Both the position numbers and the translations under genes were made by a program. Shown piece by piece: positions 1 to 64,000 of a stretch of DNA of 64,000 nt. The stretch is from an uncultured Deinococcaceae bacterium (GTDB lineage Bacteria > Deinococcota > Deinococci > Deinococcales > Deinococcaceae): assembly GCA_964252075.1 (NCBI GenBank), contig CAXULY010000029.1, positions 1-64,000 of the forward strand, read 5' to 3'. The notes beneath the pieces were generated by a model. That model saw nothing but the letters and a program-made list of their open reading frames with translations. It was not told where the DNA came from and made no database searches. Numbering within the stretch: the first letter of the stretch is position 1; each line of letters opens with the position of its first letter.

Positions 1-1205
1 CCTGTCAATTCAACAGTCAGAATTGTTGAGGACCTTGGGGTATGATCAAGCACCGACGGGTCGCCCGCCACCGCCTGCTTGTCCGCCACGCGCACGCTCA
101 CCAGCGTTTGCGGGAACATCACCAGTTCATCGTGCAGGGCGTCCAGTGTGGTGTTCAGCTGCGCGGCGGCCTTCAGGGTCAGCAGCGCCGTCAGCAGACC
201 GTCACCGGTTGGGCTGGCATCCAGGAACAGCACGTGGCCGCTCTGCTCTCCTCCCAGCTGCAGGCCGGAACCGGTCAGGCCCTCGTGCACGTACCGGTCC
301 CCGACCGCCGTGCGGTGCAGCGCGATGTTCGCCTCGCGCAGTTTCACCTCCAGCGCCATGTTGCTCATGATGGTCGTCACGACGCCCCGCTCGCAGCGCG
401 CCCGCGCGTTCAGGAGCAGCATGTGGTCCCCATGCACCACGTTCCCGCGAGAATCCACGAACAGGCAGCGGTCCGCGTCCCCGTCGAACGCCACGCCCAG
501 GTCGTAACTGCCCTCCCGCACGAGGCGCTGCAGGTGCTCCATGTGCGTGCTACCGCACCCCCGGTTGATGTTGTGACCGTCCGGCGTGGTGTACACCGCG
601 AACACGTCCGCGCCCGCCGCCTGAAACACCCGAGGCGCCACCCGGTACGCCGCTCCGTTCGCGCAGTCCATCGCGACCCGCAGGCCCGAGAGGTCTGGCG
701 CGAGACCCAGCAGGAAGTCCACGTACAGGCGCTCCGCCTCCTGGTAGTCCGTCACGCTCCCCAGCTCGCGGCCACTCAGCGCGGGCAGGTCCGCCACGCG
801 CGCGAGCATCGCCTCCATCTCCAGCTCAAGTGCATCGGGGAGTTTCTCACCGCTTGCCGCGAAGAACTTGATGCCGTTGTCCTCATACGGGTTGTGCGAC
901 GCGCTGATCACTACACCCGCATCCGCCTTCAGGTGCCGTGTCAGGAAGCTTACGCCCGGCGTGGGCAGCACCCCCACGTGAATGACGTCCGCGCCGCGCG
1001 ACGTGAGGCCCGCCGCGAGCGCGGATTCCAGCATGTCACCGCTCTGCCGCGTGTCCTTGCCGATCACCACGCAGGGGCGCACGCGCCCCCGCCCCAGCAC
1101 CTCCGCCGCCGCGGCGCCCAAACCCAGCACCCAGCCTGCCGTGAGGGGGTATTCGCCCGCCACCGCGCGCACGCCATCGGTGCCGAAAAATCGCCGTTGA
1201 GTCAT
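1..1205 (-). CDS. glmM: Phosphoglucosamine mutase (3' end not in window; the last ~15 codons do not look like GlmM)
   Basis: Manual translation from ATG 1205 gives MTQRRFFGTDGVRA..., VVIGKDTRQSG, the phosphoserine motif ISASHNPYEDNGIKF, FDGDADR and LGGEQSGH. It is absent from the ORF track because no stop lies in the window. Confidence 0.93.
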   Translation of the reverse strand, partial: MTQRRFFGTDGVRAVAGEYPLTAGWVLGLGAAAAEVLGRGRVRPCVVIGKDTRQSGDMLESALAAGLTSRGADVIHVGVLPTPGVSFLTRHLKADAGVVISASHNPYEDNGIKFFAASGEKLPDALELEMEAMLARVADLPALSGRELGSVTDYQEAERLYVDFLLGLAPDLSGLRVAMDCANGAAYRVAPRVFQAAGADVFAVYTTPDGHNINRGCGSTHMEHLQRLVREGSYDLGVAFDGDADRCLFVDSRGNVVHGDHMLLLNARARCERGVVTTIMSNMALEVKLREANIALHRTAVGDRYVHEGLTGSGLQLGGEQSGHVLFLDASPTGDGLLTALLTLKAAAQLNTTLDALHDELVMFPQTLVSVRVADKQAVAGDPSVLDHTPRSSTILTVELT

Positions 1206-1237
1206 GTGTGTATGATACTGCGCTGGCAGAACGTGCA

Positions 1238-1268
1238 AAAACAGCCGCCTCCTTGGAGGCGGCTGTTT
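1238..1268 (-). terminator. Intrinsic terminator after the S-layer gene
   Basis: Stem ACAGCCGCCTCC/GGAGGCGGCTGT followed by a T-run on the minus strand, about 13 nt after the stop codon. Confidence 0.85.
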
Positions 1269-1281
1269 GCAAGCGCTGGGC

Positions 1282-4200
1282 TTACTGGATGTTGAGGTTG
1301 AAGATCTGGCCGACGAACTGCTGGCCGGCGTTGTTCACCGACACGAAGCGGAAGTCGGTGTACTTGGTGGCGCTGGTCGTGTAGTCCAGCTTCACCTGGT
1401 GAATGCCCGAGGGGATGGTGTCGGTCGGGCTGCCGTCAACCGTCGCCGTGACGTCGGTCAGGCCAGTGAAGGCGCCAGAGCCGCCCACACGCGCTTCGAG
1501 GCGGTAGGTGTTGGGCAGACCAGCAGCGCTGTAGTTGAGGTTACCGGGCTGGGAGTTCGTCACCACGAACTGCAGGCCATTCACGGTGGAGGTGCCGGCG
1601 GGGTAGGTGGCGCTCAGCACCGAAGCGGGCGTCTGGTTCACGGAGGTGATCACGCCCAGGCCTTCGGCCACCGCCGAGTACTGACCCGAGCTGTCCAGCG
1701 CGAGGGCCGCAATGGCGTCGCTGCCCGCGAAGGCGTTGTCGCCGATGGCCACGCCCGTGCCGGCCGTCCCGATCAGCGCGCTGATCGAGCGGTAGAACTC
1801 GGTCTGCGAGTTGGTGTCGGCGATCAGGAACCAGGGAGCCGTGATCGGCGCACCGGAGGTGGCGGTGCCACTGACCGTCGTGCCGTCGGTCAGCTGGCCC
1901 CACACCGCGCGGCGGGTCGCCAGGTCGCTACCGGCGCGCACGGAGAGGGTCGGGTCGCCACCGAAGATGATCGTGCTGGCGTTGGTCTGGTAGTTCTGGA
2001 TCTGACCCCAGGCCGCGGGGAGCAGCTCGCGGTAGTAGTTCAGGTTGGCCAGCTGGGCGTAGTTGCTGCCGCTGCGACCGAAGGTACCGGCCTTGAGCAT
2101 GTCGCCCACGAAGTCGAGGGTGGGGTTGAACGCCGTCGTGGTGGCGGGGGCACCCACCAGCTGCACGTGCGCCGCATCCGTCTGAGGCACCGGGGTGTAG
2201 GCGGGCGCGGTGTTGCGCTGGTAGACATCGAAGTCGCCCAGCTTGGGCAGCGCGTAGTTCGCCAGCAGGTCGCCCTGGTTGGCGAGGTTGGAGTTGACGC
2301 CCAGGGTGTTGGGGAGCACGGTGCGGACCAGACGCTGCTGAATGGTCGCGTTGCCGGCCTTGTCCACCACCAGCAGGCCCAGCTTCACACCACGCGGGAT
2401 GTTGCCGCCCACGGCGCCGTTGGCAGGCTGGCCAGGGTAGACAGCCGTCCAGGTGCCGCTGGTCGCGCCCGCACGCTGCGGGTCGGTGCGGAACTCGACC
2501 GGCGCGCCGACGAAGCCGTTCTCGCGGCTGCGGGCGGTGGTGTCGTCCTCCGACGTCAGGTCGGTGGGGGTCAGGTAGTCGTTCCAGTACGTCTTGGTGA
2601 ACACGTCGTTGATGCCCGACGTGCCGTCAGAGACGGTGTTGTCGAAGTTCACCGAGGTGCCCGCCACGAAGGTCTGGCCCTGAGCGGGGGTCTGGATGTC
2701 GGCCTGAGGGTCGGTGTTGTCGAAGGTCACCGTCTGGGCGCCGTTGCCCGCCGGAGTGTTGCCCAGCGCGTCGGTCGCGCTGACCGTCACGGCGCACTGG
2801 CCGTCCGAGGGCACCACAACGTTGGAGTCCAGAGGGTACGAGTTGATGGTGATGTCGGCATAACCGGAGCCCGAGTCCGCAGGGGTGAAGCTTGCAGGAA
2901 CATCCGTGAAACGACCGCAGAAGTTGAAGCTCACGGTGGTGGAGCCACCGACGGTGCCCGGCGCCAGACCCACGAGCGCGTCACTGATGGTGCCGCTGAC
3001 CGTGAAGTAGTCGCTGATGTACTTGGCGGGGTCGGCCGAGGGGAAGGGCAGCGGGCTGCTGTCGAGCAGCTGCACGGTGCTGACGGTCGGGCCCACGTTG
3101 TCGAACGCGAGGTTCTGGTAGTTGGTGCTCGCCGTGTCGTTGCCGAGCTGGTCGGTGTCCACCGCGAAGACCACGTAGCTGCCGTCGTAAGCGCCGGCCG
3201 GGGCCTGGGCGCTGTCGAAGCTCACCTTGTAGTCACGGTTGGGACCAGCGGACTCCACCACGGGCAGCTTGGGGGTGATGGTGCTGCTGGCGTTCGCGCG
3301 GATGGCGTCCACGCGGGCCTGGCCCTGCACGGTGGGGATCTTGCCGAGCTGCGTGACGGGCACGAAGTAGTACTCGACGCTGTCGACGCCCGCGGGGTAG
3401 TTCTGACCGCTGGCCGGGTTCAGCACCAGGTCCGTCAGGTTGGGGTTGGTGATGAAGAGGTCCACGGAGCCACGCGCGAAGTTCGCGTTGGGCGCGCCGT
3501 AGTCGCGCAGCAGACGGTCGTTCGCGCCGCCGGTGCTGCGGAAGTCGGGGCTCGCCGCCTGCGGGCCGGTGTTGTCCACAACGAACGGGACGGCCGAGGT
3601 GGTGGAGGTGCCGTTGGCGAAGTACGTGCGCGTCACCAGGTACAGCACGCGGCTCTGGTAGCCGTTGAGCTGCGTGGTGTCGAACACGTAGGTGCCGTTC
3701 AGCGCGCCGTCGTACAGGTAGTTCACGGCGGGGCCGGTGTCGGTGGTGGAGACGTAGGCCTCGACGCGGGTGGCGTTCGCCACGGGCACGAAGCCCAGGG
3801 TGACGCGGCCCTTCAGGTAGTACACGCTGGTGAGCGTCGCGGTGCTGCCCGAGGCGGGCGGCTCGATCTGCTGGGGCAGCAGGCGGGCGCCGCCATCACG
3901 GTAGGCGCTGTAGTCAACAAAACCGGTGGTCGGGTTGACGGTCATGATGGGCGAGAAGGTCACGCCCGAGGTGGTGGAGCCCACACCCGAGTTGTTCAGG
4001 TTGACCGTGACGGTGGACTGCACGGCATTGCCGTCCGCGTCCTTACCCGAGACGACCAGCGTGACCGGGCCGTTCGCGCGGCCGGTCAGGTCCACAGCGC
4101 AGCTGCCGCTGGTGCCGCTAGAGCCGCTGGGGGTGAGCGTGCCGCCCTGAACACCGCACTGCACGTTGGTCACAACGCCGTTGGTGGTGTATTGGATGGT

Positions 4201-4413
4201 CACCAGGTTACCCACAGTGGAGTTGGCCAGCGGGCTGGTGATCGAGATGCCCGAGTTGACCGGCGTGGGGGTCGGCGTGGGGTTAGGGTTGGGGTTCGGG
4301 CCCGGAGCCGGGTTAGGCGTGGGATTCGGGGTGGGGGTCGTGCCTCCACCCTGGCTGCAGGCCGCGAGGGCCAGCATGCCCGTCAGCGCCAGTACAACAA
4401 ACTTTTTACTCAT
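1282..4413 (-). CDS. hpi: HPI-like (hexagonally packed intermediate) S-layer lipoprotein, 1043 aa
   Basis: Lipoprotein signal (LALTGMLALAAC), Pro/Asn/Thr linker, Ig-like repeats with DQLGN, DALGN and DKAGN motifs; the segment DQLGNDTAS..FDNVGPT..D.S.LPF resembles D. radiodurans HPI as I recall it. RBS GGAGGA. Confidence 0.82.
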   Translation of the reverse strand: MSKKFVVLALTGMLALAACSQGGGTTPTPNPTPNPAPGPNPNPNPTPTPTPVNSGISITSPLANSTVGNLVTIQYTTNGVVTNVQCGVQGGTLTPSGSSGTSGSCAVDLTGRANGPVTLVVSGKDADGNAVQSTVTVNLNNSGVGSTTSGVTFSPIMTVNPTTGFVDYSAYRDGGARLLPQQIEPPASGSTATLTSVYYLKGRVTLGFVPVANATRVEAYVSTTDTGPAVNYLYDGALNGTYVFDTTQLNGYQSRVLYLVTRTYFANGTSTTSAVPFVVDNTGPQAASPDFRSTGGANDRLLRDYGAPNANFARGSVDLFITNPNLTDLVLNPASGQNYPAGVDSVEYYFVPVTQLGKIPTVQGQARVDAIRANASSTITPKLPVVESAGPNRDYKVSFDSAQAPAGAYDGSYVVFAVDTDQLGNDTASTNYQNLAFDNVGPTVSTVQLLDSSPLPFPSADPAKYISDYFTVSGTISDALVGLAPGTVGGSTTVSFNFCGRFTDVPASFTPADSGSGYADITINSYPLDSNVVVPSDGQCAVTVSATDALGNTPAGNGAQTVTFDNTDPQADIQTPAQGQTFVAGTSVNFDNTVSDGTSGINDVFTKTYWNDYLTPTDLTSEDDTTARSRENGFVGAPVEFRTDPQRAGATSGTWTAVYPGQPANGAVGGNIPRGVKLGLLVVDKAGNATIQQRLVRTVLPNTLGVNSNLANQGDLLANYALPKLGDFDVYQRNTAPAYTPVPQTDAAHVQLVGAPATTTAFNPTLDFVGDMLKAGTFGRSGSNYAQLANLNYYRELLPAAWGQIQNYQTNASTIIFGGDPTLSVRAGSDLATRRAVWGQLTDGTTVSGTATSGAPITAPWFLIADTNSQTEFYRSISALIGTAGTGVAIGDNAFAGSDAIAALALDSSGQYSAVAEGLGVITSVNQTPASVLSATYPAGTSTVNGLQFVVTNSQPGNLNYSAAGLPNTYRLEARVGGSGAFTGLTDVTATVDGSPTDTIPSGIHQVKLDYTTSATKYTDFRFVSVNNAGQQFVGQIFNLNIQ
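4263..4345 (-). repeat. Degenerate hexamer tandem repeat encoding a (P-N/P-T)n linker
   Basis: Encodes TPTPNPTPNPAPGPNPNPNPTPTPTP just after the lipobox. Confidence 0.7.
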
Positions 4414-4902
4414 TCTTTCCTCCCTGGAGATCGTCGCTTCTCAGATCCGCAGGCCCGCTGACTGTCGTGGCACAAAAAAAGCGTGCGACAGCGACGGCAG
4501 TTGCCGTGTTTCCTACCGTCTTGTCGCACGTTTTCTTCATTGTCACTCCAGCAGCGAACATGAGGATGTGAAGCCTTAGCAGAGTATACGGGCGAGGTGA
4601 GAGGCTGTCAACCAAAGAAACACCGTCCCAGCCTCTGAAAACCGACCACTCGCCTTCCCGCTTGACGCTCGCGTCTCTCATGCATCAGAAACGACTCATT
4701 ACAACACGCGTTTGTCAATAAACGGTGACGCCATCCTATGAGGGAGTCGCCGTGAGCGGATGAGAAGGTTAACAGAGACTAATGGGACAACACCCAAGTG
4801 GAACGTACCACGTGGAGCGCGCATAACGCGCAACATTTTGTTACCAGAGCAAATCTAAACTTCTGGTCAGGTAGATGAGCGAGCACCATTTATATAAAGA
4901 GT

Positions 4903-6183
4903 TCAAGCGTCGCTTTCTGTTGTGTGATGCAGACTCATGAGTTTACGCCAACGCTCCATGATTCGACCTTCCCATCCCTCGTCTCGCGGCTCATAAAATG
5001 AGGCTTCGGTGCGCTCAGGTAGGTAGGATTGCTGAAAGCTGCCTTCTGGGTCATCGAAGTAATAGGAGTAGCCTTGACCGTACCCCTGCTGCCGCATGAG
5101 CGCTGTGGGGGCGTTGCGCAGGTGCAGGGGGACCGGGTGCTGCTCGGCCTGGGCGGCTTCCAGCGCTTGACCCCAGGCGGTGTACACGCTGTTGCTCTTG
5201 GGCGCCAGGGCGAGGTACACGGTGGCCTGCGCGAGGGCCAGGTCGCCTTCGGGGCTCCCGAGGAACACGGCGGCGTCGCGGGCGGCGAGGGCGAGACGCA
5301 GGGCCTGCGGGTCAGCCAGGCCGATGTCCTCGCTCGCCATGCGGACGATGCGGCGCGCCACGTAGATGGGGTCCGCTCCACCCGCGATCATGCGCGCGAG
5401 CCAGTACAGGGCGGCGTCCGGGTGACTGCCACGAACGGATTTGTGCAGGGCCGAGATGAGGTTGTAGAAGTCCTCCCCACCCTTGTCCATGGCGGGGAGG
5501 TGGCGGCCGTACGCTTCGGTGACCGCGTCGGGCGTGATGGGGTTCGCGAGGCTCGCGGCGACTTCCAGGGTGTTGAGGGCGCGGCGGGCGTCACCGTCCG
5601 CGAGGCGCGCGAGGAGCGCGAGCGCTTCAGGCTGCGCCTGCACACCGGGCAGGCCGCGCTCGTCGGTGAGGGCACGCTCCAGCAGGCCGCGCACGTCCTC
5701 CTCGGTGAGCGCTTCCAGGACCAGCGTGCGGGCGCGGGAGCGCAGGGCGGGGTTCACTTCGAAGCCGGGGTTCTCGGTCGTCGCGCCGATCAGGGTGAGC
5801 AGGCCGGACTCCACGTGCGGCAGCAGGGCGTCCTGCTGCGCCTTGTTGAAGCGGTGAATCTCGTCGAGGAAGAAGACCGTGCGTTCGCCGCGCGCCTGCC
5901 AGCGTTCCGCTTCCGCGACGGCTTCCCGCACGTCCTTGATGCCCGCCGAGACGGCGGAAAGGGCGATGAAGTGCGCGCCCACCTCGGCGGCGAGCAGGCG
6001 CGCGAGGGTGGTCTTGCCGACGCCGGGTGGGCCCCACAGGATCAGGCTGCCGAGGCGCCCAGATTGCAAGACGCGCGTGAGGGGTTTACCCGGGCCGAGC
6101 AGGTGGCGCTGGCCCACCACCTCGGCCACGGTGCGCGGGCGCAGGCGCTCGGCCAGCGGGGCGGGCGGCGTGAACAGGGTCAT
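4903..6183 (-). CDS. rarA: Replication-associated recombination protein A (RarA/MgsA AAA+ ATPase)
   Basis: PLAERLRP, Walker [54 protein letters not shown]. The true start is ATG 6183; the ORF track over-extends it. Confidence 0.93.
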
Positions 6184-6279
6184 GTGCGCAGTGTAGTGGC
6201 GCGGGTGCGGGCCCTTCCTGCGGCCTTCGTTCAGGTCCGCCGGCCCCCTTCGCCTGGTGTGAGGGCTACACTCGCGGGC

Positions 6280-7476
6280 ATGGGTGCATCCGACCTCGCG
6301 CAGACGTACATTCAACTCGCCCACGCCATCGACGCTCACCTGCCGGGATTCATTGACGGGTACGGCGGCCCAGACGCCTGGGCGGACCGCAGCGTCCGCC
6401 CGCCCGCTGAGCTGCTGCAGCGCGCGGAGGCGCTGCTGGAGGAGGTGCAGGCGCTGCCGGACGCCGCGCGCCGCCGGTACCTGGAGGCGCAGGTGCGCGC
6501 CATGCGCACCCAGGCGCGCGTGCTGGCGGGAGAGGCGCTCACCTACGTGGAAGAGGTGCGCGGCACCTACGACATCGAGCCGGAGCGGGCGCCGGAGGCG
6601 GAGTTCGAGGCGGCCCTGAGCGCGCTGGACGCCTCGCTGCCCGGCTCTGGCGACCTGATTGCGCGGGAGGGCGTCCTGCGGGACCGGGTGACGGTGCCGA
6701 AAGCGGACATCCTGCGGGTGGCCGGGCCGATCCTGGCGGTGCTGCGGGAGCGCACGCGCGCCACGTACGGCCTGCCGGACGGCGAGAACTTCAGCGCTGA
6801 GCTGGTGGAGGGCAAGCCCTGGGGTGGATACAACTGGCCGCTCGGGAATTACCAGAGCCGCATTGACATCAACACGGACCTGCCCACCCTGCTGCCAAAC
6901 CTCCCAGGCCTGCTGGCGCACGAGGGGTACCCCGGCCATCACACCGAGCACGCCCTGAAGGAGGAGCACCTCGCGCGCGCGCGCGGCTGGGCGGAGTTCA
7001 GCATGCAGCTGCTGCAGGCCCCCGAGTGCGTGGTGAGCGAAGGCATCGCCACGCAGGCCCTGGACGCGGTCATGACGCCCGGCGAGGTGGAAGGCTGGCT
7101 GACCGGTGACCTCGCGGCGCTGGCGCGTCTTGATCCGGACGACGTGCGCGCGTACCTGCACGCGACGCGCGCGCGTGAGCAGCTTGGGCGGGTGAATGGC
7201 AACGCGGCCCTGCTGCTCCACCAGGAGGGTGCGGGGGAGGCGGAGGTGCTCGCGTACCTGCAGCATTACGGCGCGCGCACCGACGCGCAGGCGCGCAAGC
7301 AGCTGGAGTTCCTGCAGGCGCCCGCCAGCCGCACCTACACCTTCACGTACAGCGTGGGCAGCGCGCTGCTGGAGCGGTTGTTCGCCCGGGGGGACCGGCA
7401 GGTGTGGTTCCGCCGCCTCTTGACGGAGCCCGTGACGCCCGGCCTGCTGCGCGAGTGGTCCGCCCCACAGGCGTGA
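6280..7476 (+). CDS. DUF885-like putative zinc metalloprotein
   Basis: HEGYPGHH motif plus downstream SEG; TACACT 7 nt before ATG 6280. Confidence 0.65.
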
Positions 7477-7551
7477 TGGTTGGCGTGAGGTGACGGCAAT
7501 CGCGTCCATCACCTCACGGTCTGGTCCGGGGTTCGGGCGTAGCCTCTGCGC

Positions 7552-8400
7552 ATGACCCTCCCGGACGTCCTCGACCTGGGCTACTCCTTCTGCCCGAACG
7601 ACACCTTTATCTTCTACGCGCTGTCGCACGGCAAGACGGCCTCTCCCCTACCGGTGCGCGAGGTGCTGGAGGACGTGCAGACCCTCAACGACTGGGCGGG
7701 CGAGGGGCAGCTGCCCATCACGAAGATCAGTTACCGCGCGTATTTCTCCGTCATGGACCGCTACGTGGCGCTGCGTTCTGGCGGGGCGCTGGGGCGAGGG
7801 GTGGGGCCGCTCGTCGTGACGCGGGGGGACTTGAGCAGTCTGGACGGCGTGACGGTCGCCTCGCCGGGCGCCCTCACGACCGCGGAGATGCTGCTGCGCC
7901 TCGCGCACCCCGGCGCGCGCGTGGTACGCATGCGCTACGACGAGGTGATGCCTGCCGTGGCGCGCGGCGAGGTGGACGCGGGCCTCATCATTCACGAGTC
8001 GCGCTTCACGTACCCGCAGCACGGATTGAGCAAATTCATGGACCTGGGCGCGTGGTGGGAGGCCGACACGGGCCTGCCCCTGCCGCTCGGCGCGATCCTG
8101 GTGCGACGCGACCTGCCGCGTGACACCCAGTGGGCGCTGAACGAGGCGGTGCGGCGCAGCCTGGAGTACGCGTGGGCGCACCCGCAGGAGCCCAAGGGGT
8201 ACATCCGGCAGCACGCCTTAGAGATGTCCGACGAGGTCATGCAGGCGCACATTGACCTGTACGTGAACGACTTCTCCCTGGACGTGGGGGACGTGGGCGA
8301 ACAGGCGGTGAGGGAACTGCACCGCCGGGCGGTTCAGGCGGGCGTGGTGCGGGCGACGGACCTCCCGCTGTTCGTGGAGCGCGCCGTGATGGCGGACTGA
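7552..8400 (+). CDS. mqnD: 1,4-dihydroxy-6-naphthoate synthase (futalosine menaquinone pathway)
   Basis: [51 protein letters not shown]. Confidence 0.92.
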
Positions 8401-8440
8401 AGTCCGCGCCCGGCACCGCGCCGGCCCCACGGGTTCCCGC

Positions 8441-9511
8441 TTACCGTACCGCCGCGGCCTCTTCGAGCATCGCTTCCGTTTCCGGCCAGCCCACGCAGGC
8501 GTCCGTGACGCTCACGCCGTACTGCAGTTCGCTGAGGTCCCGTGGGATGGTCTGCTTGCCGGGGTTCAGGTGGCTCTCGATCATGAGGCCGCGCAGGCTG
8601 CGGGTGCCCGCCGCGCGCTGCGCGAGCACGTCCTGCCACACGAGGTGCTGGCGGGCGTGGTCGCCGCCGCTGTTCGCGTGCGAGCAGTCCACCACCAGCG
8701 CCGGGTTCAGGCCCGCCTCCTGCAGGAGCGTCTCGGCCTGCGCGACGGACGCCGCACCGTAATTCGGGCCGGGCTTCCCGCCGCGCAGCACCACGTGGCC
8801 GTCCGGGTTGCCGCGCGTGTGCACGATGCACGCCTGCCCGTCGTCCGTGACGGTGAAGAAGGCGTGCGCCCCCCGCGCCGCCACGACCGCGTCCACCGCG
8901 AGTTTGATGGTGCCGCCCGTGCCGTTCTTGAAGCCCATCGGGGCGGACACGGCGCTCGCCATCGCGCGGTGCGTCTGGGATTCCACGGTGCGCGCGCCGA
9001 TGCAGCCCCACGCCAGCAGGTCGAAGAGGTACTGCGGCACGAAGGGGTCCAGCAGTTCCGTCGCGACGGGCAGACCCAGCTCATTCACCTGCAGCATCAG
9101 GTCGCGCGTGCGGGAGAGGCCCCGCCCGAAGTCGTGGCGGCCGTCCAGGTCCGGGTCGGTGAGGAAGCCGCGCCAGCCGACCGTGGTGCGCGGCTTGTCC
9201 ACGTACACGCGCATCACGATCTCCAGGCGGTCCGCGAGGCGCTCACGGAGCGCCGCGAGGCGGGCCGCGTACTCCAGCGCCTGCGCCTCGTCGTGAATGC
9301 TGCATGGGCCAGCGATCACCAGCAGGCGCTCGTCGCTCCCGTGCAGGATGTCGCGGATGGCGTCGCGGGCGCGCAGCACCGTGCGTTCCGCGGCGGGCGT
9401 GAGGGGCTGCGCGGCCTTCAGTTCGCGGGGTGTGACGACCGGCTCATAGGCGGAGACGTGGAGGTTCTCGGTGCGGGAGGGGTGGGTCTCGCTGATTTCC
9501 AGGCGGGTCAT
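8441..9511 (-). CDS. aroF: DAHP synthase (3-deoxy-7-phosphoheptulonate synthase), type I-alpha
   Basis: [66 protein letters not shown] before ATG 9511. Confidence 0.93.
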
Positions 9512-9528
9512 GGCGGTCCTTTCACGGT

Positions 9529-9567
9529 GAAAGAAGGAACGCCGCCCGGGGGTGGTCCCGGGCGGCG
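9529..9567 (-). terminator. Attenuator terminator in the DAHP synthase leader
   Basis: 11-bp stem CGCCGCCCGGG/CCCGGGCGGCG followed by TTCCTTCTTTC, between the leader ORF and the RBS. Confidence 0.75.
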
Positions 9568-9591
9568 CGTGGTGGTGCTGGAAACGCGGAA

Positions 9592-9645
9592 TCAGCCGGG
9601 GGTACTTGAAAACCACCAGCCGTCAAAATAAAAGCCCGCGTTCAT
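9592..9645 (-). CDS. Aromatic-amino-acid leader peptide [17 protein letters not shown]
   Basis: 17-codon uORF with 3 Phe, 1 Tyr and tandem Trp codons directly upstream of a terminator and the DAHP synthase. Confidence 0.8.
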
Positions 9646-9700
9646 TGCCCTCAGGTGTAGCACGGGACGCCCGAGGGAACGGTGGGCCCTGCCTAGAACG

Positions 9701-9733
9701 AGGGCCGCCCGGACGGACGGTCCGGGCGGCCCT
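9701..9733. terminator. GC-rich hairpin after the Cys-rich protein gene
   Basis: Inverted repeat AGGGCCGCCCGGAC/GTCCGGGCGGCCCT. Confidence 0.6.
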
Positions 9734-9747
9734 CCAGGCAGCGGTCT

Positions 9748-10896
9748 TTAGAGGCTGCCCACGCCCGTCCGCTGGATTTCCGCGTCGATGCGCCCCTGAT
9801 CGATGCCCATGAAGCGCGCGTCGTTCTTCACGGCTTCCACGCACTCACGCTCGCCCGCGCCGTGCGCCGCCACGCAGAAGTCGAGCGCCATGCCGAGGTC
9901 CGCGTTGTAATTCATGATGTAGCGCCCCGCGCCCGTGATGCACGCGCCGCGCTGGAAGTCATTCACGGTCTGGTTGCAGGCGTTCACGACGTAACTGAAG
10001 TGCCCGCGGTCCGGCGTGCCCAGGATATCCCGCCCGATGTTCGAGGCGCACTCGTACTTGCCGGCGTCCGGCGCGTTGTTGCACTCCTTGAAGGCCGCCG
10101 GGAAATCCCACTTCTTGGCGTCCAGGATGTAGCGGCCCTGGAACTGGTAGCAGGCCTGCACGTACTTCGTGTCGATGGCGTCGCACGGCCAGTGCACGTC
10201 GTTCGCCTTGTACTTGGGCTGCACCGGGTAATGGAAGATCTGGTAGCTGGCCGCCACGAGGTACTCCATGAACGCGCCCGCGTAGCAGGACTGCTGCTCG
10301 TACCACGTGGGGCCCGCGTCGCAGTCCGCGAGGGAGCCGCGGATGACGTCGATGCCGGGCGTGCCCTTCGCGGTCAGGATGTGCCCCATCATCACGCCGT
10401 GCCCCAGGCCGTGCAGGCACTGGAAGTACAGCGTCTGCTTGGGCTTCACCTCGTCGCAGGCGTGCGCGACCACCTTGCGGCTCGGCACGCCGTCCGACCC
10501 GATGGTTTTCATCATGACGCCGTGAAAGCAGCCGCTCGCGGCGTTGTCGCGGCAGGCGGAGAGCCGCTCCGGCAGCGTCTTGAACTTGTCGTAGGTGGCG
10601 TACCCGATCTCGTGCGCCAGCACGTGGCTTTCCTTCTCCACGTTCGGGTTGCGGGACGCCATGACGTCCAGCGCGAGCAGCGCGACCGCCGGGCTCTGCT
10701 GCTCAGTCACCGCGTGCAGTTCCTTGATCTGGCAGGCCTCGTCGTTCTGGCAGCGGATCAGCACCTGCCGGGCCGCCGCGTCCGCTTCCGAGTTTCCCGA
10801 GGAGAACCCACCTGTGCTCTGCCGCGCGGCCATCGCCCAGATACCCAGACCTGCCGCGACAGCCACAATGACCACGACCCACCAGATGCGCTTCAT
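9748..10896 (-). CDS. Membrane-anchored or exported Cys/His-rich hypothetical protein
   Basis: N-terminal hydrophobic helix; motifs SHVLAHEIG, GCFHG and CLHGLGHG, then repeated C-x(8-12)-C-x3-G units. Confidence 0.8.
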   Translation of the reverse strand: MKRIWWVVVIVAVAAGLGIWAMAARQSTGGFSSGNSEADAAARQVLIRCQNDEACQIKELHAVTEQQSPAVALLALDVMASRNPNVEKESHVLAHEIGYATYDKFKTLPERLSACRDNAASGCFHGVMMKTIGSDGVPSRKVVAHACDEVKPKQTLYFQCLHGLGHGVMMGHILTAKGTPGIDVIRGSLADCDAGPTWYEQQSCYAGAFMEYLVAASYQIFHYPVQPKYKANDVHWPCDAIDTKYVQACYQFQGRYILDAKKWDFPAAFKECNNAPDAGKYECASNIGRDILGTPDRGHFSYVVNACNQTVNDFQRGACITGAGRYIMNYNADLGMALDFCVAAHGAGERECVEAVKNDARFMGIDQGRIDAEIQRTGVGSL

Positions 10897-10956
10897 GCTT
10901 CGTCAATGTTAACCCAGTTGAACCAGACTGAAGTGAGGCACTTTATGTTCAGGCAC

Positions 10957-11241
10957 TCACCACTCGCTGATGGGCACCAGGTCCACGCCCTCGCCCTCGG
11001 CGCTGGTCACCTGGTAGCGGGCGTTGAAGCGCACGGTGACCTCGCCGCGGTCGAAGTGTGGGTCGGAGACGATCTGCTTGCGGAACACGAAGCCGCCCTC
11101 GTCCGCGTGGCTGATGTGGGCGCTCTTCGTGAAGCGCAGTTCGACGGTGTCGCTGTGCGGGCGGGTGCGCAGGCGCAGGCGGAAGGTGTTCTGGTCCTCC
11201 TGCTTCACATAGGGGTTGGGCGGCACTCGGCGGAAGAACAT
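10957..11241 (-). CDS. Small hypothetical protein (94 aa)
   Basis: MFFRRVPPNPYVKQ...; TACAAT 6 nt before the ATG; typical GC3 bias. Confidence 0.7.
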   Translation of the reverse strand: MFFRRVPPNPYVKQEDQNTFRLRLRTRPHSDTVELRFTKSAHISHADEGGFVFRKQIVSDPHFDRGEVTVRFNARYQVTSAEGEGVDLVPISEW

Positions 11242-11315
11242 ACGGTGATTGTAGGGAAGTGCCGCGCGGCACACCGGGGGGCAGGTCGCCAGGACCCACC
11301 CCACCGCGGTGTGCG

Positions 11316-12416
11316 TCAGGCGTCCGCGATGAGCGCGGCGAGCAGCGCGGTGTGCAGCGGCCAGCGGTCCAGGCGCACGTGTTCGTGGTCGGCGTGCGCG
11401 CCGTCGCCAGGCGAGCCGAGGCCGTCGAGGGTGGGGGCGATGGGGGCCGTGAAGTTCCCGTCGCTGCCGCCGCCCACGATGGCTTCGCCCACCTCGAAGC
11501 CCAGGTCGCGCGCGAGGATCTGCGCGCGCGCGAAAAGCCTCGCGGTGCCCTCAAGGCGCTCGAAGGGCGGGCGTTCCAGGCCGCCCGAGAGGTCCAGCTG
11601 AACGCGCGGATCCCGCACCTGGAGGGCGCGGGCGGCGGCCTCCAGACGCTCGCCTTCCGCCACCTGGGACACGCGCAGGTCCACCGCGAACCGCGCGTGC
11701 GCGGGAATCACGTTGGTGGCGCTGCCGCCCTGGATGGTCCCGACACTGACGGTGGTGCCCAGCTCGGGGCGCGCGAGGGCCTGCAGTTCCAGCACGAGGC
11801 GGGCGGCCTCGGTGATGGCGCTCGCGCCCTGCTCGGGGGCGTTCCCGGCGTGTGAGGCGATGCCGGTGAGTGTCACGCTGAACCCCCCGACGCCCTTGCG
11901 GCCAGTCTTGAGGGCGTGCGTGCCCGCCACGGGTGGCTCGACGACCAGCACCCGCTGGGCGCGGCGCGCGGCCTCGACGATGTGCGTGCGGCTCGCGCCG
12001 CTGCTCACCTCCTCGTCGGGTGTGAGGAGCACCTCCACGCCGCCGGCGGGCCAGCGTCCCTGAAGGGAGCGCAGCGCCCACAGGGCGCTCACGATGCCGC
12101 CTTTCATGTCGTACGTGCCGGGCCCGAAGGCGCGTTCGCCCTCCACGTGGAACGGCATGGTGCCGAGCGTGCCGTGCGGCCAGACCGTGTCGGCGTGCAT
12201 GAGAATCAGGGTGGGGTGTGTGGCGTCCCCGAGCGTGAAGCGGCGGCTGCCGCCGGGCAGCGCGTGGCCCTGCGCGCCCAGGGCGAGCAGCCAGCCCTCC
12301 ACCACGTCCTGAACGCGGGCGACGGCCATGAGGTCGCTGGATGGCGATTCGATCTCGACCAGGGTCCTGAGGTCGCGCAGCATGGCCTGCACATCAAAGA
12401 AAGCGGGGGCCGTCAT
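11316..12416 (-). CDS. M20 family metallopeptidase (glutamate carboxypeptidase-like)
   Basis: HADTVW, GPGTYDMKGG, PDEEV, SHAG, GGSDGNF, GAHA. Confidence 0.88.
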   Translation of the reverse strand: MTAPAFFDVQAMLRDLRTLVEIESPSSDLMAVARVQDVVEGWLLALGAQGHALPGGSRRFTLGDATHPTLILMHADTVWPHGTLGTMPFHVEGERAFGPGTYDMKGGIVSALWALRSLQGRWPAGGVEVLLTPDEEVSSGASRTHIVEAARRAQRVLVVEPPVAGTHALKTGRKGVGGFSVTLTGIASHAGNAPEQGASAITEAARLVLELQALARPELGTTVSVGTIQGGSATNVIPAHARFAVDLRVSQVAEGERLEAAARALQVRDPRVQLDLSGGLERPPFERLEGTARLFARAQILARDLGFEVGEAIVGGGSDGNFTAPIAPTLDGLGSPGDGAHADHEHVRLDRWPLHTALLAALIADA

Positions 12417-12446
12417 GGCCCCCATGCTAGTGCTTTGGGTGTGGGT

Positions 12447-12638
12447 TCAGGCGAGGCGCAGGCGCAGGTCGCCGTCGGCGTCAATGGTGGCGCGCCCCTT
12501 GAGGTACAGGTCGTTCAGGATGGGGGCCCCGACGGCCCGCACGAGGCGGTCCACGGTGGTTTCAATGGTGTCGCGCGCGCCCGTCAGGCGAACACGGTTG
12601 ATGGTGCCAGGTACCCAGGAGCAGGTCCAGCGGTTCAT
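12447..12638 (-). CDS. Small hypothetical protein (63 aa)
   Basis: Strong RBS GGAGGAG before the ATG; plausible globular sequence (MNRWTCSWVPGTINRVRL...). Confidence 0.65.
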   Translation of the reverse strand: MNRWTCSWVPGTINRVRLTGARDTIETTVDRLVRAVGAPILNDLYLKGRATIDADGDLRLRLA

Positions 12639-12821
12639 GTCTCCTCCGTTTCGAAGATCAGCTGATTGTGGGGGTCATTGAGGACAGCCAGATGGCCGCA
12701 AGGAGCAGTCTAGACGTCAGTCCCGGGCGTCGCCATACAGCTTCACTTGAGCGCCAGCTCATGAAGGCGCCTTTACTGGAAGCCCTTCCAGACGGGACTT
12801 TTCGGTCTTTTTGAACCCAGT

Positions 12822-13841
12822 TCAGGAAGACGCGACAGGCTGCTGCTGTCGCGCCTCCTCCAGCAGCTCCGAGAGGCGCGACAGGCAACGCGCGTACTTC
12901 TTGGCGTACGCGCCGTGCCGGTACGTGTCCGAGAACAGGGTGCCGAGCGGCGCCCCGCTGAAGGCCGCGCGCAGGCCCAGGTCGTACACCTTATCCACGA
13001 AGTGCACGAAGCGCAGCGCGACGTTCTGGTCGGGCATGGGCGCGAGGTCGCGGACGACGAGCGCCTCCACGCCGGAGAGCAGCTTCCCGAAGCGCGCGGG
13101 GTGCACCTCCAGCAGGTGACGGTTCAGGGCGCGGTGCGACACCACCGCGAGCGTCGCGTCCGCCTGCCGCACCTGCCACGCCTCCAGGTCCTCGGGCGTC
13201 AGGGGCGCCGCGCCCCCCCCGGACCGCTGACGGTAATCCGGGCCGTCAATGCGCAGCGACTGGAAGCGCGCTGCGATGGCCTGCAACTGCCGAGCGAAAT
13301 CCTCGGCGTTGAAGCGCCCCCGCCCGAGCGCGCCCGGCTCGGTGTTGCTGGTCGTCACGACGCTCACGCCGCCCGGCATCAGGTGCCCCAGGAAGGTGTT
13401 CACCATGTGCGTGTTGCCGGGGTCGTCCAGCTCGAACTCATCGATGGCGAGCAGGCGGTGCGCGGAGAACGCCTCAGTGGCGCGCACCATGCCGAGCGCC
13501 CCAATGGCGTACAGCAGCTCCTGGAAACTCATGAAGGCGCGCGGGCCGGGCGCCGCGAAGAACGTTGCGGCGAGCAGGTGCGTCTTGCCCACCCCGAAGC
13601 CCCCATCCAGGTACAGCCCCCGCCCCTCGCGCGTCACGCGCCGGAAGAGGCGACGCGGCGCGGGCGCACTGAGTTCGGCGGCGAACGCGCGGGCCGCCCC
13701 GACCGCCTGCGCCTGCGACGGGAACTGCGCGTTCGGCCGGTAGGTGTCGAACCGCGCCGTCTGGAACCGCGCGCCGGGCACGAAGGACGCCAGCAGTTCC
13801 TCGGGCGTGACGGTGGGATGGCGGTCCAGCAGGTCAATCAC
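12822..13841 (-). CDS. zapE: ZapE/AFG1-family ATPase
   Basis: GLYLDGGFGVGKTHLL, IDEFELDDPG, TTSNT, ALRFVHFVDKVYD, RCLSRL. Confidence 0.85.
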   Translation of the reverse strand: MIDLLDRHPTVTPEELLASFVPGARFQTARFDTYRPNAQFPSQAQAVGAARAFAAELSAPAPRRLFRRVTREGRGLYLDGGFGVGKTHLLAATFFAAPGPRAFMSFQELLYAIGALGMVRATEAFSAHRLLAIDEFELDDPGNTHMVNTFLGHLMPGGVSVVTTSNTEPGALGRGRFNAEDFARQLQAIAARFQSLRIDGPDYRQRSGGGAAPLTPEDLEAWQVRQADATLAVVSHRALNRHLLEVHPARFGKLLSGVEALVVRDLAPMPDQNVALRFVHFVDKVYDLGLRAAFSGAPLGTLFSDTYRHGAYAKKYARCLSRLSELLEEARQQQPVASS

Positions 13842-13898
13842 GCCCCGGAGTCTAGAGCGTGCGCCGTCCGCGGGGGTGGCGCACGCCGCGATCCCCGC

Positions 13899-14285
13899 TT
13901 ACCCCGCCGAGCCGTAGGGCCGCGTGATGACCTCCAGCCCGTGCCCCGCTGGGTCCCTGAAGTACACGCCGCGCCCGCCGTGGCGCGTGTTGATCTGGCC
14001 GGGCAGGCGCGCCTGCGGGTCCGCCCAGTGCGGCGCGCCGTCCCGCACGAGGCGCGCGTGAATCTCATCGAAGCGCTGGTCGTCCACGAGGACGGCGTAG
14101 TGCTGCATCTGGATGTCCCGGGTGCCGGGCTCCGCGAACTGCAGCACGACGCCGTCCTCCAGCAGGACGGACACGAATGGCCCCCAGCTCACGGGCGCCG
14201 GCAGTCCGAGCAGCGCCGCGTAGAAGGACGCGGACGCATGGCGGTCCCGCGCCGCAATGATGGCGTGGTTGAAACGCGCCGTCAC
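13899..14285 (-). CDS. VOC/glyoxalase family protein
   Basis: FNHAII..SASFY, QHYA, GGRGVYFRDPAGHGLEVIT. Confidence 0.85.
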   Translation of the reverse strand: MTARFNHAIIAARDRHASASFYAALLGLPAPVSWGPFVSVLLEDGVVLQFAEPGTRDIQMQHYAVLVDDQRFDEIHARLVRDGAPHWADPQARLPGQINTRHGGRGVYFRDPAGHGLEVITRPYGSAG

Positions 14286-14378
14286 ATCAGACCTCGCTCA
14301 GCGCGGGCGGGCGGCGCCACAAGCAGCCGGGCGCACCCACCCGCCGCGCTGAACGTCAGTGTAAACGTAAACCTCGCG

Positions 14379-15077
14379 TCAGCGGTGCACGTCCAGCTCC
14401 ACCTTGTAATTCCCGCGCCGCGTCTCGCTCACCACGCGCTTGAAGTCAATGCGGCCCAGGCCTTCCGCCGAGAGGCTGTCCCCCTCGCGGATGTCACTCG
14501 ACGCGCGCGCGAGTTGCCCGTTGATGCGCACCTTCCCGCCCTCGATGCCCTGCTGGAAGTACGCGCGGCTCACCCCGAAGCCCTTGGCGCCCACCACGTC
14601 CACCCGCATGGACGGCACCACGACTTCCCGCGTGCGGCTGGCCTTGCCGGCCGTCTCCCCCACCTCCTCCACGGACAGCTCCGCGTCACCCAGGCGCGGC
14701 GCGGCCTCCAGCGCCGCGCGGCCCTTCGGGGTGACGGCCAGCAGGTAACTTCCACCGCGCTCCTCGCGCAGGTCCCCCAGCTGGTCCTCCGGGATGCCCA
14801 GGCGCCGCAAGGCCACCGTCACGTCCTGCGCGTCCCAGCCGCCCGGGAAGTCCCCCATCAGGCGCAGCACCGTCACGCCCGCGTCCACCTGCGGGATGTG
14901 CGCCGGGTACAGCGTGAGCACCACCCGCCGCGCGTCCGGGAAGCCGCCCGCGAGCACGTACCGCACCTCGTCGTCGTTCAGCAGGCGGCGATCAATGGAC
15001 TCCCCGTCCACGAAGGCGGTACGCACCACGCGCCCGCCGCGCGCCTGACTCATGAGCGTGCTGAGCTTGTCTTTCAT
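14379..15077 (-). CDS. S4-domain RNA-binding protein (YlmH-like)
   Basis: GGFPDARR; C-terminal S4 motif SMRVDVVGAKGFGVSR..IEGGKVRING..GDSLSAEGLGR. Confidence 0.82.
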   Translation of the reverse strand: MKDKLSTLMSQARGGRVVRTAFVDGESIDRRLLNDDEVRYVLAGGFPDARRVVLTLYPAHIPQVDAGVTVLRLMGDFPGGWDAQDVTVALRRLGIPEDQLGDLREERGGSYLLAVTPKGRAALEAAPRLGDAELSVEEVGETAGKASRTREVVVPSMRVDVVGAKGFGVSRAYFQQGIEGGKVRINGQLARASSDIREGDSLSAEGLGRIDFKRVVSETRRGNYKVELDVHR

Positions 15078-15175
15078 GGCCCGAGTCTAGAGGACGCGCC
15101 GCGACCCACCACCCGCCAAAGGGCTCAGGCCGTTCAGGAAGCCTGCGTCGCCCCTCAATCTGGCATTGTGAACGC

Positions 15176-15715
15176 ATGAAGCGCTCTCGCCCGCCCGGCC
15201 TGCTCGGCGCCCTCGCCCGGCTGTTCGCCCTAACGCGCTTCATCGCGGAACTCGGCGTGCTGTCCAGCGCTGTGCTGTCCCTCGCCCTGTTCGCGCTGTC
15301 CATCCTGCGGCTGTGGCCGACCCTCGTGGGCGTCTTCTCGCACTTCGCGGACGACGACTCCGTCAAGCGCCTCCTCGTGAGCGCCGTCGAGCAGGCGGAC
15401 GTGCTGCTCGTCGCGACCGCCCTCCTCATCGTCAGCATCGGGCTGCAGGCGCTCTTCGTCGGCCGCTCCGACCAGCTGCCTGGCTGGCTGCACATCCACA
15501 CCTTCGACGACCTCAAGCAGAAACTGCTGGGCGTCGTCGCGGCGGCGCTCGCCGTGCGCTTCTTCTCCGCCGCCGTCGACTGGCACGGCGAGACCAGCAT
15601 CCTGCCGCTTGGCCTCGCCACGGCACTCGTGATGCTCGCCATCGCCGCGAACGTCCTCGTGAACGCCCGCAAGGGCCGCGCGGAAGCGCCAGCGGACGGG
15701 CCCACGGATGAGTAG
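15176..15715 (+). CDS. YqhA/UPF0114-family membrane protein
   Basis: Four hydrophobic helices; LPGWLHIHTFDDLKQKL motif. Confidence 0.75.
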   Translation: MKRSRPPGLLGALARLFALTRFIAELGVLSSAVLSLALFALSILRLWPTLVGVFSHFADDDSVKRLLVSAVEQADVLLVATALLIVSIGLQALFVGRSDQLPGWLHIHTFDDLKQKLLGVVAAALAVRFFSAAVDWHGETSILPLGLATALVMLAIAANVLVNARKGRAEAPADGPTDE

Positions 15716-15724
15716 ACTCAGGGC

Positions 15725-16123
15725 ATGCACATCGCCGACCCCCTAGGCGTGCCGGGCGCGCCCGCCGAAACCCTGAACGCCCTCACCTCGCGCTTCACGG
15801 GCTCGGACCTCACGGGCGCCCACCTCATCCTCATCACGGACGACCAGGGAAAGCGCGAAACCGCCCGCTACGCCGCCCTCATCACGACCGGCGGGGAAGC
15901 GGTGCTCACGGTGCCCGCCTTCGGACCGCGCTTCGGCCCGGACGGCACCCTCGCCCTGCGCGAACTCGCCCGCTGGGCGCGCGAGCACGGCCTGGAGAAC
16001 CTCAAGGAGACCGTCCTGAACCCCTCCGACTTCACCCGCGTGGTGGGCGAACCCGACGCCAGGGACGTCGCGCACCTCATCGCCGCCGCGAACCCCAGCG
16101 ACCTCGGCATTTACCTCAAGTAA
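15725..16123 (+). CDS. Conserved hypothetical protein (DUF3197-like)
   Basis: LITDDQGKRETARYAAL, AFGPRFG..ALRELARWA, AANPSDLGIY. Confidence 0.65.
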   Translation: MHIADPLGVPGAPAETLNALTSRFTGSDLTGAHLILITDDQGKRETARYAALITTGGEAVLTVPAFGPRFGPDGTLALRELARWAREHGLENLKETVLNPSDFTRVVGEPDARDVAHLIAAANPSDLGIYLK

Positions 16124-16129
16124 AGCCCG

Positions 16130-16312
16130 TCAGCCGCCCTTCGGCTCACCCTTCGCCGCGCGGCGGCAGCGGTCCGAGCAGTACCGCACCTGATCCCAGT
16201 CCCGCGCCCACTTCTTGCGCCACGTGAAGCTCAGGCCGCACGCCGCGCACACCTTCACGGGCCGCTCCGACGGCGGCCGCCCACCCCCGAACCCCCGCTC
16301 AGGCCGGGGCAC
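16130..16312 (-). CDS. DUF2256-domain small Cys protein
   Basis: [31 protein letters not shown]; start GTG 16312 is inferred. Confidence 0.82.
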
Positions 16313-16820
16313 GCGCCACCCCACGCAGCCACCCCTGCGCGCGCGCCGCCAGGTCATCCGGCGTGTCCTGGGCGCCCACCGGCAGGGTGAGCACCCCCTC
16401 GTCCAGCGCGGGTTCCTCCAGCGTGACCAGCTGACTGGGCAGCAGGTTCGCCTTCGCGTAATGCCCACGGCGGTGACTGAGGCGCTCGTTCAGCAACGCC
16501 TGCGGCACCTGCAGGTACACGAACCGCACGCCCGGCACGCGCAAGGTGTCCCGGTACGTGCGCTTGAGCGCCGAGCACGCCAGCACCACCGGCCCCTCCG
16601 TGGCGAGCAGGTCACGCAGGCGCGCCAGCCACGGCGCGCGGTCCGCGTCCGTCAGGCCCTCACCGCGCGCCATCTTGGCCTTCGCTTCCGGCGAGTGCTG
16701 GTCGTCGGCATCCACGAACCGCACGCCCAGGCGCGCCGCGAGCGCCTCGCCCGTGCTGGTCTTGCCGCTCCCCGTGACACCCATCACAACCACGGATGGA
16801 GAAACTGAATTGATGGTCAC
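16299..16820 (-). CDS. gntK: Gluconokinase
   Basis: [58 protein letters not shown]. Confidence 0.88.
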
Positions 16821-16859
16821 GGCCCCAGTGTGCCCCGCCCGCACCACGCACACCGTGAG

Positions 16860-16889
16860 AAAACGCCCCCAGCGAGATCGCTGGGGGCG
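16860..16889 (-). terminator. Intrinsic terminator closing the DUF11 operon
   Basis: Stem CGCCCCCAGCGA/TCGCTGGGGGCG plus TTTT on the minus strand. Confidence 0.8.
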
Positions 16890-16907
16890 CAGAAAAGCCA
16901 GAGACGC

Positions 16908-19900
16908 TTACGGCACCTGCGCCTTAAAGCACACCACACCTTTACCGGTCGAGGCCGCTACCGTCCCCACATTTACCGTGAGGTTCGTGGCGGTCAGGTC
17001 GCCCGCGTCGTCACCACTGGCAGAGGTCAGGGCCGTGCCAGCGGGCGCAGCCGTCGCGCCGCTCGCGAGCGAAGCGCCGTTCGCGTACAGAATGCCCAGG
17101 CCCGCGCCGTAGCCGTTCAGCTGAGCGGGGCCACTGGCGACGATGGTGTCCTTCAGGACCAGACTGGTCGCGTTCCCCGCCCCAGTGTTCGTGTACGCAA
17201 TGCAGTACTCCAGGTATTCGCCCGGCTTACCGACGGCGCCGGCACTGCTGAAGGTTCCAGTGTTGGAACTTAGGCTGGAGCCGATGTTGCGCACATACTT
17301 GGAGAGCGTGACGGACGGCGCCACAACCGTCAGGGTGGTGCGGGTCGGGTCGGACACGCCCGTCACCGTGGGGTCGTCGGTCGGCACGTTGACGCTCTGC
17401 TGCGAGACGACGCCCTGGTTGCTGATCGGGGATGCAACCCCCGAGTTGCCCACCTGCACCTGGAAGGTCACGGTCGCCGTGGCACCTGCCGCGAGCGTTC
17501 CCGCCACCTGCCCCGCGCTGTTGATGAGGGACGCCGTGCCGTAAGGATAGGACGAAGCGTTCAGGTTGGTGCCGTTGAGCGTCGCTGTGTTGGGAATATA
17601 GGTCAGCCCCGAAGGCAGCACATCCAAGAATTTGACATTGGCCGCCGCAACCGTCGTACTCGTGTTCTTGACCGCAATGGTGTAGGTGAGCGTGCCGCCC
17701 AGAGTGGTCGAGCTCGCAGAGACCGTTTTGGTCGCGGTCAGGTTCGGGTTAAAGCCGAAGTCCCGGGACGTGATGCTCGCACCGCCTGTCAGGGTCACGC
17801 TGTATGTCCCGGAGGCAGGGCTGATTAAAGTTGCATTTCCGAGATCAGGGTCGGTCTTGCGGATCGTCGCAGTGTATGGATCCGTGGGCACGTTCAGGAA
17901 GCTGTAGTTGCCGTTGGCGTCCGTGAAAGCTGTGCTGGTGATGCCGCTGCTGCTGTTGGTGAGCGTGACCGGGATGCCAGCGCCGAACCGCGAGTCAGGC
18001 GTGCTGAACGAGCTGCTGTTGTCCATGTCACCGTACACCGTGCCCGAAATGTTGCCCGTGGTGATGCCCGTACAGGTCGTCCACGACAGGTCGTCAAGTG
18101 CCAGGTCGTTGCCACCGCCACCACCGGTGTTGTTGCGGAAACGCACCGTAACCTCGCTGGCCGCGCCGGTGTTGACGAGCAGTGAGAAGTTCTTCCAGAT
18201 GGGCGCGTTGGTGTTGGCGATGTTGCCTGAGGTGAAGATGCTCTGCCCTTCACTGCCGTCGGCGGTCGCGGGGTTGTCGTCATCGTCCACGCCGGTGTAG
18301 TCCACCTCAATGGACACGTTGGGCACGATTCCGGCGTTGTTGGCGATCAGGTTCACGATCCAGCCGCCCACCTCATAGTTGGTATTGGGCGTCACCGCAA
18401 ACTTTTCTTGGTAGAACACGTTCGCGCTCAGATTGGCGTTCACCACCATCATCTGTCCAGTCGCGTTGCCGGTCGTGTGATCGCCAAGCACATGCCAGGC
18501 ACCGTCCTGGCGGTCACTGTCGAAGTTGGTGACTTCATACTCCCCGTCCTCAGGGCTGTAATTGCCTGGGGAAGCCACCTGGGTCCGGGTGTTGTATGTG
18601 TAGCCTGTGGAGCCCAGGGAACCTGTCGCCGCCAGGGTCCTGCGGGTCGGCGGGTTGGTGGACGAGCCAGCTGCCACGCTTCCAAAAGTGCCGTTCAACG
18701 AGAACAGGTTGGTGCCCAGCGTACCGCCATGGACCAAGCACGCCCCCGAAGGCTCAGCGATAAAAGGCATGGTGATGGTCGCGGGTGAAGGGTCCTGCTG
18801 GCCCGCCGCGTCCCTGGCCGCGACCTGAAAGCTGACGGTCAGCGCGCCGTTGCTGGTGGGGTCCACCTGCAGGCTGTTGACCACGTAAGCCGTGATGCAC
18901 TGCCCGGCGCTGACGACGACACTCTGATAGAACAGGGTGGCGTTGGTGGGCAGCGACGTGATGCAGAATGTGCTGCCCGCGCCAAGAGCACCGTCCTCAG
19001 GGTCGGTGCCCGTCAGGGTCGGAACCACGAACCGGCTCGTGCCCGAAGCGTTTTGCTGGCTGCTGGCGGTGGCTGAGGTCGTATCGGGCAGCTGTTCAAT
19101 GCCAAAGTTCTGCGCGGTGACGTTGGCCGCAGCGATGGTCACGGCAAGATTGCCATCAGCAGTGGCGTCCTTGGTGCCGTTGCTGTTCTCACCGGTATTG
19201 ACCCAATTGCTCGGCACGCTGCCCGTGGTTGGAGCGGTGCCGCCCACCGCCACGCTACCGTTCGTGCTGAGGCGCAGGGTGTAGGTGGTGTTGGTCAACA
19301 ACCCCCCGATGGTATAGGTTCCGTCAGTCGCACTGACTGTCGCTTTGCCCGCCACAGTGGTGCCATTCACGGCGTACACGGTCAGACTGCTCGTGCCTGC
19401 ATTCGTTCCAGCTTCACCCGTCGCGGCCTGCACGCCATCGCCATTTATGTCGTCAAAGACCGTTCCAGAGATGCTTGCGGTCACAAGTAGGGACGCACTG
19501 GCTGCTGCAGCGTTGGTTCCACCGGTGGTGTCTAATGCGCTAGCGGCGATAGTGTTGGTGTAGGTACCAACGCTAGAAGCAGTGACGCTCACGGTGATGG
19601 TGCATCCGCCCGCCGGAATCTTGCCTCCAGCATTCAACGTGATGGTACCTGTATTGATGCTAGCTGACACAGTGTTGCCCGTGATGGTGGTGCATGTGCC
19701 GCCCAAGTTGGGGGTGGCGGCAATCACCATGTTGCTGGGCGTGGTGGGAAGGTTATCGGTGAAGGTTGACTGCAGGTACACGGGCGCCAGGTTGGTGTTT
19801 CCTAGCGTGATGGTGAGTGTACTTGTCGCGCCTGGCGCGATGCTGTTAGGCGAAAAGCTCTTGGTGACCGTGGGCGAGTTGGGCAGGGTGGCGCAGGTGC

Positions 19901-20735
19901 CCAGGTCCGTCAGGGAGTCGCTGATGGTGGCACTTGGTGTGGCTCCGGTAACACCTGTAGTGGGATTCAGAGGGTAGATGCCGGGCAGCCCGGTGGTTGG
20001 GCCGGTGGCCGAACTGATCAAGAAGTTGCCGATCCTTGGGTCAATGGAAAGGCCGTTCACTGTGCCCGTCCAAGCCGTCGCAGCTGTGGACTTAATGGCC
20101 ACGGGGCTGGAGAGCAATCCGGTCGTCAGGTCCAGCTTGAACAGATAGGGACCGGCAACACCAGCAGTAGGCGTGGCGGTCGCCACGATGTAAGCCTGCC
20201 CAGCGCTATCGATGGCGAGGTCACCATTAGTGGTAGTGCCCAAGGTGTATCCAGTCGGAGCGGTAAAGGGCGTATAACTACCGCCTACGATGTTACCGCT
20301 TGCATCAACACGACCAAAAGTCTTGTTATTCAAATATACGTAATAGTTTCCTGAAGCGTCTGTGGTTCCACCGACAACCAAAACATTGGTTCCAGCCACT
20401 GTAGGCAGTGGGTTCAGCGTTCCAATACTGGTATCTACTAGAGTATTCGGATCAATATAGCGGACAGTATTGGTGTCCCGGTTGATGTAGTAGATGCGCC
20501 CGTTCGTGGGGCTCTGAGTAATAGCGTTGGAATTGGCCGAGGCAGCTGGAAAAAGCGGCACGATGGTGTTGTTGGTGTAGTTATAGATGCCGATCTGGTT
20601 GCTGGCCGCGCTGGTCATGGTGTAGGTGGCTGTACAGTAGCTCGCGGCAGCCTGGGCTGCGCCCATGAGGCCCAGCGCCACGGGCAGCAACCGCCGCAGC
20701 CGAATGAGGGACGACTTCACTGCATGCAGGTTCAC
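16908..20735 (-). CDS. Large secreted adhesin-like protein (propeller-like N-terminus, SdrD-B-like and DUF11 domains); putative tip subunit
   Basis: GTG start overlaps the upstream stop and has a GGAGG RBS; signal peptide ..LGLMGAAQA; ISGTVFDDINGDG and ISGTVYGD repeats; K..PG...TYTI..N..D.LP DUF11 repeats; Thr/Ser/Gly-rich. Confidence 0.82.
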   Translation of the reverse strand: MNLHAVKSSLIRLRRLLPVALGLMGAAQAAASYCTATYTMTSAASNQIGIYNYTNNTIVPLFPAASANSNAITQSPTNGRIYYINRDTNTVRYIDPNTLVDTSIGTLNPLPTVAGTNVLVVGGTTDASGNYYVYLNNKTFGRVDASGNIVGGSYTPFTAPTGYTLGTTTNGDLAIDSAGQAYIVATATPTAGVAGPYLFKLDLTTGLLSSPVAIKSTAATAWTGTVNGLSIDPRIGNFLISSATGPTTGLPGIYPLNPTTGVTGATPSATISDSLTDLGTCATLPNSPTVTKSFSPNSIAPGATSTLTITLGNTNLAPVYLQSTFTDNLPTTPSNMVIAATPNLGGTCTTITGNTVSASINTGTITLNAGGKIPAGGCTITVSVTASSVGTYTNTIAASALDTTGGTNAAAASASLLVTASISGTVFDDINGDGVQAATGEAGTNAGTSSLTVYAVNGTTVAGKATVSATDGTYTIGGLLTNTTYTLRLSTNGSVAVGGTAPTTGSVPSNWVNTGENSNGTKDATADGNLAVTIAAANVTAQNFGIEQLPDTTSATASSQQNASGTSRFVVPTLTGTDPEDGALGAGSTFCITSLPTNATLFYQSVVVSAGQCITAYVVNSLQVDPTSNGALTVSFQVAARDAAGQQDPSPATITMPFIAEPSGACLVHGGTLGTNLFSLNGTFGSVAAGSSTNPPTRRTLAATGSLGSTGYTYNTRTQVASPGNYSPEDGEYEVTNFDSDRQDGAWHVLGDHTTGNATGQMMVVNANLSANVFYQEKFAVTPNTNYEVGGWIVNLIANNAGIVPNVSIEVDYTGVDDDDNPATADGSEGQSIFTSGNIANTNAPIWKNFSLLVNTGAASEVTVRFRNNTGGGGGNDLALDDLSWTTCTGITTGNISGTVYGDMDNSSSFSTPDSRFGAGIPVTLTNSSSGITSTAFTDANGNYSFLNVPTDPYTATIRKTDPDLGNATLISPASGTYSVTLTGGASITSRDFGFNPNLTATKTVSASSTTLGGTLTYTIAVKNTSTTVAAANVKFLDVLPSGLTYIPNTATLNGTNLNASSYPYGTASLINSAGQVAGTLAAGATATVTFQVQVGNSGVASPISNQGVVSQQSVNVPTDDPTVTGVSDPTRTTLTVVAPSVTLSKYVRNIGSSLSSNTGTFSSAGAVGKPGEYLEYCIAYTNTGAGNATSLVLKDTIVASGPAQLNGYGAGLGILYANGASLASGATAAPAGTALTSASGDDAGDLTATNLTVNVGTVAASTGKGVVCFKAQVP

Positions 20736-23700
20736 TTGTTGCCTCCCTGTTCGTCGAGCAGCAGGTCCAGCCGGAGGTAGGGGCCGGGTCTGGTGAAGGT
20801 GGTGCCGAGGCCGTCGAAGCCCAGCACGTTGTACCCCACGGTCAGCCACGTGCCGGGCAGGGCGCGCAGGCTGCCCTCCAGGCCCAGACCGAAGAGGCTG
20901 GTGCCGGTGGCTGGTTGCACCAGGGCGCGCGCGCTGGCGCCCACGCCAAGGCGGTCGGTCACGTAGTACGTGCCGCCGAGGCTCGGCTGGTAGGTGAAGC
21001 TGCCGGGGTCGTCGAGGAGCACGCGGGCGTCGAGGCCGCCGCGGAGCGCCCAGGTGGCGCGGTGGTACTCGGCGGCGAGCTGCCCCATGAGTTGCGGCTG
21101 GTCACCGGCGAGGCTGCCGTTCTGGTAGCGCAGGTACCCGATGCTGTTCCACGCGCCGTCGCGCCACGCGTACCCGAGGGCGAGTTTCGTGCCGGGGGTG
21201 GCGCTGAGTTCGGTGAGGGCGTCGGCGGTGACGCTGAAGGTGCTGCTGAGGGCGCCGGTGGCGCCGGCGCGCAGGACGGTGCGCCATACGCCGGCGCTGT
21301 AGGCGAGGTCGCCGCCGGCGGTGGCGCTGAGGGTGGTGCTCTGGTAGCGGAGGTCGCTGCCGACGCTGAAGTCGTTCGTGCCGGCGGTCATGTCGCGCAG
21401 GTACGCGCCGCGCAGGCCGACGCTGAAGGTGCTGTTCAGGGGGAGGCTGGTGTCCATGCCGAAGCGGGCGCGGTTGCCGCTGCCGCTGGCGTTGGGGAGG
21501 TCGTACCCGACGGAGAGGTTGGTGCCGCCGAGGGTGGTATCGATGCCGAAGCTCGCGACGCTGCCGGTGTTCCAGTTGAGGTCCTCGGCGAGTTTCAGTT
21601 TGACGTTGGGGGTGAGGGCGTATTTCACGGCGAAGACCGTTTCGGGGTCCACGTTGCCGGTGAAGGGCTGGCTGTGCGTGACGTCGATGTCGAAGGGCGC
21701 GGCGTGGTAGCCGACGCCGAGGAGACCGCTGACGCCCATCTGGTCGCCGAAGCTGTAGCGCAGGCCGCCGCCGACCGTGAAGGGGTTCAGCTGGTAGTCC
21801 ACGCGCGCGGCGAGGTCGCCCTGGTGGCTGTCGGGGCCGCTGGTGTAGGTGCCGCCGAGGCTGGCGCTGAGGCTGGGCGCGAGTTGCTGGCGCAGCTGGG
21901 CGCTGGCGCTGGTGCCGACCGCGATGGGCGCGAGGCCCGCGTAGGTGGCGTCCTGGTACGCGGCGCGCGCGCTGAATTCGGTGCTGCCCGCCTTGCCGCT
22001 CACGTCGGCGCTGGCCTGCAGGCCTCCGCCCTGCGTGAGGACCTGGGCGCTGCCGCTGAGGTTCGCGCCCGCGAAGCTGGCGCGCGCGCCCGCAGTGAGT
22101 TTGCCGTCGAGGTTCACGGCGGCGACGCCGACGCTCGTCGCGCCGTTCGTGTACTTGGCCTGCGCGCCGTACGCGAGGGCGCGGTTCGCGCCGCCGTCGT
22201 TCAGGCGGTACGCGGCCTGCACCACGAGGGTGTTGAGTTGCGCGTCGGTGCGGGCGAGGGCCTGGGAGAGCGTGACCACGCCGGTGCCGGTGTCGAGGCT
22301 GTAGTCGGCGTAGCGGGTGAGCGTGCGGCGAGAGAGTTCCTGGCCCGTCACGCGGTCGAGCGTGAGGAGTTCCAGCGTCTCGGAGTCCGGGACGATGTCG
22401 CCGTGCGCGAGGCGCAGGAGGCGCGTGCCGTTCGGGGTGAGGCGCTCGCCGGTGATCTGGTCGCTGGAGATGAGGGCCGCGAAGCCGCCCACCTGCACGT
22501 TGCCTTTGGTGCTGAAGCTGAGCGCCGTGACGCTCTCCCCGAGGGGCAGCACGTCGATGGGGGTGGGGCTCAGGCGGTACTGCGCGCTGAAGGCGGGGTG
22601 GTCGTAGCGGAAGGCGATGGGGTCCTGACCTTCGAGCGGCACGCTTTCGGTGCTGGCGTCGCCGTACAGGGGGTAGCGGGTGTTGGGGTTGGTGCTGGTG
22701 GGCAGGCCGTCCTTGTTGCCCGCGGCGTACAGTTTGCCGCTCCCGAGGGTGCCCTCGAAGTAGCCTTTGGCGCTCCAATGGAAGTCCACGGCGCCGCCGC
22801 TGAGGCCGACGGTGGCGCTCGCGGCGCCCACGCCGAGCGCGCCGACGTCGGGGCGGATGGGCAGACTGACGCGCTGCACGCGGTCACTCACCGCGAACTC
22901 CAGTTCGAGGGTGGTGGGCGCGCTCTGCGGCGGGAGGATCAGTTCGCCCTCGCCGTCCTTGAGCGCCACCTGGTAGCCGCCCTGGCTGGGGTCGGCGTCC
23001 GCCTGCGCGGACTCGATGGAGGAGCGCACCGTGACGGTGGGTTGCGCGGTGGTGAGGCCGGAGGCGTCGAGGACGCGCAGCTTGAAGCGCAGCGGGGTGC
23101 TGCCGTCCGCGAGGCCCTGCACGGCCTGCACGTCCACGCGCTCGGCCTGCCCGGCGTAGTACACCTTGACCTGCTCGCCCCCCAGCACGAGGGTGTTCAC
23201 GCCCGTCTTGAGGCGAATCCCGAAGTACGTGACGCGTTCGGTGCCGGCGCTGCTGTCCACGTCGCGCTGCCCGATGGCGCTGTCCGGCAGGGCCTCGCCG
23301 TTGATGCGCGGCCCGAGGGTGGCGCCGCTGGGGCCCTGCACCACGACCGTGATGCGGTCGCGGTCGCGGATGACAGTGCCGTCCAGGGGGAGGCGCAGGG
23401 CGCCGGGGTTCTCGGCGGTCTGCCCGCTGGCGGTGGGCGTTGCGGCGGCGTAGTCCTGGAGGTCGAAGGGCCCCTGCAGGACCTCCTGGCGGTCGCGGGG
23501 GTAGCGCGCGAAGAGCGCGGGCAGCGGCAGGGCGCCGAGCGCGTCGGTGTGCGTGACGCGGTACGTGATCACGCCGCGCCCGGTGGGCGTGATCGGCCAG
23601 TACAGGCGCCCGCCCTTGCCGACCAGCGGGTCGGGGATGGGCTGGCCGTTCAGGGCGCTGGTGCCGGGCAGGTACGTCGCGCCTGCGGGGAGCGTCTGGG

Positions 23701-23887
23701 CGATCACCAGGGCGGTCGCCTCGACGGGCGCGTCGAAGGGAACCTCCAGGCGAGACTCGCGCGTGACGGCGTTCGTCGCGTCGGTGGTCGCGGGTGCGCT
23801 CAGGGGGGCGGCGGGGACGGTGGGCGCGTTCTGAGCGGCGGCCCCCACCAGCAGCGAGGCCATCAGCAGGGCAAGGGCGCCTCTCAC
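20732..23887 (-). CDS. Large outer-membrane beta-barrel protein with periplasmic Ig-like domains (usher-like)
   Basis: Signal peptide; YPLYGDAS motif; roughly 500 C-terminal residues of alternating amphipathic strands ending WLTVGYNVLGF..GPYLRLDLLLDE. Confidence 0.75.
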   Translation of the reverse strand: MRGALALLMASLLVGAAAQNAPTVPAAPLSAPATTDATNAVTRESRLEVPFDAPVEATALVIAQTLPAGATYLPGTSALNGQPIPDPLVGKGGRLYWPITPTGRGVITYRVTHTDALGALPLPALFARYPRDRQEVLQGPFDLQDYAAATPTASGQTAENPGALRLPLDGTVIRDRDRITVVVQGPSGATLGPRINGEALPDSAIGQRDVDSSAGTERVTYFGIRLKTGVNTLVLGGEQVKVYYAGQAERVDVQAVQGLADGSTPLRFKLRVLDASGLTTAQPTVTVRSSIESAQADADPSQGGYQVALKDGEGELILPPQSAPTTLELEFAVSDRVQRVSLPIRPDVGALGVGAASATVGLSGGAVDFHWSAKGYFEGTLGSGKLYAAGNKDGLPTSTNPNTRYPLYGDASTESVPLEGQDPIAFRYDHPAFSAQYRLSPTPIDVLPLGESVTALSFSTKGNVQVGGFAALISSDQITGERLTPNGTRLLRLAHGDIVPDSETLELLTLDRVTGQELSRRTLTRYADYSLDTGTGVVTLSQALARTDAQLNTLVVQAAYRLNDGGANRALAYGAQAKYTNGATSVGVAAVNLDGKLTAGARASFAGANLSGSAQVLTQGGGLQASADVSGKAGSTEFSARAAYQDATYAGLAPIAVGTSASAQLRQQLAPSLSASLGGTYTSGPDSHQGDLAARVDYQLNPFTVGGGLRYSFGDQMGVSGLLGVGYHAAPFDIDVTHSQPFTGNVDPETVFAVKYALTPNVKLKLAEDLNWNTGSVASFGIDTTLGGTNLSVGYDLPNASGSGNRARFGMDTSLPLNSTFSVGLRGAYLRDMTAGTNDFSVGSDLRYQSTTLSATAGGDLAYSAGVWRTVLRAGATGALSSTFSVTADALTELSATPGTKLALGYAWRDGAWNSIGYLRYQNGSLAGDQPQLMGQLAAEYHRATWALRGGLDARVLLDDPGSFTYQPSLGGTYYVTDRLGVGASARALVQPATGTSLFGLGLEGSLRALPGTWLTVGYNVLGFDGLGTTFTRPGPYLRLDLLLDEQGGNK

Positions 23888-26637
23888 GGGTTCCTCCAGG
23901 TGACGTTGGGATCGGTGACGGCGCGCTCGCTGGCCCCGTCGAAGTGGAAGTGGTAGGTGAGGGTGGTGCCCTCGGCGGTGACGCCCACGAGGTCCAGCAC
24001 GTTCTGACCGTCCGTGAGGGTGGCGCCTGCGGGCAGCGGGTCATCCAGGTGCAGCGGGCCGCTGGCGGGGTTGGAGGTGAGGGTGAGGGTGACGGTGTAG
24101 CGGCCGTCCTCGTCCTGCGTGACCTGCTTGCGCACGGTGAGCGGCCCAACGCGCAGGGTGGTGTCGCGGAAGGCGCTCGCCTCGCCCTCCAGGGCGGCCA
24201 GCGGGAAGTCCACGCTGGTGAGGCCGCGCGCGTACACGCCCCGGCTGCCGGGTCGCCCGCCGTCCTGCGGCAGGCTGAGCGGCGCGTACGGCACGCTCGC
24301 GGGGTCCAGGCGCAGGGCGGTGAAGCCCTCCGGGACGTTCGCGAAGTGGTAGCGGCCCGACGCGTCCGTCAGCACGATGCGGCCGTCCGCGAGCACGATG
24401 CGGGCGCGCTCGATGGGGGTGTCGAGGTCCGCCTGGAAGACACCGTCGCGGTTGCGGTCCACGAACACCACCCCGATGAGGTCCGCGAGGGTGGAGAACA
24501 TACCGGGGCGCAACTTCAGGCGCGCGCGCGCCTCGTTCGAGGCGACCACGGAGCCGTTCACGCCCTGCCCCATCACACTCACGACGTTCACGAGCTCACC
24601 GTTCGCTTCGGGCGTGACGCGCACGGCGTAGGTCAGCACGACCTCGCCCTGCGGGGCGAGCGCACCGAGCGTCCAGGTGAGGACGCGGCCCGCGACCTGC
24701 GGGTCGCCGAGCGGCTGGCCGCCCAGCTGCGCGCTGCCGGGGATGTACGTCACGCCGGCGGGCAGGGTGTCCGTGATGGTGAGGGTGTTCAGGTGGCCGG
24801 CCTGCGAGAGGTTGCGGATGTGCACCGTGTAATCCAGGCGGTCCCCGACGGTCGCGTCGAGCGGCGTGACGCTCTTGCTCACGGCGAGCGCCGCGGACCA
24901 CACGGGGCTCGTCACGGTGGGGGAACCGAGCGGCGCGGGGAACTGATCGCCGCCCAGCGTGAAGGTGTTGGTGATGCGGTCGCCGTCCTTGGCGTCCGCC
25001 GCGACGGTCGCCTGAATGGTCAGGCGGCGCGTCTCGCCCGGCGCGAGCGACGCGACGGTCCAGACCACGGCGCCATCCTGCAGGGCGCCGCCATCGGAGG
25101 CGCTCACGAAGGTCAGGTCGCTGGACAGCGGGTCGCGGATCACGACGCCCGTGAGGGGCACGTCGTAGGGGTTGTGCACGCTGAGGGTGTAGGTGAGGGC
25201 CTGACCCGCGGTGACCTGACCCGTGGGGTCCACGGTCTTCTGGAGTTCCGGCAGGCGGGACTCAATGCGGCTGATGGTGTCGGTGGTGCTGTTCGTCGTG
25301 CCGCGCGTTCCCGTCGCCGTGAGGACCAGCTTCAGGGCGTCGCTGCCCGCGGGCTTCACGCACACCTGGAAGCTCAGGGTCTGACCGGGCTCCAGGTGGA
25401 CGGGCTGCGCGATGGGCGCGCCGTCCGTGGTGAGGAGGCTCACGTCGCCGGAGCCCGCCGCGAGGGTGGGCGCCACCGTAAAGTCATCGGTGACGTTCCC
25501 AGTGTTCTGGATGGTCTGCGTGAAGCACACGGTCTGCCCCACCACGCCGAAGTCCTTCGACTGCGTGTCCTGCGCGCTGCCCTCGGGCGCCGTGGGGTTG
25601 CCGACCGGCCCGAGCGCGACGCCCGGCGTGAAGCGCACGTCCAGGGTCGCGCCCGCCTGCCCGCCCGGAACGCCGCTGGACGTGACGGTCGCGAGGTTCC
25701 GCAGCGTCTTGTTCTCCGCGGCGGCGGAGGTAAGCAGCTGGAAGGTCAAGGTGGCGCGCGCGCCCGGCGCGAGGCTCGGCACGCGCAGGCGAATGCCCGC
25801 CACCGCGCCGCCCGCGCTGGCGGAGTACGTCGCGCCGTCCGCGCTGTACTCCACGGTGCCGACGCTGGCGCTCGCGCTGCCCGCCACGAAGGTCGCGCCG
25901 GACAGCGCGGCGGTGTTCAGGGGGTCCGTGACGATCACTTCACGCGACGCGCCCTTGCCGCCGTTCGTGACAGTCAGCGTGACGGTGCTGGCCTCGCCGG
26001 GCTTCACGAGCGCCGGGCTGAAGGACTTGCTGAGGGCCAGGGCGGGCGGCTGGCCCACCAGGACCGCCGCGTAGTTGTTCGTGTCGCCGGCGCCATCACC
26101 GCACGAGGCGTTCAGGCTGACGAACGCCCCATCCCGGTCGCTGTCGGCGGTGGAGACGACCATCAGCAGCTTCGCGGACTGATCGGCGTCCAGCGTGACG
26201 CTGGACGCCTCGGGCTCGCCCGCATCGAGCGCGCCATTGCCGTTGCTGTCCAGGTAGATCTTGACGCCCGGCTGGAAGGCCGAGGTGCGGTCAACCACGC
26301 TGGCGAGCGCGAAGGTGTTGCTCTGGTTGCCCGCGTTCAGCACGCTGTACGAGAAGATCGCCTGCTCTCCCGGCAGGATACTCGCCGTCTGACCGGGCTG
26401 GTCGGGCGTGCCGTCCGGCGTCACGCTCACCGCGCACACGCCACTCACGGTGGTCGTGACCGTGGTGGACACGTCCGAGATGGCCGCGCCGTCCGCATCA
26501 ATGGCGGCGACGCTCGCCTGGTTCGTGATGACCGTATCGGCTGGCGTTCCGCCAGCGAACGCCGCGCTGTGCAGGCTCAGACTGAGCGCTGCCAGACACG
26601 GCGCGAGCACGGTGATGAGGGTGGACTGTTTGCGCAC
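23884..26637 (-). CDS. Secreted multi-DUF11 protein with an SdrD-B-like C-terminal domain; putative base or adaptor subunit
   Basis: GGAGG RBS and GTG 26637; signal ..SAAFA; three complete DUF11 repeats; GVVFVDRNRDG..TDASGRYHF. Confidence 0.82.
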   Translation of the reverse strand: MRKQSTLITVLAPCLAALSLSLHSAAFAGGTPADTVITNQASVAAIDADGAAISDVSTTVTTTVSGVCAVSVTPDGTPDQPGQTASILPGEQAIFSYSVLNAGNQSNTFALASVVDRTSAFQPGVKIYLDSNGNGALDAGEPEASSVTLDADQSAKLLMVVSTADSDRDGAFVSLNASCGDGAGDTNNYAAVLVGQPPALALSKSFSPALVKPGEASTVTLTVTNGGKGASREVIVTDPLNTAALSGATFVAGSASASVGTVEYSADGATYSASAGGAVAGIRLRVPSLAPGARATLTFQLLTSAAAENKTLRNLATVTSSGVPGGQAGATLDVRFTPGVALGPVGNPTAPEGSAQDTQSKDFGVVGQTVCFTQTIQNTGNVTDDFTVAPTLAAGSGDVSLLTTDGAPIAQPVHLEPGQTLSFQVCVKPAGSDALKLVLTATGTRGTTNSTTDTISRIESRLPELQKTVDPTGQVTAGQALTYTLSVHNPYDVPLTGVVIRDPLSSDLTFVSASDGGALQDGAVVWTVASLAPGETRRLTIQATVAADAKDGDRITNTFTLGGDQFPAPLGSPTVTSPVWSAALAVSKSVTPLDATVGDRLDYTVHIRNLSQAGHLNTLTITDTLPAGVTYIPGSAQLGGQPLGDPQVAGRVLTWTLGALAPQGEVVLTYAVRVTPEANGELVNVVSVMGQGVNGSVVASNEARARLKLRPGMFSTLADLIGVVFVDRNRDGVFQADLDTPIERARIVLADGRIVLTDASGRYHFANVPEGFTALRLDPASVPYAPLSLPQDGGRPGSRGVYARGLTSVDFPLAALEGEASAFRDTTLRVGPLTVRKQVTQDEDGRYTVTLTLTSNPASGPLHLDDPLPAGATLTDGQNVLDLVGVTAEGTTLTYHFHFDGASERAVTDPNVTWRNP

Positions 26638-26736
26638 GGGGCCTCCGGGAACAGCGCTCAGTGGGGCGCGGGAAAGGGCGGGGTACTCAGGCTCAAAACG
26701 GTGTTCTGCTGTTGGGGTGACGCCAAAGGTGAGGTG

Positions 26737-26762
26737 GGCGCGCACCATTGGTGGTGCGCGCC
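26737..26762. promoter_or_regulatory. Intra-operon stem-loop after the putative major subunit gene
   Basis: 11-bp stem GGCGCGCACCA/TGGTGCGCGCC, 8 nt after the stop, with no U-tract. Confidence 0.6.
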
Positions 26763-26770
26763 GGGATGGG

Positions 26771-28792
26771 TCAGTTGACGGTGACCTTGAAGGTCTCGGT
26801 GATGCCCTGACCGGGCTTGAGGATGTCGAGGGTCGAGATGGTGTTGTCGTTGTTGGTGTCGATGCCGATCTCCACCAGCTGGCCTGCCGTGGGGGCCGTC
26901 GTGGGGGTCGTGGAGGTCTGCCAGGCACCGCCATTGAAGCGGTACAGCAGTTTGTAGCCGGTGGTGCCGTAGGCGTTGGTGTCGGTGATGCTGGCCGTCA
27001 CGCTCGCGAAGGTGGTGTTCGTGGGCACCGTGTCCTTGAGGATGTAGTTGGTGAGGTTGCTGTTGTTGGTGTTGCTGGCCGCGATGGTGTAGGTCAAGGT
27101 GGCGCCAGGAGCCGCGTTCGTGAGGTCAACCGTCTTGGCGGGCTTGTAGGAGTTCGCCGTGATCTGAACGGTGAACTTGTCGTTGTTGTCCGTCGAGGTG
27201 GCGCCCGTCGTGGCGGAGGTCGCCGTTTGCGTGAGGGTGTACGTGCCAGGCAGGGTGTTTTGCGGGACGTTGACCTGAGCGACCACGCAGTACGTGGCGC
27301 CCGCGGCGAGCGCGCCCGTGCTGGTGATGGCGGTGGTGTTGTCCGCCACGCCGTCGCAGTTGGCGTCCGCGTAGTACGTGACGGGCGTAGCGGTGGTGCC
27401 GGTCGGGGTGGTGATGTTCACCGTGCCCGTCAAGCTGAAGGTGTCCGGCGCGGTGCCGTTGTTCTTGACGACCATCGGGAAGGTGGTAGGGGTGGTGCCC
27501 GTGGCGGCGCCCGTGGTGGTCACCGTGTTGTTCGGCGTGCCGGGCGTCGGGGTGCCGTTCACGCTGTCGGTGAACTGCACGCTCGGCAGGTTCACGATGT
27601 TGGTGGTGGTGTCCGTGCCGCCTGTGCCGGTGCCGCCGTTCGTGGTCAGGCTGTTCTCACTGGTGCTGGTCACGGTGGCCGTGAAGGGCGCGGTGGGGCT
27701 GGTGGGAACCGAGCCGGCGGGGTACGTCACCGTGACGTAGAAGGTGTACTCGCCTGCCAGTCCCGGATTGACGGTGGGCGTCTTGGTGATGGGGCTGGTG
27801 CCAGCGGCATCGGAGGAGATGGTCACGGTCGCGCCCGTCGGGGCGTTGCTCAGGGCCGCCGTCAGGTCGAAGATGTCCGGGCGGTTGCCGTTGTTGACCA
27901 CCGAGTTCTTGAAGGTCACGCTGGTGCTGGTGGTGGTGGCCTGCGCGTTCTGGCTGTCGCCGTTGTAGTTGATGGTCACGCCGCCCTGGGTGTAGGGCGT
28001 GACGGCGGTGGTGTTCGCGGGGTCGAGTTTGCCGTCCGCGTCCGCATCGGTGTTTGGGCCGACCTTGCCCGCGTCGGTGCGGGAGAGCGTGACCTGGTTG
28101 AAGTTGTTGGCGTCCTGGTTCAGGTAGGGGGCGGTGGTGCCCGCAATGGCGACGGTCGAGGTGTAGCTGGTGCCGGTGGCGCCTGCGGGGTCATAGGTGC
28201 CGGAGCCCACCGGGTCGGCGCCCAGTTTGGTGCCGTTGGCCGAGTTGGCGCCGGTGGCGGGGACCACATACCGCTGAATGAGCTTGACGGTCGCGTTACC
28301 GGTGGTGTTGTTCGCCACCACAACGCTGGTGACCGCCGTGGCACCTTCGGTGCCATCCAGCACACCGTTGCCGTTGGTGTCCACGAAGTACTGAACGCCC
28401 GTGATGCCGCTGGTGGTGCTGAGGGCACCGTTCACCGAGTACAGGGTGGACAGCGTCACCTGAACGGGTGTGTTGCCCGTGTTCGTGACGGTGTACGGGA
28501 AATCCACGGTCGCGCCTGGCAGCGTGTTCGTCTGGCTCTGGCCGGGGGTGGCGGGGTGCGGCCCGAGGTCGGCACTGGAGTCGTTGGGGGTGATGGTGAA
28601 GGTCGGGACGGCGCTCACCGTGGTGGTCACGGTGTTGGAGTCGATCGGTGTCTGGGCCGTGCCGGTCGCGTCATTGAAGGTGGCGGTGGCGGTGTTGCTG
28701 ATCTGCGTGCCAGCGGAAGTGCCGCCGGCGGCGAGGGCAGAGCCGGCGGCCAGGGCGGCCATCACGGCGATGAGCTTGCTGTACTTGTTCAC
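26771..28792 (-). CDS. Secreted Thr-rich Ig-fold/DUF11 protein; putative major filament subunit
   Basis: GGAGGA RBS and GTG 28792; signal peptide ..AAGSALA; N-terminal AGTQISNTATATF; repeated V.N.GN..D.F.L units; C-terminal DUF11 ending FKVTVN. Confidence 0.85.
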   Translation of the reverse strand: MNKYSKLIAVMAALAAGSALAAGGTSAGTQISNTATATFNDATGTAQTPIDSNTVTTTVSAVPTFTITPNDSSADLGPHPATPGQSQTNTLPGATVDFPYTVTNTGNTPVQVTLSTLYSVNGALSTTSGITGVQYFVDTNGNGVLDGTEGATAVTSVVVANNTTGNATVKLIQRYVVPATGANSANGTKLGADPVGSGTYDPAGATGTSYTSTVAIAGTTAPYLNQDANNFNQVTLSRTDAGKVGPNTDADADGKLDPANTTAVTPYTQGGVTINYNGDSQNAQATTTSTSVTFKNSVVNNGNRPDIFDLTAALSNAPTGATVTISSDAAGTSPITKTPTVNPGLAGEYTFYVTVTYPAGSVPTSPTAPFTATVTSTSENSLTTNGGTGTGGTDTTTNIVNLPSVQFTDSVNGTPTPGTPNNTVTTTGAATGTTPTTFPMVVKNNGTAPDTFSLTGTVNITTPTGTTATPVTYYADANCDGVADNTTAITSTGALAAGATYCVVAQVNVPQNTLPGTYTLTQTATSATTGATSTDNNDKFTVQITANSYKPAKTVDLTNAAPGATLTYTIAASNTNNSNLTNYILKDTVPTNTTFASVTASITDTNAYGTTGYKLLYRFNGGAWQTSTTPTTAPTAGQLVEIGIDTNNDNTISTLDILKPGQGITETFKVTVN

Positions 28793-28824
28793 TGTTCCTC
28801 CTGAAAAGGGCTGGGCGGCGGGCA

Positions 28825-29325
28825 TCATTGGACTTTCACGCGAAGGTTGAGCTTGAGGGCCTGAGCGCCACCGAAGGTGGGCAGGGTCCAGCGGACGTTG
28901 GTGTACTCGGTGGGGGAAACAGTGACCTCCTTGGTGACGCTCTTGCCGTTCTCAACCTTCGTGACGGTGCGTTTGAGCGGCGGCACACCATAGGTCTTGC
29001 CACCGTCGAAGCTGAATTCCGTGGTGGCGCCCTGAGGTGCGCCCGTCTGGGACATGTAGGTGGTGCCCTTGGGTACAGGGAGTTGCAGGCGCACGTTCGT
29101 CAGGGCGGCGCTGCCCGTGTTGCTGACCTGCAGTTGCTGCTCCAGCACGTTGCCGGGCGTGGTTTCCTTGGGGGACGTCACGAGGGCTTCCTGGGTCTTG
29201 CCGTCCTTGGTGATGGTCTGCACGAGGAACTGGCTGAGCACCAGCTTCAGCGGGCTGCTGGCCTGCTGCGCAGCGGCGATGCCCGCGAGGGCGAGGGCGA
29301 CGGAGAGGAAGCGGCGTTGGGGCAT
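28825..29325 (-). CDS. Small secreted single-DUF11-like protein; putative chaperone
   Basis: Signal peptide; PGNVLEQQLQVSNTG..L.LPVPKGTTY..FSFDGGKTYG..YTNVRWT..LRVKVQ; RBS AAGGAG. Confidence 0.8.
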   Translation of the reverse strand: MPQRRFLSVALALAGIAAAQQASSPLKLVLSQFLVQTITKDGKTQEALVTSPKETTPGNVLEQQLQVSNTGSAALTNVRLQLPVPKGTTYMSQTGAPQGATTEFSFDGGKTYGVPPLKRTVTKVENGKSVTKEVTVSPTEYTNVRWTLPTFGGAQALKLNLRVKVQ

Positions 29326-29393
29326 GGTGTTCTCCTTGGGGGCGGGGTGGCCTGCATGACAAGAGGTGCGACCGAAGACAGCAGGGGGTGCCT

Positions 29394-29469
29394 GTCAGCC
29401 GTGGTCGCACCACTGGCTCCACGTCTGACAGGTGCCCGAATACACCAGACGCTTCATTGCCTTGCTGAC
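29394..29469 (-). ncRNA. c-di-GMP-II riboswitch
   Basis: Minus strand reads GTCAGC-AAGGCAATGAA-GCGTCTGG-TGTATTCGGGCACCTG-TCAGACGT-GGAGCCAGTGGTGCGACC-ACG-GCTGAC. It shows the P1 and P2 helices, the AUGAA/GGAG kink-turn-like element and the GCACC/GGTGC pseudoknot of the class II consensus as I recall it. Confidence 0.85.
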
Positions 29470-29772
29470 GAAAGTCTATGGACCCAGGTCTTACATTTCT
29501 CTTACCTTTTGTCATTTCTCACGAAACTTAGCTTAACGAGGCCGTCGGGCTTCGCATTTTGTGCTGCCCGAGGGGATAAGAAGTAGGGAAAATATCCCGT
29601 TGTTGTCGCTGCGTCTTCCTCACGAGGGCTTCACGCGTCCGTCAGGTGCTCAACGGATTCTCATTTAAGCGAGCCCACTCAGGGAACATACACGCATCCG
29701 GCAGATTTGGATGTTGCATGGCGCAGCGCGCAACTCTTTCGCGTGCTGGAGGCATTCCAGCTCACAGCGCAC

Positions 29773-29809
29773 AATAAAAATGAGGCGGACCCTGACCGGG
29801 TCCGCCTCA
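29773..29809 (-). terminator. Intrinsic terminator after carA
   Basis: TGAGGCGGACCC/GGGTCCGCCTCA followed by TTTTTATT. Confidence 0.85.
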
Positions 29810-29828
29810 CCTAACCTTCACTAAAATT

Positions 29829-31013
<1,185 letters not shown>

Positions 31014-31138
31014 AGGGACCTCCATACGCGGCTCACCGGCCGGGTTTCATGGCGCTCGCGGGGCGGGGCGCCCCGCTTCGGCCGCCAGGATAGCGGGGGG
31101 TGGCCGCGCCATGCGTGAGGTGAGGCAGGATGTGCGCC

Positions 31139-31666
31139 TCAGCTCAGGCGCTTCTCCATGGCGATCTCGTTGCAGTTCTCGAAGAAGGGGCAGCGCTGGC
31201 ACTCACTCCACACTTTCGGGTGCAGGTTCGTCTTGTCGATGCGGGTGAAGCCGCACTTCTCGAAGAAGCCCTGCTGGTACGTCCACGCGAACAGCGCGGG
31301 GAGCGCGAGTTCGCGCGCCTCGTGCTCGCAGGCCTCCACCAGCGCCTTGCCCAGGCCGCGGCCCTGCATGGCGGGGTGAATGGCGAGGCCGCGCACCTCC
31401 GCGAGGTCGTGCGACAGCAGGTGCAGGCCGCACACGCCCGCGAGGCCCCCTGGCTGGCCCTCATGCGGCTCCGCGATCACCAGCTGGAAATCGCGGATGC
31501 TCTCCGCGAGCAGGCCCCTGCTGCGCACCAGCATCAGGCCGCGCGCCGCCCAGTACCCAATGAGTTCGTGGATGGCGTCAATGTCGCTGAGGCGCGCCTT
31601 GCGGAAGGTGAGCGGCGCCCGCGGGTGCAGGTCCGGCACCGCGATGGAGTCCAGCATCAGGGTCAT
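31139..31666 (-). CDS. GNAT acetyltransferase, probable short-form N-acetylglutamate synthase (ArgA-like)
   Basis: LAEVRGLAIHP..QGRGLGKALV, FFEKCGF, LHPKVWSECQRCPFFENCNEIAM; located in the arg operon. Confidence 0.75.
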   Translation of the reverse strand: MTLMLDSIAVPDLHPRAPLTFRKARLSDIDAIHELIGYWAARGLMLVRSRGLLAESIRDFQLVIAEPHEGQPGGLAGVCGLHLLSHDLAEVRGLAIHPAMQGRGLGKALVEACEHEARELALPALFAWTYQQGFFEKCGFTRIDKTNLHPKVWSECQRCPFFENCNEIAMEKRLS

Positions 31667-32157
31667 TGCGTGAGGTCCTTCCGCCAGGCGTGCTCGTCGT
31701 GAATCCAGCCGCGCGTGAGGCCGCTCACGACCTGCGGCACGTCCGGCAGGGCCGCCGCGAGGTCCGTGACGGGCACCGCCACGAAGCCCAGGCGCTCCCA
31801 GTACGCGCCCGCGTCGCTGCTGAATAGGTACACCGCGTGGTCGCCGCGCAGGGTGGCGAGCGTGAGGGCGCTCTGCGCGAGCGCACGGCCCACGCCGAGG
31901 CCGCGCGCCTCGGGCAGCACGGACGCGGAGCGCAGCAGGGACGCGCCCCGCCCGTGCTCCATGCCAATGCAGCCGACCGGCACGCCCGCGTGGCGCGCGA
32001 TCCAGTACGTGCTGCCCTCGAAGGTCGCGCTGCTGGTGTACAGGCCGACGGCACCCGCGAGGTCCCGCACGAGGTCCAGCTCGTCCGGGCGGGCGGGGTC
32101 CACCTTCAGGCTCAGCTCGGGGTACGCGAGGGGGGACGGGTGGGGGTGGGCGGTCAT
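31663..32157 (-). CDS. GNAT family acetyltransferase
   Basis: LLRSASVLPEARGLGVGRAL, YWERLGF. Confidence 0.82.
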   Translation of the reverse strand: MTAHPHPSPLAYPELSLKVDPARPDELDLVRDLAGAVGLYTSSATFEGSTYWIARHAGVPVGCIGMEHGRGASLLRSASVLPEARGLGVGRALAQSALTLATLRGDHAVYLFSSDAGAYWERLGFVAVPVTDLAAALPDVPQVVSGLTRGWIHDEHAWRKDLTQ

Positions 32158-33575
32158 GCGTCCTCCTTCTGCAAGGCGGCTTTCGCGGCCTGCACCTGCT
32201 CGGTCACGCGCTCGGGCGCCGTGCCACCGTAACTCGTGCGCGCCTGCACGCTCTCATGCACGGTCAGGCGCTGCGCGACGCCGCCCCCCAGCAAGGGGTG
32301 TGCGGCCTGCATCTCTTCATCCGTGAGGTCCCATAACTGCCGGTTGGACCGGCTCGCGAGGCCCACCAGGGACCCCACGATCTCGTGCGCCTCGCGGAAG
32401 GGCACGCCCTGCAAGGCCAGGAAGTCCGCGAGGTCCGTCGCGGTGGAGTACCCGCGCGCCGCCGCCGCCCGCGTCACCTCAGGGTGCCAGGTGGCCTTCG
32501 GGAGCATGTCGGCGTACAGACGCAACGTAATGGACACCGTGTCGTAGGCGTCGAAAACCGGCTCCTTGTCCTCCTGCAGGTCCTTATTGTACGCGAGCGG
32601 CGTGCCCTTCACGACGGTCAGCAGGGCCATCAGGTCCCCGAACACGCGGCCCGCCTTGCCGCGCGCGAGTTCCGCCACGTCCGGGTTCTTCTTCTGCGGC
32701 ATGATGCTGCTGCCCGTCGTGTGGCTGTCCGGCAGCGTCACGAAGCCGAACTCGAAGGTGGAGTACAGTACCAGTTCCTCCGACAGGCGCGACAGGTGCG
32801 CCGTGAGGATGCTGCACGCCGACAGGAACTCCAGGGCGAAATCGCGGCTGCCCACGGCGTCCAGGCTGTTCGCGCTGGGGCGCGCGAAGCCCAGGGCGCG
32901 CGCGGTGTCGAAACGGTCGATGGGCCAGGGGGTGCCCGCGAGCGCCGCCGCGCCCAGCGGGGACTCGTCCATGCGCGCCGCCGCGTCCCGGAAGCGGCCC
33001 TCGTCGCGCGTGAGCATCTCCACGTACGCCAGCAGCCAGTGGCTGAGCAGGATGGGCTGCGCCACCTGCAGGTGCGTGTACCCCGGCAGGATCACGGGCG
33101 CGCCCGCGTCCGACGTCAGGTGCCGCTCGGCCTCCGCGACGAACACCGCGCGCAGGGCGCGCGCCTTGTCCGCAAGGTCCAGCGCCGCCGCCTTCGTGAA
33201 CAGCCGGAAGTCCGTGGCGACCTGATCGTTGCGGCTGCGCGCCGTGTGCAGTTTGCCCGCCACCGGCCCGATGCGCTCGCGCAGGGTCGCCTCGATGTTC
33301 ATGTGGACGTCCTCGCGGTCCAGGCGCCACTCGAAGCGCCCCGCCTGCACGTCCGCCAGGATGGCCTTCAGGCCGTTCTCGATGGCGTGCACCTCGGCCT
33401 GCTCCAGAATGCCCGCGCGGCCCAGCATGGCGACGTGCGCCAGGGAGCCCTGGATGTCCTGCGCGGCGAGGCGCTGGTCGAAGGGGACGCTGGCGTTGTA
33501 CAACTCCACCAGCGAGTCGGTCGCCTCAGCGAAGCGCCCGCCCCAGAGTTTTTTCGGTGCGTTCTCGGTGGTCAT
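32154..33575 (-). CDS. argH: Argininosuccinate lyase
   Basis: LWGGRF, EDVHMNIE, LHTARSRNDQV, GYTHLQ, GSSIMPQKKNPD, YNKDLQEDKE. Confidence 0.97.
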   Translation of the reverse strand: MTTENAPKKLWGGRFAEATDSLVELYNASVPFDQRLAAQDIQGSLAHVAMLGRAGILEQAEVHAIENGLKAILADVQAGRFEWRLDREDVHMNIEATLRERIGPVAGKLHTARSRNDQVATDFRLFTKAAALDLADKARALRAVFVAEAERHLTSDAGAPVILPGYTHLQVAQPILLSHWLLAYVEMLTRDEGRFRDAAARMDESPLGAAALAGTPWPIDRFDTARALGFARPSANSLDAVGSRDFALEFLSACSILTAHLSRLSEELVLYSTFEFGFVTLPDSHTTGSSIMPQKKNPDVAELARGKAGRVFGDLMALLTVVKGTPLAYNKDLQEDKEPVFDAYDTVSITLRLYADMLPKATWHPEVTRAAAARGYSTATDLADFLALQGVPFREAHEIVGSLVGLASRSNRQLWDLTDEEMQAAHPLLGGGVAQRLTVHESVQARTSYGGTAPERVTEQVQAAKAALQKEDA

Positions 33576-33603
33576 TGCGGTCCTCGGGTCAGGCGGTGCG
33601 GGG

Positions 33604-34080
33604 TCATGCGGGCACCTGCAGGGCTTTGGTCATGACTTTCGGGGCGGGGCTGCTGGCGCTGGCGTGGCCGTAGGTGGCGGTGTCGTCCAGGCGGTAGCCG
33701 AGGCGCTCGTAGAAGGGAATGACGCTCAGGTTGTAGAGGCTCACGGCGAGCAGCACGCGCTCGAAGCCCTGTTGTGTGCCGTAAGCTTCGACGGCGCGCA
33801 CGAGGGCGGCCGCGATGCCCTGGCTGCGCGCGTCCGGGCGCACGGCAAGCTTCATGAGGGTGAGGGTGGGCCGCTCGTCCCAGTAACAGAAACAACCCAC
33901 CGCCTCGCCCGCCTGCTCGGCGAGGAAGCCGCCCCCGGCGCGCAGGTTCTCGCGCGCGCCGTCCACCGTGAGGCGGTGGCCGCTGGAGCGCGGGTCGATG
34001 TCGTCCCGCCACGCGGCGTGCACGAGGGCGGTGATGGTGGCGGCGTCCTCCGGGGCGGCGGGGCGGATAGTGAAGGTCAC
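33604..34080 (-). CDS. GNAT family acetyltransferase
   Basis: KLAVRPDARSQGIAAALV, FYERLGY. Confidence 0.82.
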   Translation of the reverse strand: MTFTIRPAAPEDAATITALVHAAWRDDIDPRSSGHRLTVDGARENLRAGGGFLAEQAGEAVGCFCYWDERPTLTLMKLAVRPDARSQGIAAALVRAVEAYGTQQGFERVLLAVSLYNLSVIPFYERLGYRLDDTATYGHASASSPAPKVMTKALQVPA

Positions 34081-34550
34081 GCGGGCACCTCCGCAGGCAC
34101 GAGCAGGCGCATCTCGTTGGTGGGTGTGAAGCCCAGCCCGGTATACACGGGCCGTCCGGCGTCGCTGGCGTGCAGGCTGAGGATGCGGATGCCGCGCGCG
34201 CGGGTCTCCTGGATGGCGCGCTCGGTGAGGGCACGCGCCAGGCCCTGCCCGCGGTGGTCGGGCTGCACGTACACGTTCAGCAGGTACGCGCGCAGAGGCT
34301 GCGGGTCGAGGGTGTGCGGCGGCCAGTCAATGAAGAGCAGGCCCGCGCCCGCCACGACCGTGCCCGCGTGCTCCACGAACCACCCCTGGTACAGCCCGGA
34401 CGCCAGTTTCGGCCCCACCCACGGGGTGAACCGCGCGACGTCCTCGCGGTAGTCCTGGCCCATCTCCACGAACATCGCCTCGCGCTGATGGGAGACGAGG
34501 GCAGCGTCCGACGGGCGGGCGTCCCGAAGGCTGTACCCGGCGGGGAGCAT
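34077..34550 (-). CDS. GNAT family acetyltransferase
   Basis: LNVYVQPDHRGQGLARAL, LHASDAGRPVYTGLGF; start overlaps the upstream stop. Confidence 0.85.
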   Translation of the reverse strand: MLPAGYSLRDARPSDAALVSHQREAMFVEMGQDYREDVARFTPWVGPKLASGLYQGWFVEHAGTVVAGAGLLFIDWPPHTLDPQPLRAYLLNVYVQPDHRGQGLARALTERAIQETRARGIRILSLHASDAGRPVYTGLGFTPTNEMRLLVPAEVPA

Positions 34551-34990
34551 CACAGTCCCGCCCGCCCCGGAACCTGTGCGAGGTGGTGCAGCTGGTGCGC
34601 CACGTAGTCCTCCGTGAGCCACGCGAGGGTGACGGGCTCTCCCCCGCCGACCGTCAGGGTGTGTGCGAGCTGCTCGGGGGCGAGGCGTTCGATGAGCTGC
34701 GCGAGGTGCAGCTGGTAGGCCGCCCAGAGGTCCAGCACCTCAGCCCAGGGGCGCTCCTGCCACCCGCTCAGCGCCACCCAGTCGTTCTGTACGTAGCCGG
34801 GCAGCGCGAGGCCGTCCTGCATGGCCGCCTGAACGAAGCGCGCGTGGTTGTTCACGCCGCTGTCCGTCAGGTGCCCCAGGATCTCCTTGGCGCTCCACAC
34901 GCTGGGAGTGGGTTTGCGGCCCGCCTGCGCCTCACCGAGCGTCTGCAGCACCGGGAGGTGGGTGGTGACGACCTCGCGCAGCCCCGTCAC
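34550..34990 (-). CDS. DinB family protein
   Basis: WSAKEILGHLTDS..DYVAHQLHHLAQV metal-binding histidines. Confidence 0.82.
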   Translation of the reverse strand: MTGLREVVTTHLPVLQTLGEAQAGRKPTPSVWSAKEILGHLTDSGVNNHARFVQAAMQDGLALPGYVQNDWVALSGWQERPWAEVLDLWAAYQLHLAQLIERLAPEQLAHTLTVGGGEPVTLAWLTEDYVAHQLHHLAQVPGRAGL

Positions 34991-34991
34991 G

Positions 34992-36230
<1,239 letters not shown>

Positions 36231-36374
36231 GTCGGTATTGTCTCCCGTGGGCGTGAAGGGGGCGTCTGCGGAGGTGGTGGGTCGTGCATGAGGCCGCCCG
36301 ACGCGAACGCGCCCGGTCACCAAGAAGCTCTGGTGCCGGGGGGCGTTAACGTCGGGCGGTCAGGGTCTGCATCG

Positions 36375-36413
36375 GTTGGAAGAGTATGCACATTTCGTGC
36401 ATAGCCATGCAAT
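36375..36413. promoter_or_regulatory. Tandem ARG boxes (ArgR operator) upstream of the argG operon
   Basis: Minus strand TGCATGGCTATGCA then TGCATACTCTTCCA, in the 18+3+18 bp arrangement typical of ArgR sites. Confidence 0.72.
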
Positions 36414-36417
36414 CCTA

Positions 36418-37563
<1,146 letters not shown>

Positions 37564-37616
37564 GGCCCGAGTGTGACGCGCGCGGGGCGGCACGGCGCGT
37601 AGATGCATATATGTAA

Positions 37617-37648
37617 GGCGGGGCGGCTCCGCGCAGAGCCGCCCCGCC
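37617..37648. terminator. GC-rich hairpin after the small outer-membrane protein gene
   Basis: GGCGGGGCGGCTC/GAGCCGCCCCGCC. Confidence 0.55.
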
Positions 37649-37661
37649 CCAACCTGTCGCC

Positions 37662-38153
37662 TCAGCGCAGGTCGTAGTTCACGCCGAGGCGCAGGCCGAA
37701 GCCAATCCCGACCGCCGCGCCGCTGGCGGAGCTGCCGCTGGAGCTAGCGCGCGCGAAGGCGATGCTGGGCCCCACGGAGCCCTCCACGAAAGGGGTGAAC
37801 CGGCTGGCGGTGTTGAAGTTCACGCCAATCAGGGCGTTGGGGTACAGGCTCACGCCGGTGGCGCTGCTGCCGCCGCCCGTGGCCACCGCGAGGCCCAGGC
37901 CGAGGCCGAAGCCGTAGTAGGGGCTCACGCTGTCGCTGCCGCCGTTCAGGGGTAGCAGGTAGGACACGTCGCCGCTGATGCCCAGCACGCCGCCACCCTG
38001 GAACAGGCCGACGACGGGCAGGCCCAGGCCGTAACGCAGGCCGTTGTCCTGCTGGTACTGCGCGCCCACCAGGAAGAACCCGACCTGGTCGGCGGCGGCG
38101 GTGGAGGTGAGGGTCAGGGCGGTGGCGGCCAGCATGAGCTTCATGGTCTTCAT
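37662..38153 (-). CDS. Small outer-membrane beta-barrel-like protein
   Basis: Signal peptide ..TSTAAA; SPYYGFGLG, GVNF, PFVEG; C-terminal GLRLGVNY strand. Start codon uncertain. Confidence 0.7.
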   Translation of the reverse strand: MKTMKLMLAATALTLTSTAAADQVGFFLVGAQYQQDNGLRYGLGLPVVGLFQGGGVLGISGDVSYLLPLNGGSDSVSPYYGFGLGLGLAVATGGGSSATGVSLYPNALIGVNFNTASRFTPFVEGSVGPSIAFARASSSGSSASGAAVGIGFGLRLGVNYDLR

Positions 38154-38248
38154 GAGGAGCATCTAAGCATGCGCAGCGTCCACTTGTACAGGCCTCATGA
38201 GACGCCACCCATTGTCCCGCTCTCCTCCCATTCACCCGACGTGGCCTG

Positions 38249-38266
38249 AATGCATAAGCTTGCACA
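38249..38266. promoter_or_regulatory. Probable ARG box upstream of carB
   Basis: TGCATAAGCTTGCA, about 40 nt before the carB start. Confidence 0.5.
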
Positions 38267-38305
38267 CCTGCGCATGACCTGTTCGTGTTAGGGTGGTCGC
38301 TTGGA

Positions 38306-41300
38306 ATGCCGAAGCGCACGGACCTCAAAACCATCCTGATTCTCGGCAGCGGGCCCATTCAGATTGGGCAGGCGGCGGAGTTCGACTACTCGGGGACGCA
38401 GGCCCTCAAGGCCCTGCGCCGCGAGGGCTACCGCGTGGTGCTGGTGAACTCCAACCCCGCGACCATCATGACCGACCCGGACCTCGCGGACGCCACGTAC
38501 CTGGAGCCCCTCACGCCGGAATTCGTGGAGCGCGTGATCGCCGCCGAGCGTCCGGACGCCCTGCTGCCCACCCTGGGCGGCCAGACTGCCCTGAACCTCG
38601 CCATGGACCTCTTCGAGCGCGGCACGCTGGAGCAGTACGGTGTGCAGCTGATCGGCGCGGGCGTGGAGGCCATCAAGAAGGGCGAGGACCGCGAGCTCTT
38701 CCAGGCCGCCATGCAGAAGATCGGCGTGGAAACCGCGCGCGGCAAGATGGTGCACAGCATGGAGGAGGCCATCGAGTTCCAGAAGGAACTCGGCCTGCCC
38801 GTGGTCATCCGGCCCAGCTTCACGCTCGGCGGGACGGGCGGCGGCATCGCGCACACCTACGAGGAGTTCCTGGCGATCACCGAGGGTGGCCTGCGCGACA
38901 GCCCCGTCACGTCCGTCCTGCTGGAAGAGAGCATCCTGGGCTGGAAGGAATACGAGCTGGAGGTCATGCGCGACACCGCCGACACGGTGGTGATCATCAC
39001 CGGAATCGAGAACTTCGACCCGATGGGCGTGCATACGGGCGACAGCATCACGGTGGCGCCCGCGCAGACGCTGAGCGACGTGGAGTACCAGCGCCTGCGC
39101 GACCAGTCGCAGGCCATCATTCGCGAGATTGGCGTGGACACGGGCGGCAGCAACATCCAGTTCGCGGTGAACCCCAAAGACGGGCGCGTCATCGTGATTG
39201 AGATGAACCCGCGCGTGAGCCGCAGCTCCGCGCTCGCGAGCAAGGCGACGGGCTTCCCCATCGCGAAGATCGCGGCGCTCCTCGCGGTGGGCTACCACCT
39301 GGAGGAGCTGCCGAACGACATCACGCGCGTGACGCCCGCCGCCTTCGAGCCCACCATCGATTACGTGGTCACGAAGATCCCGCGTTTCGCCTTCGAGAAG
39401 TTCCCCGGCACGCCCGACGCGCTGGGCACGCAGATGCGCAGCGTGGGCGAGGTGATGGCGATTGGCCGGACCTTCAAGGAGAGCCTGCAGAAGGCCCTGC
39501 GCAGCACGGAGAGCGACGTGCGCGGTCAGTACGCCGAGATGGACGAGGACGCCCTGCGCGCCCTGCTGTACCCCAACCCGCGCCGCCTGGAGGCCGTGAT
39601 CGAGCTGCTGCGGCGCGGCGAGACGCTGGACGCGCTGTTCGACGCGACCAAGATCGACCGCTGGTTCCTGAGTCAGCTGAAGGAGATCACGGACGCCGAG
39701 CGGGAGATCCTGGAACTGGGGCCGGTCGAGTCCTGGAAGTACGAGATCTGGCGTGAGGTGAAGCGCCTGGGCTTCAGCGACGCGCGCCTGGGGGAACTGC
39801 TGGGCCTGGGTGAGCTGGAGGTGCGCGACATCCGCAAGGCGGCCAGGGCCACGCCCGTGTACAAGACGGTGGACACCTGCGCCGCGGAGTTCGAGGCGTA
39901 CACGCCGTACCACTACAGCACCTACGAGTGGGAGGACGAGGTGCGCGGCACGGACAAACCCAAGGTGGTCATCCTGGGGAGCGGCCCGAACCGCATCGGG
40001 CAGGGCGTGGAGTTCGATTACGCCACCGTGCACGCCGTGTGGGCGCTGCAGGAGGCGGGGTACGAGACCATCATGGTGAACTCCAACCCGGAGACGGTCA
40101 GCACCGACTACGACACCGCGGACCGCCTGTACTTCGAGCCGCTCACTTTCGAGGACGTGATGAACATCGTGGAGCACGAGAACCCCGTCGGGGTGATCGT
40201 GCAGCTGGGCGGGCAGACGCCCCTGAAGCTCGCGCGGCGGCTGGAGGCGGCGGGCGCGCCCATCATCGGGACCTCGCCCGCCGCGATTCACGAGGCGGAG
40301 GACCGCGCGAGCTTCAACGCGCTGTGCGAGCGCCTGGGCCTCATGCAGCCGCGCGGCAAGGTCGCGGCGGACGCGCGGGAGGCCGTTCAGCTCGCCACCG
40401 AACTGGGCTTCCCGCTCATGGCGCGCCCCAGCTACGTGCTGGGTGGGCGCGCCATGCGGACGGTCCGCAGCATGGACGAACTGACCACCTACCTGAACGA
40501 GGTGTACGCCGCCGTGGAGGGCCAGCCCAGCATCCTGCTGGATCAGTTCCTAGAGGGCGCGCTGGAACTGGACGTGGACACCCTGTGTGACGGCGAGCGC
40601 GCGGTGGTGGCGGGCATCATGGAGCACGTGGAGGCGGCGGGCGTGCACAGCGGCGACAGCGCCTGCGTGCTGCCTCCCGTGCACCTCAGCATGGACGTGC
40701 TGGCGCAGGTGAAGGCCGACACGGAACGCCTCGCGCTGGCGCTGGGCGTGAAGGGCCTCATGAACGTGCAGTGGGCGGTCAAGGACGGCGTGCCGTACAT
40801 CCTGGAGGCGAACCCGCGCGCGAGCCGCACGGTGCCCTTCGTGAGCAAGGCGGTGGGGCACGCCCTCGCGAAATCCGCGGCGCGCATCGCGGTCGGGCAG
40901 ACCCTGGAGCAGATCGGCTTCACCGAGACGCCCACGCCCGCCATGTACAGCGTGAAGGAGGTGCACCTGCCCTTCCTGAAGTTCCGGGGCGTGCAGCCCA
41001 CCCTGGGCCCGGAGATGAAGAGCACCGGCGAGAGCATGGGCATCGACGCCGACCCGTACCTCGCGTACTACCGCGCGGAGCTGGGCGCCAAGAGCAACCT
41101 CCCGCGCAGCGGCACCGCCCTGCTGCTCGGCGACGGGCTGGACGACGTGGCGGCGCTCCTCGCGGAGGCGGGCCTGCGCGTGATCCGCGCGCAGGAGGGA
41201 GGCGCCCTGCCGGACCTGCTGATTGACGTGACGGGCAGCCCCCTGCTGCGCACCGCCCTGGAACGGGGCGTACCGATCGTCTCGACGCACGAGGGCGCCC

Positions 41301-41380
41301 TGTGGACGGCGCGCGCCATGAAGGCCGCGCACGGCCGGCAGCTGGGCGTGACGAGCTTGCAGAGGTGGCTAAACTCATAA
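38306..41380 (+). CDS. carB: Carbamoyl-phosphate synthase large subunit
   Basis: [81 protein letters not shown]. Confidence 0.97.
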
Positions 41381-41391
41381 CAGTTTGTAAA

Positions 41392-41427
41392 AATGAAGAC
41401 TATATCTATATAGATATAGTCTTCATT
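41392..41427. repeat. Perfect 36-bp palindrome, probably a bidirectional terminator
   Basis: AATGAAGACTATATCTATATAGATATAGTCTTCATT is its own reverse complement and lies between convergent genes. Confidence 0.85.
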
Positions 41428-41487
41428 GATTTTAACTATTTCTTTAAGCGGTTAGGGAGACGTTACGACATACAGTATTAGACATGA

Positions 41488-42411
41488 TTATTTGTTTCTA
41501 ACACCGAATGGTATATGTATTGATGGCAGATGACTCGACTCCTCTTGAAGGTGGGTCATTTGATCGTCGAAAAATATATGCGGCTGAAGAACATTCAAAA
41601 CGCTGGCTTTGCTTATTCCTCCAAGAAGCATGATATCGTCTACCTCAATTCCCCATTGCTCTAAGGTCGTGAATAATCTATGGTGTGATGGAGTGTTACG
41701 CGCAGTAACTATAGCGATTCGCAATCTCCTCTTGTATGAAGGTTCGTCAAGAGCAAGTTGCTCTTCTATATCTCTTATGTTGCTTAACGCTTTAAAAAAT
41801 CCTCCTAACGGCCCGGGATTGTGAGGTAAAGCAGCGAGCTCTCTTTCGTACTCGTGAAATCTCTGAAGAATGCCTGACTGAGCGTACACGATTTCTGACT
41901 CATCATCGGCGATCACTCCATCGAAATCAAAGGCTATTCTTAGTTCTCTTCCTTCGTAGGGAATAATATCTCGCCCTGGCAGAGCTAATCCTGCTGGGTA
42001 TCCGGCTAAAACTGCCTGCTTCACATCCAGATTATTTGCCGATAGAAAAAGATCCACATGGAGTGGTTTTATATAGTCTAGCGGAGAACGACCGCTAAGA
42101 AACAGGGCACGTGATATGTCTAATCCATACTGCTCTACAGAATTTAAAATTCGGTACCCACTATAAGGATCGTTTCTGGATAAAATTATTACTTCTACGA
42201 TGGTCCCTTTACCTATCTCGTTTAATTCCAATAACTTTTCCACAAAGTGAAAAGCCGTACCGTAGCCGAGTGGCTCTAGACGCCTCTGTTTCTGCAAGTC
42301 CTTATACGCTTTTATACCATCTGACCTAAATACTGTATCTTCTTCAGATAGGTCAAACAGTGCGCTCGACGTCACAGCTATTACAAGTTTATCTTCTAGA
42401 GAATAAGGCAT
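41488..42411 (-). CDS. 5'-nucleotidase family protein (cN-I-like, HAD fold)
   Basis: LVIAVTSSALFDL, DLFLSAN, ELRIAFDFDGVIADDESE, IAIVTAR, PHIFFDDQ, HIPFG. Confidence 0.87.
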   Translation of the reverse strand: MPYSLEDKLVIAVTSSALFDLSEEDTVFRSDGIKAYKDLQKQRRLEPLGYGTAFHFVEKLLELNEIGKGTIVEVIILSRNDPYSGYRILNSVEQYGLDISRALFLSGRSPLDYIKPLHVDLFLSANNLDVKQAVLAGYPAGLALPGRDIIPYEGRELRIAFDFDGVIADDESEIVYAQSGILQRFHEYERELAALPHNPGPLGGFFKALSNIRDIEEQLALDEPSYKRRLRIAIVTARNTPSHHRLFTTLEQWGIEVDDIMLLGGISKASVLNVLQPHIFFDDQMTHLQEESSHLPSIHIPFGVRNK

Positions 42412-42852
42412 ATCTACTCTTTCACAAATCAGAATTTTGGAGCGGGTAATCCCCCTTGGCTAGCGGGTTTTCCAGAATATCTATAGATCTTTATACATGG
42501 AACCACCAGTGGGAATGGGTGCGAAGTTGCGCAATCGGAAGGGGGCAATTTATAAAACAGTTAGACGTAAGGCCTCCGTGCTCAAACTAGGGTGAACGGG
42601 AGCTGTAACATGCAGACGGTCAGGCCGAGTCGCCGTAGTAGGAGGATTAAGAAGTTTGCTACTAGAGCCCAGGTGTTTCAGTTAGTATGGTCACCTCATA
42701 AGTCGATTGGGAAAACCAGTCTATAAATGCGATTTTTGATTACTTATTAATATATTTGAGATCAGACAAAATTGACAACCTCTTTTCAGCCTCGCCCACC
42801 TTCGTGACCTCCGCCCCTCCACCTGCCCCCACTGTCGTGACACAGTGAGCGC

Positions 42853-43605
42853 ATGAGCGTTCCCCTCTCTCCCCTGCCCGCCCGCACCCGCCTGCGCGTG
42901 GATGTGTGGTCCGACGTCGCGTGCCCCTGGTGCTATATTGGGAAGCGGCGCCTAGAGGCGGCCCTCGCGCAGTTCCCCGAGCGCGATCAGGTGGACGTGG
43001 TGTGGCACAGCTTCGAGCTGGACCCGGACGCGCCCGCGCACAGCGACGCCAGCATGCGCGACGTGCTGGCCGGCAAGTACGGGCGCGGCGCGGCGGAGGC
43101 GCAGGGCATGCTGGACCACGTGACCCGCACGGCCGCGCAGGATGGCCTGGAATACCACTTCGAGCGGGCGCGGCCCGCCAACACCTTCCTGGCGCACCAG
43201 CTGGTGCATCTGGGTGCGGCGCGCGGGCGGCAGGACGCCGTGAAGGAGCGCCTGCTGCGCGCGCACTTCACGGAGGGGGAGCCCCTGGGTGACCCGGAGA
43301 CGCTGGTGCGCCTTGCGGCAGAGGCGGGCCTGGACGCCGGGGAGGCGCGCGACGCCCTGCGGGACGGAACTCACGCCGGGGCGGTGCGGGCGGACGAGGC
43401 GCAGGCGCGCGCCTACGGCATTTCGGGCGTGCCGTTCTTCGTGCTGGATGGGCGCTACGGCGTGAGCGGCGCGCAGCCCGCCGAGGTGCTGCGTGGAGCG
43501 CTCGCGCAGGTGTGGGCGGAGGTCGCTGCTCCCGTCGCGGTCGGGGACGCGGAGGCCTGTGGGGACGGTCAGTGCGCTGTGCCCGGGGTGAACGACCTGG
43601 CGTAG
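42853..43605 (+). CDS. frnE: FrnE-like DsbA-family oxidoreductase
   Basis: VWSDVACPWCYIGKRR, GISGVPFF, SGAQP; C-terminal CGDGQC. Confidence 0.85.
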   Translation: MSVPLSPLPARTRLRVDVWSDVACPWCYIGKRRLEAALAQFPERDQVDVVWHSFELDPDAPAHSDASMRDVLAGKYGRGAAEAQGMLDHVTRTAAQDGLEYHFERARPANTFLAHQLVHLGAARGRQDAVKERLLRAHFTEGEPLGDPETLVRLAAEAGLDAGEARDALRDGTHAGAVRADEAQARAYGISGVPFFVLDGRYGVSGAQPAEVLRGALAQVWAEVAAPVAVGDAEACGDGQCAVPGVNDLA

Positions 43606-43702
43606 GAGGGCGTCAGCCCACGGACACCCAGCATGAGCTGACTGCACTGTGGTCTTTGGCTTTCACTCACGGCGCGCTCATTGCGAGTATTCTCATGGAC
43701 AG

Positions 43703-44779
43703 GTGCGTGCCCGGCGTTCTAACAGTCCCGAAGTCAAGGTCGCGGAGATAGACCCGCAGGTGTCCGCGCGCCATCGTCTGCTCCTCGGCATGCTGGGGGT
43801 GGGGCTGGCCGCGAGCGCCCTGGCGTTCCTCACGCAGCTGCCGCACGTGGACCCGCTGGACGTGGTGGCGCTGCCGCTGCTGTTCGGGGCGCTGCTCGTC
43901 GCGCTGATCGGGGCGCTCACTGGCCGCTTCAGCACCGACCTGGGTGCCCGCACCGCGTACATCGTGCTGGCGGCGTACATGCTGCTGTCCCTGAATTACC
44001 AGCTGCTGGTCATCAGCCCGCACACGCACGTGCTGAGCGAGGCGACCTACTGGTTCGCGGTGGTGTACTGCACGGCCTTCATGGCGTGGGACGGTCGCGC
44101 GGCGGCCCGCGTGGCGGGCGCGACCTTCGTGCTCAGCGCCGTCTCGGCGCTGGTGGGCGTCCTGCACTTGGCGATGAGCGGCGCGCTCTCGCCGCGCCTG
44201 GTGGGGTACCTCATTCAGCTGAACGCGGCGGGCCTCGCGGCCATTCTGCTGCTGCACCACATCTCGTCGCTGCGCGAGCAGTACGGCGAGGTGCGGCGCG
44301 TGTCGCGCCTGGACGCCCTCACGGGGTTCTTCAACCGCGGGTACGGGGAGGAGCTGCTGGAGGCGGCGTGCGCGGGCGGGCGTCCCCTCGCGCTGATCCT
44401 CTTCGACCTGGATCACTTCAAGCAGGTGAACGACGTGTACGGTCACCAGGCGGGCGACCGGGTGCTGCGGGCCGCGGCGCGCGCCGTGCTGGGCCGCCTC
44501 CCGCCGGGCGGGCACGCGGTGCGCTGGGGCGGCGAGGAATTCCTGCTGATCCTGCCGGGCCTCGACCAGCAGACGGCGCGGCACCTCGCGGAGCTGATGC
44601 GCGGCCAGATCGCGACCCTGCACCGCGTGACGGACATCGAGCGCGTCACCGCGAGTTTCGGGGTGGTGGTGCGCCGCAGCAACGAACTGCCGGACGCCCT
44701 GCTGCGCCGCGCGGACGGCGCGCTGTACCGCGCGAAGGAGCTGGGCCGCAACCGCGTGCGGACCCCCACCATGTTCTGA
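43703..44779 (+). CDS. Membrane-bound diguanylate cyclase (GGDEF domain)
   Basis: About six TM helices; DALTG..NR, DLDHFKQVNDVYGHQAGD, RWGGEEF, ADGALYRAKELGRN. Start codon uncertain. Confidence 0.88.
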   Translation: MRARRSNSPEVKVAEIDPQVSARHRLLLGMLGVGLAASALAFLTQLPHVDPLDVVALPLLFGALLVALIGALTGRFSTDLGARTAYIVLAAYMLLSLNYQLLVISPHTHVLSEATYWFAVVYCTAFMAWDGRAAARVAGATFVLSAVSALVGVLHLAMSGALSPRLVGYLIQLNAAGLAAILLLHHISSLREQYGEVRRVSRLDALTGFFNRGYGEELLEAACAGGRPLALILFDLDHFKQVNDVYGHQAGDRVLRAAARAVLGRLPPGGHAVRWGGEEFLLILPGLDQQTARHLAELMRGQIATLHRVTDIERVTASFGVVVRRSNELPDALLRRADGALYRAKELGRNRVRTPTMF

Positions 44780-44900
44780 CGGACACCGGGGCCGCCCGTG
44801 AGCGGGGATGCACGGGCGCGCCATGCGCGATGTCACATGAAGAACGTGAGGTGAAGGACTACACTGGTCGCAATCTGGGGCCCGGCTTCCAGACGTTGCC

Positions 44901-46007
44901 ATGAGAAAGCGTCTTCCCGGTGATGTGCGGGCCCTCCCTGATGACAGCGTGGGGGTCGCCGAACCCTGGCGTGACCTGCGCCGCCTGATCTTCCTGGGCG
45001 TGGCGCCCTTCTCGGCGGCGGCGGCGCTCTTCGGGGTGTTCATCCAGGGGCCCAGCGTGAACCGCCTGGACGCCGTCATGCTGCCCATCATCGCGGCGGC
45101 GCTGATGCTGCTGGCGGTGCTGGTGTGGGTCCGGCGCAGCTCCGTGGAGCAGGCCTTCGGGGTGCTGTACACGCTGCTCGCGTGTTACTTCGTGCTGATG
45201 CTGGAAGAGCAGTACCGCCTGAACGTGGGCGCGTGGCAGCACCTGAGCGACGCGAACTACTGGTACGCGGTGGTGTACTGCCTGGCGTTCCTGGCGTGGG
45301 ACACGCGGCGCGCGGCGATCATCACGGGCGTCACGTTCCTGCTGACGGTCCTCGCGGCGCTGGTGTCGCTGCCGGGCCTGCGCGCGCACGATCAGCTGAC
45401 GGTGGGGCTCATCAGCACCATGGTGCAGTTCTACCTGGCGAGCCTGGTGGTGGCGGCGCTCCTGACAGGCTTCGCGGTGCTGAAGGAACGCACGCAGCAG
45501 CTGCGGCTCATGGCGTACATGGATTTCCTGACGAACCTCCCCAACCGCCGTCACGCGGAGGCGCTGCTGGAGCGCCTGGAGGGCGGGCGGCGGCTGGCGG
45601 TCGTGATGATGGACGTGGATCACTTCAAGCGCATCAACGACCGCTTCGGCCACCAGGCGGGCGACCTGGTGCTGCGCGAGATCGGGGAGGTGGTGGGGCG
45701 TCACCTGCGGCCGGGCTGGTGCCTGGCGCGCTGGGGCGGCGAGGAGTTCCTGCTGATCCTGCCGGGCCTGGATGACCTGGACGCCCTCGCGGTGAGTGAG
45801 CGGGCGCGGCAGGCGATTGAGCGCCACGCGTTTGATGAGGTGGGGGGCGTCACCGCGAGTTTCGGGGTGGCGGAGCGCCTGCCGGGCGAGGCGAGCGCGC
45901 AGGTGCTGCGGCGCGCGGACGCCGCGCTTTACCGCGCGAAGAACGGCGGGCGCAACCGCTGCGTGACCGCCGACCTGGACCTGCCCACCGAGGTGCTGGC
46001 GGGCTGA
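44901..46007 (+). CDS. Membrane-bound diguanylate cyclase (GGDEF domain), paralog of the upstream gene
   Basis: DFLTNLPNRR, DVDHFKRINDRFGHQAGD, RWGGEEF, ADAALYRAKNGGRN. Confidence 0.9.
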   Translation: MRKRLPGDVRALPDDSVGVAEPWRDLRRLIFLGVAPFSAAAALFGVFIQGPSVNRLDAVMLPIIAAALMLLAVLVWVRRSSVEQAFGVLYTLLACYFVLMLEEQYRLNVGAWQHLSDANYWYAVVYCLAFLAWDTRRAAIITGVTFLLTVLAALVSLPGLRAHDQLTVGLISTMVQFYLASLVVAALLTGFAVLKERTQQLRLMAYMDFLTNLPNRRHAEALLERLEGGRRLAVVMMDVDHFKRINDRFGHQAGDLVLREIGEVVGRHLRPGWCLARWGGEEFLLILPGLDDLDALAVSERARQAIERHAFDEVGGVTASFGVAERLPGEASAQVLRRADAALYRAKNGGRNRCVTADLDLPTEVLAG

Positions 46008-46020
46008 GGGCGGGCGGTTT

Positions 46021-47139
46021 TCAGCGGCTGCGCGCGGCGGCCAGCGCGAGGGCGCGCGCGGCGTGCTCGATGTCCTCCGTGGTGGTCTGCGGCCCGAAGC
46101 TGAAGCGCAGGCTGGCGCGGGCGTCGGCGTCGCTGAGGCCCTGCGCCGTCAGGACGTGACTGGGCAGCGTGGTGCCCGCCGCGCAGGCGCTCCCGGTGGA
46201 CGCGAACACCCCCTCCAGGTCGAGGTTCATGAGGAGCGCCTCGCCGTCCGCGCCGTGCACGGTGACGTTCACGACCTTCGGGCTGCCTTCCGGCGGGTGG
46301 TTGAAGCTGAGGTCCGGCACGTCCGCGAGGGCCGCCACGAGGTGCCCCTGCAGGGCGCGCAGGTGCGCGTGCGTGCGCGGCTGCGACGCGACCGCCTCGC
46401 GCAGCGCAACGCCCGCCGCGTACACGCCTGGCACGTTCTGCGTGCCCGCGCGCAGGCCGCGCTCCTGGTGCCCGCCCGCGAGGAGCGGCGGGAGGTCCAG
46501 GCCGCGGCGCACGAACAGCGCGCCCACGCCCTTCGGGCCGCCCCACTTGTGCGCGCTGAAACTCGCGAGGTCCACGCTCCAGGCGCGCAGGTCCACGGGG
46601 AGCACGCCGGGGGACTGCACGGCGTCCGTGTGCATGAGCGCGCCGCCCGCGTGCGCGACCTCCGCCATGGCGGTCACGTCCTGCACGGCGCCCGTCTCGT
46701 TGTTCGCGTGGTGGATGCTCACCAGGAAGGTGTCCGCGCGCAGGGCCTCGCGCACCTGCTCGGGGTGCAGGCGCCCCAGACGGTCCGGGCGCAGGTACGT
46801 GACGGGGTGCCCGCGCGCCTCCAGCACGCGCGCGGGCGCGAGCACCGCGCTGTGCTCGGTGAGGCTCGTGACGAGGTGCCCGCCGGGGTGCAGGTCCGCG
46901 AGGGCCAGCAGGGCGTGGTTGTCGCCCTCGGTGCCGCCGCCGTTCAGGATGACGTCCAGCGGGCCCGCGCCGAGCGCGGCGGCCATGAGGGCGCGGCCTT
47001 CCTCCAGCCACTCTCGCGCGCGCTGGCCGGCGCGGTGCACGCTCGCGGCGTTGCCGGGGTGCGCGGCCGCCTGCGCGTACGCCGCGAGGGCGGCGGGCGT
47101 CATGGGGGCGGTGGCGGCGTAATCGAGGTAGACGTCCAT
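46021..47139 (-). CDS. Cysteine desulfurase (IscS/NifS type)
   Basis: VYLDYAATAP, GGTEGDN, TEHSAV, NNETG, HTDAVQ, SAHKWGGPKGVG, STGSAC. True start is ATG 47139. Confidence 0.92.
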   Translation of the reverse strand: MDVYLDYAATAPMTPAALAAYAQAAAHPGNAASVHRAGQRAREWLEEGRALMAAALGAGPLDVILNGGGTEGDNHALLALADLHPGGHLVTSLTEHSAVLAPARVLEARGHPVTYLRPDRLGRLHPEQVREALRADTFLVSIHHANNETGAVQDVTAMAEVAHAGGALMHTDAVQSPGVLPVDLRAWSVDLASFSAHKWGGPKGVGALFVRRGLDLPPLLAGGHQERGLRAGTQNVPGVYAAGVALREAVASQPRTHAHLRALQGHLVAALADVPDLSFNHPPEGSPKVVNVTVHGADGEALLMNLDLEGVFASTGSACAAGTTLPSHVLTAQGLSDADARASLRFSFGPQTTTEDIEHAARALALAAARSR

Positions 47140-48836
47140 CACGGGTTGAAGGTCGCGTAGTCCTGCCCGTTCACGCGCACCACGAAGGTCGCGTCGCCGC
47201 GCACCGTTACGGGGCCTTCCGCGACGGACCCCGCGAGCGCGGTGCTGGACTGCTGGCCCACCACCGCGCGCTCGCCATCGAGGTCCCGCACCACGATCTC
47301 CACCGTCCCGGCGGGCAGGTCGAGCGGGAAGGTGTAGCGCAGCTGCACCGTGCGCGATTCGGGCGCGGCGTCGCTGGTGCCCGCCGTCTGGCTGTCGGGC
47401 GGCGTGGCGGGAATGCTGTCGGGCGTGACGGCCCCCGCGTCCTGGCCGGTGGTGCTGTCGGGCAGGGTGGCGGTGTTCGCGTCGGCGGGCGGCTGCGTGG
47501 GCGCCGGGGCGGGCGGGGGTGGCGGCGGGGGAGCGAGCGGCAGGCTGTCCACGGGGCGGCTGGGGCCGCTGCGCGGCGTGCGCGCGAGCGTGAGCGTCAC
47601 GGGGGAACCCACGTCCACCTTTTCGTAGGGTTTGGGGCTCTGCGCCAGCACGGTGTTCTCGGGCGCGTCGGAGTCCTGCGTCTGCACGCGGTTCACGACG
47701 AGGCCCGCCTTGCGCGCCATGTCGCGCGCCTGCTCGAAACTCAGGCCCGCGAGGGGCGGCAGCCACGTCTGCTGCGCGGCGGTGCCGCCGGACACCAGCA
47801 GCGTGACGCTCTGCCCGCGCTGCGCGGTGGCGCCCGCCTCCGGCAGCTGCGCGATCACGCGGCCCTTGGGGGTGCCCGTCTCGCTGCCCTGGATGACCGT
47901 GACCTTGCCGAGCTTCAGGCGGTTCTCGGCGAGTGCGGCGCGCACTTGGTCGAGGTTCAGCTCCGCGAGTTTCGGCACGGTGAGGGGCGGGGGGTTGTTC
48001 ACGGTGAGGGTCACGAGGCGCCCCGCGTGCAGGCTGGACCCGGCGGGCGGGTTCTGGCTGATGACCGTCCCGAGGTCCTGGTTGGGGTTCTCGCCGTCCA
48101 CGAAGGCCACCCGGTAGCCCTGGTCACTCATGAGGGTCGCGGCGGCCTTCGCGCGCTTCCCGCTCACGTCCGGCACGTCCGTCACGACCGGATTCAGGTA
48201 CACCTTCGCGGCCTCCACCCCGATGTACCCCGCGCCCGTGAGGAGGCCCAGGCCGGGAATAATGCTCAGCAGGAACAGCCCGAAGCTCACGCGGCGGCGG
48301 CGGCGGCGCAGGCGCCCGGAGCCCAGGCGCGCGAGCAGGGGCGCGTTGCGCGCGTCGGCCTCCTCGGGCGTGCGGGCGAGCGGCGCGAGGCGCGCGAGTT
48401 CCGGCTCGCCGTCCACCAGCACGATCTCGGCGTCCTCGGCGGCGTAGCCGTGTGCGGCGAGGCGCGCGATCAGGTCGCGCAGCGCCTGCGCGCTCTCCGC
48501 GTCGCGCGTGGGCAGGGACAGGAAGTCCGCGAGCGGCGTGCCCGCCAGGGGGCGCCACACCGTGTAGTACGCGCCGGGGCGCGTCACGACGTCCGCGAGG
48601 CCCAGCGGGTCCAGATCGCGCAGCGCCTGACGGTAGGTGTGGAAGGTCGCGCGGGACGCGGGCGTGGTCGCCTCGAACCACCCGAGGCGCCAGCCGTCCT
48701 CGCTGGCCTGCGCGGTCACGCCGTCGGGCGCCAGCGCGTCCGGCGCGACGGCGTACAGGGTCTCCGGGCCCTCCCGGCCCAGTTCCGCCACGACCTCGTA
48801 CTTGCCGTCGATGTGCTGGCCTTCCGTGCGCGTCAT
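47139..48836 (-). CDS. PASTA-domain membrane protein with a degenerate kinase-like N-terminus
   Basis: IDGKYEVVAELG, a single TM helix after a poly-Arg run, three PASTA repeats (VPDVSG..GTVISQNP..G..VTL.V), Pro-rich linker. Confidence 0.8.
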   Translation of the reverse strand: MTRTEGQHIDGKYEVVAELGREGPETLYAVAPDALAPDGVTAQASEDGWRLGWFEATTPASRATFHTYRQALRDLDPLGLADVVTRPGAYYTVWRPLAGTPLADFLSLPTRDAESAQALRDLIARLAAHGYAAEDAEIVLVDGEPELARLAPLARTPEEADARNAPLLARLGSGRLRRRRRRVSFGLFLLSIIPGLGLLTGAGYIGVEAAKVYLNPVVTDVPDVSGKRAKAAATLMSDQGYRVAFVDGENPNQDLGTVISQNPPAGSSLHAGRLVTLTVNNPPPLTVPKLAELNLDQVRAALAENRLKLGKVTVIQGSETGTPKGRVIAQLPEAGATAQRGQSVTLLVSGGTAAQQTWLPPLAGLSFEQARDMARKAGLVVNRVQTQDSDAPENTVLAQSPKPYEKVDVGSPVTLTLARTPRSGPSRPVDSLPLAPPPPPPPAPAPTQPPADANTATLPDSTTGQDAGAVTPDSIPATPPDSQTAGTSDAAPESRTVQLRYTFPLDLPAGTVEIVVRDLDGERAVVGQQSSTALAGSVAEGPVTVRGDATFVVRVNGQDYATFNP

Positions 48837-48882
48837 CCGGGCCACAGTATAGGGTCGGAACTTGAGAGGAAGGTCTTCGGTC

Positions 48883-49371
48883 TTACCAGGGCTCGGGCGG
48901 GCCGGGCAGGTCACCCTGGTCGAGGCGCGCGAGGGCCTCGCGCACGCTGCGCCCCAGGGTGGGGTGGCGCCAGTCCGGCGCGATGTCCGCGAGCGGCGCG
49001 AGCACGAAGGCCCGCTCGAAGGCGCGCGGGTGCGGCAGCGTGAGGCCCGGCGCGTCCAGCACGAGGTCGCCGTGGGCGATCAGGTCGAGGTCCAGCACGC
49101 GCGGTCCCCAGCGCTCGGCGCGCACGCGCCCGGCGCGCGCCTCGATGTCGAGCAGCGCGGCGAGCAGCGCCTGCGGCGCGAGGTCCGTGTGCAGGGCGAG
49201 CGCGGCGTTCAGGTAGTCCGGCTGGCCGGGCGGGCCGCCCACGGGCGCGGTGCGGTACAGCCCGGACACCGCGCGCACCCGCCCGAGGCGCCCGATTTCC
49301 GATCGGGCGGCCTCCAGCGCGGCGCGCGGCTCGCCGAGGTTGGCGCCCAGCGCAATCAGGGCTTCGGGGAT
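48883..49371 (-). CDS. folK: 2-amino-4-hydroxy-6-hydroxymethyldihydropteridine pyrophosphokinase (non-canonical start inferred)
   Basis: ALIALGANLG..LYRTAPVG..YLNAA..RWGPRVLDLDL..LPHPR..RAFVLAPL. No ATG/GTG/TTG lies upstream of the first conserved strand. Confidence 0.85.
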   Translation of the reverse strand: MPEALIALGANLGEPRAALEAARSEIGRLGRVRAVSGLYRTAPVGGPPGQPDYLNAALALHTDLAPQALLAALLDIEARAGRVRAERWGPRVLDLDLIAHGDLVLDAPGLTLPHPRAFERAFVLAPLADIAPDWRHPTLGRSVREALARLDQGDLPGPPEPW

Positions 49372-49730
49372 GCGCCCTCCCGGTCGAGCGTGAGTTCGGC
49401 GTACACGTCCCTGAACACGCCGGGGATGGGCGCGTGCGGTTTATGCACGCGCACCGTGACGGCCGCGAGGAGCGGCTGGCCCTCCAGCACGCGTCGGGCG
49501 ACGCGGTCCGCGAGCACCTCGATCAGCTGGTGGCGTTCCTCGGTCACCTCGCGCCGCACCGCCTCGTACACCTCCGCGTAGTTCGCGGCCTGCTGGATGT
49601 CGTCCGCGAGGCCCGCGAAGTCCCAGTGCAGTTCCACGTCCACCACGAAACGCGCGCCCAGCACCGCCTCCTCGGGCAGCACGCCGTGCCGCCCATGAAA
49701 TTCCATTCCGCTCAGCACGACCCGGCCCAT
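49356..49730 (-). CDS. folB: Dihydroneopterin aldolase
   Basis: GMEFHGRHGVLPEE..G.RFVVDV, NYAEVY, LIEVLA, VHKPHAPI. Confidence 0.92.
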   Translation of the reverse strand: MGRVVLSGMEFHGRHGVLPEEAVLGARFVVDVELHWDFAGLADDIQQAANYAEVYEAVRREVTEERHQLIEVLADRVARRVLEGQPLLAAVTVRVHKPHAPIPGVFRDVYAELTLDREGASPKP

Positions 49731-49782
49731 GCGCGGATTGTAGAGCGCGCGCGGGCCGCGCGGTGGTCGTAAGGTGGACGGC

Positions 49783-50307
49783 ATGAGCGAACCCACGCGT
49801 CCGCAGCCGAACGAGTACGACCCCTACTACGCCAAGTACGTCTCGAAAGTCGGGGAGGGCCCGCTGCTGGACGCCCTCGCGGCGAACGGGGCGCGCACCG
49901 CCGAGATCATCCGGAACCTCGACCCGGCGCGCGCGGATTTCGCGTACGCGCCCGGCAAGTGGAGCGTGCGGCAGGTGCTGGCGCACATGGCGGACGTCGA
50001 GCGGGTGTTCGCGTACCGCGCCCTGCACGCCGCGCGCGGCGGGGAGGGGGCCCTGCCCGGCATGGACGAGCAGCGCTGGGCCGAGGCGCGTGACGTGACG
50101 GGCGTGACGCTCGCGGACCTCGCGGCGGAACTCGCGGCGCTGCGGCAGGGCACGCTGCTGCTGCTGCGCCCCCTGCGGCCGCAGGACTGGTCGCGGTCGG
50201 TGCAGGCGAGCGGTGCGCAGGTGACGGTGCGGGCGCTGGCGTTCATGATCGCGGGGCATGAGCTGCACCACCAGGAGGCGCTGCGCGAGCGCTACGGCGC
50301 GCACTGA
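49783..50307 (+). CDS. DinB family protein
   Basis: YAPGKWSVRQVLAHMADVERVF..IAGHELHH. Confidence 0.85.
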   Translation: MSEPTRPQPNEYDPYYAKYVSKVGEGPLLDALAANGARTAEIIRNLDPARADFAYAPGKWSVRQVLAHMADVERVFAYRALHAARGGEGALPGMDEQRWAEARDVTGVTLADLAAELAALRQGTLLLLRPLRPQDWSRSVQASGAQVTVRALAFMIAGHELHHQEALRERYGAH

Positions 50308-50352
50308 CCGCTGCGCGCCGAGGCGTTCGCGGATGGAGGACAATGGTGGGAC

Positions 50353-51387
50353 ATGACTGAACTTCCGATCGTGGTGGTGGGCGCCTCGGCGGGCGGCATT
50401 GAGGCGCTGCGGCAGCTGGTGGCGGGCCTCCCACACGACCTGCCCGCGGCGGTGTGCGTGGTGCTGCACCTGGAGGCCGCCAGCCCGAGCGCCCTACCGT
50501 CCATCCTGAGCCGCGGGGGGCCGCTGCCCGCCCATCACCCCGCAGACGGCGAGGCGCTGGAGGCGGGACGCATCTACGTCGCGCCGCCCGACCATCACCT
50601 GATGGTGGACGGGGATCACGTGGCCGTGAAGCGCGGCCCGAAGGAGAGCCGCTTCCGGCCGTCGGTGGACGCGCTGTTCCGCTCGGCGGCGTACACGCAC
50701 GCGCCGCGCGTGATCGGGGTGGTGCTGTCCGGCGTGCTGGACGACGGCACCTCGGGCCTGTGGACCATCAAGCGTCTGGGGGGCGTGGCGGTGGTGCAGA
50801 GCCTCGCGGACGCCGCCTTCGACGCCATGCCGCGCCACGCGCTGGAGGAAGTGGACGTGGACCACGAGGTGACGGCGGCAGAGATGGGGCCGCTGCTGGC
50901 CCGGCTGGTGCGGGAGGGCGCGTGGGCCGCGCGGGAGGACCGCATGAACGATGAGGTGCGCGATCAGCTGAGGAAGCGACTGAAGCTGGAACTCAACATC
51001 GCCGCGCACGGTCCGGACGACCCGGACAGCGTGAGGCAGCTCGGTCCGTACTCCGCCTTCACCTGCCCGGAGTGCCACGGGGTGCTGGTGCAGTTCGAGG
51101 AGGGCGGACGCCTGCGGTTCCGCTGCCACACCGGCCACGCCTACACGCAGGCGTCCCTGCTGGCGGAGCTGTCCGAGGCGATCGAGGACAAGCTGTACCA
51201 GTCGCAGCGCGCCATGGAGGAAGGCATCCTGCTGCTGCGGCAGCTGGGCGCGCGAGGCGTGGGCCTCGCGGCGGAGCGCGTGACGTCCCTGCGGGAGCGG
51301 GTGCAGGAGGTGCAGGAGCGCGCGGACCTGATTCACCGCCTGACCCTGGACGGCACGTGGGCGCCCACGGACACCGTGGCGGACTGA
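50353..51387 (+). CDS. cheB: CheB-type methylesterase with a C-terminal Cys/His domain and no receiver domain
   Basis: VVGASAGG, VVLH, YVAPPDHHL, RPSVDALFRS, LSG.LDDG; then TCPECHG..FRCHTGH. Confidence 0.85.
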   Translation: MTELPIVVVGASAGGIEALRQLVAGLPHDLPAAVCVVLHLEAASPSALPSILSRGGPLPAHHPADGEALEAGRIYVAPPDHHLMVDGDHVAVKRGPKESRFRPSVDALFRSAAYTHAPRVIGVVLSGVLDDGTSGLWTIKRLGGVAVVQSLADAAFDAMPRHALEEVDVDHEVTAAEMGPLLARLVREGAWAAREDRMNDEVRDQLRKRLKLELNIAAHGPDDPDSVRQLGPYSAFTCPECHGVLVQFEEGGRLRFRCHTGHAYTQASLLAELSEAIEDKLYQSQRAMEEGILLLRQLGARGVGLAAERVTSLRERVQEVQERADLIHRLTLDGTWAPTDTVAD

Positions 51388-51436
51388 CCGCCGCGCGCCC
51401 GCGGGCGTGAGGGTCAGCGCCCCTGGGCGGGGCGCC

Positions 51437-54412
51437 TCAGGGGGCCGGGTCCGGCGCGCTCGCGGGGCCGCTGAGGTCCGCGCCCTCGCGCTCGGCGCGC
51501 TCCAGCAACTCCGTGACGTCCTCCAGCCGCAGGAGCAGCAGGGCGCGCTGGGTGTCCTCGCTGCCCACGGGCTGCGCCGCGACCTTCAGTTTGCGCGCGC
51601 CCACGCCGGGCAGCGTCACGTCCAGGATGAAGTCGTCCAGGCCGCGGTCGGTGTTCGCGACGTCGCGCAGCGCGTGCAGCAGCTCCGGCTGGTCCAGCAC
51701 GAAGTGCCCGATGTCGTACAGGTACGCGCCCTGCACCTGCGACTCCGTGGTGCGCAGCAGGTCGTACAGCGCCTGGTTCGCGCTCACCACGCGCAGCAGC
51801 CGGTCAAGGACCAGCACGGGGTCCGGCAGGCTGTTCAGGACCGCTTCGGCGGAGGAGAGCGCCTCCTGCAGCCGCTGCTCCAGCCCGCGGATCAGGTCGA
51901 TGTTCGTGAAGGCCACCACCACCCCGTCAATGAAGTTGTCGGAGGTGCGGTAGGGGCTGATGCGCATCAGGTACCACTGGCCGTCGTGCGTCTGCACCTG
52001 CGCCTCGAAGGCCTCCAGGGTCTCCAGCACGCGCGTGATGTCCCGCGACAGCTGCTCGTAGCGCAGGTTCACGCTGATGTCCGTCACGGGGCGCCCCACA
52101 TCCACCGCCGCGAGGTTGATGACGCGCGTGATGCGCGGCGTGAAGCGCTTGACGCGCAGGTCGTTCCCGAGGAACAGGGTCGCGATGCCCGCGCTGTCCA
52201 GCAGGTTGCGCATGTCGTCGTTCGCCTGCGCGTGGTCCTGAATGGCGCGCTGGTGCTCGGCGTTGATGGTGATGAGTTCCTCGTTCAGGGACTGCAGTTC
52301 CTCTTTGCTGGTGGTGAGTTCCTCGTTGCTGCTCTGCAGTTCCTCGTTCGTGGTCTGCAGTTCCTCGTTGGTGCTCTTGAGTTCCTCCATGCTGACCGCC
52401 ATCTCCTCGATGGTGGCCTGCAGGGACTCGCGGCTGTGCTGCAGTTCGCGCTCCAGCAGCAGCACGCGGTCGGTCTTCTCGGGCGTGCTGGGTTCGTCGC
52501 TGGCGTCCTCGTGCTCGTCGAAGATCACGAGCAGCAGGCCCGGCAGGGTGCCCGGCATGGGGCGCACGATCAGGTCCACGCGCCGGCGCGCGCCCTCAAT
52601 CTCGACGGACAGGTCCGCGCGCCGCACCTCGTGGCGCTCCTGACTGGCCTGCCGCAGCGCGGCGGGCAGTTCGTAGCGCAGGGTGTCGCGCGCCATGTCG
52701 AAGACGTTCGCGAGCGTCTTGCCGCTCGGGAACTCCAGGTACCGGGCGGTGCGGCCATTCACGAACAGGATCTCGCCGGATTCATTCACCACCACGGCGG
52801 GCGGCGCGAACTCCGCGAGCAGCATGGACTGCGTCTGGTGCGAGAGGTCCGGTGGGCGCGTGATGCGCGCGGGTGAACCGATGACGTCCTGGTTGGGGGC
52901 CAGCGCGCTCATGCCCGGCGCGTGCCCGACGGGCAGCGGGCCGGGCGAGCCGGGACCGCGCTGGAAGATCTTCCAGCGGCCGTTCAGCGGCAGGAAACGG
53001 TCGCGTTCCGTGCCGATGGTCTCGCTCGCGCCGAGGAACAGCAGGGCCTGCGGGCGCAGCGCGTAGTAGAAGAGCGCCATGATGTGCTGCTGCAGGTCCG
53101 ACCCCAGGTAGATCAGCATGTTGCGGCAGCACAGCAGGTCCAGGCGCGTGAAGGGCGGGTCCCCGAAGGTGTTGTGCACCGCGAACACCAGCAGGTCGCG
53201 CACCTCGGCGCGCACCTGGTACCCGCCGTCTTTCGGGGTAAAGAAGCGCTCCAGCCGCTCGGGCGTCACGACGTACGCGATGTCCTGCGGGTACAGGCCG
53301 TACCGCGCCTTGTTCACGGCCTCGCCGTCAATGTCCGTCGCGAAGATTTGCACCTTGAGGGTGCGGTGGTCCTTGAGTTCATCCAGCAGTTCCATCAGGA
53401 CGATGGCAACGGAGTAGGCTTCCTCGCCCGTGGAGCAGCCCGCAATCCAGATGCGGAAGGCGTCCAGGTCCTGCTTGTGCGCCATGATGTACTCGCGCAT
53501 GTGGTCCTTCAGGGCGTCGAAGGCGTCCACGTCGCGGAAGAAACTCGTGACGTTGATGGTGAAGTCCTGGAAGAGCGCCTCGACTTCCTCGGGGTTGTCC
53601 TGCAGCATCCGCACGTACTGCGCCACGTCGTTCATGCGGTAGCCCTTCATGCGGCGGTCAATGCGGCGCACCAGGGTGCTGCGCTTGTAGCGCGTGAAGT
53701 CATGCCCGGTGCGCACGCGCACCAGCCGCAGGATCTTCTGCAGGGCCACGCCGCCCTGGCCGCCGCCGAGCCCCTCGTCTGGCTGGCGCGCGCGGGTGCG
53801 CGTCACGAGCTCCACGAGGCGCGGCGCGAGGTCCTCGGCGGACAGCACGTCACTCGCGAGCTGCGTGTTCACGGCGCTGCGCGGCATGGACGGGTACTCG
53901 GCGCTGTCGGGGCTCTGCACCAGCACCAGCCCGAAGTGCTCCTTGATGGCCTGCACGCCGCGCGTGCCGTCACTGCCCATGCCGGACAGGATGATGCCGA
54001 CCGCGTGCTCGCCCTGATCCGCGGCGAGGCTCGCGAAGAAGTGATCAATGACGAGGCCCGAGGCTTCCTGCAGGTCGTCGAGCAGCAGCGTGCCGTTCAT
54101 GACGCTCATGCTGCGTCCGGGCGGGAGGACGTACACGTGGTCCGGTTTCAGGGCCTGACCGTCCTCGGCGCGCAGCACCGGCAGGGGCGTGCAGCGCTGC
54201 AGGATCTCCGGCATCAGGCCCCGCTGCCGCGGGTCGAGGTGCGGCACCACCACGAACGCCATGCCAGTGCCGGGTGGGAGGTTCAGGAAGAAGCGCTCGT
54301 AGCCGTCCAGCGCGCCCGCCGAGCCGCCAATGGCCACCACGGCGCGCGACCGGTCCGGGGTGGATTCGGCTGGAGTGGAGTGGTGGTCGGGCGCGCTGGG
54401 TTCTTCGGGCAT
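51437..54412 (-). CDS. CheB-CheR fusion with coiled coil and PAS domains
   Basis: [50 protein letters not shown]; repeated xNEEL heptads; PAS-like C-terminus. Confidence 0.88.
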
Positions 54413-54622
54413 GTCAGGGTCTCCGTGTGGCGGGAATGTGCCGCGTCAGGCCGAGTCTAGCGCCCGGCCCAGCCGGGTATTGTTCCGGCGCGGCGCGCCC
54501 TTCTCGCAACGTTCATGCTCCACCTGACGCGCGGATGTGAGCGCTACAGTAACCCTTGTAACAGGACCCACACACTTGACGAACGCCTCGACTGCTTTCT
54601 TAGTTGCCTGCGGAGCCCAGCC

Positions 54623-55948
54623 ATGAGTCCCCAAACCCCTGATGCCCTCCGCGAGCAGGCCGAACGCCTGCTCAATGAACGTGCAGAAGCGCCGCGGCCC
54701 CCCGCCGTGCAGGACCGGGAACAGCTGATCCGCGACCTGATGCGCCAGCAGCAGGAACTGCAGGTCCATCAGGTGGAGCTGCAGTTGCAGAACCAGCAGC
54801 TGCTCCAGGCGAACGCGGAGCTGGAGGAAGCGCGCCGCGAGTACCAGGAGCTGTTCGACGGCGCGCCCGTCGGGTACCTGACGCTCACGAACAGCGGCAT
54901 GATCGTGCGCTCGAACCTCACGGCGGCAACGCAGCTGCACGTGGAGCGCCTGCGCCTGACGGGTCGGCGCTTCTCCGCGTACGTGGCGCCGGAAGGCGCG
55001 AGCACCTTCGCGCTCACCCTGCGCCGCGTCTTCGAGGGCCCCGTGAAACGCACGGTGGAACTGCCCATGGTCGCCACCGACGGCTCCACCTTCACGGCGC
55101 TGCTGGACATCGTCGCGGTGCCCAGCGAGGGCGGGCTGCTGCGGCACTGCCACGTCACCATGACGGACATCACCGCGCAGCGCCGCGCGCAGGACGAGGT
55201 GCTGCGCCTGAACGCCACGCTGGAGGAACGCGTGGAGCGCCGCACGCGCCAGATCCGCGAGCTGGACGAGGAACTCGAGACCTTCGTGTACGCCGTCACG
55301 CACGATCTCATGACGCCACTGCGGCACATCCGGAGCTTCACGCAGTTACTCAGCGAGGCCACCCCCACCCAGACGGACCAGCAGGCGCGGCACCTGCAGC
55401 ACGTCGATCAGTCCGTGGAGCGCATGGAGCTGCTGCTGCGCGCGCTGCTGGATTTTTTCCGCACGGGGCAGCAGCGCATCCGCTTCCAGGACGTGGACCT
55501 GGGTCGCCTCGTGCGGGAGGTGCGCAAGGACCTCGCGCCGGAACTCGCGGGCCGCGAGGTGCAGCTGAGCACCGACGCCCTGCCCGTCGTGTACGGCGAC
55601 CGCATGACCCTCCAGCTGGCCCTCACGAACCTGCTGCACAACGCCGTGAAGTTCACGCGGGGCCGCCCGAACGCCCGCATCCGCGTCTTCGCGCGCAGCA
55701 CGGACCGCGAGCACGTGATCGCCGTGGAGGACAATGGCGTGGGCTTCAACATGCGCCAGAAGGACCGCCTGTTCGGGGTCTTCCAGCGCCTGCACAGCGA
55801 CCGCGAGTTCGAAGGCACCGGCATCGGGCTGGCGCTGGTGCGGCGCATCGTGCACCGCCACGGCGGCCGCGTGTGGGCGGAGGGCTTCCCGGACCGCGGC
55901 GCGACGTTCTTCTTCAGCCTGCCCAAGGACCGCGAAACGCGCGACTGA
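54623..55948 (+). CDS. Cytoplasmic PAS-domain sensor histidine kinase
   Basis: H-box AVTHDLMTPL, N-box NLLHNAVKFT, EDNGVGF, LFGVFQRLH, GTGIGLA. Confidence 0.9.
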   Translation: MSPQTPDALREQAERLLNERAEAPRPPAVQDREQLIRDLMRQQQELQVHQVELQLQNQQLLQANAELEEARREYQELFDGAPVGYLTLTNSGMIVRSNLTAATQLHVERLRLTGRRFSAYVAPEGASTFALTLRRVFEGPVKRTVELPMVATDGSTFTALLDIVAVPSEGGLLRHCHVTMTDITAQRRAQDEVLRLNATLEERVERRTRQIRELDEELETFVYAVTHDLMTPLRHIRSFTQLLSEATPTQTDQQARHLQHVDQSVERMELLLRALLDFFRTGQQRIRFQDVDLGRLVREVRKDLAPELAGREVQLSTDALPVVYGDRMTLQLALTNLLHNAVKFTRGRPNARIRVFARSTDREHVIAVEDNGVGFNMRQKDRLFGVFQRLHSDREFEGTGIGLALVRRIVHRHGGRVWAEGFPDRGATFFFSLPKDRETRD

Positions 55949-56323
55949 CGGCACGCCGAGCCTGAAGTAATCCGCACGGCGGACAAGGGCGCGGGGCACC
56001 CTGAGAGCTGCCCACCAACGCCCAGCAAAAGCGAACGGCACCACTTCAGGCATGGTTTTCCAGGAAGGTCGTGCAGCCGCGGCGCCGCCGAGGTAAGGGC
56101 GACGTTTCGCGAGGCGACCCCCGCACGTTCAGCATGAGCTGGCGGGTGTCCTGAAGATCAAGGCGGGGTGCGCCACCTGACTTGTCCGAACCTTGAGCGG
56201 CGGCTCAGCCCGGCGCGCAAAGCGGTCAAGCGGCCCTTAGGCGCCTCAAGGCCAACCTTGAGGCGCGCGGTTTAGGCTGACCGGGCGCGCCAAGAGGGGC
56301 GGGCGCGCTGGAAAGGACACCTC

Positions 56324-56929
56324 ATGCACAACCACTTCGACGGGCCGTTCATGGCCGCGGACGACAGCGAGGACCGCAGCTCCGGCACTGGCACGAGTGA
56401 CTCCGGTGACATCGCGGACACCGACGGGACGGACACCGGGCCGGAACCGGAACTGGCGGACACCAAGGACCGCCGCGTGTCGAGCATCGAGGAGGACGAC
56501 TCCGGCGACGTGATCGGCGACGAGGGCAACGAAGGCCCGCAGCTGGAGGACGAGCTGGGCGCGGTCCTGAACCCGCCGGGCGACCCGGACACGCTGCCCG
56601 GCATGGTGCACGACCTGGGCGTGGATGCGGCGCTGCGCGAGGAGATGTTCGACAACGCCCGCAACTTCGGGCTGGACGAGCAGCCCATCAACGTGAACGA
56701 CGAGCGCGCCTTCGACGACGGCCTGCCGGGCAGCTGGTCGGACTTCAGTCCGGTGGCGGCCGAGACGTCCGAGCTGGAGAACGCCACGCCCGACGGCATC
56801 GCGCCGCGCTTCGCAAACCCCAACCAGGACGGCGGCGGGCACGTGAAGGGGCCGCGCGTGGGCGGCTCGGGCGGCATTGACGGTGGCCCGGCGCGCACCA
56901 CGCCACTGCCCGGCACCGAGGAGAGCTGA
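56324..56929 (+). CDS. Highly acidic, probably disordered hypothetical protein
   Basis: AAAGGA RBS; Asp/Glu/Gly-rich ORF with GC3 bias, followed by a hairpin. Confidence 0.7.
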   Translation: MHNHFDGPFMAADDSEDRSSGTGTSDSGDIADTDGTDTGPEPELADTKDRRVSSIEEDDSGDVIGDEGNEGPQLEDELGAVLNPPGDPDTLPGMVHDLGVDAALREEMFDNARNFGLDEQPINVNDERAFDDGLPGSWSDFSPVAAETSELENATPDGIAPRFANPNQDGGGHVKGPRVGGSGGIDGGPARTTPLPGTEES

Positions 56930-56952
56930 GCGACGCTCTGCCCACACCACGC

Positions 56953-56990
56953 CGTGGGGGCGGGATCACTGACGTGATCCCGCCCCCACG
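56953..56990. terminator. Long hairpin after the acidic protein gene
   Basis: CGTGGGGGCGGGATCAC/GTGATCCCGCCCCCACG. Confidence 0.65.
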
Positions 56991-57079
56991 TTCATGACGC
57001 CCGGAAGGCACCTGCAAGACCGACACCATCACTCCCTCTTACGACGTGCACGAGCTGAGCGGGGACTTGCCGATGCTGC

Positions 57080-57598
57080 ACTAGACGGTGCCAGCCTGCC
57101 GCCCACGTCCCTCAACAACGCCGCCAGCACGCAGCAACCGCAGGTCGTAACGGACCGTCTGAGTGCGGTGTACAAGACGGGCTTCGCGGAGGCCGCCGGG
57201 CAGCACACCTGCAGCCGCCAGCTCACCGGGCAGATTGACGAGACCTGCGCAGGTCGCGCAGTTCATTCCCGCGCCGAGCGCAGCAGGTGGTGTTCCCGCA
57301 GGACGCTGGAGAAGGTAGAGGCGGGCGCACAGGCGCTCGTGGACATCATGGCCTTCGGCGCGTCCGTCAGGCACCTAAGCGCGCTGGACAAGCAGCGAGG
57401 CGGCCCTACTGGACTCCCTGTGGCGCGGTGTGGATGGCGGGTGCTGGGGGTGACCTGACCGGGCAGCCCCTGATGCAGCGCTTCGGGGTGCTGGGCGTGA
57501 TACGAGCGTCGCTGGCGGTATACAACAAGCCGGAGGAAATGGACCAGCTGATTATGGGCGTGGAGCGTTTCCTGAGTGAGGGGCGCCGGGACGCCTGA
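57080..57598 (+). pseudogene. Decayed SufS-type cysteine desulfurase
   Basis: Fragments in different frames: LNNAASTQQPQVVTDRLS (N-terminal motif), AQVAQFIPAP, AGAQALVD, and QPLMQRFGV..IRASLAVYNKPEEMDQL (C-terminal motif). Far too short for an intact gene. Confidence 0.7.
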
Positions 57599-57865
57599 GG
57601 ACGGGCAGGGCGCGCGGGCGCCCTGCCCGTCTGCCGTTCAGGAGGGGCGACGGGGTGCACATGATCGCCTCAACAAACCGAGGCATTCGCCCCGACCGCA
57701 CCTGATACAGTGGTGCCTCGCTGGCAGGTGGCCCGTGTGGGCGGCCTGGCGACCACCCCTCCTCCGTTCACCCCAGCACCGTCCATGTATGGCGGGTCTT
57801 GCGCATTGACTGAAAGCTGCTATGATGTCCTGCGTAAAAGGCACGCACATAAACTGGGGTCTGCC

Positions 57866-57895
57866 TTGACAGATCGGCCCCTCGAAGCATACAAT
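57866..57895 (+). promoter_or_regulatory. Near-consensus sigma70 promoter upstream of the sigma factor gene
   Basis: TTGACA-18 nt-TACAAT. A second candidate (TTGCGC-16 nt-TATGAT) lies at about 57799-57826. Confidence 0.65.
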
Positions 57896-58338
57896 GGGTT
57901 CTGTGTCCGAGAGACGCAGAGCCTTGAACTGACGTGAGAGGCCGCCAGCTGTGCCCTCGCGCACAGCCGAGCGTTTCAGGCACGGACCGTTCAGCAGACC
58001 AGCCGGTTCCCTGAGCGGAGCCCCGCGCGGTTGCCAGCACCACCGGCGCCACACGAGCGGCGCGTACACGATTCACCCCTTCGCAAAATGGGCGCCAGCA
58101 CCACCGGCGGTCCCATGCAGAATGCCCCTGGCCCGGCTGGGTTCGTCCCTCCGGCCCCACGGTCCCTGACCGAGCGTCACCGGTCGGCGCATCACCCTGG
58201 GCACACGCTCACCGCGGCGTGCCCACGCCCGCCACGCCAGGGGGCCGCACCACCCGGACCGCGTCCGTCTCAACCCGCTCGCCGCTTCGGGCTTCGGGCC
58301 CGAACCCAGGCGACTGTTTCTTCTCTGGAGATCACCAC

Positions 58339-59529
58339 ATGCTGACCAAATCAGACAACACCAACGAAGCGCCGCGCCCCCGCACGCGGCGGGCGGGCAC
58401 CAGCACCAAGACCAAGGCCGCGAAGACCGCCGCCGAACCCACCCCGCAGGCCACGTCGGCGGACCTCGAACCGACCGAACTGGAGTTCGATGCGGCCGCC
58501 CTCGCCCTGGAAGGCGAGGAGATCGCCGCCGACCTCGACGAGGACGTCGAGCTGAGCCCCGCCGAGACCGAAGAGGAACCGGAGATCAACGTGGAGGGCG
58601 CCGAGGCGGCCTTCCAGGGCGACTCGCTGCGCCAGTACCTGCACGAGATCGGCCGCGTGCCGCTGCTGCAGGCCGTCGAGGAGATTGACCTCGCGCGCCG
58701 CATGGAGGACGGCGAGGCCGCCCGCGCGCGCCTGGAGGCCGAGCCGGACCTCGACGACCGCCAGCGCCGCGGCCTGCAGCGCCAGGTGGAGGACGGCGAC
58801 GCCGCGAAGCAGGGCCTCATCGAGGCGAACCTGCGCCTCGTGGTGAGCATCGCCAAGAAGTACAGCAACCGCGGCCTGAACCTCCTCGACCTGATTCAGG
58901 AAGGCAACACCGGCCTGATTCGCGCCGTCGAGAAGTTCGAGTACCGCCGCGGCTACAAGTTCAGCACCTACGCCACGTGGTGGATCCGTCAGGCCGTGAA
59001 CCGCGCCATCGCGGACAAGTCCCGCACCATTCGCGTGCCGGTGCACATGGTGGAGACCATCAACCGCCTCGCGCGCACCACGCGCTTGCTGGAAGCCGAG
59101 CTGTCCCGCGAGCCGAGCGACGAGGAGATCGCCGAGGCGATGGGTCCCGGCTGGGACACCGCGAAGGTCGAGGAGACCCAGAAGATCAGCCGCGAGCCGA
59201 TCTCCCTGGAGACGCCCATCGGCGACGAGGGCGACAGCTTCTACGGCGACTTCATTCCCGACGAGCAGTTCACCTCCCCCGCCGAGAACGCCAACCAGGC
59301 GCTCCTCAGTGAGGCGCTTGAGCAGGCCTTCGACACCCTCGGTGAGCGCGAGGCGCTGGTCCTGAAGCTCCGCAACGGCTTCGTGGACGGCCACGAGCAC
59401 ACGCTGGAGGAAGTCGGCCGTCACCTGAACGTGACGCGCGAGCGCGTCCGCCAGATTGAGAACAAGGCGCTGCGCAAGCTGAAGTACCAGGAGAGCCGCA
59501 GCCGCAGCCTGTACGACTTCCTGGAGTGA
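58339..59529 (+). CDS. rpoD: RpoD-family (group 1/2) sigma-70 factor
   Basis: [75 protein letters not shown]. May be a paralog rather than the primary sigma. Confidence 0.88.
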
Positions 59530-59540
59530 GCGAACCGGAG

Positions 59541-59572
59541 GAAGGCCCCGACCCGTGCGGTCGGGGCCTTTT
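59541..59572 (+). terminator. Intrinsic terminator after the sigma factor gene
   Basis: AAGGCCCCGACC/GGTCGGGGCCTT followed by TT. Confidence 0.8.
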
Positions 59573-59582
59573 CCTGTGGCGT

Positions 59583-60368
59583 TCAGGTGAGCGCCGCCGT
59601 CTGCGGGGCGCGGGCGCGCCGCGCGAGCCAGCGCCAGAACACCAGCAGCGCGAGCAGCAGCTCCGCCACGTCCCCGCCGTAGTACATGAGGGTCGCGGCC
59701 TGCTGCACCTGCGCGGGGGCGTCCCCAGTGCCGCGCGGGTACAGCCCGGCGTACATGACTTTCGCGAGCGTGGCGTGGGCCGCCATGGCGACCCCCAGCG
59801 CGCCCACCCGCAGCGGGAAGGCCGCGCGCAGGGGTGAGGCCTCCACGCCCACGACGCCCCACGTGAGGAGCAGGCCCGCCGCCAGCACGTGCGCCTGCAC
59901 CAGCGCGTGCAGGGCCGGGTGCGCGCCCAGCCGCGCGTACAGGGGCGTGAGGTACAGCGCGAACAGGCCCCCCAGGTCGAGGACCAGCGCGAGCAGCAGC
60001 AGCGCTGGAGGCCACCCCCACCACCGGAGCGGCATCAGGCGGTCCACTGCCCGGGCCCAGTGGGTCGGGAGGCGGCGCAGCATCAGCGTGCCGGGGTGCC
60101 CGAGCACCAGCGCGAGGGGCGCGAGCATGCCGGTCAGCAGGTGCTGCAGCATGTGCGCCCGCAGGTCGTGATGCGCCAGGCCCACCAGGGGCGGCGCGGC
60201 CGCCAAGGCGAGCAGGGCCAGCCCCGCCGTGAAGGCCAGCGTGCGCGCGGCGGGCCACGCGTGACCACCGCGCCGCTCCGCCCGCACCCGCGCGGTGTAC
60301 GCGGCGAGCGCCGCCAGCAGGGCCAGCCACACCAGCAGGGACGCGAGGGGAACGCCGCCGCCGTCCAT
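59583..60368 (-). CDS. CtaG-like (caa3-type cytochrome oxidase assembly) membrane protein
   Basis: AHMLQHLL..APLALVLG.P; multiple TM helices; QQAATLMYYGGD. Confidence 0.72.
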   Translation of the reverse strand: MDGGGVPLASLLVWLALLAALAAYTARVRAERRGGHAWPAARTLAFTAGLALLALAAAPPLVGLAHHDLRAHMLQHLLTGMLAPLALVLGHPGTLMLRRLPTHWARAVDRLMPLRWWGWPPALLLLALVLDLGGLFALYLTPLYARLGAHPALHALVQAHVLAAGLLLTWGVVGVEASPLRAAFPLRVGALGVAMAAHATLAKVMYAGLYPRGTGDAPAQVQQAATLMYYGGDVAELLLALLVFWRWLARRARAPQTAALT

Positions 60369-60370
60369 CC

Positions 60371-60832
60371 TCACGGCGCGCGGCCCGGGGCGCCCGCCGC
60401 GCGGCGGAACAGCAGCGCCCCGGTCAGCAGCAGCGCGAGGGCCGCGGCGTTCCACAGCAGGTCGTAGGGCAGCAGCGGCACCCCGTACCGCACCTGGTGC
60501 AGCCGCAGCAGCTTGTGGTCCACCACGCCGTCGAACAGCTGGAAGGCGCCCAGGCCCAGCAGCACGCCCGCCCACAGCCAGCGCACCGCCAGGACGCCCG
60601 CCCGGCGCTGGTCAACCAGCACGAAGAGCCCGGCCACGATGGCGAGCAGTTCGCCCGCATGCAGCACCCCGTCGCTGATGAGGCCCATCAGGGGCGTTGC
60701 GCGGTCGTAGAAGTGATGCCAGCCGAGCAGCTGGTGGAACACCGTCTCGTCCAGCGCCGCCATGACGCCCACCCCGACGAGCGCACCACCCCAGAATGAG
60801 CGGCGGGCGGGCGTGGGCAGCAGGGTGGGCAT
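60371..60832 (-). CDS. DUF2243 membrane protein
   Basis: DETVFHQLLGWHHFY, SDGVLH, FQLFDGVVDHKLLRLHQVR. Confidence 0.8.
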   Translation of the reverse strand: MPTLLPTPARRSFWGGALVGVGVMAALDETVFHQLLGWHHFYDRATPLMGLISDGVLHAGELLAIVAGLFVLVDQRRAGVLAVRWLWAGVLLGLGAFQLFDGVVDHKLLRLHQVRYGVPLLPYDLLWNAAALALLLTGALLFRRAAGAPGRAP

Positions 60833-60857
60833 GGTTCAGCAGCCTCCCGCGCGGCCC

Positions 60858-61244
60858 TCAGCGGGCGTTGGGGTCACCGACCTCGAAGTGCGGCATGCGC
60901 TCGCGCACCGCGGGTGGGAAGTTCAGGCCCACGTACGGGTCCTCGAAGGTGGGGTCATTCAGGTCCGGGATGATCGGGAACGGCTGCTGCTTCATGTACT
61001 CCACGATCTTCGCGCGGCGCGGCGGTTCCTCGTCGCGTTCACGCACCTCGGCCAGCAGCGCGCGCGCGCCGCTGAGGCCGCCCGGCTGGTCGGCCAGCAG
61101 GTTCAGCACCTCGTCGTCCGTCGCGAAGTGCTGCGCGACCGTCACGAACACCCGCCGTCCGTATTCGCCGAGGTCCTCGCCGCGCTCCACGGCGCCAAGC
61201 AGGTGCTTCATCAGGGGGTTCGCGAGCAGGTCGGGAATGGTCAT
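60858..61244 (-). CDS. Hypothetical protein
   Basis: GGAGGA RBS; GEDLGEYGRRVFVTVAQHF..PP.R..I...QQPFPI. Confidence 0.7.
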   Translation of the reverse strand: MTIPDLLANPLMKHLLGAVERGEDLGEYGRRVFVTVAQHFATDDEVLNLLADQPGGLSGARALLAEVRERDEEPPRRAKIVEYMKQQPFPIIPDLNDPTFEDPYVGLNFPPAVRERMPHFEVGDPNAR

Positions 61245-61417
61245 CACGTCCTCCGGGGCCCAGCGTAGGGGACCACCCCTGGCGCTGCGGTGGCAGGACG
61301 GTGAGTCCCGCTTCACCCTCACCCATCACGCCGCCCCGCCCGTGTGAAGTGACGTTCAGCTCCGTCTGCGCTCCCTCTGTTCTGGCGGGCGCAGGGTGGG
61401 TGCACAGGAGGCTCCAT

Positions 61418-61615
61418 ATGACCGACAAGCACAACGAGGCCGAAGAGATGCAGGACGCCTACGCCCGCCAGCAGCGCGAGGGCGGCAGCAATGGTGCGGG
61501 CGGCGCGGGCAGCACCAACACGCCCGGCAACGCCCCGGCGGGACCGGAGACGAGCGGCGAGGATGGCCCCGGCCCCACCACCGATCTGGACGACACCACC
61601 AGCGCCGGACGCTGA
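61418..61615 (+). CDS. Small hydrophilic hypothetical protein
   Basis: AGGAGG RBS; MTDKHNEAEEMQDAYARQQREGG... Confidence 0.65.
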   Translation: MTDKHNEAEEMQDAYARQQREGGSNGAGGAGSTNTPGNAPAGPETSGEDGPGPTTDLDDTTSAGR

Positions 61616-61864
61616 CGTTCTGTGCGGCCCGGAAGGCCACAGGCCTTCCGGGCCGCTTCCTGTAGCGTTTCGGCGCTTCCCCCGGTTGAGATTTGCGTGA
61701 AGCTCAGCTGTGCCTCCGCTCACGCCATCCCTGAGCAGGGTGGTGGCACCTTCTGCTGCCTCGGGGGTCTGCGGGAGGGCGCGCGTGAGATCGTGGCGTC
61801 ATCGCGGAGGCTGTGCCGCGCGGCGCAGCGACACGAGCGCCCGCGTTCAAGGAGGAGCAGAGAC

Positions 61865-62080
61865 ATGCCAGAGGAGAAAACGAACACCACCAGCACGCGC
61901 CGCGGGTTCGCCCGGATGGACCCCGCGAGGCAGCGCGAGATCGCCAGTCAGGGCGGCAAAGCCGCGCACGCCTGCGGCAACGCACACGAATTCAGCAGCG
62001 AGGAAGCGCGCGAGGCTGGACGCAAGGGCGGCAAGGCCACCCGGCGCACGAACGCAAACGCCACCACGCCGTCGTCCTGA
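61865..62080 (+). CDS. KGG-repeat general stress protein
   Basis: RGFARMDPARQREIASQGGKAAH..GNAHEFSSEEAREAGRKGG; AGGAGG RBS. Confidence 0.88.
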   Translation: MPEEKTNTTSTRRGFARMDPARQREIASQGGKAAHACGNAHEFSSEEAREAGRKGGKATRRTNANATTPSS

Positions 62081-62148
62081 CCGCACACCACACCGGGCGC
62101 GGCCCCCGGCACCCCAACGGGTGCGGGGCCGCGCCCGGTCGTGCGGGC

Positions 62149-63765
62149 CTACAGCGCCGTGAGCAGGCCGTTGTCCAGCGCGATGCCGAGCGCCAGCGTC
62201 TGGTAACCCAGCTCGTCGAAGAGCACCGTGACCTTCTCGGCCTCGTAGCGCACCACGAGGCCCCGCCCGAAGCTGCGGTGCGTGACGGCGCTCCCCACCG
62301 GGAAGGGCCGCTGGGCGTCCTGCGCGTCCAGCACCTCGTCCGGTCGCGCGAGGCACTGGTCGCAGTGCCCGCAGGGCGGCGTGAACGCCTCCCCGAAGTA
62401 ACTCAGCAGGTACGCGCGGCGGCAGCCCTGCGTCTCGGCGTACCCGCGCATCATGTCTAGCCGGGACTGCTCGAAGGCCACATGGTGCGCCTGCGCTTCG
62501 GCGGCGTCCTCGGCCGCGCGCGCTGCCGATACGTCCGGCTGCAACTGCACCTCGCCGTCCGGGCGCTGCGTCACGGCGCCGAGCTCCTCCAGGCGGCTCA
62601 GGGCGGTGTGCAGGCGCGACTTGGAGAGTGACGAGGCCTCCCGCAGCGCCTCGGGGTCCGCGCGCCCGCCCAGCGCCTCCAGGGTGCGCAGCACCTCCTC
62701 GGCCTGGTCGGCCTCCAGCCGCCCGCTCCCCGCGAAGAACCGCCGCAGGCGCAGGTCGTCCGGCGTGAAGAAGAGCGTCGCCTCGGCGGGCGCGCCGTCG
62801 CGGCCCGCGCGCCCGATCTCCTGGTAGTAGGCGTCCACCGAGCCGGGAATGTCGAGGTGGTACACGAAGCGCACGTCCGGCTTGTCGATGCCCATGCCGA
62901 AGGCGGTGGTCGCCACGATCACGTCCAGCGCGTCCGCCTGGAAGGCCGCCTCGATGTCCGCGCGTTCCGTCCGGCCCAGCCCCCCGTGGTAGGCGGCGGC
63001 CCGCAGGCCGCGCGCCGCGAGGTCCGAGGCGCAGTCCTCGGCGCCCTTGCGCGTCGCGGTGTACACGATGCCGGGCGTGGGCGCGCCCTGCGCCTGATCC
63101 AGCAGCGCCGCGCGCTTGCTCCCCGCGCTGTCGTACCGCCGCACGCCCAGCAGCAGGTTGGGGCGGTCGAAGCCGAACACCAGCACGTGCGGGTCGCGCA
63201 TCCCCAGCCGCGTCACGATCTCTTCGCGCACGGGGGGCGCGGCGGTCGCGGTGAGCGCCAGCACCGTCGGGTGACCGAGCGCCTCGACCGCCGCGCCAAG
63301 CTGCAGATACTCCGGCCGGAAGTCATGCCCCCACTCGCTGATGCAGTGCGCCTCATCCACCACGAAGAGCGCCGGGCGCGCCGCCGCGAGCGCGCCGAGG
63401 ACGTCGCCGCTCAGCTGTTCAGGCGCCAGGAACAGGAAGTCCAGCTCACCCTGCGCGAAGGCCGCGAGGGTCGCCTCGCGCTCCCCGGCGCTCAGGGTGG
63501 AGTTCACGAGCGCCGCGCGCCCCGGCAGCACCTCCTCCAGCGCGCGCAGCTGATCGCGCTGCAACGCGATCAGCGGACTGATGACCAGGGCGGGGCCCAA
63601 CCGGACCAGCGTCGCGATCTGGTAGATCGCGGACTTCCCCGCCCCAGTTGGCATGACGAGCAGTGTGTCGTGACCCTCCACCACCGACCGGATCGCCTGC
63701 GCCTGACCGGGGTGCAGGCGGTCGTACCCGAAGACCTCGCGCGCCAGCTGCTGCACGCGCTGCAT
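62149..63765 (-). CDS. recQ: RecQ-family helicase (no HRDC domain evident)
   Basis: MPTGAGKS, VVDEAHCISEWGHDFRPEY, ALTATA, AFGMGIDKPDVR, YYQEIGRAGRDG, CRR..YFGE..CGHCDQC. Start may be 63837. Confidence 0.9.
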   Translation of the reverse strand: MQRVQQLAREVFGYDRLHPGQAQAIRSVVEGHDTLLVMPTGAGKSAIYQIATLVRLGPALVISPLIALQRDQLRALEEVLPGRAALVNSTLSAGEREATLAAFAQGELDFLFLAPEQLSGDVLGALAAARPALFVVDEAHCISEWGHDFRPEYLQLGAAVEALGHPTVLALTATAAPPVREEIVTRLGMRDPHVLVFGFDRPNLLLGVRRYDSAGSKRAALLDQAQGAPTPGIVYTATRKGAEDCASDLAARGLRAAAYHGGLGRTERADIEAAFQADALDVIVATTAFGMGIDKPDVRFVYHLDIPGSVDAYYQEIGRAGRDGAPAEATLFFTPDDLRLRRFFAGSGRLEADQAEEVLRTLEALGGRADPEALREASSLSKSRLHTALSRLEELGAVTQRPDGEVQLQPDVSAARAAEDAAEAQAHHVAFEQSRLDMMRGYAETQGCRRAYLLSYFGEAFTPPCGHCDQCLARPDEVLDAQDAQRPFPVGSAVTHRSFGRGLVVRYEAEKVTVLFDELGYQTLALGIALDNGLLTAL

Positions 63766-64000
63766 GTCGCGCCGGGCGCGGGCCGCGCGCAGCTCCTGAA
63801 CGCTGCTCGACCCGCGCTCCGCCTCACGGCGCAACATGACCGCCCGGCAACACCTCAAACCCCTGCACGGCCTCCAGGGAAGGCACCGCGCGCGCTGGGT
63901 TGGCGCGCAGGCGGCGGCCCAGCCGGTCCGCGCGCGCCCTCTGGCGGGTCCTGAAGCCCCATTCGGCCCGCGCGCGCGGGGTCAGGCGGTTCAGGTCCAG

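Follow-up and report, generated by a model that had tools for sequence, protein, structure and literature searches.

A split DUF11 (CLIPPER) domain shared between proteins of a Deinococcaceae operon, and a probable c-di-GMP-controlled surface fibre built from it

Sortase-assembled Gram-positive pili of the RrgB and Spy0128 type are covalent fibres of isopeptide-stabilised Cna-type domains and require a sortase and an LPXTG signal. SpyTag/SpyCatcher is an engineered split CnaB2, in which a strand with one reactive residue and a truncated domain with the other two rebuild the fold and bond spontaneously. In chaperone-usher pili (Fim, Pap, Csu), as presented in part of PMC13721041, the incomplete Ig-like fold of a subunit is filled by an N-terminal extension that the following subunit supplies; the adhesin at the tip lacks this extension, the terminator is unable to accept one, and assembly proceeds without ATP at a dedicated, operon-encoded outer-membrane barrel. 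CLIPPER domains (DUF11, PF01345) form the stalks of Gram-negative surface adhesins such as Acinetobacter silvestris B9T28_05395, and the crystallised domain contains a Lys715-Asn806 bond with Asp748 nearby (spacings K+33 and K+91; PMC12617251, in part). This bond is intramolecular, within a single polypeptide, and the abstract and sections 2.3-2.4 of PMC12617251 make no mention of split domains or trans-complementation. BsaA of Clostridium perfringens, a member of the TasA family, uses "donor-strand exchange and lock": an N-terminal segment enters the sheet of the next monomer and is fixed by an Asn-Lys isopeptide bond between the two molecules, which forms spontaneously with an acid of the recipient as catalyst and needs no sortase (PMC11580942, in part). 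Finally, the DUF11 "grappling hook" filaments GhlA of Litorilinea and GhpA of Aureispira resemble beads on a string (bioRxiv 10.1101/2025.08.19.671072, in part).

The locus described here occupies the minus strand (16908-29325) of the window, the whole 64,000-nucleotide stretch of DNA from an uncultured Deinococcaceae bacterium that was analysed. Five co-oriented genes, A to E, are bounded by a c-di-GMP-II riboswitch and a terminator:

29390-29473, minus strand: c-di-GMP-II riboswitch aptamer (RF01786) in the 5' leader of gene A
29365-29373, minus strand: candidate switching helix segment, 9 nt, read from the sequence
28825-29325, minus strand: gene A, 166 aa, ATG start
26771-28828, minus strand: gene B, 685 aa, 22% Thr
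23884-26637, minus strand: gene C, 917 aa, likely start the GTG behind GGAGG
20732-23887, minus strand: gene D, 1051 aa
16908-20735, minus strand: gene E, 1275 aa, likely start the GTG at 20735
16858-16890, minus strand: intrinsic terminator of the operon, a 12-bp GC stem with a 4-nt loop, then UUUUCU

The original prediction had placed five co-oriented genes between a riboswitch and a terminator, and both signals are confirmed: the RF01786 aptamer reaches 60.5 bits (gathering score 53.5) and covers the full model (positions 1-84 of 84), and the terminator folds at -27.4 kcal/mol (z -4.88), a value that 0/200 shuffles equalled. The proposed translational coupling of the last three genes also holds, with GTGA overlaps at the C/D and D/E junctions; an ATGA overlap at A/B, absent from the earlier account, is additional. 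Genes B and C lie ~130 nt apart. The longest open reading frames of C and E reach 26934 and 20849, respectively. In all five proteins the N-terminus is basic and leads into a hydrophobic stretch, a putative signal peptide. A motif check of the five proteins found no lipobox, prepilin motif, Walker A or C-terminal LPXTG (two internal chance matches to the latter lie at B189 and C493), and Pfam and NCBIfam profiles combined with motif checks gave no usher, PapD or sortase match within the operon, in agreement with the claim that it encodes no sortase, LPXTG, prepilin motif, ATPase or PapC/PapD. Neither a sortase nor an usher was matched anywhere in the genome, which is 99.9% complete. The genome has one PapD_N match, outside the operon (G000:C6).

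Upstream of gene A, the segment at 29365-29373 is perfectly complementary to 29403-29411, the 3' conserved segment of the aptamer, and overlaps 29360-29366, itself partly complementary to the Shine-Dalgarno sequence at 29330-29337. The direction in which c-di-GMP would regulate the operon we infer. A comparison by hand of the riboswitch and D tables for 44 D-positive genomes, drawn from 61 relatives, places a same-strand c-di-GMP-II match 5.3-9.5 kb upstream of the D homologue in 23.

The terminal DUF11/CLIPPER domains encoded by this operon are split between proteins, at an exact and conserved cut point. A complete-domain HMM of 128 positions was built from C homologues (50 complete internal domains). 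Against it, the end of A falls at position 90-92 in 24/26 homologues, that of B-position proteins at 91-92 in 25/36 and that of E-position proteins at 90-91 in 20/26; in all three the stop codon falls within 0-1 residues of the end of the match. Ending at positions 90-92 of 128, A, B and E are therefore short of the final two strands. In their mature form, B and C begin at positions 93-94 (the N-terminus of B aligns with 94-126) and thus start with the missing hairpin, which brings with it the isopeptide-forming Asn of CLIPPER domains. The hairpin carries a donor motif, T/S-x-A-G-T-x-I-x-N-x-A ... S-N-x-V-x-T-x-V, which comes after the signal peptide in 26 proteins at the B position and 31 at the C position, from 40 fetched loci. 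A donor HMM matched 0/26 A homologues, 0/26 E-position proteins and 1/41 D proteins, this last being a C-D fusion; its matches to 32/36 B and 36/40 C proteins are true by construction, these being the sequences from which it was made. From this distribution, E and A are acceptor-only, B is both donor and acceptor, and C is donor-only. The parts concerned are:

28604-28729, minus strand: donor hairpin at the mature N-terminus of B (residues 34-75; HMM alignment)
26774-27157, minus strand: acceptor half-domain at the C-terminus of B (residues 558-685; HMM alignment)
26428-26556, minus strand: donor hairpin at the mature N-terminus of C (residues 28-70; donor HMM 40.2)
23887-23946, minus strand: conserved tail of C, TDP-x4-WR-[YN], kept in most of the 40 C-position proteins
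16911-17318, minus strand: acceptor half-domain at the C-terminus of E (residues about 1140-1275), conserved, unlike the variable head

The window's own C donor has a Thr in place of the second Asn found in most.

The predicted complex of B 550-685 with B 34-80 reached ipSAE values of 0.85, 0.84 and 0.83 in three runs, and the best of three controls 0.00. The benchmark mark for ipSAE is reached by 116/157 solved complexes and 2/215 mismatched pairs, counts that are only rough because the B complex used its own alignment. At least 94% of contacts are common to the runs, with a partner pLDDT of at least 82; donor residues 43-54 meet acceptor residues 592-598, and donor residues 62-75 meet 561-569 and 578-584. 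With the acceptor replaced, the pLDDT of the donor drops to 34, and that of the acceptor goes from 86 to 70-71 with unrelated partners. The model shows the two pieces of B making one domain; its score may come partly from the model's knowledge of intact CLIPPER domains, and the predicted fold does not discriminate between B-B, B-E, B-A and C-B joints, nor does it show polymer formation. The triad of the crystallised domain is recognisable in B, with K565 as the Lys and D599 (K+34) as the acid. Position 599 is D or E in 21/21 B sequences, a Lys aligns with K565 in 15/21 (four more have one on a shifted strand and two have none), and donor N45, which aligns with the bond-forming Asn, is present in 21/21. 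E-type acceptors conserve both Lys and Asp; A has neither. Because the B and E acceptors carry Lys and Asp at the triad positions, their joints are probably locked by a spontaneous intermolecular Lys-Asn bond, formed without a sortase.

The remaining features of each protein bear on its possible role. A contains one DUF11-type repeat (TIGR01451, 27.3 bits, cut-off 24) and covers positions 9-91 of the complete-domain HMM. In the alignment of its homologues, Leu replaces the catalytic Asp and the first strands have no conserved Lys; since both residues are absent, A would bind a hairpin only reversibly. A is a candidate secreted single CLIPPER/DUF11 core, acceptor-only and unable to cross-link (a cap or chaperone-like protein); the chaperone role first suggested does not hold in a PapD-like sense for a single acceptor-type half-domain without Lys and Asp, which could cap donors and would donate no strand. 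B, a Thr-rich chain of about four Ig-like domains with a DUF11-type repeat (42.5 bits), has 13 of its 25 invariant columns (21 sequences) within residues 33-67, including Asn45 and Asn65. Its AlphaFold2 monomer (pLDDT 77.6) has domains at about 72-250, 250-415, 416-557 and 558-685. In this model the hairpin already forms strands 42-49 and 62-70 (pLDDT about 80), so B may cap itself in cis; residues 84-96, the linker between hairpin and first domain, stay below pLDDT 50. B is a candidate shaft subunit, and it may homopolymerise.

C matches DUF11 in three stretches (145 bits), the TIGR04226 isopeptide domain (60.8 bits) and SdrD_B. It contains no acceptor half-domain, and C tails run on for about 19-20 residues beyond the HMM match before the stop; C is a candidate base or terminator subunit. 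In 5/265 proteins (264 D-family hits and P0265) a C-type donor hairpin stands at the start and a D barrel at the end; as these five D-family proteins begin with a C-type donor, they are C-D fusions. E matches DUF7933 (87.5 bits), DUF11, TIGR04226 and SdrD_B. Downstream genes of other loci are conserved with E only in the C-terminal 130-280 residues, and the module K..RN / EYC / D / CF-x(3-5)-stop is common to 23/26 E-position proteins; E is a candidate adhesin-like tip. An orphan protein on contig C2, P0265 (598 aa), ends in an E-type acceptor and lies directly behind another c-di-GMP-II riboswitch.

D has no Pfam or NCBIfam family match. Its AlphaFold2 model, made with 43 sequences (pLDDT 87.8, pTM 0.69), has three parts:

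minus strand, D residues 14-40: disordered N-terminal stretch
22850-23761, minus strand: three Ig-like domains (D residues 43-346)
20753-22840, minus strand: very large beta-barrel (D residues 350-1045)

In this model DSSP assigns 32 consecutive strands in 553-1045, three more in 351-391 and five in 424-483, and a barrel of about 35-40 strands is predicted with confidence. Structure matches are to generic outer-membrane barrels only; porin alignments span 350..1044, showing that the modelled barrel closes on itself. As foreseen, the product of 20732-23887 is thus predicted to be a transmembrane beta-barrel. The usher role assigned to it is not supported as first stated: D is an outer-membrane barrel without usher-specific similarity and far larger than the 24-strand usher. 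PapC itself (Z 11.5, rmsd 16.1 A) ranks below ordinary porins (Z about 14). D has 740 relatives at E<=1e-3 among 1.84 billion representatives. In one distant relative, P0128, an OmpA-type domain precedes the barrel part. In ordinary outer-membrane proteins, domains N-terminal to the barrel are periplasmic. By this topology the Ig domains of D would lie in the periplasm, as would the stalk of the C-D fusions; the stalk would then have to thread the D barrel, unless the fibre is not external.

The gene set was expected to co-occur elsewhere, and it does so across Deinococcota: the order A-B-C-D-(E-like) recurs in 40 fetched loci, and the D barrel is present in 195/301 genomes of the phylum (32/55 genera), with no D match in 106/301.

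The operon probably encodes a surface fibre under c-di-GMP control, in which each joint between subunits is a split CLIPPER (DUF11) domain made whole by two chains. Once exported by Sec, B and C would present the last two CLIPPER strands as a free N-terminal hairpin, which would insert into the core of another chain (A, B or E) and complete its fold; the polarity is that of chaperone-usher pilins, where the N-terminal extension is donated. The tip would be E, the orphan on contig C2 or A, all acceptor-only; one or more B would form the shaft, and C, ending the chain because it is donor-only, the base. A could also cap donors that are not yet assembled, or be an inert tip. C would be held at D, to which it is linked by the GTGA overlap and the fusion proteins, and D would be exit and anchor, its barrel being in principle wide enough for folded Ig domains to pass. 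Subunit order, filament formation, and the role and topology of D as an assembly platform we infer. Of the logic originally proposed, tip, shaft and base are retained (E an acceptor without donor, B both, C donor-only and fused to the barrel in some relatives), and the chaperone and usher roles are not supported as first stated.

The donor/acceptor logic needs just one copy of each protein, and B, C and E are already long Ig-like chains. A fixed-composition adhesin, with one tip (E, A or the orphan), one B that does not polymerise and one C forming a stalk of ~100 nm at D, would satisfy it; the B complex does not separate this from a B-B joint, and in Litorilinea a single DUF11 polypeptide spans the whole filament (bioRxiv 10.1101/2025.08.19.671072, in part). 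This arrangement is nevertheless unlikely: the donor of B fits the acceptor of B (0.84), the defining property of a polymerising subunit, and a 1:1:1 composition leaves acceptors unfilled, since acceptors come in three kinds (A, B, E) and donors in two (B, C). The standard topology of D, the peptidoglycan-binding OmpA-type domain of P0128 and the lack of an operon-encoded export energy source or secretin would suit a chain that stays periplasmic or within the thick Deinococcus-type envelope, linking D to inner layers, or a D that is a structural outer-membrane protein decorated from inside. Together these two variants are improbable, as E heads differ from one locus to another but share a conserved assembly module, which is typical of exposed ligand-binding tips, c-di-GMP control fits adhesion, and CLIPPER domains are described as surface-adhesin stalks (PMC12617251, in part).

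It is very improbable that the proteins are independent secreted or surface DUF11 proteins with a porin-like neighbour, the split being a matter of domain boundaries and the hairpins packing in cis. The confident hairpin in the B monomer, where the partner is absent, would accord with such packing, as would Pfam DUF11 matches, which often end near profile position 98/114, internal domains included. However, A and E cannot be satisfied in cis because they have no hairpin (0/26 each), nor can C, which has no open core; the same HMM stop recurs in three unrelated protein contexts and dozens of genomes, the low-confidence linker parts the hairpin of B from its first domain, and the B donor loses its confident fold without its acceptor. 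A divergent form of a known pathway, be it chaperone-usher, sortase-assembled, type IV or type V, is scarcely credible: the subunit polarity of chaperone-usher pili, the "fimbrial isopeptide" domain TIGR04226 in C and E and the PapD_N match elsewhere in the genome stand against an operon devoid of usher, PapD, sortase and prepilin features, a genome without sortase or usher matches, a PapC no better than porins against the D model, and a strand number far above 24.

As a split-domain fibre, the system would combine traits of several described ones; no description in print was found of a pilus built by split-domain plugging with a giant barrel anchor. With chaperone-usher pili, as far as the cited part of PMC13721041 describes them, it would share fold completion, a donorless tip, an acceptorless terminator and assembly without ATP at an operon-encoded barrel. 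There is no homology, however: D has no Usher family match and about 35-40 strands instead of 24, the operon encodes no two-domain PapD chaperone, what is donated is a hairpin of two strands from a CnaA-like CLIPPER domain rather than a single strand, the joint is probably covalent, and the subunits are multi-domain chains of 685-1275 aa. B9T28_05395 has the same domain family and Lys/Asp/Asn triad (K+33 and K+91 there, K+34 and an aligned Asn here; PMC12617251, in part), whereas in this operon the cut lies between strands 7 and 8 of the terminal domains, and separate proteins carry the two halves. BsaA shares donor insertion and a sortase-free lock with the proposed B/E joint, where the lock is probable; according to the cited part of PMC11580942, its single-domain subunit has a TasA/camelysin fold, its donor is a disordered loop and not a half domain, and it is Gram-positive, without an outer-membrane barrel. 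GhlA and GhpA are likewise surface filaments of DUF11 domains, as the product of this operon would be, but each filament is one giant polypeptide, several copies being bundled side by side, and the cited part of the preprint describes no head-to-tail joining, split domain or dedicated barrel. The likeness to sortase-assembled pili is TIGR04226 in C and E; the host here is diderm, with no sortase match in its genome and no C-terminal LPXTG in the operon. SpyTag/SpyCatcher is man-made and comes from a different domain; if the proposed reading is true, the operon would be its natural counterpart, used for assembly.

In the window, whose G+C content is ~70%, the five genes lie on the minus strand between a riboswitch and a terminator. 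The candidate roles of their products are cap (A), shaft (B), base (C), barrel (D) and tip (E).

Features of the operon and its borders
29390-29473, minus strand, c-di-GMP-II aptamer RF01786 (60.5 bits against a gathering threshold of 53.5; model positions 1-84 of 84)
28825-29325, minus strand, gene A (166 aa)
26771-28828, minus strand, gene B (685 aa, 22% Thr)
23884-26637, minus strand, gene C (917 aa; start taken as the GTG behind GGAGG)
20732-23887, minus strand, gene D (1051 aa)
16908-20735, minus strand, gene E (1275 aa; start taken as the GTG overlapping the D stop)
16858-16890, terminator (12-bp GC hairpin, then a U-run; -27.4 kcal/mol, z -4.9)

Genes A and B overlap at an ATGA, C and D as well as D and E at a GTGA, and a gap of ~130 nt separates B from C. 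Each product begins with a basic stretch followed by a hydrophobic one (5/5), and a motif check of the five proteins found no lipobox, prepilin motif, Walker A or C-terminal LPXTG. The operon is flanked on one side by genes for the carbamoyl-phosphate synthase small chain, two GNAT acetyltransferases and argininosuccinate lyase, and on the other by UPF0114 and DUF3197; the gene preceding it ends in its own terminator (29778-29812). Given these housekeeping flanks and the separate terminator, the five co-oriented genes constitute a self-contained unit, as the original prediction had proposed from their coordinates, riboswitch and terminator; the GTGA coupling that it described for the last three genes is confirmed at both C/D and D/E. 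Small shares of the operon's sequence words recur in five metagenome runs, and a look for RNA runs containing the operon listed none.

The operon is rich in domains of the DUF11 type, lately renamed CLIPPER (PMC12617251). In profile searches, A contains a single DUF11-type repeat, B contains DUF11-type repeats that match weakly, C has at least three DUF11 domains, a TIGR04226 "isopeptide-forming fimbrial" domain and SdrD_B, and E has DUF7933, SdrD_B, DUF11 and TIGR04226; D matches no Pfam or NCBIfam family. Against PF01345 (cut-off 24.6 bits), C scores 145.1 and E 42.0 bits, with A (23.8) and B (22.5) just under the mark; TIGR01451 (cut-off 24) matches A, B, C and E with 27.3, 42.5, 114.2 and 65.7 bits, and TIGR04226 (cut-off 30) matches C and E with 60.8 and 31.9 bits. 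Judged by profile scores above curated cut-offs, membership in the CLIPPER/DUF11 family is established at the level of sequence. Crystallography of a CLIPPER domain showed a CnaA-like sandwich of nine strands in which an intramolecular isopeptide bond joins Lys715 to Asn806 beside Asp748, and such domains are described as typical of fibrillar adhesin stalks (PMC12617251). A comparison of C with PDB sequences gave no match. Residues about 30-285 of E, read from sequence, contain repeated G-x-x-Y-Y/F-I/V-type segments with the look of a beta-propeller, and a jelly-roll-like segment follows further on between SdrD_B-type domains; similar heads occur in only three of 40 loci fetched around D matches (L028, L050, L051).

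The terminal CLIPPER domains of the operon proteins are, on the evidence of their alignments, split between chains. The C-termini of A (always ...R-x-Q-V-[KR]), of B (...F-x-V-x-V-[KNQR]) and of the downstream, E-position proteins (...C-F-x3-5) fall right after the strand that precedes the final hairpin of a complete DUF11 domain, so that each leaves an acceptor, a core without its last two strands. Mature B and C start, directly behind the signal peptide, with the motif T/S-x-A-G-T-x-I-x-N-x-A ... S-N-x-V-x-T-x-V, which looks like the missing hairpin, a donor. A 128-position HMM was trained on 50 intact domains from the interior of C homologues; in it, A of the window spans positions 9-91, and the mature N-terminus of B falls on positions 94-126 (independent E-value 0.0038), as does that of C. 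When the search with this model was confined to the C-terminal 45 residues of each protein, the stop fell at HMM position 90-92 in 24 of 26 A proteins, at 91-92 in 25 of 36 B-position proteins and at 90-91 in 20 of 26 E-position proteins, with the stop codon 0-1 residues on in each group; C tails extend ~20 residues further, to a conserved T-D-P-x4-W-R-[YN] end. An HMM of the donor matched none of the 26 A and none of the 26 E-position proteins and only one of 41 D proteins, a C-D fusion; its matches to B (32/36) and C (36/40) arise by construction, as it was made from B and C sequences. The hairpin is also the most conserved part of B, residues 33-67 holding 13 of the 25 invariant columns in a 21-sequence alignment. 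Over the operon, A and E thus have an acceptor only, B both donor and acceptor, and C a donor only. A, a single domain of 145 residues, lacks strands instead of giving one and has no PapD match, so a PapD-like chaperone is not supported.

The fit of the two halves was modelled for the B-B pair only, with B 550-685 as acceptor and B 34-80 as donor, both with the 21-row alignment. Three runs gave ipSAE values of 0.85, 0.84 and 0.83, while none of the three controls scored above 0.00. Among solved complexes 116 of 157 attain this mark, and among mismatched pairs 2 of 215, counts that are only rough for the B-B complex because it was given its own alignment. At least 94% of contacts agree between runs and the partner pLDDT is at least 82; the pLDDT of the donor falls to 34 when the acceptor is replaced, and that of the acceptor from 86 to 70-71 with unrelated partners. 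Donor residues 43-54 are predicted to contact acceptor residues 592-598, and donor 62-75 to lie against 561-569 and 578-584, a pattern in which the hairpin would stand in for strands 8 and 9. A complex score of this kind can pass through likeness to solved structures, and here the likeness is to an intact CLIPPER domain. A structure search with the B model returned generic Ig chains only.

A covalent lock at the joints is suggested by the residues on either side. In the crystal domain, the triad of Lys (strand 1), Asp (K+33) and Asn (K+91) lies within one domain (PMC12617251); its positions in the 128-position HMM are K6, D40 and N101. The B acceptor has K565 and D599 (K+34), the latter position being D or E in 21/21 sequences; in the Lys column K is aligned in 15 of the 21; in four others the Lys sits in an alignment-shifted strand, and two have none nearby. 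HMM position N101 corresponds to N45 of the B donor, invariant in 21/21, which from the alignment is the likely bond-forming Asn, on the first hairpin strand. An earlier candidate, Lys565 facing Asn65 (complex register 567-67, 569-69), was dropped, as the CLIPPER crystal paper points to the first-strand N45. The C donor of the window keeps the Asn at the bond position and has Thr at a second, non-bonding Asn position, and in the internal domains of C, Lys, Asp and Asn are all in cis. E-type acceptors conserve the Lys (L-x-K-x-x-R-N), the Asp and two Cys. On these residues and by analogy, an intermolecular Lys-Asn isopeptide lock probably forms at the B and E joints. A, with Leu in place of the Asp and lacking a conserved Lys, is therefore predicted to bind a hairpin but to be unable to lock it. 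The nearest precedent for the proposed bond at the split joints is BsaA of Clostridium perfringens, whose subunits undergo donor-strand exchange and are then joined by an Asn-Lys isopeptide bond, as mutants support (PMC11580942).

The original prediction would have been refuted, among other outcomes, by a 20732-23887 product that does not fold as a barrel; AlphaFold2, DSSP and porin alignments all bear the barrel out. The D model (43-sequence alignment; mean pLDDT 87.8, pTM 0.69) begins with a disordered stretch (14-40) and three Ig-like sandwiches (43-346; Z 8.9-10.2 to beta-sandwich domains of glycosidases), followed over 351-1045 by a nearly unbroken series of long antiparallel strands. By DSSP, residues 351-391 hold three strands, 424-483 five and 553-1045 a series of 32 in succession; the strands at 490-540 are short and may form an inserted subdomain. 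The strand count of the predicted barrel, ~35-40 over ~700 residues, is an estimate. All strong structural matches are transmembrane barrels. Porins of 16-18 strands align across 350..1044 (Z 13-14, with 220-260 aligned residues), so that in the model the first and last strands would be adjacent and the barrel single and closed. PapC (7lhg_C) aligns over 339 residues with Z 11.5 and an rmsd of 16.1 A, below the porins at Z ~14; LptD reaches Z 10-11 (rmsd ~18 A), MtrB 12.8 and TonB-dependent receptors 10-12.8, and Foldseek TM-scores are at most 0.17 on the query. The structure searches found no specific relative of D, since usher, LptD, MtrB and TonB-dependent receptors score like ordinary porins. 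Five of 265 proteins (264 D-family matches plus P0265) are C-D fusions (P0031, P0134, P0140, P0141, P0147), in which a signal peptide and a donor hairpin of the C type come first and the D barrel last; further long D relatives have up to seven DUF11 repeats ahead of the barrel. The overlap of genes C and D and these natural fusions argue that the proximal end of the fibre sits on the barrel protein.

Other arrangements have to be weighed against a fibre of B subunits. The hairpin of B might dock in cis on B's own C-terminal domain; in favour of this, AlphaFold2, given B alone (pLDDT 77.6), models the hairpin as strands with pLDDT ~80, and a linker below 50 follows. The predicted complex indicates that B acceptor and B donor together make one CLIPPER domain, and its score is silent on whether B prefers B. 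The main alternative accordingly keeps the same split-domain joints with B not polymerising, which would give a multi-piece adhesin of fixed composition; against it, B has both a donor and an acceptor, as expected of a polymerising subunit.

Another rival places the chain not outside the cell but on the envelope side, as a tether. Domains N-terminal to an outer-membrane barrel are normally periplasmic, so that the stalk either threads a wide lumen or is not external. In P0128, a distant D relative of 2722 aa, the segment between the N-terminal DUF11 repeats and the D-like part (residues 1205-1305) matches the OmpA family of peptidoglycan-binding domains with 101 bits, which bears on the membrane side of the stalk and counts towards the tether. 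The original prediction is partly supported: the barrel and the synteny agree with it, and the half-domain distribution sharpens it. Overall, we favour, with reasonable though far from complete confidence, a conserved, c-di-GMP-linked operon whose products build a fibre by trans-completion of split CLIPPER domains, probably covalently, held at a very large barrel.

The conservation of the locus matches the prediction that the five-gene set co-occurs elsewhere. Among 1.84 billion representatives, 740 D relatives were found at E<=1e-3, the closest 79% identical; all named ones are from Deinococcus, under names that say little or disagree with one another: hypothetical protein, DUF11 protein, "TonB-dependent receptor", "autotransporter" and "RHS". 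D matches are present in 44 genomes among 61 relatives, and the barrel in 195 of 301 phylum genomes (178/260 high-quality genomes; 32/55 genera; 103/111 in the window's family), often in two or three copies per genome. In the 40 fetched loci plus the window (41 loci), A homologues occur in 26, B-position genes in 36, C-position genes in 40 and a complete downstream ORF in 26, always in the order A-B-C-D-downstream gene; these counts are lower bounds, as several loci end at contig ends or at the 17-kb fetch, and what was counted as B in L030 is the first half of a C gene broken by a frameshift. Identity within families is 41-53% for A, C and D and ~30% for B, and only the last 130-280 residues of E recur across loci. 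Most Deinococcus D proteins are ~1600 aa long (L013-L036 and others; e.g. L025:5821-7560), with ~550 extra N-terminal residues that start I-S-T-S-L-P-L-T-S-V-G-D ... Y-Y-G-D-E-x-Y-D and are absent from the short form of the window; P0153, an example of this region, has no Pfam match at E<=1e-4. Damaged loci were also seen, with C in two frames (L030, G015:C4) or A in two pieces (L035, G021:C43), and a D homologue at G038:C1:2097564-2100521 contains an in-frame TAG. A related-locus search of genome contigs returned none with D and none with P0134, the relatives of the latter being metagenomic, and Atlas leads (scores up to 0.91) are clusters in which Vulcanimicrobiota, Deinococcota and Fidelibacterota are the most frequent taxa.

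The leader, with a full aptamer above threshold upstream of a gene, is by profile a c-di-GMP-II riboswitch. The ATG of gene A begins 65 nt downstream of the aptamer's end. The 9 nt at 29365-29373 are a perfect complement of its conserved 3' segment (29403-29411), and the adjoining stretch could pair 6 of 7 bases with the Shine-Dalgarno region (29330-29337); these complementarities suggest a candidate switch acting by translational control. The minimum-energy fold of the leader is not better than that of shuffles (z -0.75). In 23 of the 44 D-positive genomes, matching two result tables by hand placed a c-di-GMP-II match on the same strand as a D match and 5.3-9.5 kb upstream of it. Among the 61 relatives, the riboswitch is present at loci with the short form of D, and in multi-copy genomes it is often found at the second D copy, which is ~44% identical. 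The window's genome, G000, contains five c-di-GMP-II riboswitches, all above threshold, the other four being at loci L053-L056.

Other c-di-GMP-II riboswitches of G000, with the orphan gene behind one of them
C2:30354-30435, riboswitch
G000:C2:30470-32266 (L053:671-2467), plus strand, orphan P0265 (598 aa, secreted), directly downstream of the riboswitch at G000:C2:30354-30435
C30:54439-54523, riboswitch
C19:23399-23483, riboswitch
C23:37435-37518, riboswitch

P0265 matches no Pfam family; its unrelated head of ~480 aa is Leu/Val/Ala-rich, and it ends in an acceptor half-domain of the E type (K..RN, EYC, D, CF-x4-stop). Its probable role is that of an alternative tip on the proposed fibre. Of the remaining riboswitches, one precedes two small family-less ORFs and then two ABC exporter genes, one a 364-aa family-less ORF and then a PAS-GAF-GGDEF-EAL protein, and one a subtilase S8 and then a Big_7 / Glucodextran_B Ig-repeat protein.

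Known systems resemble the operon in parts. In chaperone-usher pili the donor is N-terminal; the tip adhesin lacks this extension, the terminator cannot take one up, and the polymerising subunit combines donor and acceptor (PMC13721041). The operon shares trans-completion by an N-terminal extension, a tip without extension and the same polarity; its donor, however, is a two-strand hairpin and its fold a different one, making the likeness an analogy rather than membership. PapD families have no match among the five proteins, and the usher family PF00577 has none in G000, although an E. coli control matched. The usher is a 24-strand barrel with a plug and N- and C-terminal domains, whereas D has ~35-40 strands by DSSP and no family match. 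G000 does have a PapD_N match far from the window (G000:C6:136413-136781, plus strand, 59.1 bits, E 1.8e-15), as does the Deinococcus radiodurans control genome, and this gene may belong to a chaperone-usher system of the archaic type whose usher has diverged. Sortase pili need a pilus sortase and a C-terminal LPXTG; the operon would share their isopeptide chemistry without either. No sortase (PF04203) matched in G000, which is 99.88% complete, and controls matched in three Gram-positive genomes; the absence of sortase, LPXTG and prepilin motif noted originally is upheld by this profile search and the motif check.

CLIPPER fibrillar adhesins have the same domain, with the triad within one domain (PMC12617251), whereas in the terminal domains of the operon Lys and Asp are on the acceptor and Asn on the donor of another chain. 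Autotransporter, POTRA and ShlB families have no match in the five proteins; autotransporters use a 12-strand C-terminal barrel, or a 16-strand TpsB with POTRA, against ~700 residues in the barrel of D, and the Ig-then-barrel order of D and the C-D fusions resemble their passenger-barrel order in outline only. Peptidase_M73/TasA likewise gave no match in the five proteins: TasA and BsaA have the TasA/camelysin fold, an N-E-K triad and a SipW-type signal peptidase, whereas the operon has a CLIPPER-type fold in a diderm, and the likeness to BsaA is one of mechanism in principle only. A search of full-text literature, to which most subscription journals are external, found no such operon, split DUF11 domains or similar Deinococcus fibre.

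In the proposed mechanism, split CLIPPER domains would be completed head to tail, as a natural Tag/Catcher pair in diderm bacteria, with an inert cap protein in the place of a chaperone and interchangeable adhesin tips; a single-chain barrel of ~35-40 strands would serve as exit and anchor of the fibre, and c-di-GMP riboswitches would switch its operon. That all of this holds jointly, as a new pilus class with an enzyme-free covalent split-CLIPPER fibre, swappable tips, a cap, a ~35-40-strand barrel and c-di-GMP riboswitches, common in Deinococcota, we put at slightly below an even chance. Both underlying principles have precedents of their own.

If true, this would be a diderm pilus pathway whose parts are non-homologous to those of chaperone-usher, type IV, curli, type V and sortase systems, and it would join two principles known apart, donor-strand completion at an outer-membrane barrel and spontaneous isopeptide locking. 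It would also supply natural, co-evolved Tag/Catcher pairs for protein engineering and a very large single-chain barrel for studies of outer-membrane protein folding and folded-protein export. The split-domain joint is directly testable, two small recombinant pieces being sufficient, and the genus Deinococcus includes genetically tractable strains. For the phylum, the operon would provide a concrete output for many Deinococcota c-di-GMP-II riboswitches and, given a barrel in 195 of the 301 sampled genomes, a major overlooked surface structure of Deinococcota.

What the first reader, a model, noticed from the sequence alone, without database searches (positions are those of the whole stretch)
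26771..28792. Split DUF11 domain in the putative shaft: N-terminal donor strands, C-terminal acceptor, possible intermolecular isopeptide bond
Seen: complete DUF11 repeats in this operon read K(T/S)V..G...TYT...N.....D.LP ... F.V.V followed by two more strands starting (I/L)xN (for example TFQVQV..PISNQGVV, TIQATV..RITNTFTL, TYAVRV..ELVNVVSV). The last domain of this protein (~27148-26771) has the Lys (AKTVD) and Asp (LKDTVP) but stops at FKVTVN. Its mature N-terminus (~28726-28616) is exactly the missing piece: AGTQISNTATATF..DSNTVTTTV. Established: Lys-Asn isopeptide bonds catalysed by a nearby Asp/Glu form in CnaA/CnaB pilin folds, and donor-strand exchange builds chaperone-usher pili. Inference: subunit n+1 completes subunit n and is autocatalytically crosslinked to it, giving a covalent polymer without sortase (a natural SpyTag-like pair).
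Basis: partly seen in the sequence, partly recalled or inferred. Interest (0 to 1): 0.93.

Follow-up and report, generated by a model that had tools for sequence, protein, structure and literature searches.

The report
Split-domain covalent pilus operon, Deinococcus
This Deinococcus gene encodes a surface-fibre subunit whose last fold lacks two strands that its own front end carries, so subunits probably plug into one another head to tail and lock with a self-made chemical bond, in a widespread gene cluster nobody seems to have described.

Summary
The 673-aa secreted protein (26771-28792, minus strand) ends in a DUF11/CLIPPER domain that stops after the F strand. Its mature N-terminus is homologous to exactly the two missing strands: a profile of complete domains matches C-terminal residues 553-673 at positions 5-112 and residues 24-59 at positions 114-147.

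The isopeptide triad is split. Lys553 and Asp587 lie in the C-terminal piece and Asn33 in the N-terminal piece. In 145 non-identical family members the Asn is kept in 145 and the Asp in 142.

A complex prediction places the N-terminal strands into the C-terminal domain: score 0.81, best control 0.00.

The operon argues for joining between molecules. The tip protein has only an acceptor yet keeps Lys and Asp. The shaft has donor and acceptor. The anchor, joined to a giant outer-membrane barrel, has only a donor. This order recurs in 29 complete operons from many diderm phyla. The genome has no sortase or usher.

The covalent bond and the polymer remain inferred. The closest precedents are BsaA and archaeal threads. 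Verdict: new variant of a known kind, high interest.

The parts
26771..28792 (-). Shaft subunit gene (673 aa; P0001). It encodes a signal peptide, the N-terminal donor strands, several Ig-like beta-sandwich domains and a C-terminal incomplete DUF11/CLIPPER acceptor domain.
   Evidence: ORF and translation. GTG start behind AGGAGG. The database protein P0001 is 100% identical. AF2 model: mean pLDDT 83.2, all-beta.
28730..28792 (-). Signal peptide (VNKYSKLIAVMAALAAGSALA).
   Evidence: Read from the sequence. Modelled as a helix at residues 4-21 in AF2. The cleavage site is inferred, not predicted by a tool.
28616..28723 (-). Donor segment, residues 24-59. These are the two strands homologous to the last two strands (G, H) of a complete DUF11 domain.
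   Evidence: Own profile positions 114-147, E 4e-4. Invariant I31, N33, A35, S52, N53, V55, V59 in 26 orthologues. In the interface of the complex model.
28694..28696 (-). Codon of Asn33, the proposed isopeptide Asn.
   Evidence: Translated. Asn at profile position 122 in 145 of 145 family members. Aligns with the Asn of complete repeats and with the Asn-bearing strand of 9IFR.
26774..27148 (-). Acceptor domain, residues 549-673. This is DUF11 strands A to F only; the protein ends right after the F strand.
   Evidence: Own profile positions 5-112 of 148, E 6e-11. Pfam DUF11 positions 6-90 of 114, TIGR01451 42.5 bits. All 26 orthologues end at the same place.
27134..27136 (-). Codon of Lys553, the proposed isopeptide Lys.
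   Evidence: Translated. Invariant in A1. Aligns with profile Lys5. Touches donor residue 55 in the complex model.
27032..27034 (-). Codon of Asp587, the proposed catalytic acid.
   Evidence: Translated. Asp at profile position 40 in 142 of 145, with 1 Glu and 2 Asn. Its strand 578-588 pairs with donor strand 31-42.
28825..29325 (-). Small secreted Ig-like protein (166 aa, 'P5'), DUF11-like but without the Lys and Asp. Candidate chaperone or assembly factor (inferred).
   Evidence: Pfam DUF11 23.8 bits, positions 10-84. A homologue lies directly upstream of the pilin in 76 of 80 loci. The family consensus has TLPIP where xDxLP would be, and no conserved Lys.
23884..26637 (-). Donor-only stalk protein ('P2', about 917 aa). 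It has an N-terminal donor segment, complete DUF11 repeats and an SdrD_B-like domain. It is fused to the barrel protein in most relatives.
   Evidence: Pfam and NCBIfam. Donor at 26446-26556. No C-terminal acceptor. Fused forms.
26446..26556 (-). Donor segment of P2 (AGGTPADTVITNQ...TTVTTTV), with the Asn retained.
   Evidence: Translation. Weak profile match at positions 112-147, score 1.6. The same motif appears in anchor proteins of other phyla.
20732..23887 (-). Outer-membrane protein ('P3', 1051 aa). Ig-like N-terminal part plus a very large beta-barrel. It overlaps the end of P2 by 4 bases.
   Evidence: AF2 pLDDT 83.0, with at least 30 long antiparallel strands in 351-1045. Best Foldseek matches are LptD, MtrB and TonB-dependent barrels, TM <= 0.22. 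No Pfam family.
16908..20849 (-). Tip protein ('P4', up to 1313 aa; the true start is probably near 20717, at the signal peptide). It has no donor segment, and its C-terminal domain is an acceptor.
   Evidence: Pfam DUF7933, DUF11. C-terminal residues 1207-1312 match profile positions 12-111 and end at the stop. Start region.
16911..17312 (-). Acceptor domain of the tip protein. Lys (LSKYV) and Asp (LKDTIV) are present and it ends after the F strand.
   Evidence: Translation. In 24 acceptor-only tip proteins, Asp is kept in 24 of 24 and Lys is aligned in 20 of 24.

Best explanation
The gene encodes the shaft subunit of a surface fibre built from a split CLIPPER (DUF11) domain.

Each subunit ends in a beta-sandwich that lacks its last two strands and carries the isopeptide Lys553 and the catalytic Asp587. 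Each subunit begins, right after the signal peptide, with those two strands, which carry Asn33. The N-terminal strands of one molecule insert into the C-terminal domain of another (donor-strand complementation, head to tail). The completed domain then forms its Lys-Asn isopeptide bond by itself, now between two chains.

The operon supplies the ends. A tip protein has an acceptor only. An anchor has a donor only, and its stalk is joined (here as two adjacent genes, elsewhere as one) to a giant outer-membrane barrel. The predicted order is tip, then one or more shaft subunits, then anchor, then outer membrane.

**Shown here:**
- the split of the domain;
- the conservation of the triad;
- the donor and acceptor pattern across operons;
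- a prediction that the two pieces fit.

**Inferred:**
- the bond itself;
- the number of shaft copies;
- the export route;
- the role of the small protein P5 as a chaperone.
For: 1. **Complementary profile matches.** Residues 553-673 match positions 5-112 and residues 24-59 match positions 114-147 of a profile built from complete domains without this family.
2. **Triad at the crystal-verified positions.** The triad of 9IFR is Lys715, Asp748, Asn806 (PMC12617251 Table 1). 9IFR aligns to a complete repeat of the operon at E 2.8e-6, with K, D and N in register.
3. **Conservation in 145 non-identical donor-plus-acceptor proteins.** Asn 145 of 145. Asp 142 of 145. Lys 122 of 145 in one alignment column, with the Deinococcus-type rows shown carrying it a few columns on.
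4. **Complex prediction of residues 540-673 with residues 22-62.** Scores 0.81, 0.84 and 0.81; best of 3 controls 0.00. The mark was reached by 116 of 157 solved complexes and by 2 of 215 mismatched pairs. The runs agree in at least 98% of contacts and the partner's pLDDT is at least 85. Strand 31-42 pairs antiparallel with 578-588, which bears Asp587. Strand 50-62 pairs with 549-562, which bears Lys553.
5. **Operon logic in 29 complete operons.** The pilin has donor and acceptor in 25. The anchor has a donor only in 20 and never an acceptor. The tip has an acceptor only in 22.
6. **Tips keep the reactive pair.** Tip acceptors keep Asp in 24 of 24, and Lys is aligned in 20 of 24, although they have no Asn strand of their own.
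7. **The Asn is variable only in anchors.** Anchor donors carry Ser instead of Asn in 5 of 40, while shaft donors never vary. So the Asn is not needed merely for the strand.
8. **No alternative machinery.** No sortase or usher in a genome that is 99.88% complete, and no LPXTG at the C-terminus.
9. **Topology.** The donor's second strand leads within a few residues into domain 1, as in tandem DUF11 arrays. A polymer would therefore reproduce a continuous stalk.
Against: - No experiment and no atomic coordinates were available. The Lys Nzeta to Asn Cgamma distance could not be measured, and the tool's pair list does not name the pair 553 with 33.
- The complex prediction cannot tell joining between chains from joining within one chain. 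In addition, my own alignment was used, so the calibration counts hold only roughly.
- In the AF2 monomer the N-terminal strands have pLDDT of about 82-85 and pTM is 0.61. That would fit a model folded back on itself.
- The Pfam DUF11 score is below the curated cut-off.
- Nine of the 26 orthologues gave no profile hit.
- In 9 of 29 anchors and 6 of 29 tips my criteria detected nothing.
- Five anchors lack the Asn, so strand complementation without a bond clearly exists in the family.
- No data on expression or on fibres were found.
Confidence: 0.6

Rival explanations
1. Donor-strand complementation between subunits occurs, but no covalent bond forms. The fibre is held together as chaperone-usher or type V pili are, and the Lys, Asp and Asn are kept for packing.
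For: Five of 40 anchor proteins carry Ser in place of the donor Asn, and some Roseateles-type anchors carry Ala or Ser. So the strand can work without it. Some DUF11 domains lack the triad (PMC12617251, passage read).
Against: Asn is kept in 145 of 145 and Asp in 142 of 145 shaft subunits. Asp is kept in 24 of 24 tips. This is a level of conservation not seen at neighbouring positions. The triad sits at the positions that form the bond in the 9IFR crystal structure.
Confidence: 0.15
2. The N-terminal strands complete the same molecule's C-terminal domain, with or without an isopeptide bond. The result is a closed, ring-like monomeric adhesin rather than a fibre.
For: The AF2 monomer gives the N-terminal strands pLDDT of about 82-85 and a pTM of 0.61, as expected if the model closes on itself. 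The complex prediction is blind to this difference.
Against: It does not explain acceptor-only tips that keep Lys and Asp. It does not explain donor-only anchors with no incomplete domain (0 of 29 with an acceptor). It does not explain the conserved order small protein, pilin, anchor, tip. A multi-domain stalk of Ig-like modules would have to bend back on itself.
Confidence: 0.1
3. The three proteins join once each, through the same split domains (tip, shaft, anchor). The result is a three-piece fibrillar adhesin of fixed length, not a polymer.
For: The operon logic requires only one shaft copy. The shaft is itself about 650 residues of tandem Ig-like domains.
Against: The shaft's own donor fits its own acceptor in the complex prediction. 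Nothing seen in the sequence would block shaft-on-shaft joining.
Confidence: 0.15

Closest known systems
BsaA of Clostridium perfringens (TasA family), the 'exchange and lock' model (bioRxiv 10.1101/2024.11.04.621531; abstract and section 8 read)
   Same: An N-terminal donor strand carries an Asn (N35) that inserts into the next subunit's sheet. It is proposed to form an autocatalytic isopeptide bond with a Lys (K74), helped by an acid (E56).
   Different: BsaA has another fold (TasA/camelysin-like, not CnaA-like DUF11) and comes from a monoderm host. It is a single-domain subunit and has no outer-membrane barrel. It is not a recognisable split of a domain that elsewhere makes the same bond within one chain.
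Archaeal thread filament, Saci_0406 (PMC9715654; passages read)
   Same: Donor-strand complementation by an N-terminal tail, plus a covalent isopeptide link between subunits, without a known enzyme.
   Different: The bond joins the N-terminal alpha-amino group of Asp24 to Asn57 of subunit n+2. There is no Lys-Asn-Asp triad, the fold is different, the subunits are glycosylated, and the host is archaeal.
CLIPPER (DUF11) intramolecular isopeptide domain, PDB 9IFR (PMC12617251; abstract and passages read)
   Same: Same domain family and same triad positions. Complete copies lie in the same operon.
   Different: There the bond is within one contiguous domain of a long adhesin. Here the Asn strand is on the other end of the polypeptide, and in tip and anchor proteins on another polypeptide.
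Chaperone-usher pili (type 1, P pili); recalled knowledge, apart from the search listings
   Same: Incomplete Ig-like fold completed by the N-terminal extension of the next subunit. An acceptor-only tip adhesin. An outer-membrane barrel at the base. An adjacent small periplasmic Ig-like protein.
   Different: No usher family and no PapD-like chaperone family. Two strands are donated, not one. There is a covalent triad. The barrel is fused, or adjacent, to the last subunit.
Sortase-assembled pili of Gram-positive bacteria (review PMC13721041, passage read)
   Same: Covalent isopeptide links between pilins made of CnaA/CnaB-type domains.
   Different: Those links are made by a sortase between a pilin-motif Lys and the cleaved LPXTG Thr. 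Here there is no sortase in the genome and no LPXTG.

Membership tests
DUF11 / CLIPPER isopeptide domain (PF01345, TIGR01451) | Sequence match above the curated cut-off | tested here: met
   TIGR01451 scores 42.5 bits against a cut-off of 24. Pfam PF01345 reaches only 22.5 bits against 24.6. So this is met by one curated model and narrowly missed by the other.
DUF11 / CLIPPER isopeptide domain (PF01345, TIGR01451) | Lys, Asp and Asn triad within one contiguous domain | tested here: not met
   Lys553 and Asp587 are in the C-terminal piece. The protein ends at profile position 112 of 148. The Asn lies in residues 24-59. The triad is present, but split.
Chaperone-usher pilus | Usher protein (PF00577) | tested here: not met
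   No match in the genome (99.88% complete); the control rang in E. coli. P3 has no Pfam family. Its fold matches are LptD, MtrB and TonB-dependent barrels.
Chaperone-usher pilus | PapD-like periplasmic chaperone | tested here: not met
   P5 matches only DUF11-type families at E <= 0.1 and no PapD family. Whether it acts as a chaperone was not tested.
Chaperone-usher pilus | Incomplete Ig fold completed by the next subunit's N-terminal extension | tested here: inconclusive
   The fit is supported by the profile split and the complex prediction, 0.81 against 0.00. That the partner is another chain rests on operon logic.
Sortase-dependent pilus | Sortase gene and a C-terminal LPXTG signal | tested here: not met
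   No PF04203 match in the genome; the controls rang. The protein ends FKVTVN.
TasA/BsaA exchange-and-lock fibres | TasA/camelysin-type fold | tested here: not met
   No such Pfam family at E <= 0.1. The domain is DUF11.
TasA/BsaA exchange-and-lock fibres | Donor-strand Asn, with an acceptor Lys and an acid placed to form an isopeptide bond | tested here: inconclusive
   The residues are conserved and lie in the predicted interface. The geometry and the bond were not measurable with these tools.
Type V (autotransporter) secretion, for the anchor P2 and P3 | N-terminal passenger and C-terminal outer-membrane barrel in one protein | tested here: inconclusive
   The two are fused in other phyla and in many Deinococcus. 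No autotransporter Pfam family was found. The barrel part has far more strands than the 12 of classical autotransporters (that number is recalled).

The most novel reading that the evidence does not exclude
This is an unrecognised, phylogenetically widespread class of surface fibre in diderm bacteria. It is assembled by covalent donor-strand exchange. A CLIPPER domain is split between consecutive subunits and re-forms its own Lys-Asn bond across the junction. A small Ig-like protein serves as the dedicated chaperone. The last subunit is fused to a giant barrel that both exports and anchors the fibre. It would be a third route to covalent pili, beside sortases and the TasA-type lock, and the first in bacteria with an outer membrane.
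Probability: 0.4. Interest if true: 0.92.

Novelty: new variant of a known kind. Interest (0 to 1): 0.85.

Why it matters
- **A new kind of pilus in Gram-negative bacteria.** By textbook accounts (my recall), pili of bacteria with an outer membrane are held together without covalent bonds, and covalent pili are a sortase-dependent feature of Gram-positive bacteria. If this reading is right, a large and unannotated family breaks that rule. It was found in Burkholderiales, Steroidobacter, Verrucomicrobiota, Acidobacteriota, Nitrospira, Eisenbacteria, a Chloroflexota lineage and Deinococcota.
- **A point about evolution.** It would show how an intramolecular isopeptide domain can become a polymerisation device simply by moving two strands to the other end of the protein.
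- **A resource for protein engineering.** It would offer many natural, orthogonal tag-and-catcher pairs, some from thermophiles and radiation-resistant species.
- **An untested barrel.** It points to a very large outer-membrane barrel of unknown function as a candidate export and anchoring machine.
- **Easy to test.** One peptide, one domain and one gel would do.

Tried and rejected
- **Sequence search of the PDB with the whole protein.** Only a chance-level hit to LytH, E 0.13.
- **Foldseek and VIA-align on the whole monomer model.** Generic tandem Ig-like matches (PrgB, RbmA, integrins, the CfaB fusion) and nothing specific.
- **Alignment A2 of 22 diverse members.** It was too divergent for the search for related loci. 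The closer alignment A3 was used instead, so the 80 loci lean towards Proteobacteria-like members.
- **RNA evidence.** One RNA run held 0.06 of the sampled words. Laid on 26000-29400, it gave three short contig pieces only: 19 to 196 bases, with one 196-base piece carrying 2 differences at depth 2.9. This is no evidence for or against expression.
- **Earlier notes of this scan.** None for this genome.
- **Protein Atlas for P5.** Only unnamed clusters, with DUF11 on 17-32% of members.
- **Literature.** Nine searches found no paper on a split DUF11 or CLIPPER domain, or on a covalent donor-strand pilus in a diderm bacterium. The library lacks most subscription journals, and bioRxiv supplements are closed, so this is not proof of absence.
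- **Considered and rejected.** A classical chaperone-usher system and a sortase pilus.
- **P5 as a covalent cap.** Set aside, because its family lacks the Lys and Asp.
Full report
**What is at the locus**

The window comes from a Deinococcus; the closest named homologues are Deinococcus proteins. On the minus strand, five genes lie head to tail between an arginine-biosynthesis cluster and a small kinase-like gene.

| Name | Coordinates | Size | Description |
|---|---|---|---|
| P5 | 28825-29325 | 166 aa | small secreted protein |
| P1 | 26771-28792 | 673 aa | the finding |
| P2 | 23884-26637 | about 917 aa | stalk protein |
| P3 | 20732-23887 | 1051 aa | outer-membrane protein; overlaps P2 by 4 bases |
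| P4 | 16908-20849 | up to 1313 aa | tip protein |

P1 starts at a GTG behind AGGAGG, and the database protein P0001 starts there too. Pfam and NCBIfam see DUF11-type repeats in all but P3. They also see 'isopeptide-forming fimbrial domain' (TIGR04226) matches in P2 and P4.

**Checking the observation**

P1 ends ...FKVTVN directly after its F strand. It begins, after the signal peptide, with a 36-residue segment of two strands.

To test this without relying on the eye, I built a profile of 148 positions from 74 complete DUF11 domains of related proteins, leaving out all P1 orthologues.

- In P1 the profile matches residues 553-673 at positions 5-112 (E 6e-11) and residues 24-59 at positions 114-147 (E 4e-4, search of 30 sequences). 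The two matches are complementary and abut.
- The same pair of matches appeared in 17 of the 26 Deinococcus orthologues given. The other 9 gave no hit at E <= 10.
- All 26 share invariant I31, N33, A35, S52, N53, V55, V59 and K553, and all end at the same place.
- Of the 120 listed homologues, 88 showed both pieces, 9 the donor only, 9 the acceptor only and 14 neither. A simple donor motif stood in the first 110 residues of 115.

**The triad**

PMC12617251 renames DUF11 'CLIPPER' (abstract and passages read). It reports the crystal structure 9IFR with an intramolecular bond, listing Lys715, Asp748 and Asn806. 9IFR aligns to a complete repeat of P2 (E 2.8e-6), with its Lys, its Asp-bearing motif and its Asn-bearing strand on the K, D and N of the repeat. 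Through the profile, these are Lys553, Asp587 and Asn33 of P1.

In 145 non-identical proteins that have both pieces, drawn from the protein hits, the window and the ORFs of 80 loci:

- the Asn is kept in 145;
- the Asp is kept in 142, with 1 Glu and 2 Asn;
- a Lys stands in one alignment column of the A strand in 122, and the Deinococcus-type rows shown carry it a few columns further on.

**Do the pieces fit?**

I predicted a complex of residues 540-673 with residues 22-62, each with its 26-row alignment.

- It scored 0.81, 0.84 and 0.81. The best of three controls scored 0.00.
- The mark was reached by 116 of 157 solved complexes and by 2 of 215 mismatched pairs. The runs agree in at least 98% of contacts, and the partner's pLDDT is at least 85.
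- The counts hold only roughly, because my own alignment was used.
- Donor strand 31-42 pairs antiparallel with strand 578-588, which carries Asp587. Donor strand 50-62 runs along strand 549-562, which carries Lys553 (for example 553 with 55).

The model supports binding; it does not show it. It also cannot say whether the two pieces belong to one chain or to two.

**One chain or two?**

The operon answers this better than any fold.

P4 has no donor segment. Its C-terminal domain matches profile positions 12-111 and then the protein stops, with Lys and Asp present. P2 has a donor segment with the Asn and no incomplete domain.

A scan of one genome per species found at least 602 pattern matches. 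Of these, 171 were confirmed as relatives and the best 80 were kept. They come from Burkholderiales (Roseateles, Polaromonas, Rhodoferax, Thiobacillus), Steroidobacter, Verrucomicrobiota, Acidobacteriota, Nitrospira, Eisenbacteria and a Limnocylindria MAG.

- A P5 homologue lies just upstream of the pilin in 76 of the 80 loci.
- P2 and P3 match one and the same giant ORF of 1600-2250 aa there. Many Deinococcus also have the fused form of about 1600 aa.

In the 29 loci that hold the whole chain:

| Protein | Donor and acceptor | Donor only | Acceptor only | Nothing detected |
|---|---|---|---|---|
| Pilin | 25 | 4 | 0 | 0 |
| Anchor | 0 | 20 | 0 | 9 |
| Tip | 1 (a loose motif match in L035) | 0 | 22 | 6 |

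Twenty-three acceptor-only tip ORFs plus P4 keep the Asp in 24 of 24. The Lys is aligned in 20 of 24, and a Lys is present in that region in all 24. A domain that keeps a reactive Lys and its catalytic Asp, but has no Asn strand in its own chain, makes sense only if the Asn comes from another chain.

Conversely, among 40 anchor-like ORFs I read Asn at the donor position in 23 and Ser in 5. No clean motif was found in 12. Some Roseateles-type anchors show a divergent strand with Ala or Ser. So the strand tolerates loss of the Asn where only one junction per fibre is at stake, yet the shaft never loses it.

**Proposed mechanism**

The tip (acceptor only) receives the donor of a shaft subunit. 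Each shaft subunit's acceptor receives the donor of the next. The anchor's donor closes the chain and ties it to the outer-membrane barrel. Each junction re-creates a complete CLIPPER domain, which then forms its Lys-Asn bond between chains.

In the AF2 model the second donor strand is followed within a few residues by the first strand of domain 1. The assembled fibre would therefore have the topology of a continuous tandem-domain stalk.

The genome has no sortase and no usher (99.88% complete; the controls rang).

P3 is predicted, at pLDDT 83.0, as Ig-like domains followed by at least 30 long antiparallel strands. Its best structural neighbours are LptD, MtrB and TonB-dependent barrels, at low TM-scores of at most 0.22. 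It is a very large barrel with no close solved relative.

These points are open:

- whether the subunits pass through that barrel and join at its base, as in chaperone-usher pili;
- whether instead they are added outside, onto the displayed anchor;
- the role of P5. It is a DUF11-like domain whose family lacks the Lys and has TLPIP in place of xDxLP. A chaperone role is my inference from its position and conservation only.

**What remains against the reading**

- The bond is not shown.
- The monomer model's confident N-terminal strands (pLDDT about 82-85, pTM 0.61) are what one would see if the model closes on itself.
- My detection criteria missed part of the anchors and tips.
- The shaft may be used once rather than many times.
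- I found no expression or fibre data. The one RNA run held only short pieces.

**Comparison with what is known**

- **BsaA of Clostridium perfringens.** The principle of a donor strand whose Asn is locked to a Lys of the next subunit with the help of an acid has been proposed for BsaA, in the TasA fold. The proposal rests on models and mutants (abstract and section 8 read).
- **Archaeal threads.** They combine strand complementation with a different bond, from the N-terminal amine to Asn of subunit n+2 (passages read).
- **The CLIPPER survey.** In the passages I read, it treats the domain as intramolecular only. A search of its text for 'split' found nothing.
- **Literature overall.** Nine literature searches found nothing on a split DUF11 domain or on a covalent donor-strand pilus in a diderm bacterium. 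The library lacks most subscription journals.

I therefore rate this a new variant of a known kind: the same idea as BsaA, in another fold and another envelope, with its own conserved four- or five-gene machinery and a wide distribution. In Deinococcota, 122 of 201 sampled genomes had a match to P1 at E <= 1e-10. Some of those matches are partial and may be other DUF11 proteins.

**Verdict**

Confidence in the full mechanism is 0.6. Interest is 0.85.

Noticed in passing
genome contig C2, 30410-32266 (+), outside the window: A lone ORF (618 aa from stop to stop) ends in an acceptor-type domain, matching profile positions 10-111 right up to its stop codon. Its N-terminal region resembles that of the tip protein in the Roseateles operon L035. 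It may be an orphan alternative tip for the same shaft.
   Followed up: partly
window 23884-23887: P2 and P3 are separate genes here, overlapping by 4 bases. In other phyla and in many Deinococcus they are one protein of 1600-2250 aa. This is either a gene fission or an unnoticed frameshift.
   Followed up: partly
L025, L028, L034, L075, L078 (anchor ORFs); also L035 and L043: The anchor's donor strand carries Ser (or, in Roseateles-type anchors, Ala or Ser) where the shaft always has Asn. The base junction may therefore be non-covalent in some lineages.
   Followed up: partly
window 28825-29325 (-): The small protein P5 is as conserved in position as the pilin itself (76 of 80 loci). It has its own invariant motif (EYR.LRW) and no known function. 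The Atlas finds only unnamed clusters.
   Followed up: partly
C-terminal acceptor domains of non-Deinococcus pilins and of tips (for example L035 18126-21080; window 16911-17312): Two conserved Cys, one in the B strand and one near the F strand or in an insertion after the Lys, suggest a disulfide in the acceptor domain. The Deinococcus shaft lacks them.
   Followed up: no
window 29829-36323: Upstream neighbours look unrelated to the fibre. By their sequences they appear to be carbamoyl-phosphate synthase small subunit, three small acetyltransferase-like ORFs, argininosuccinate lyase and argininosuccinate synthase. This is my reading of the translations and was not scanned against a library.
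   Followed up: no
window 16908-20849 (-), residues about 70-320 of P4: The N-terminal part of the tip protein has no family match, apart from two DUF7933 domains further on. It is presumably the binding module, and its target is unknown.
   Followed up: no

Follow-up and report, generated by a model that had tools for sequence, protein, structure and literature searches.

A truncated DUF11/CLIPPER-like protein without isopeptide lock residues heads a conserved operon of Deinococcota and is a candidate donor-strand acceptor with a possible chaperone role

The pilus chaperone PapD, which is composed of two Ig-like domains, donates its G1 strand to the groove of a pilus subunit. The engineered SpyCatcher/SpyTag pair was obtained from a split isopeptide domain, CnaB2, one strand of which was split off, and the non-reactive SpyDock, a catcher without the reactive residue, binds the tag strand reversibly. 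PapD and FimC hold a pilus subunit assembly-competent and unpolymerised until the outer-membrane pore catalyses strand exchange (PMC11821415, PMC9715654). In Enterococcus faecalis, a non-classical chaperone, ElrE, is reported to prime the subunits of the WxL pilus, which assembles by donor-strand exchange and does not belong to the classical chaperone-usher family (bioRxiv 10.64898/2026.10.17.759780).

DUF11 domains, recently renamed CLIPPER, harbour an intramolecular isopeptide bond established by crystallography, which links a Lys residue of strand A to a late Asn residue, with an Asp as the catalyst. In the structure 9IFR the triad is Lys715/Asp748/Asn806, and the report also mentions DUF11 domains devoid of the triad (PMC12617251). 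BsaA of Clostridium perfringens, a protein of the TasA family, combines donor-strand exchange with a lock made by an N-E-K triad with a catalytic Glu, and its paralogues without the triad are not expected to cross-link (PMC11580942).

We analysed a window of 64,000 nt, i.e. the whole stretch of DNA under study, from contig CAXULY010000029.1 of an uncultured Deinococcaceae bacterium. It contains a small gene that we call g1, followed downstream on the same strand by four genes, g2, g3, g4 and g5. A strong terminator-like hairpin (29812-29778) ends the carA-like gene upstream of g1, and thus g1 opens its own transcription unit. No sigma-70-like promoters were found by scanning positions 16000-30000, a result that is uninformative for Deinococcota. 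The g2 start is likely the GTG codon after an AGGAGG site. The features of the locus are as follows:

28825..29325, minus strand: g1, coding for a 166-aa secreted, single-domain DUF11/CLIPPER-like predicted acceptor protein (ORF, TIGR01451 match and AF2 model)
29332..29337, minus strand: ribosome-binding site AAGGAG of g1, 6 nt 5' of the ATG (read from the sequence)
29266..29325, minus strand: putative signal peptide of g1, residues 1-20 (sequence pattern and low pLDDT)
29230..29232, minus strand: Gln32 codon of g1, in place of the isopeptide Lys of strand A (domain alignment)
29080..29082, minus strand: Leu82 codon of g1, in place of the Asp that acts as catalyst in 'D.LP' (domain alignment)
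26771..28792, minus strand: g2, coding for a Thr/Ser/Asn-rich putative shaft protein (ORF, 29 full-length homologues, AF2 model)
28559..28729, minus strand: mature N-terminal donor hairpin of g2, with the Asn codon at 28694-28696 (homologue alignments)
26774..27163, minus strand: C-terminal acceptor domain of g2, with Lys and Asp kept and the Asn strands absent, ending in '..FKVTVN'
23884..26637, start uncertain, minus strand: g3, coding for a protein with an N-terminal donor hairpin, three full K/D/N DUF11 domains, SdrD_B and a closed C-terminus
20732..23887, minus strand: g4, coding for a protein of 1051 aa that has Ig-like domains at its N-terminus, followed by a large C-terminal region
16908..20849, start uncertain, minus strand: g5, coding for a large, variable, adhesin-like protein with a truncated C-terminal DUF11 domain

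The N-terminus of the g1 product, MPQRRFLSVALALAGIAAAQQ, reads as a Sec-type signal peptide, and residues 1-4 and 6-20, with pLDDT values <50, form the sole low-confidence stretch of its AF2 model. The protein is homologous to CLIPPER domains, as judged from its match to TIGR01451, the DUF11-type repeat (27.3 bits, above the cut-off of 24); its score with Pfam DUF11 (PF01345) is 23.8 bits, slightly short of the cut-off of 24.6. Positions ~52-100 of the g1 profile also match DUF11 repeat proteins, in the thousands. The AF2 model (mean pLDDT 88.3, pTM 0.74) comprises ten strands, including a long hairpin (26-40/43-50), and may have an Ig-like, CnaA-type fold; it aligns with 9ifr_A (VIA-align Z 7.3, rmsd 2.9 A, 91 residues), and unrelated Ig-like domains score equally high (top Z 8.8). 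Foldseek returned no match in the PDB at E<=0.001, and the g1 family profile run against all PDB sequences reached a best E of 0.22. A fold-level likeness to Thermus TTHA1873 (Z 7.2) therefore has no backing from sequence.

Several features set g1 apart from the CLIPPER stalk repeats. Its domain makes up the entire 146-aa mature protein and has a long hairpin at strand A as well as an insertion of 30 aa, and it is devoid of the last two strands and of all three triad residues. By contrast, three canonical Lys/Asp/Asn copies of the domain are present in the neighbouring g3. The first-pass annotation had described g1 as a single truncated DUF11-like domain of 166 aa ending at LRVKVQ, with LSQ in place of the strand-A Lys, LQLPVP in place of D.LP and no donor strand, and each of these statements held. 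The three motifs are found in the g1 sequence, and the ORF gives 166 aa. When g1 is aligned with the DUF11 domains of its neighbours g2, g3 and g5, the Lys column is occupied by Q32 of 'LSQ' and the Asp column by L82 of 'LQLPVP'. The mature N-terminus leads directly into strand A and the C-terminus is strand F, and thus neither the model of this single domain nor the ends of the sequence leave a spare strand for donation.

The extent of the truncation differs from the initial description, which mentioned a single missing strand. g1 ends directly after strand F, like the C-terminal domains of g2 and g5, just after the strand equivalent to '..LTYAVRV' of the complete domains. The Asn strand and the strand after it, i.e. 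the last two, are missing, as expected from a CnaA-like fold, in which the Asn is on the penultimate strand. g1 is therefore an incomplete Ig fold whose missing C-terminal strands leave a groove. It has neither the donor Asn nor the acceptor Lys and acid of an exchange-and-lock protein, all of which g2 possesses.

A word-based search identified 24 homologues of g1, and those with names all come from Deinococcus. A profile search of 1.84 billion representatives yielded many further small proteins that match g1 over its full length, and a sample of 97 small relatives of 150-230 aa was aligned. No Lys occupies the Lys column, which contains Q in 48 sequences, T in 9, R in 9, S in 8, L in 5, G in 4 and D in 3, with other residues in the rest. 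Neither D nor E is found in the Asp column (L in 52 sequences, V in 19, I in 8, M in 7, A, Q and G in 3 each, F and T in 1 each), which is hydrophobic in 87 of the 97 proteins. The C-terminal end coincides with that of g1 to the residue in 92 of them. Two relatives, P0109 and P0131, harbour a Lys and an acid that are each displaced by one residue; we regard them as out of register, as the geometry of a beta-strand would point these side chains the other way. We also considered substitutes for the lock residues elsewhere in g1. K53 is located in the interface predicted below but is a Lys in only 40 of the 97 relatives, E46 is conserved (94%) yet outside that interface, and D107, E125 and E140 belong to the distal insertion; all were rejected. 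Judged from these sequences, the loss of Lys and Asp in the g1 family is systematic and not a matter of chance.

The strands missing from g1 have counterparts at the N-termini of its neighbours. After the signal peptide of g2, the sequence 'GTSAGTQISNTATATFND...SNTVTTTV' resembles the last two DUF11 strands including the Asn, and the hairpin motif 'GT.AGT.I.N.A.A.F.D...SN.V.T.V', with its Asn, is found at the N-termini of the neighbouring fibre proteins. The C-terminal domain of g2 contains a Lys in 'PAKTVD' and an Asp in 'ILKDTVP', and it stops exactly where g1 does. Of the 29 full-length homologues of g2, 28 have the donor Asn (the remaining one has a gap), and all 29 have the socket Lys, the acid (D in 24, E in 5) and the truncated end position. 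Eight aligned g2 donors share the Asn (8/8) and 14 other invariant positions. In the AF2 model of g2, the donor is ordered (residues 31-60, pLDDT 90, 86 and 77) and is followed by a disordered linker (residues 61-80, pLDDT 31 and 40), a pattern compatible with docking of the donor in cis. Both a g2-donor HMM run over all six-frame ORFs of the genome that contains the window and a strict motif scan picked up g2 alone. The g3 donor is recognisable by eye but is too divergent for the g2-donor HMM.

The other genes of the operon complete this picture. The N-terminus of g3 is donor-like ('GTPADTVITNQASVAA..'), and the protein also matches the isopeptide-domain model TIGR04226; it is a putative base or terminator subunit. 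No Pfam family was found for g4, and its neighbours in a protein atlas are without names; its C-terminal region may be an outer-membrane beta-barrel or pore. The C-terminal domain of g5 has a Lys in 'LSKYV', an Asp in 'LKDTIV' and the end '..CFKAQVP', no donor motif was found at its N-terminus, and it is a putative tip protein. Thus, g1 is the only member of the operon with a socket but no lock. The g2 socket and g1 share part of a distal motif, FS.DGG.TY in g1 and 'YRFNGGAW' in the g2 socket.

The triad of g2 is thus split, with the Asn on the donor and the Lys and acid in the socket, which implies a head-to-tail polymer whose predicted junctions would be locked by an intermolecular isopeptide bond. 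g2 would in this respect resemble BsaA, in which an N-terminal Asn strand enters the sheet of the neighbour and is locked by a Lys and an acid of the recipient. Nevertheless, the BsaA fold is unrelated (TasA/camelysin-like, not CLIPPER), its host is Gram-positive, and the available sections of the source describe no dedicated inert acceptor protein and no outer-membrane component (PMC11580942). The archaeal thread also uses donor strands and isopeptide bonds, as proposed for g2, but with an unrelated fold and without an outer membrane; its protein Saci_0405, a putative cap, is, like g1, a small accessory protein encoded beside the major subunit and is proposed to be located at one end of the filament, but it has a donor tail and no acceptor site, the reverse of g1 (PMC9715654).

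We predicted the complex between residues 21-166 of g1 and the 57-aa donor of g2, using their own alignments and three controls with unrelated partners. The median ipSAE was 0.85 (runs at 0.85, 0.85 and 0.86), and the controls scored between 0.00 and 0.02, the best of the three being 0.02. In a benchmark, 116 of 157 solved complexes and 2 of 215 mismatched pairs scored at this level or above, which is a rough guide only, since our own alignments were used here. At least 96% of the contacts agree between runs, and the partner pLDDT is at least 90. In the model, donor residues 10-21, which form the Asn strand, pair with residues 73-83 of g1, on the strand of Leu82, and donor residues 29-41 pair with residues 24-32, on strand A with Gln32. 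Residue A14 of the donor contacts residues 28, 30, 65, 80 and 82 of g1, at the site of the absent Lys and Asp. The hairpin thereby occupies the space that separates strand A from the 'LPVP' strand, where a complete CnaA-like domain would have its penultimate and last strands, with ~100 contacts in total. As the complex rebuilds an essentially intact CLIPPER fold, solved as 9IFR, the high ipSAE may reflect memory of the fold rather than real affinity.

The predicted interface is not more conserved than the rest of g1 (mean frequency of the top residue 0.50 vs 0.52), and 16 of the 19 most conserved positions are outside it, including S105, D107, G109, P116, Y141, R145, W146 and R162. We make no claim of a second conserved binding surface at residues 105-146, given the related motif in the g2 socket; the distal conserved motif of g1 is probably structural and not a separate binding site. 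Taken with the loss of Lys, Asp and donor strand and with the partner proteins that carry the missing hairpin, the docking model makes a non-reactive acceptor, predicted to bind donor strands, a well-supported in silico assignment for g1. This part of the first-pass proposal stood, and the chaperone role that it attached to the acceptor is an interpretation discussed below.

We looked at the distribution of g1 and at its genetic environments. A homologue (E<=1e-15) is present in 287 of 364 genomes of Deinococcota, a count that includes one unpublished genome, G324 (286 of 363 without it), and in 217 of the 263 high-quality genomes. By family, the numbers are 119/124, 10/19, 9/23, 48/68, 100/128 and 0/1, and several copies of g1 per genome are common. 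The order g1-g2-g3-g4 is kept in 11 of 12 Deinococcaceae loci, with g4 syntenic in 11 of the 12, and likewise in 5 of the 6 loci that represent three further families of the phylum. Termini of the g2, g3 and g5 types recur in the ten operons whose gene ends were compared. g1 heads the operon in 16 of the 18 loci; the exceptions, L022 and L030, are orphan copies with no donor-bearing neighbour. The orphan L022 adjoins L021 in genome G009.

More divergent g1 family members with a lower GC content also exist, one of them in a deltaproteobacterial MAG (locus L031). There, the gene after the g1-like one codes for a protein of 1001 aa that has a donor at its N-terminus and, in addition, a truncated Lys/Asp socket ending in '..VIFKVKIQ'. 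A third protein, of 1782 aa, has a donor N-terminus and OmpA and SPOR peptidoglycan-binding domains, features that fit the plug-only base anchor role putatively given to g3. No g5-like tip gene was found in the 18.5 kb of this locus that were surveyed. The protein atlas contains look-alike small DUF11 clusters labelled Pseudomonadota; one such genome context, L031, was examined.

Based on these observations, we propose the following scheme. The fibre would be ordered from g5 at the tip (socket only) through the g2 shaft (plug and socket) to g3 at the base (plug only). At each junction, head-to-tail donor-strand complementation would rebuild a complete CLIPPER domain, which would then be locked by an intermolecular Lys-Asn isopeptide bond between the Asn on the N-terminal two-strand donor hairpin of g2 and the Lys and Asp/Glu pair of an equally truncated, reactive C-terminal socket. 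g1 would be a secreted and chemically inert socket, a CLIPPER/DUF11 domain without its last two strands and its Lys and Asp, whose groove, flanked by strand A and the 'LPVP' strand, takes up the donor hairpin without being able to lock it. In the periplasm, g1 would most likely cap the donor of g2, and perhaps that of g3, right after export, and so keep the subunit from cyclising irreversibly on itself or polymerising too early. A reactive socket would then take over the strand at the g4 pore, with the covalent bond as a ratchet that rules out its return to g1. The truncation, the loss of Lys and Asp, the split triad of g2 and the synteny are read from the sequences, and the binding of the donor is supported by the complex model; we infer the periplasmic location of g1, the reversibility of its binding, the hand-over and the role against polymerisation, and, from sequence architecture, the roles of g3, g4 and g5.

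That g1 reversibly caps donor hairpins as a chaperone, and thereby prevents premature polymerisation, is the best-fitting reading, although we hold it tentatively, at a little under an even chance. A chaperone would be needed mechanistically because a reactive plug and a reactive socket on the same subunit can cyclise or polymerise irreversibly upon folding. Since the other junctions keep the lock and all 97 relatives of g1 have lost it, non-covalent binding appears to be a selected property. A permanent part of the fibre should keep the lock, and its universal removal argues that binding without a bond is the point. Weaker support comes from conservation and composition. Identity across loci is 40-53% for g1, 39-52% for g3 and 38-52% for g4 vs 28-41% for g2, and charged residues represent 17.1%, 15.3% and 16.2% of g1, g3 and g4, respectively, vs 8.6% of both g2 and g5. 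In both respects g1 is closer to the conserved machinery genes g3 and g4 than to g2 and g5, which are variable and rich in Thr, Ser and Asn. Against the chaperone role, the reactive sockets of the operon would compete with g1 for the donors, such that a cap is perhaps unneeded, and the orphan copies L022 and L030 have no neighbouring fibre genes. In addition, the ~100 modelled contacts suggest a very stable complex, which fits a permanent cap at least equally well. The possible fold memory behind the ipSAE, the unremarkable conservation of the interface and the location of 16 of the 19 most conserved positions outside it also count against this reading.

As a chaperone, g1 would do the job of PapD, keeping a subunit unpolymerised until strand exchange at the pore, but with the opposite polarity, as it would accept the strand of the subunit. 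It also differs from PapD by having one domain instead of two and by a final product that would be covalent, and no PapD family (PF00345/PF02753) is among its Pfam matches at E<=0.1. The nearest functional analogue is SpyDock, whose reversible strand capture is the behaviour proposed for g1. Nevertheless, the SpyCatcher system is engineered and not natural, and one strand was split off there, not two as in the g1 system. ElrE is reported to act by donor-strand complementation, supplying the strand itself, to be membrane-anchored and to be a DUF916/DUF3324 protein, and WxL pili are sortase-anchored and found only in Bacillota (bioRxiv 10.64898/2026.10.17.759780), all in contrast with g1 and its operon.

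The main rival reading fits the same sequence facts: g1 might be a structural part, a minimal cap at the distal end or an initiator, which would bind non-covalently, by strand complementation alone, and keep the otherwise free donor hairpin of the first g2 permanently covered. In chaperone-usher pili, the pilin domain of a tip adhesin has this role. An acceptor groove without a donor is indeed the architecture of a subunit at the distal end, and the very stable complex predicted by the model would suit it. Donor-strand filaments need a terminal subunit to shield the terminal tail, according to a report on archaeal threads (PMC9715654). The g5-like tip genes are highly variable, and the deltaproteobacterial locus has none in the 18.5 kb surveyed. 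However, g5, an acceptor-only protein with intact Lys and Asp, already suits the tip, and it is not evident why a permanent or load-bearing cap should be without both lock residues in all 97 relatives. The composition and conservation of g1, close to those of g3 and g4, are not those of the exposed g2 and g5 proteins, and the first position in the operon is unusual for a part needed once per fibre, which is a weak argument. We thus consider a permanent cap unlikely, but it has to be taken seriously.

It is also quite improbable that g1 binds no donor at all and is a degenerate, stand-alone Ig-like protein of the envelope, partnering the g4 pore or associated with the cell wall, with the complex as a model artefact. 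The AF2 monomer is indeed confident without any donor (pLDDT 88.3), some DUF11 domains simply have no isopeptide residues, as noted in the CLIPPER report (PMC12617251), and the most conserved positions of g1 are mostly (16/19) outside the predicted interface. Nevertheless, g1 and its relatives are cut off at a fixed point, just ahead of the very strands found at the N-termini of g2 and g3, which is otherwise hard to explain, the controls with unrelated partners scored near zero (0.00 to 0.02), and the distal motif that accounts for part of the conservation, FS.DGG.TY, is partly found in the g2 socket and probably structural.

Lastly, a decoy acceptor that regulates assembly by sequestering g2 or g3 donors, and so sets the number or length of fibres or delays termination by g3, is about as improbable. 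It shares the predicted donor binding with the chaperone, several copies of g1 per genome are common, and the orphan extra ones of some genomes (such as L022 beside L021 in G009) would alter dosage, but nothing in silico separates a decoy from a chaperone, and a single g1 at the head of 16 of 18 loci suggests a fixed part of the system and not a regulator that is tuned.

Returning to the chaperone reading, its strongest form would make g1 the founding member of a new class of pilus chaperones, opposite to PapD in polarity, duplicating the socket of the subunit in inert form to hold the reactive donor hairpin and surrendering its strand at the pore, together with a hitherto undescribed covalent split-CLIPPER pilus of diderm bacteria, near-universal in Deinococcota and also present in at least one deltaproteobacterial MAG. 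We consider this form possible but doubtful. In the literature that we searched, subscription journals being outside the search, neither this operon nor a split-CLIPPER fibre turned up in any paper. Donor-strand pili are known, and so are isopeptide pili, but no diderm fibre combining both by means of a split, self-locking domain was found in that literature. With a subunit that locks itself spontaneously, any premature or intramolecular encounter is irreversible, a difficulty that does not arise in classical pili, and a disarmed, conserved socket that heads the operon is a natural candidate solution to it. If this is true, g1 would be a natural counterpart, from heat- and radiation-tolerant organisms, of the engineered reversible tag-catcher pairs.

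Comparison of g4, the putative outer-membrane pore of the operon, with its homologues at the Deinococcaceae loci L014, L015, L018-L021, L023 and L024 showed that most relatives encode a protein of ~1600 aa, with an additional N-terminal part of ~500 aa that carries the pattern '..ISTSLPLTSVGD.L.W.VGDQDL..'. This part is missing from the short g4 proteins (~1050-1070 aa) of the window (20732-23887) and of L016. The putative pore thus comes in two architectures, a long and a short one.

At L013, two matches to the shaft protein g2 were detected (11607-14042 and 14376-16481), and this operon appears to contain a tandem pair of g2-type shaft genes between g1, the small acceptor, and g3, the putative base. 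Outside the Deinococcota, a three-gene version of the system is found in a deltaproteobacterial MAG (L031, JAGVNP010000311.1, 8974-18351). Of its three proteins, one is a small acceptor that is inert, one (1001 aa) has both plug and socket, and one (1782 aa) bears a plug together with two OmpA domains and one SPOR domain; no g4-like gene is present within the sequence stretch examined.

Two copies of the g1 family are orphans, with no g2, g3, g4 or donor-like neighbour at either locus:

G009:C1:1965500-1985000 (L022), orphan g1-family copy
G259:C1:2780500-2800000 (L030), orphan g1-family copy

The L022 copy is closely similar to the operon-linked copy at L021 in the same genome.

The g1 model shows fold-level similarity (Z 7.2 over 100 residues) to TTHA1873 of Thermus thermophilus (PDB 7wrk_A), a 160-aa hypothetical protein of the sister lineage. 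As the g1 family profile found no sequence match to TTHA1873, this likeness probably reflects only a common Ig-like arrangement.

Elsewhere in the window, the following genes were observed:

37662-38162 (-), 166-aa ORF with a signal-peptide-like start, a Gly/Ser/Ala-rich alternating pattern and the end '..GVNYDLR'
43649-44779 and 44901-46007 (+), two neighbouring paralogous genes for membrane proteins

The first resembles a small beta-barrel protein of the outer membrane; it has the same length as g1, yet is unrelated to it. The paralogues have GGDEF-type C-terminal ends ('..RWGGEEFLLILPG..').

Lastly, the end of g3 was compared with the g3 C-termini of L014-L024:

23884-24150, C-terminal domain of g3

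A Lys ('VRKQV') and an Asp ('LDDPLP') are retained in this last domain, and its final strand ('TDP..SWRY' in relatives) lacks a conserved Asn. The domain may be either unlinked or cross-linked to another partner, such as the N-terminus of g4.
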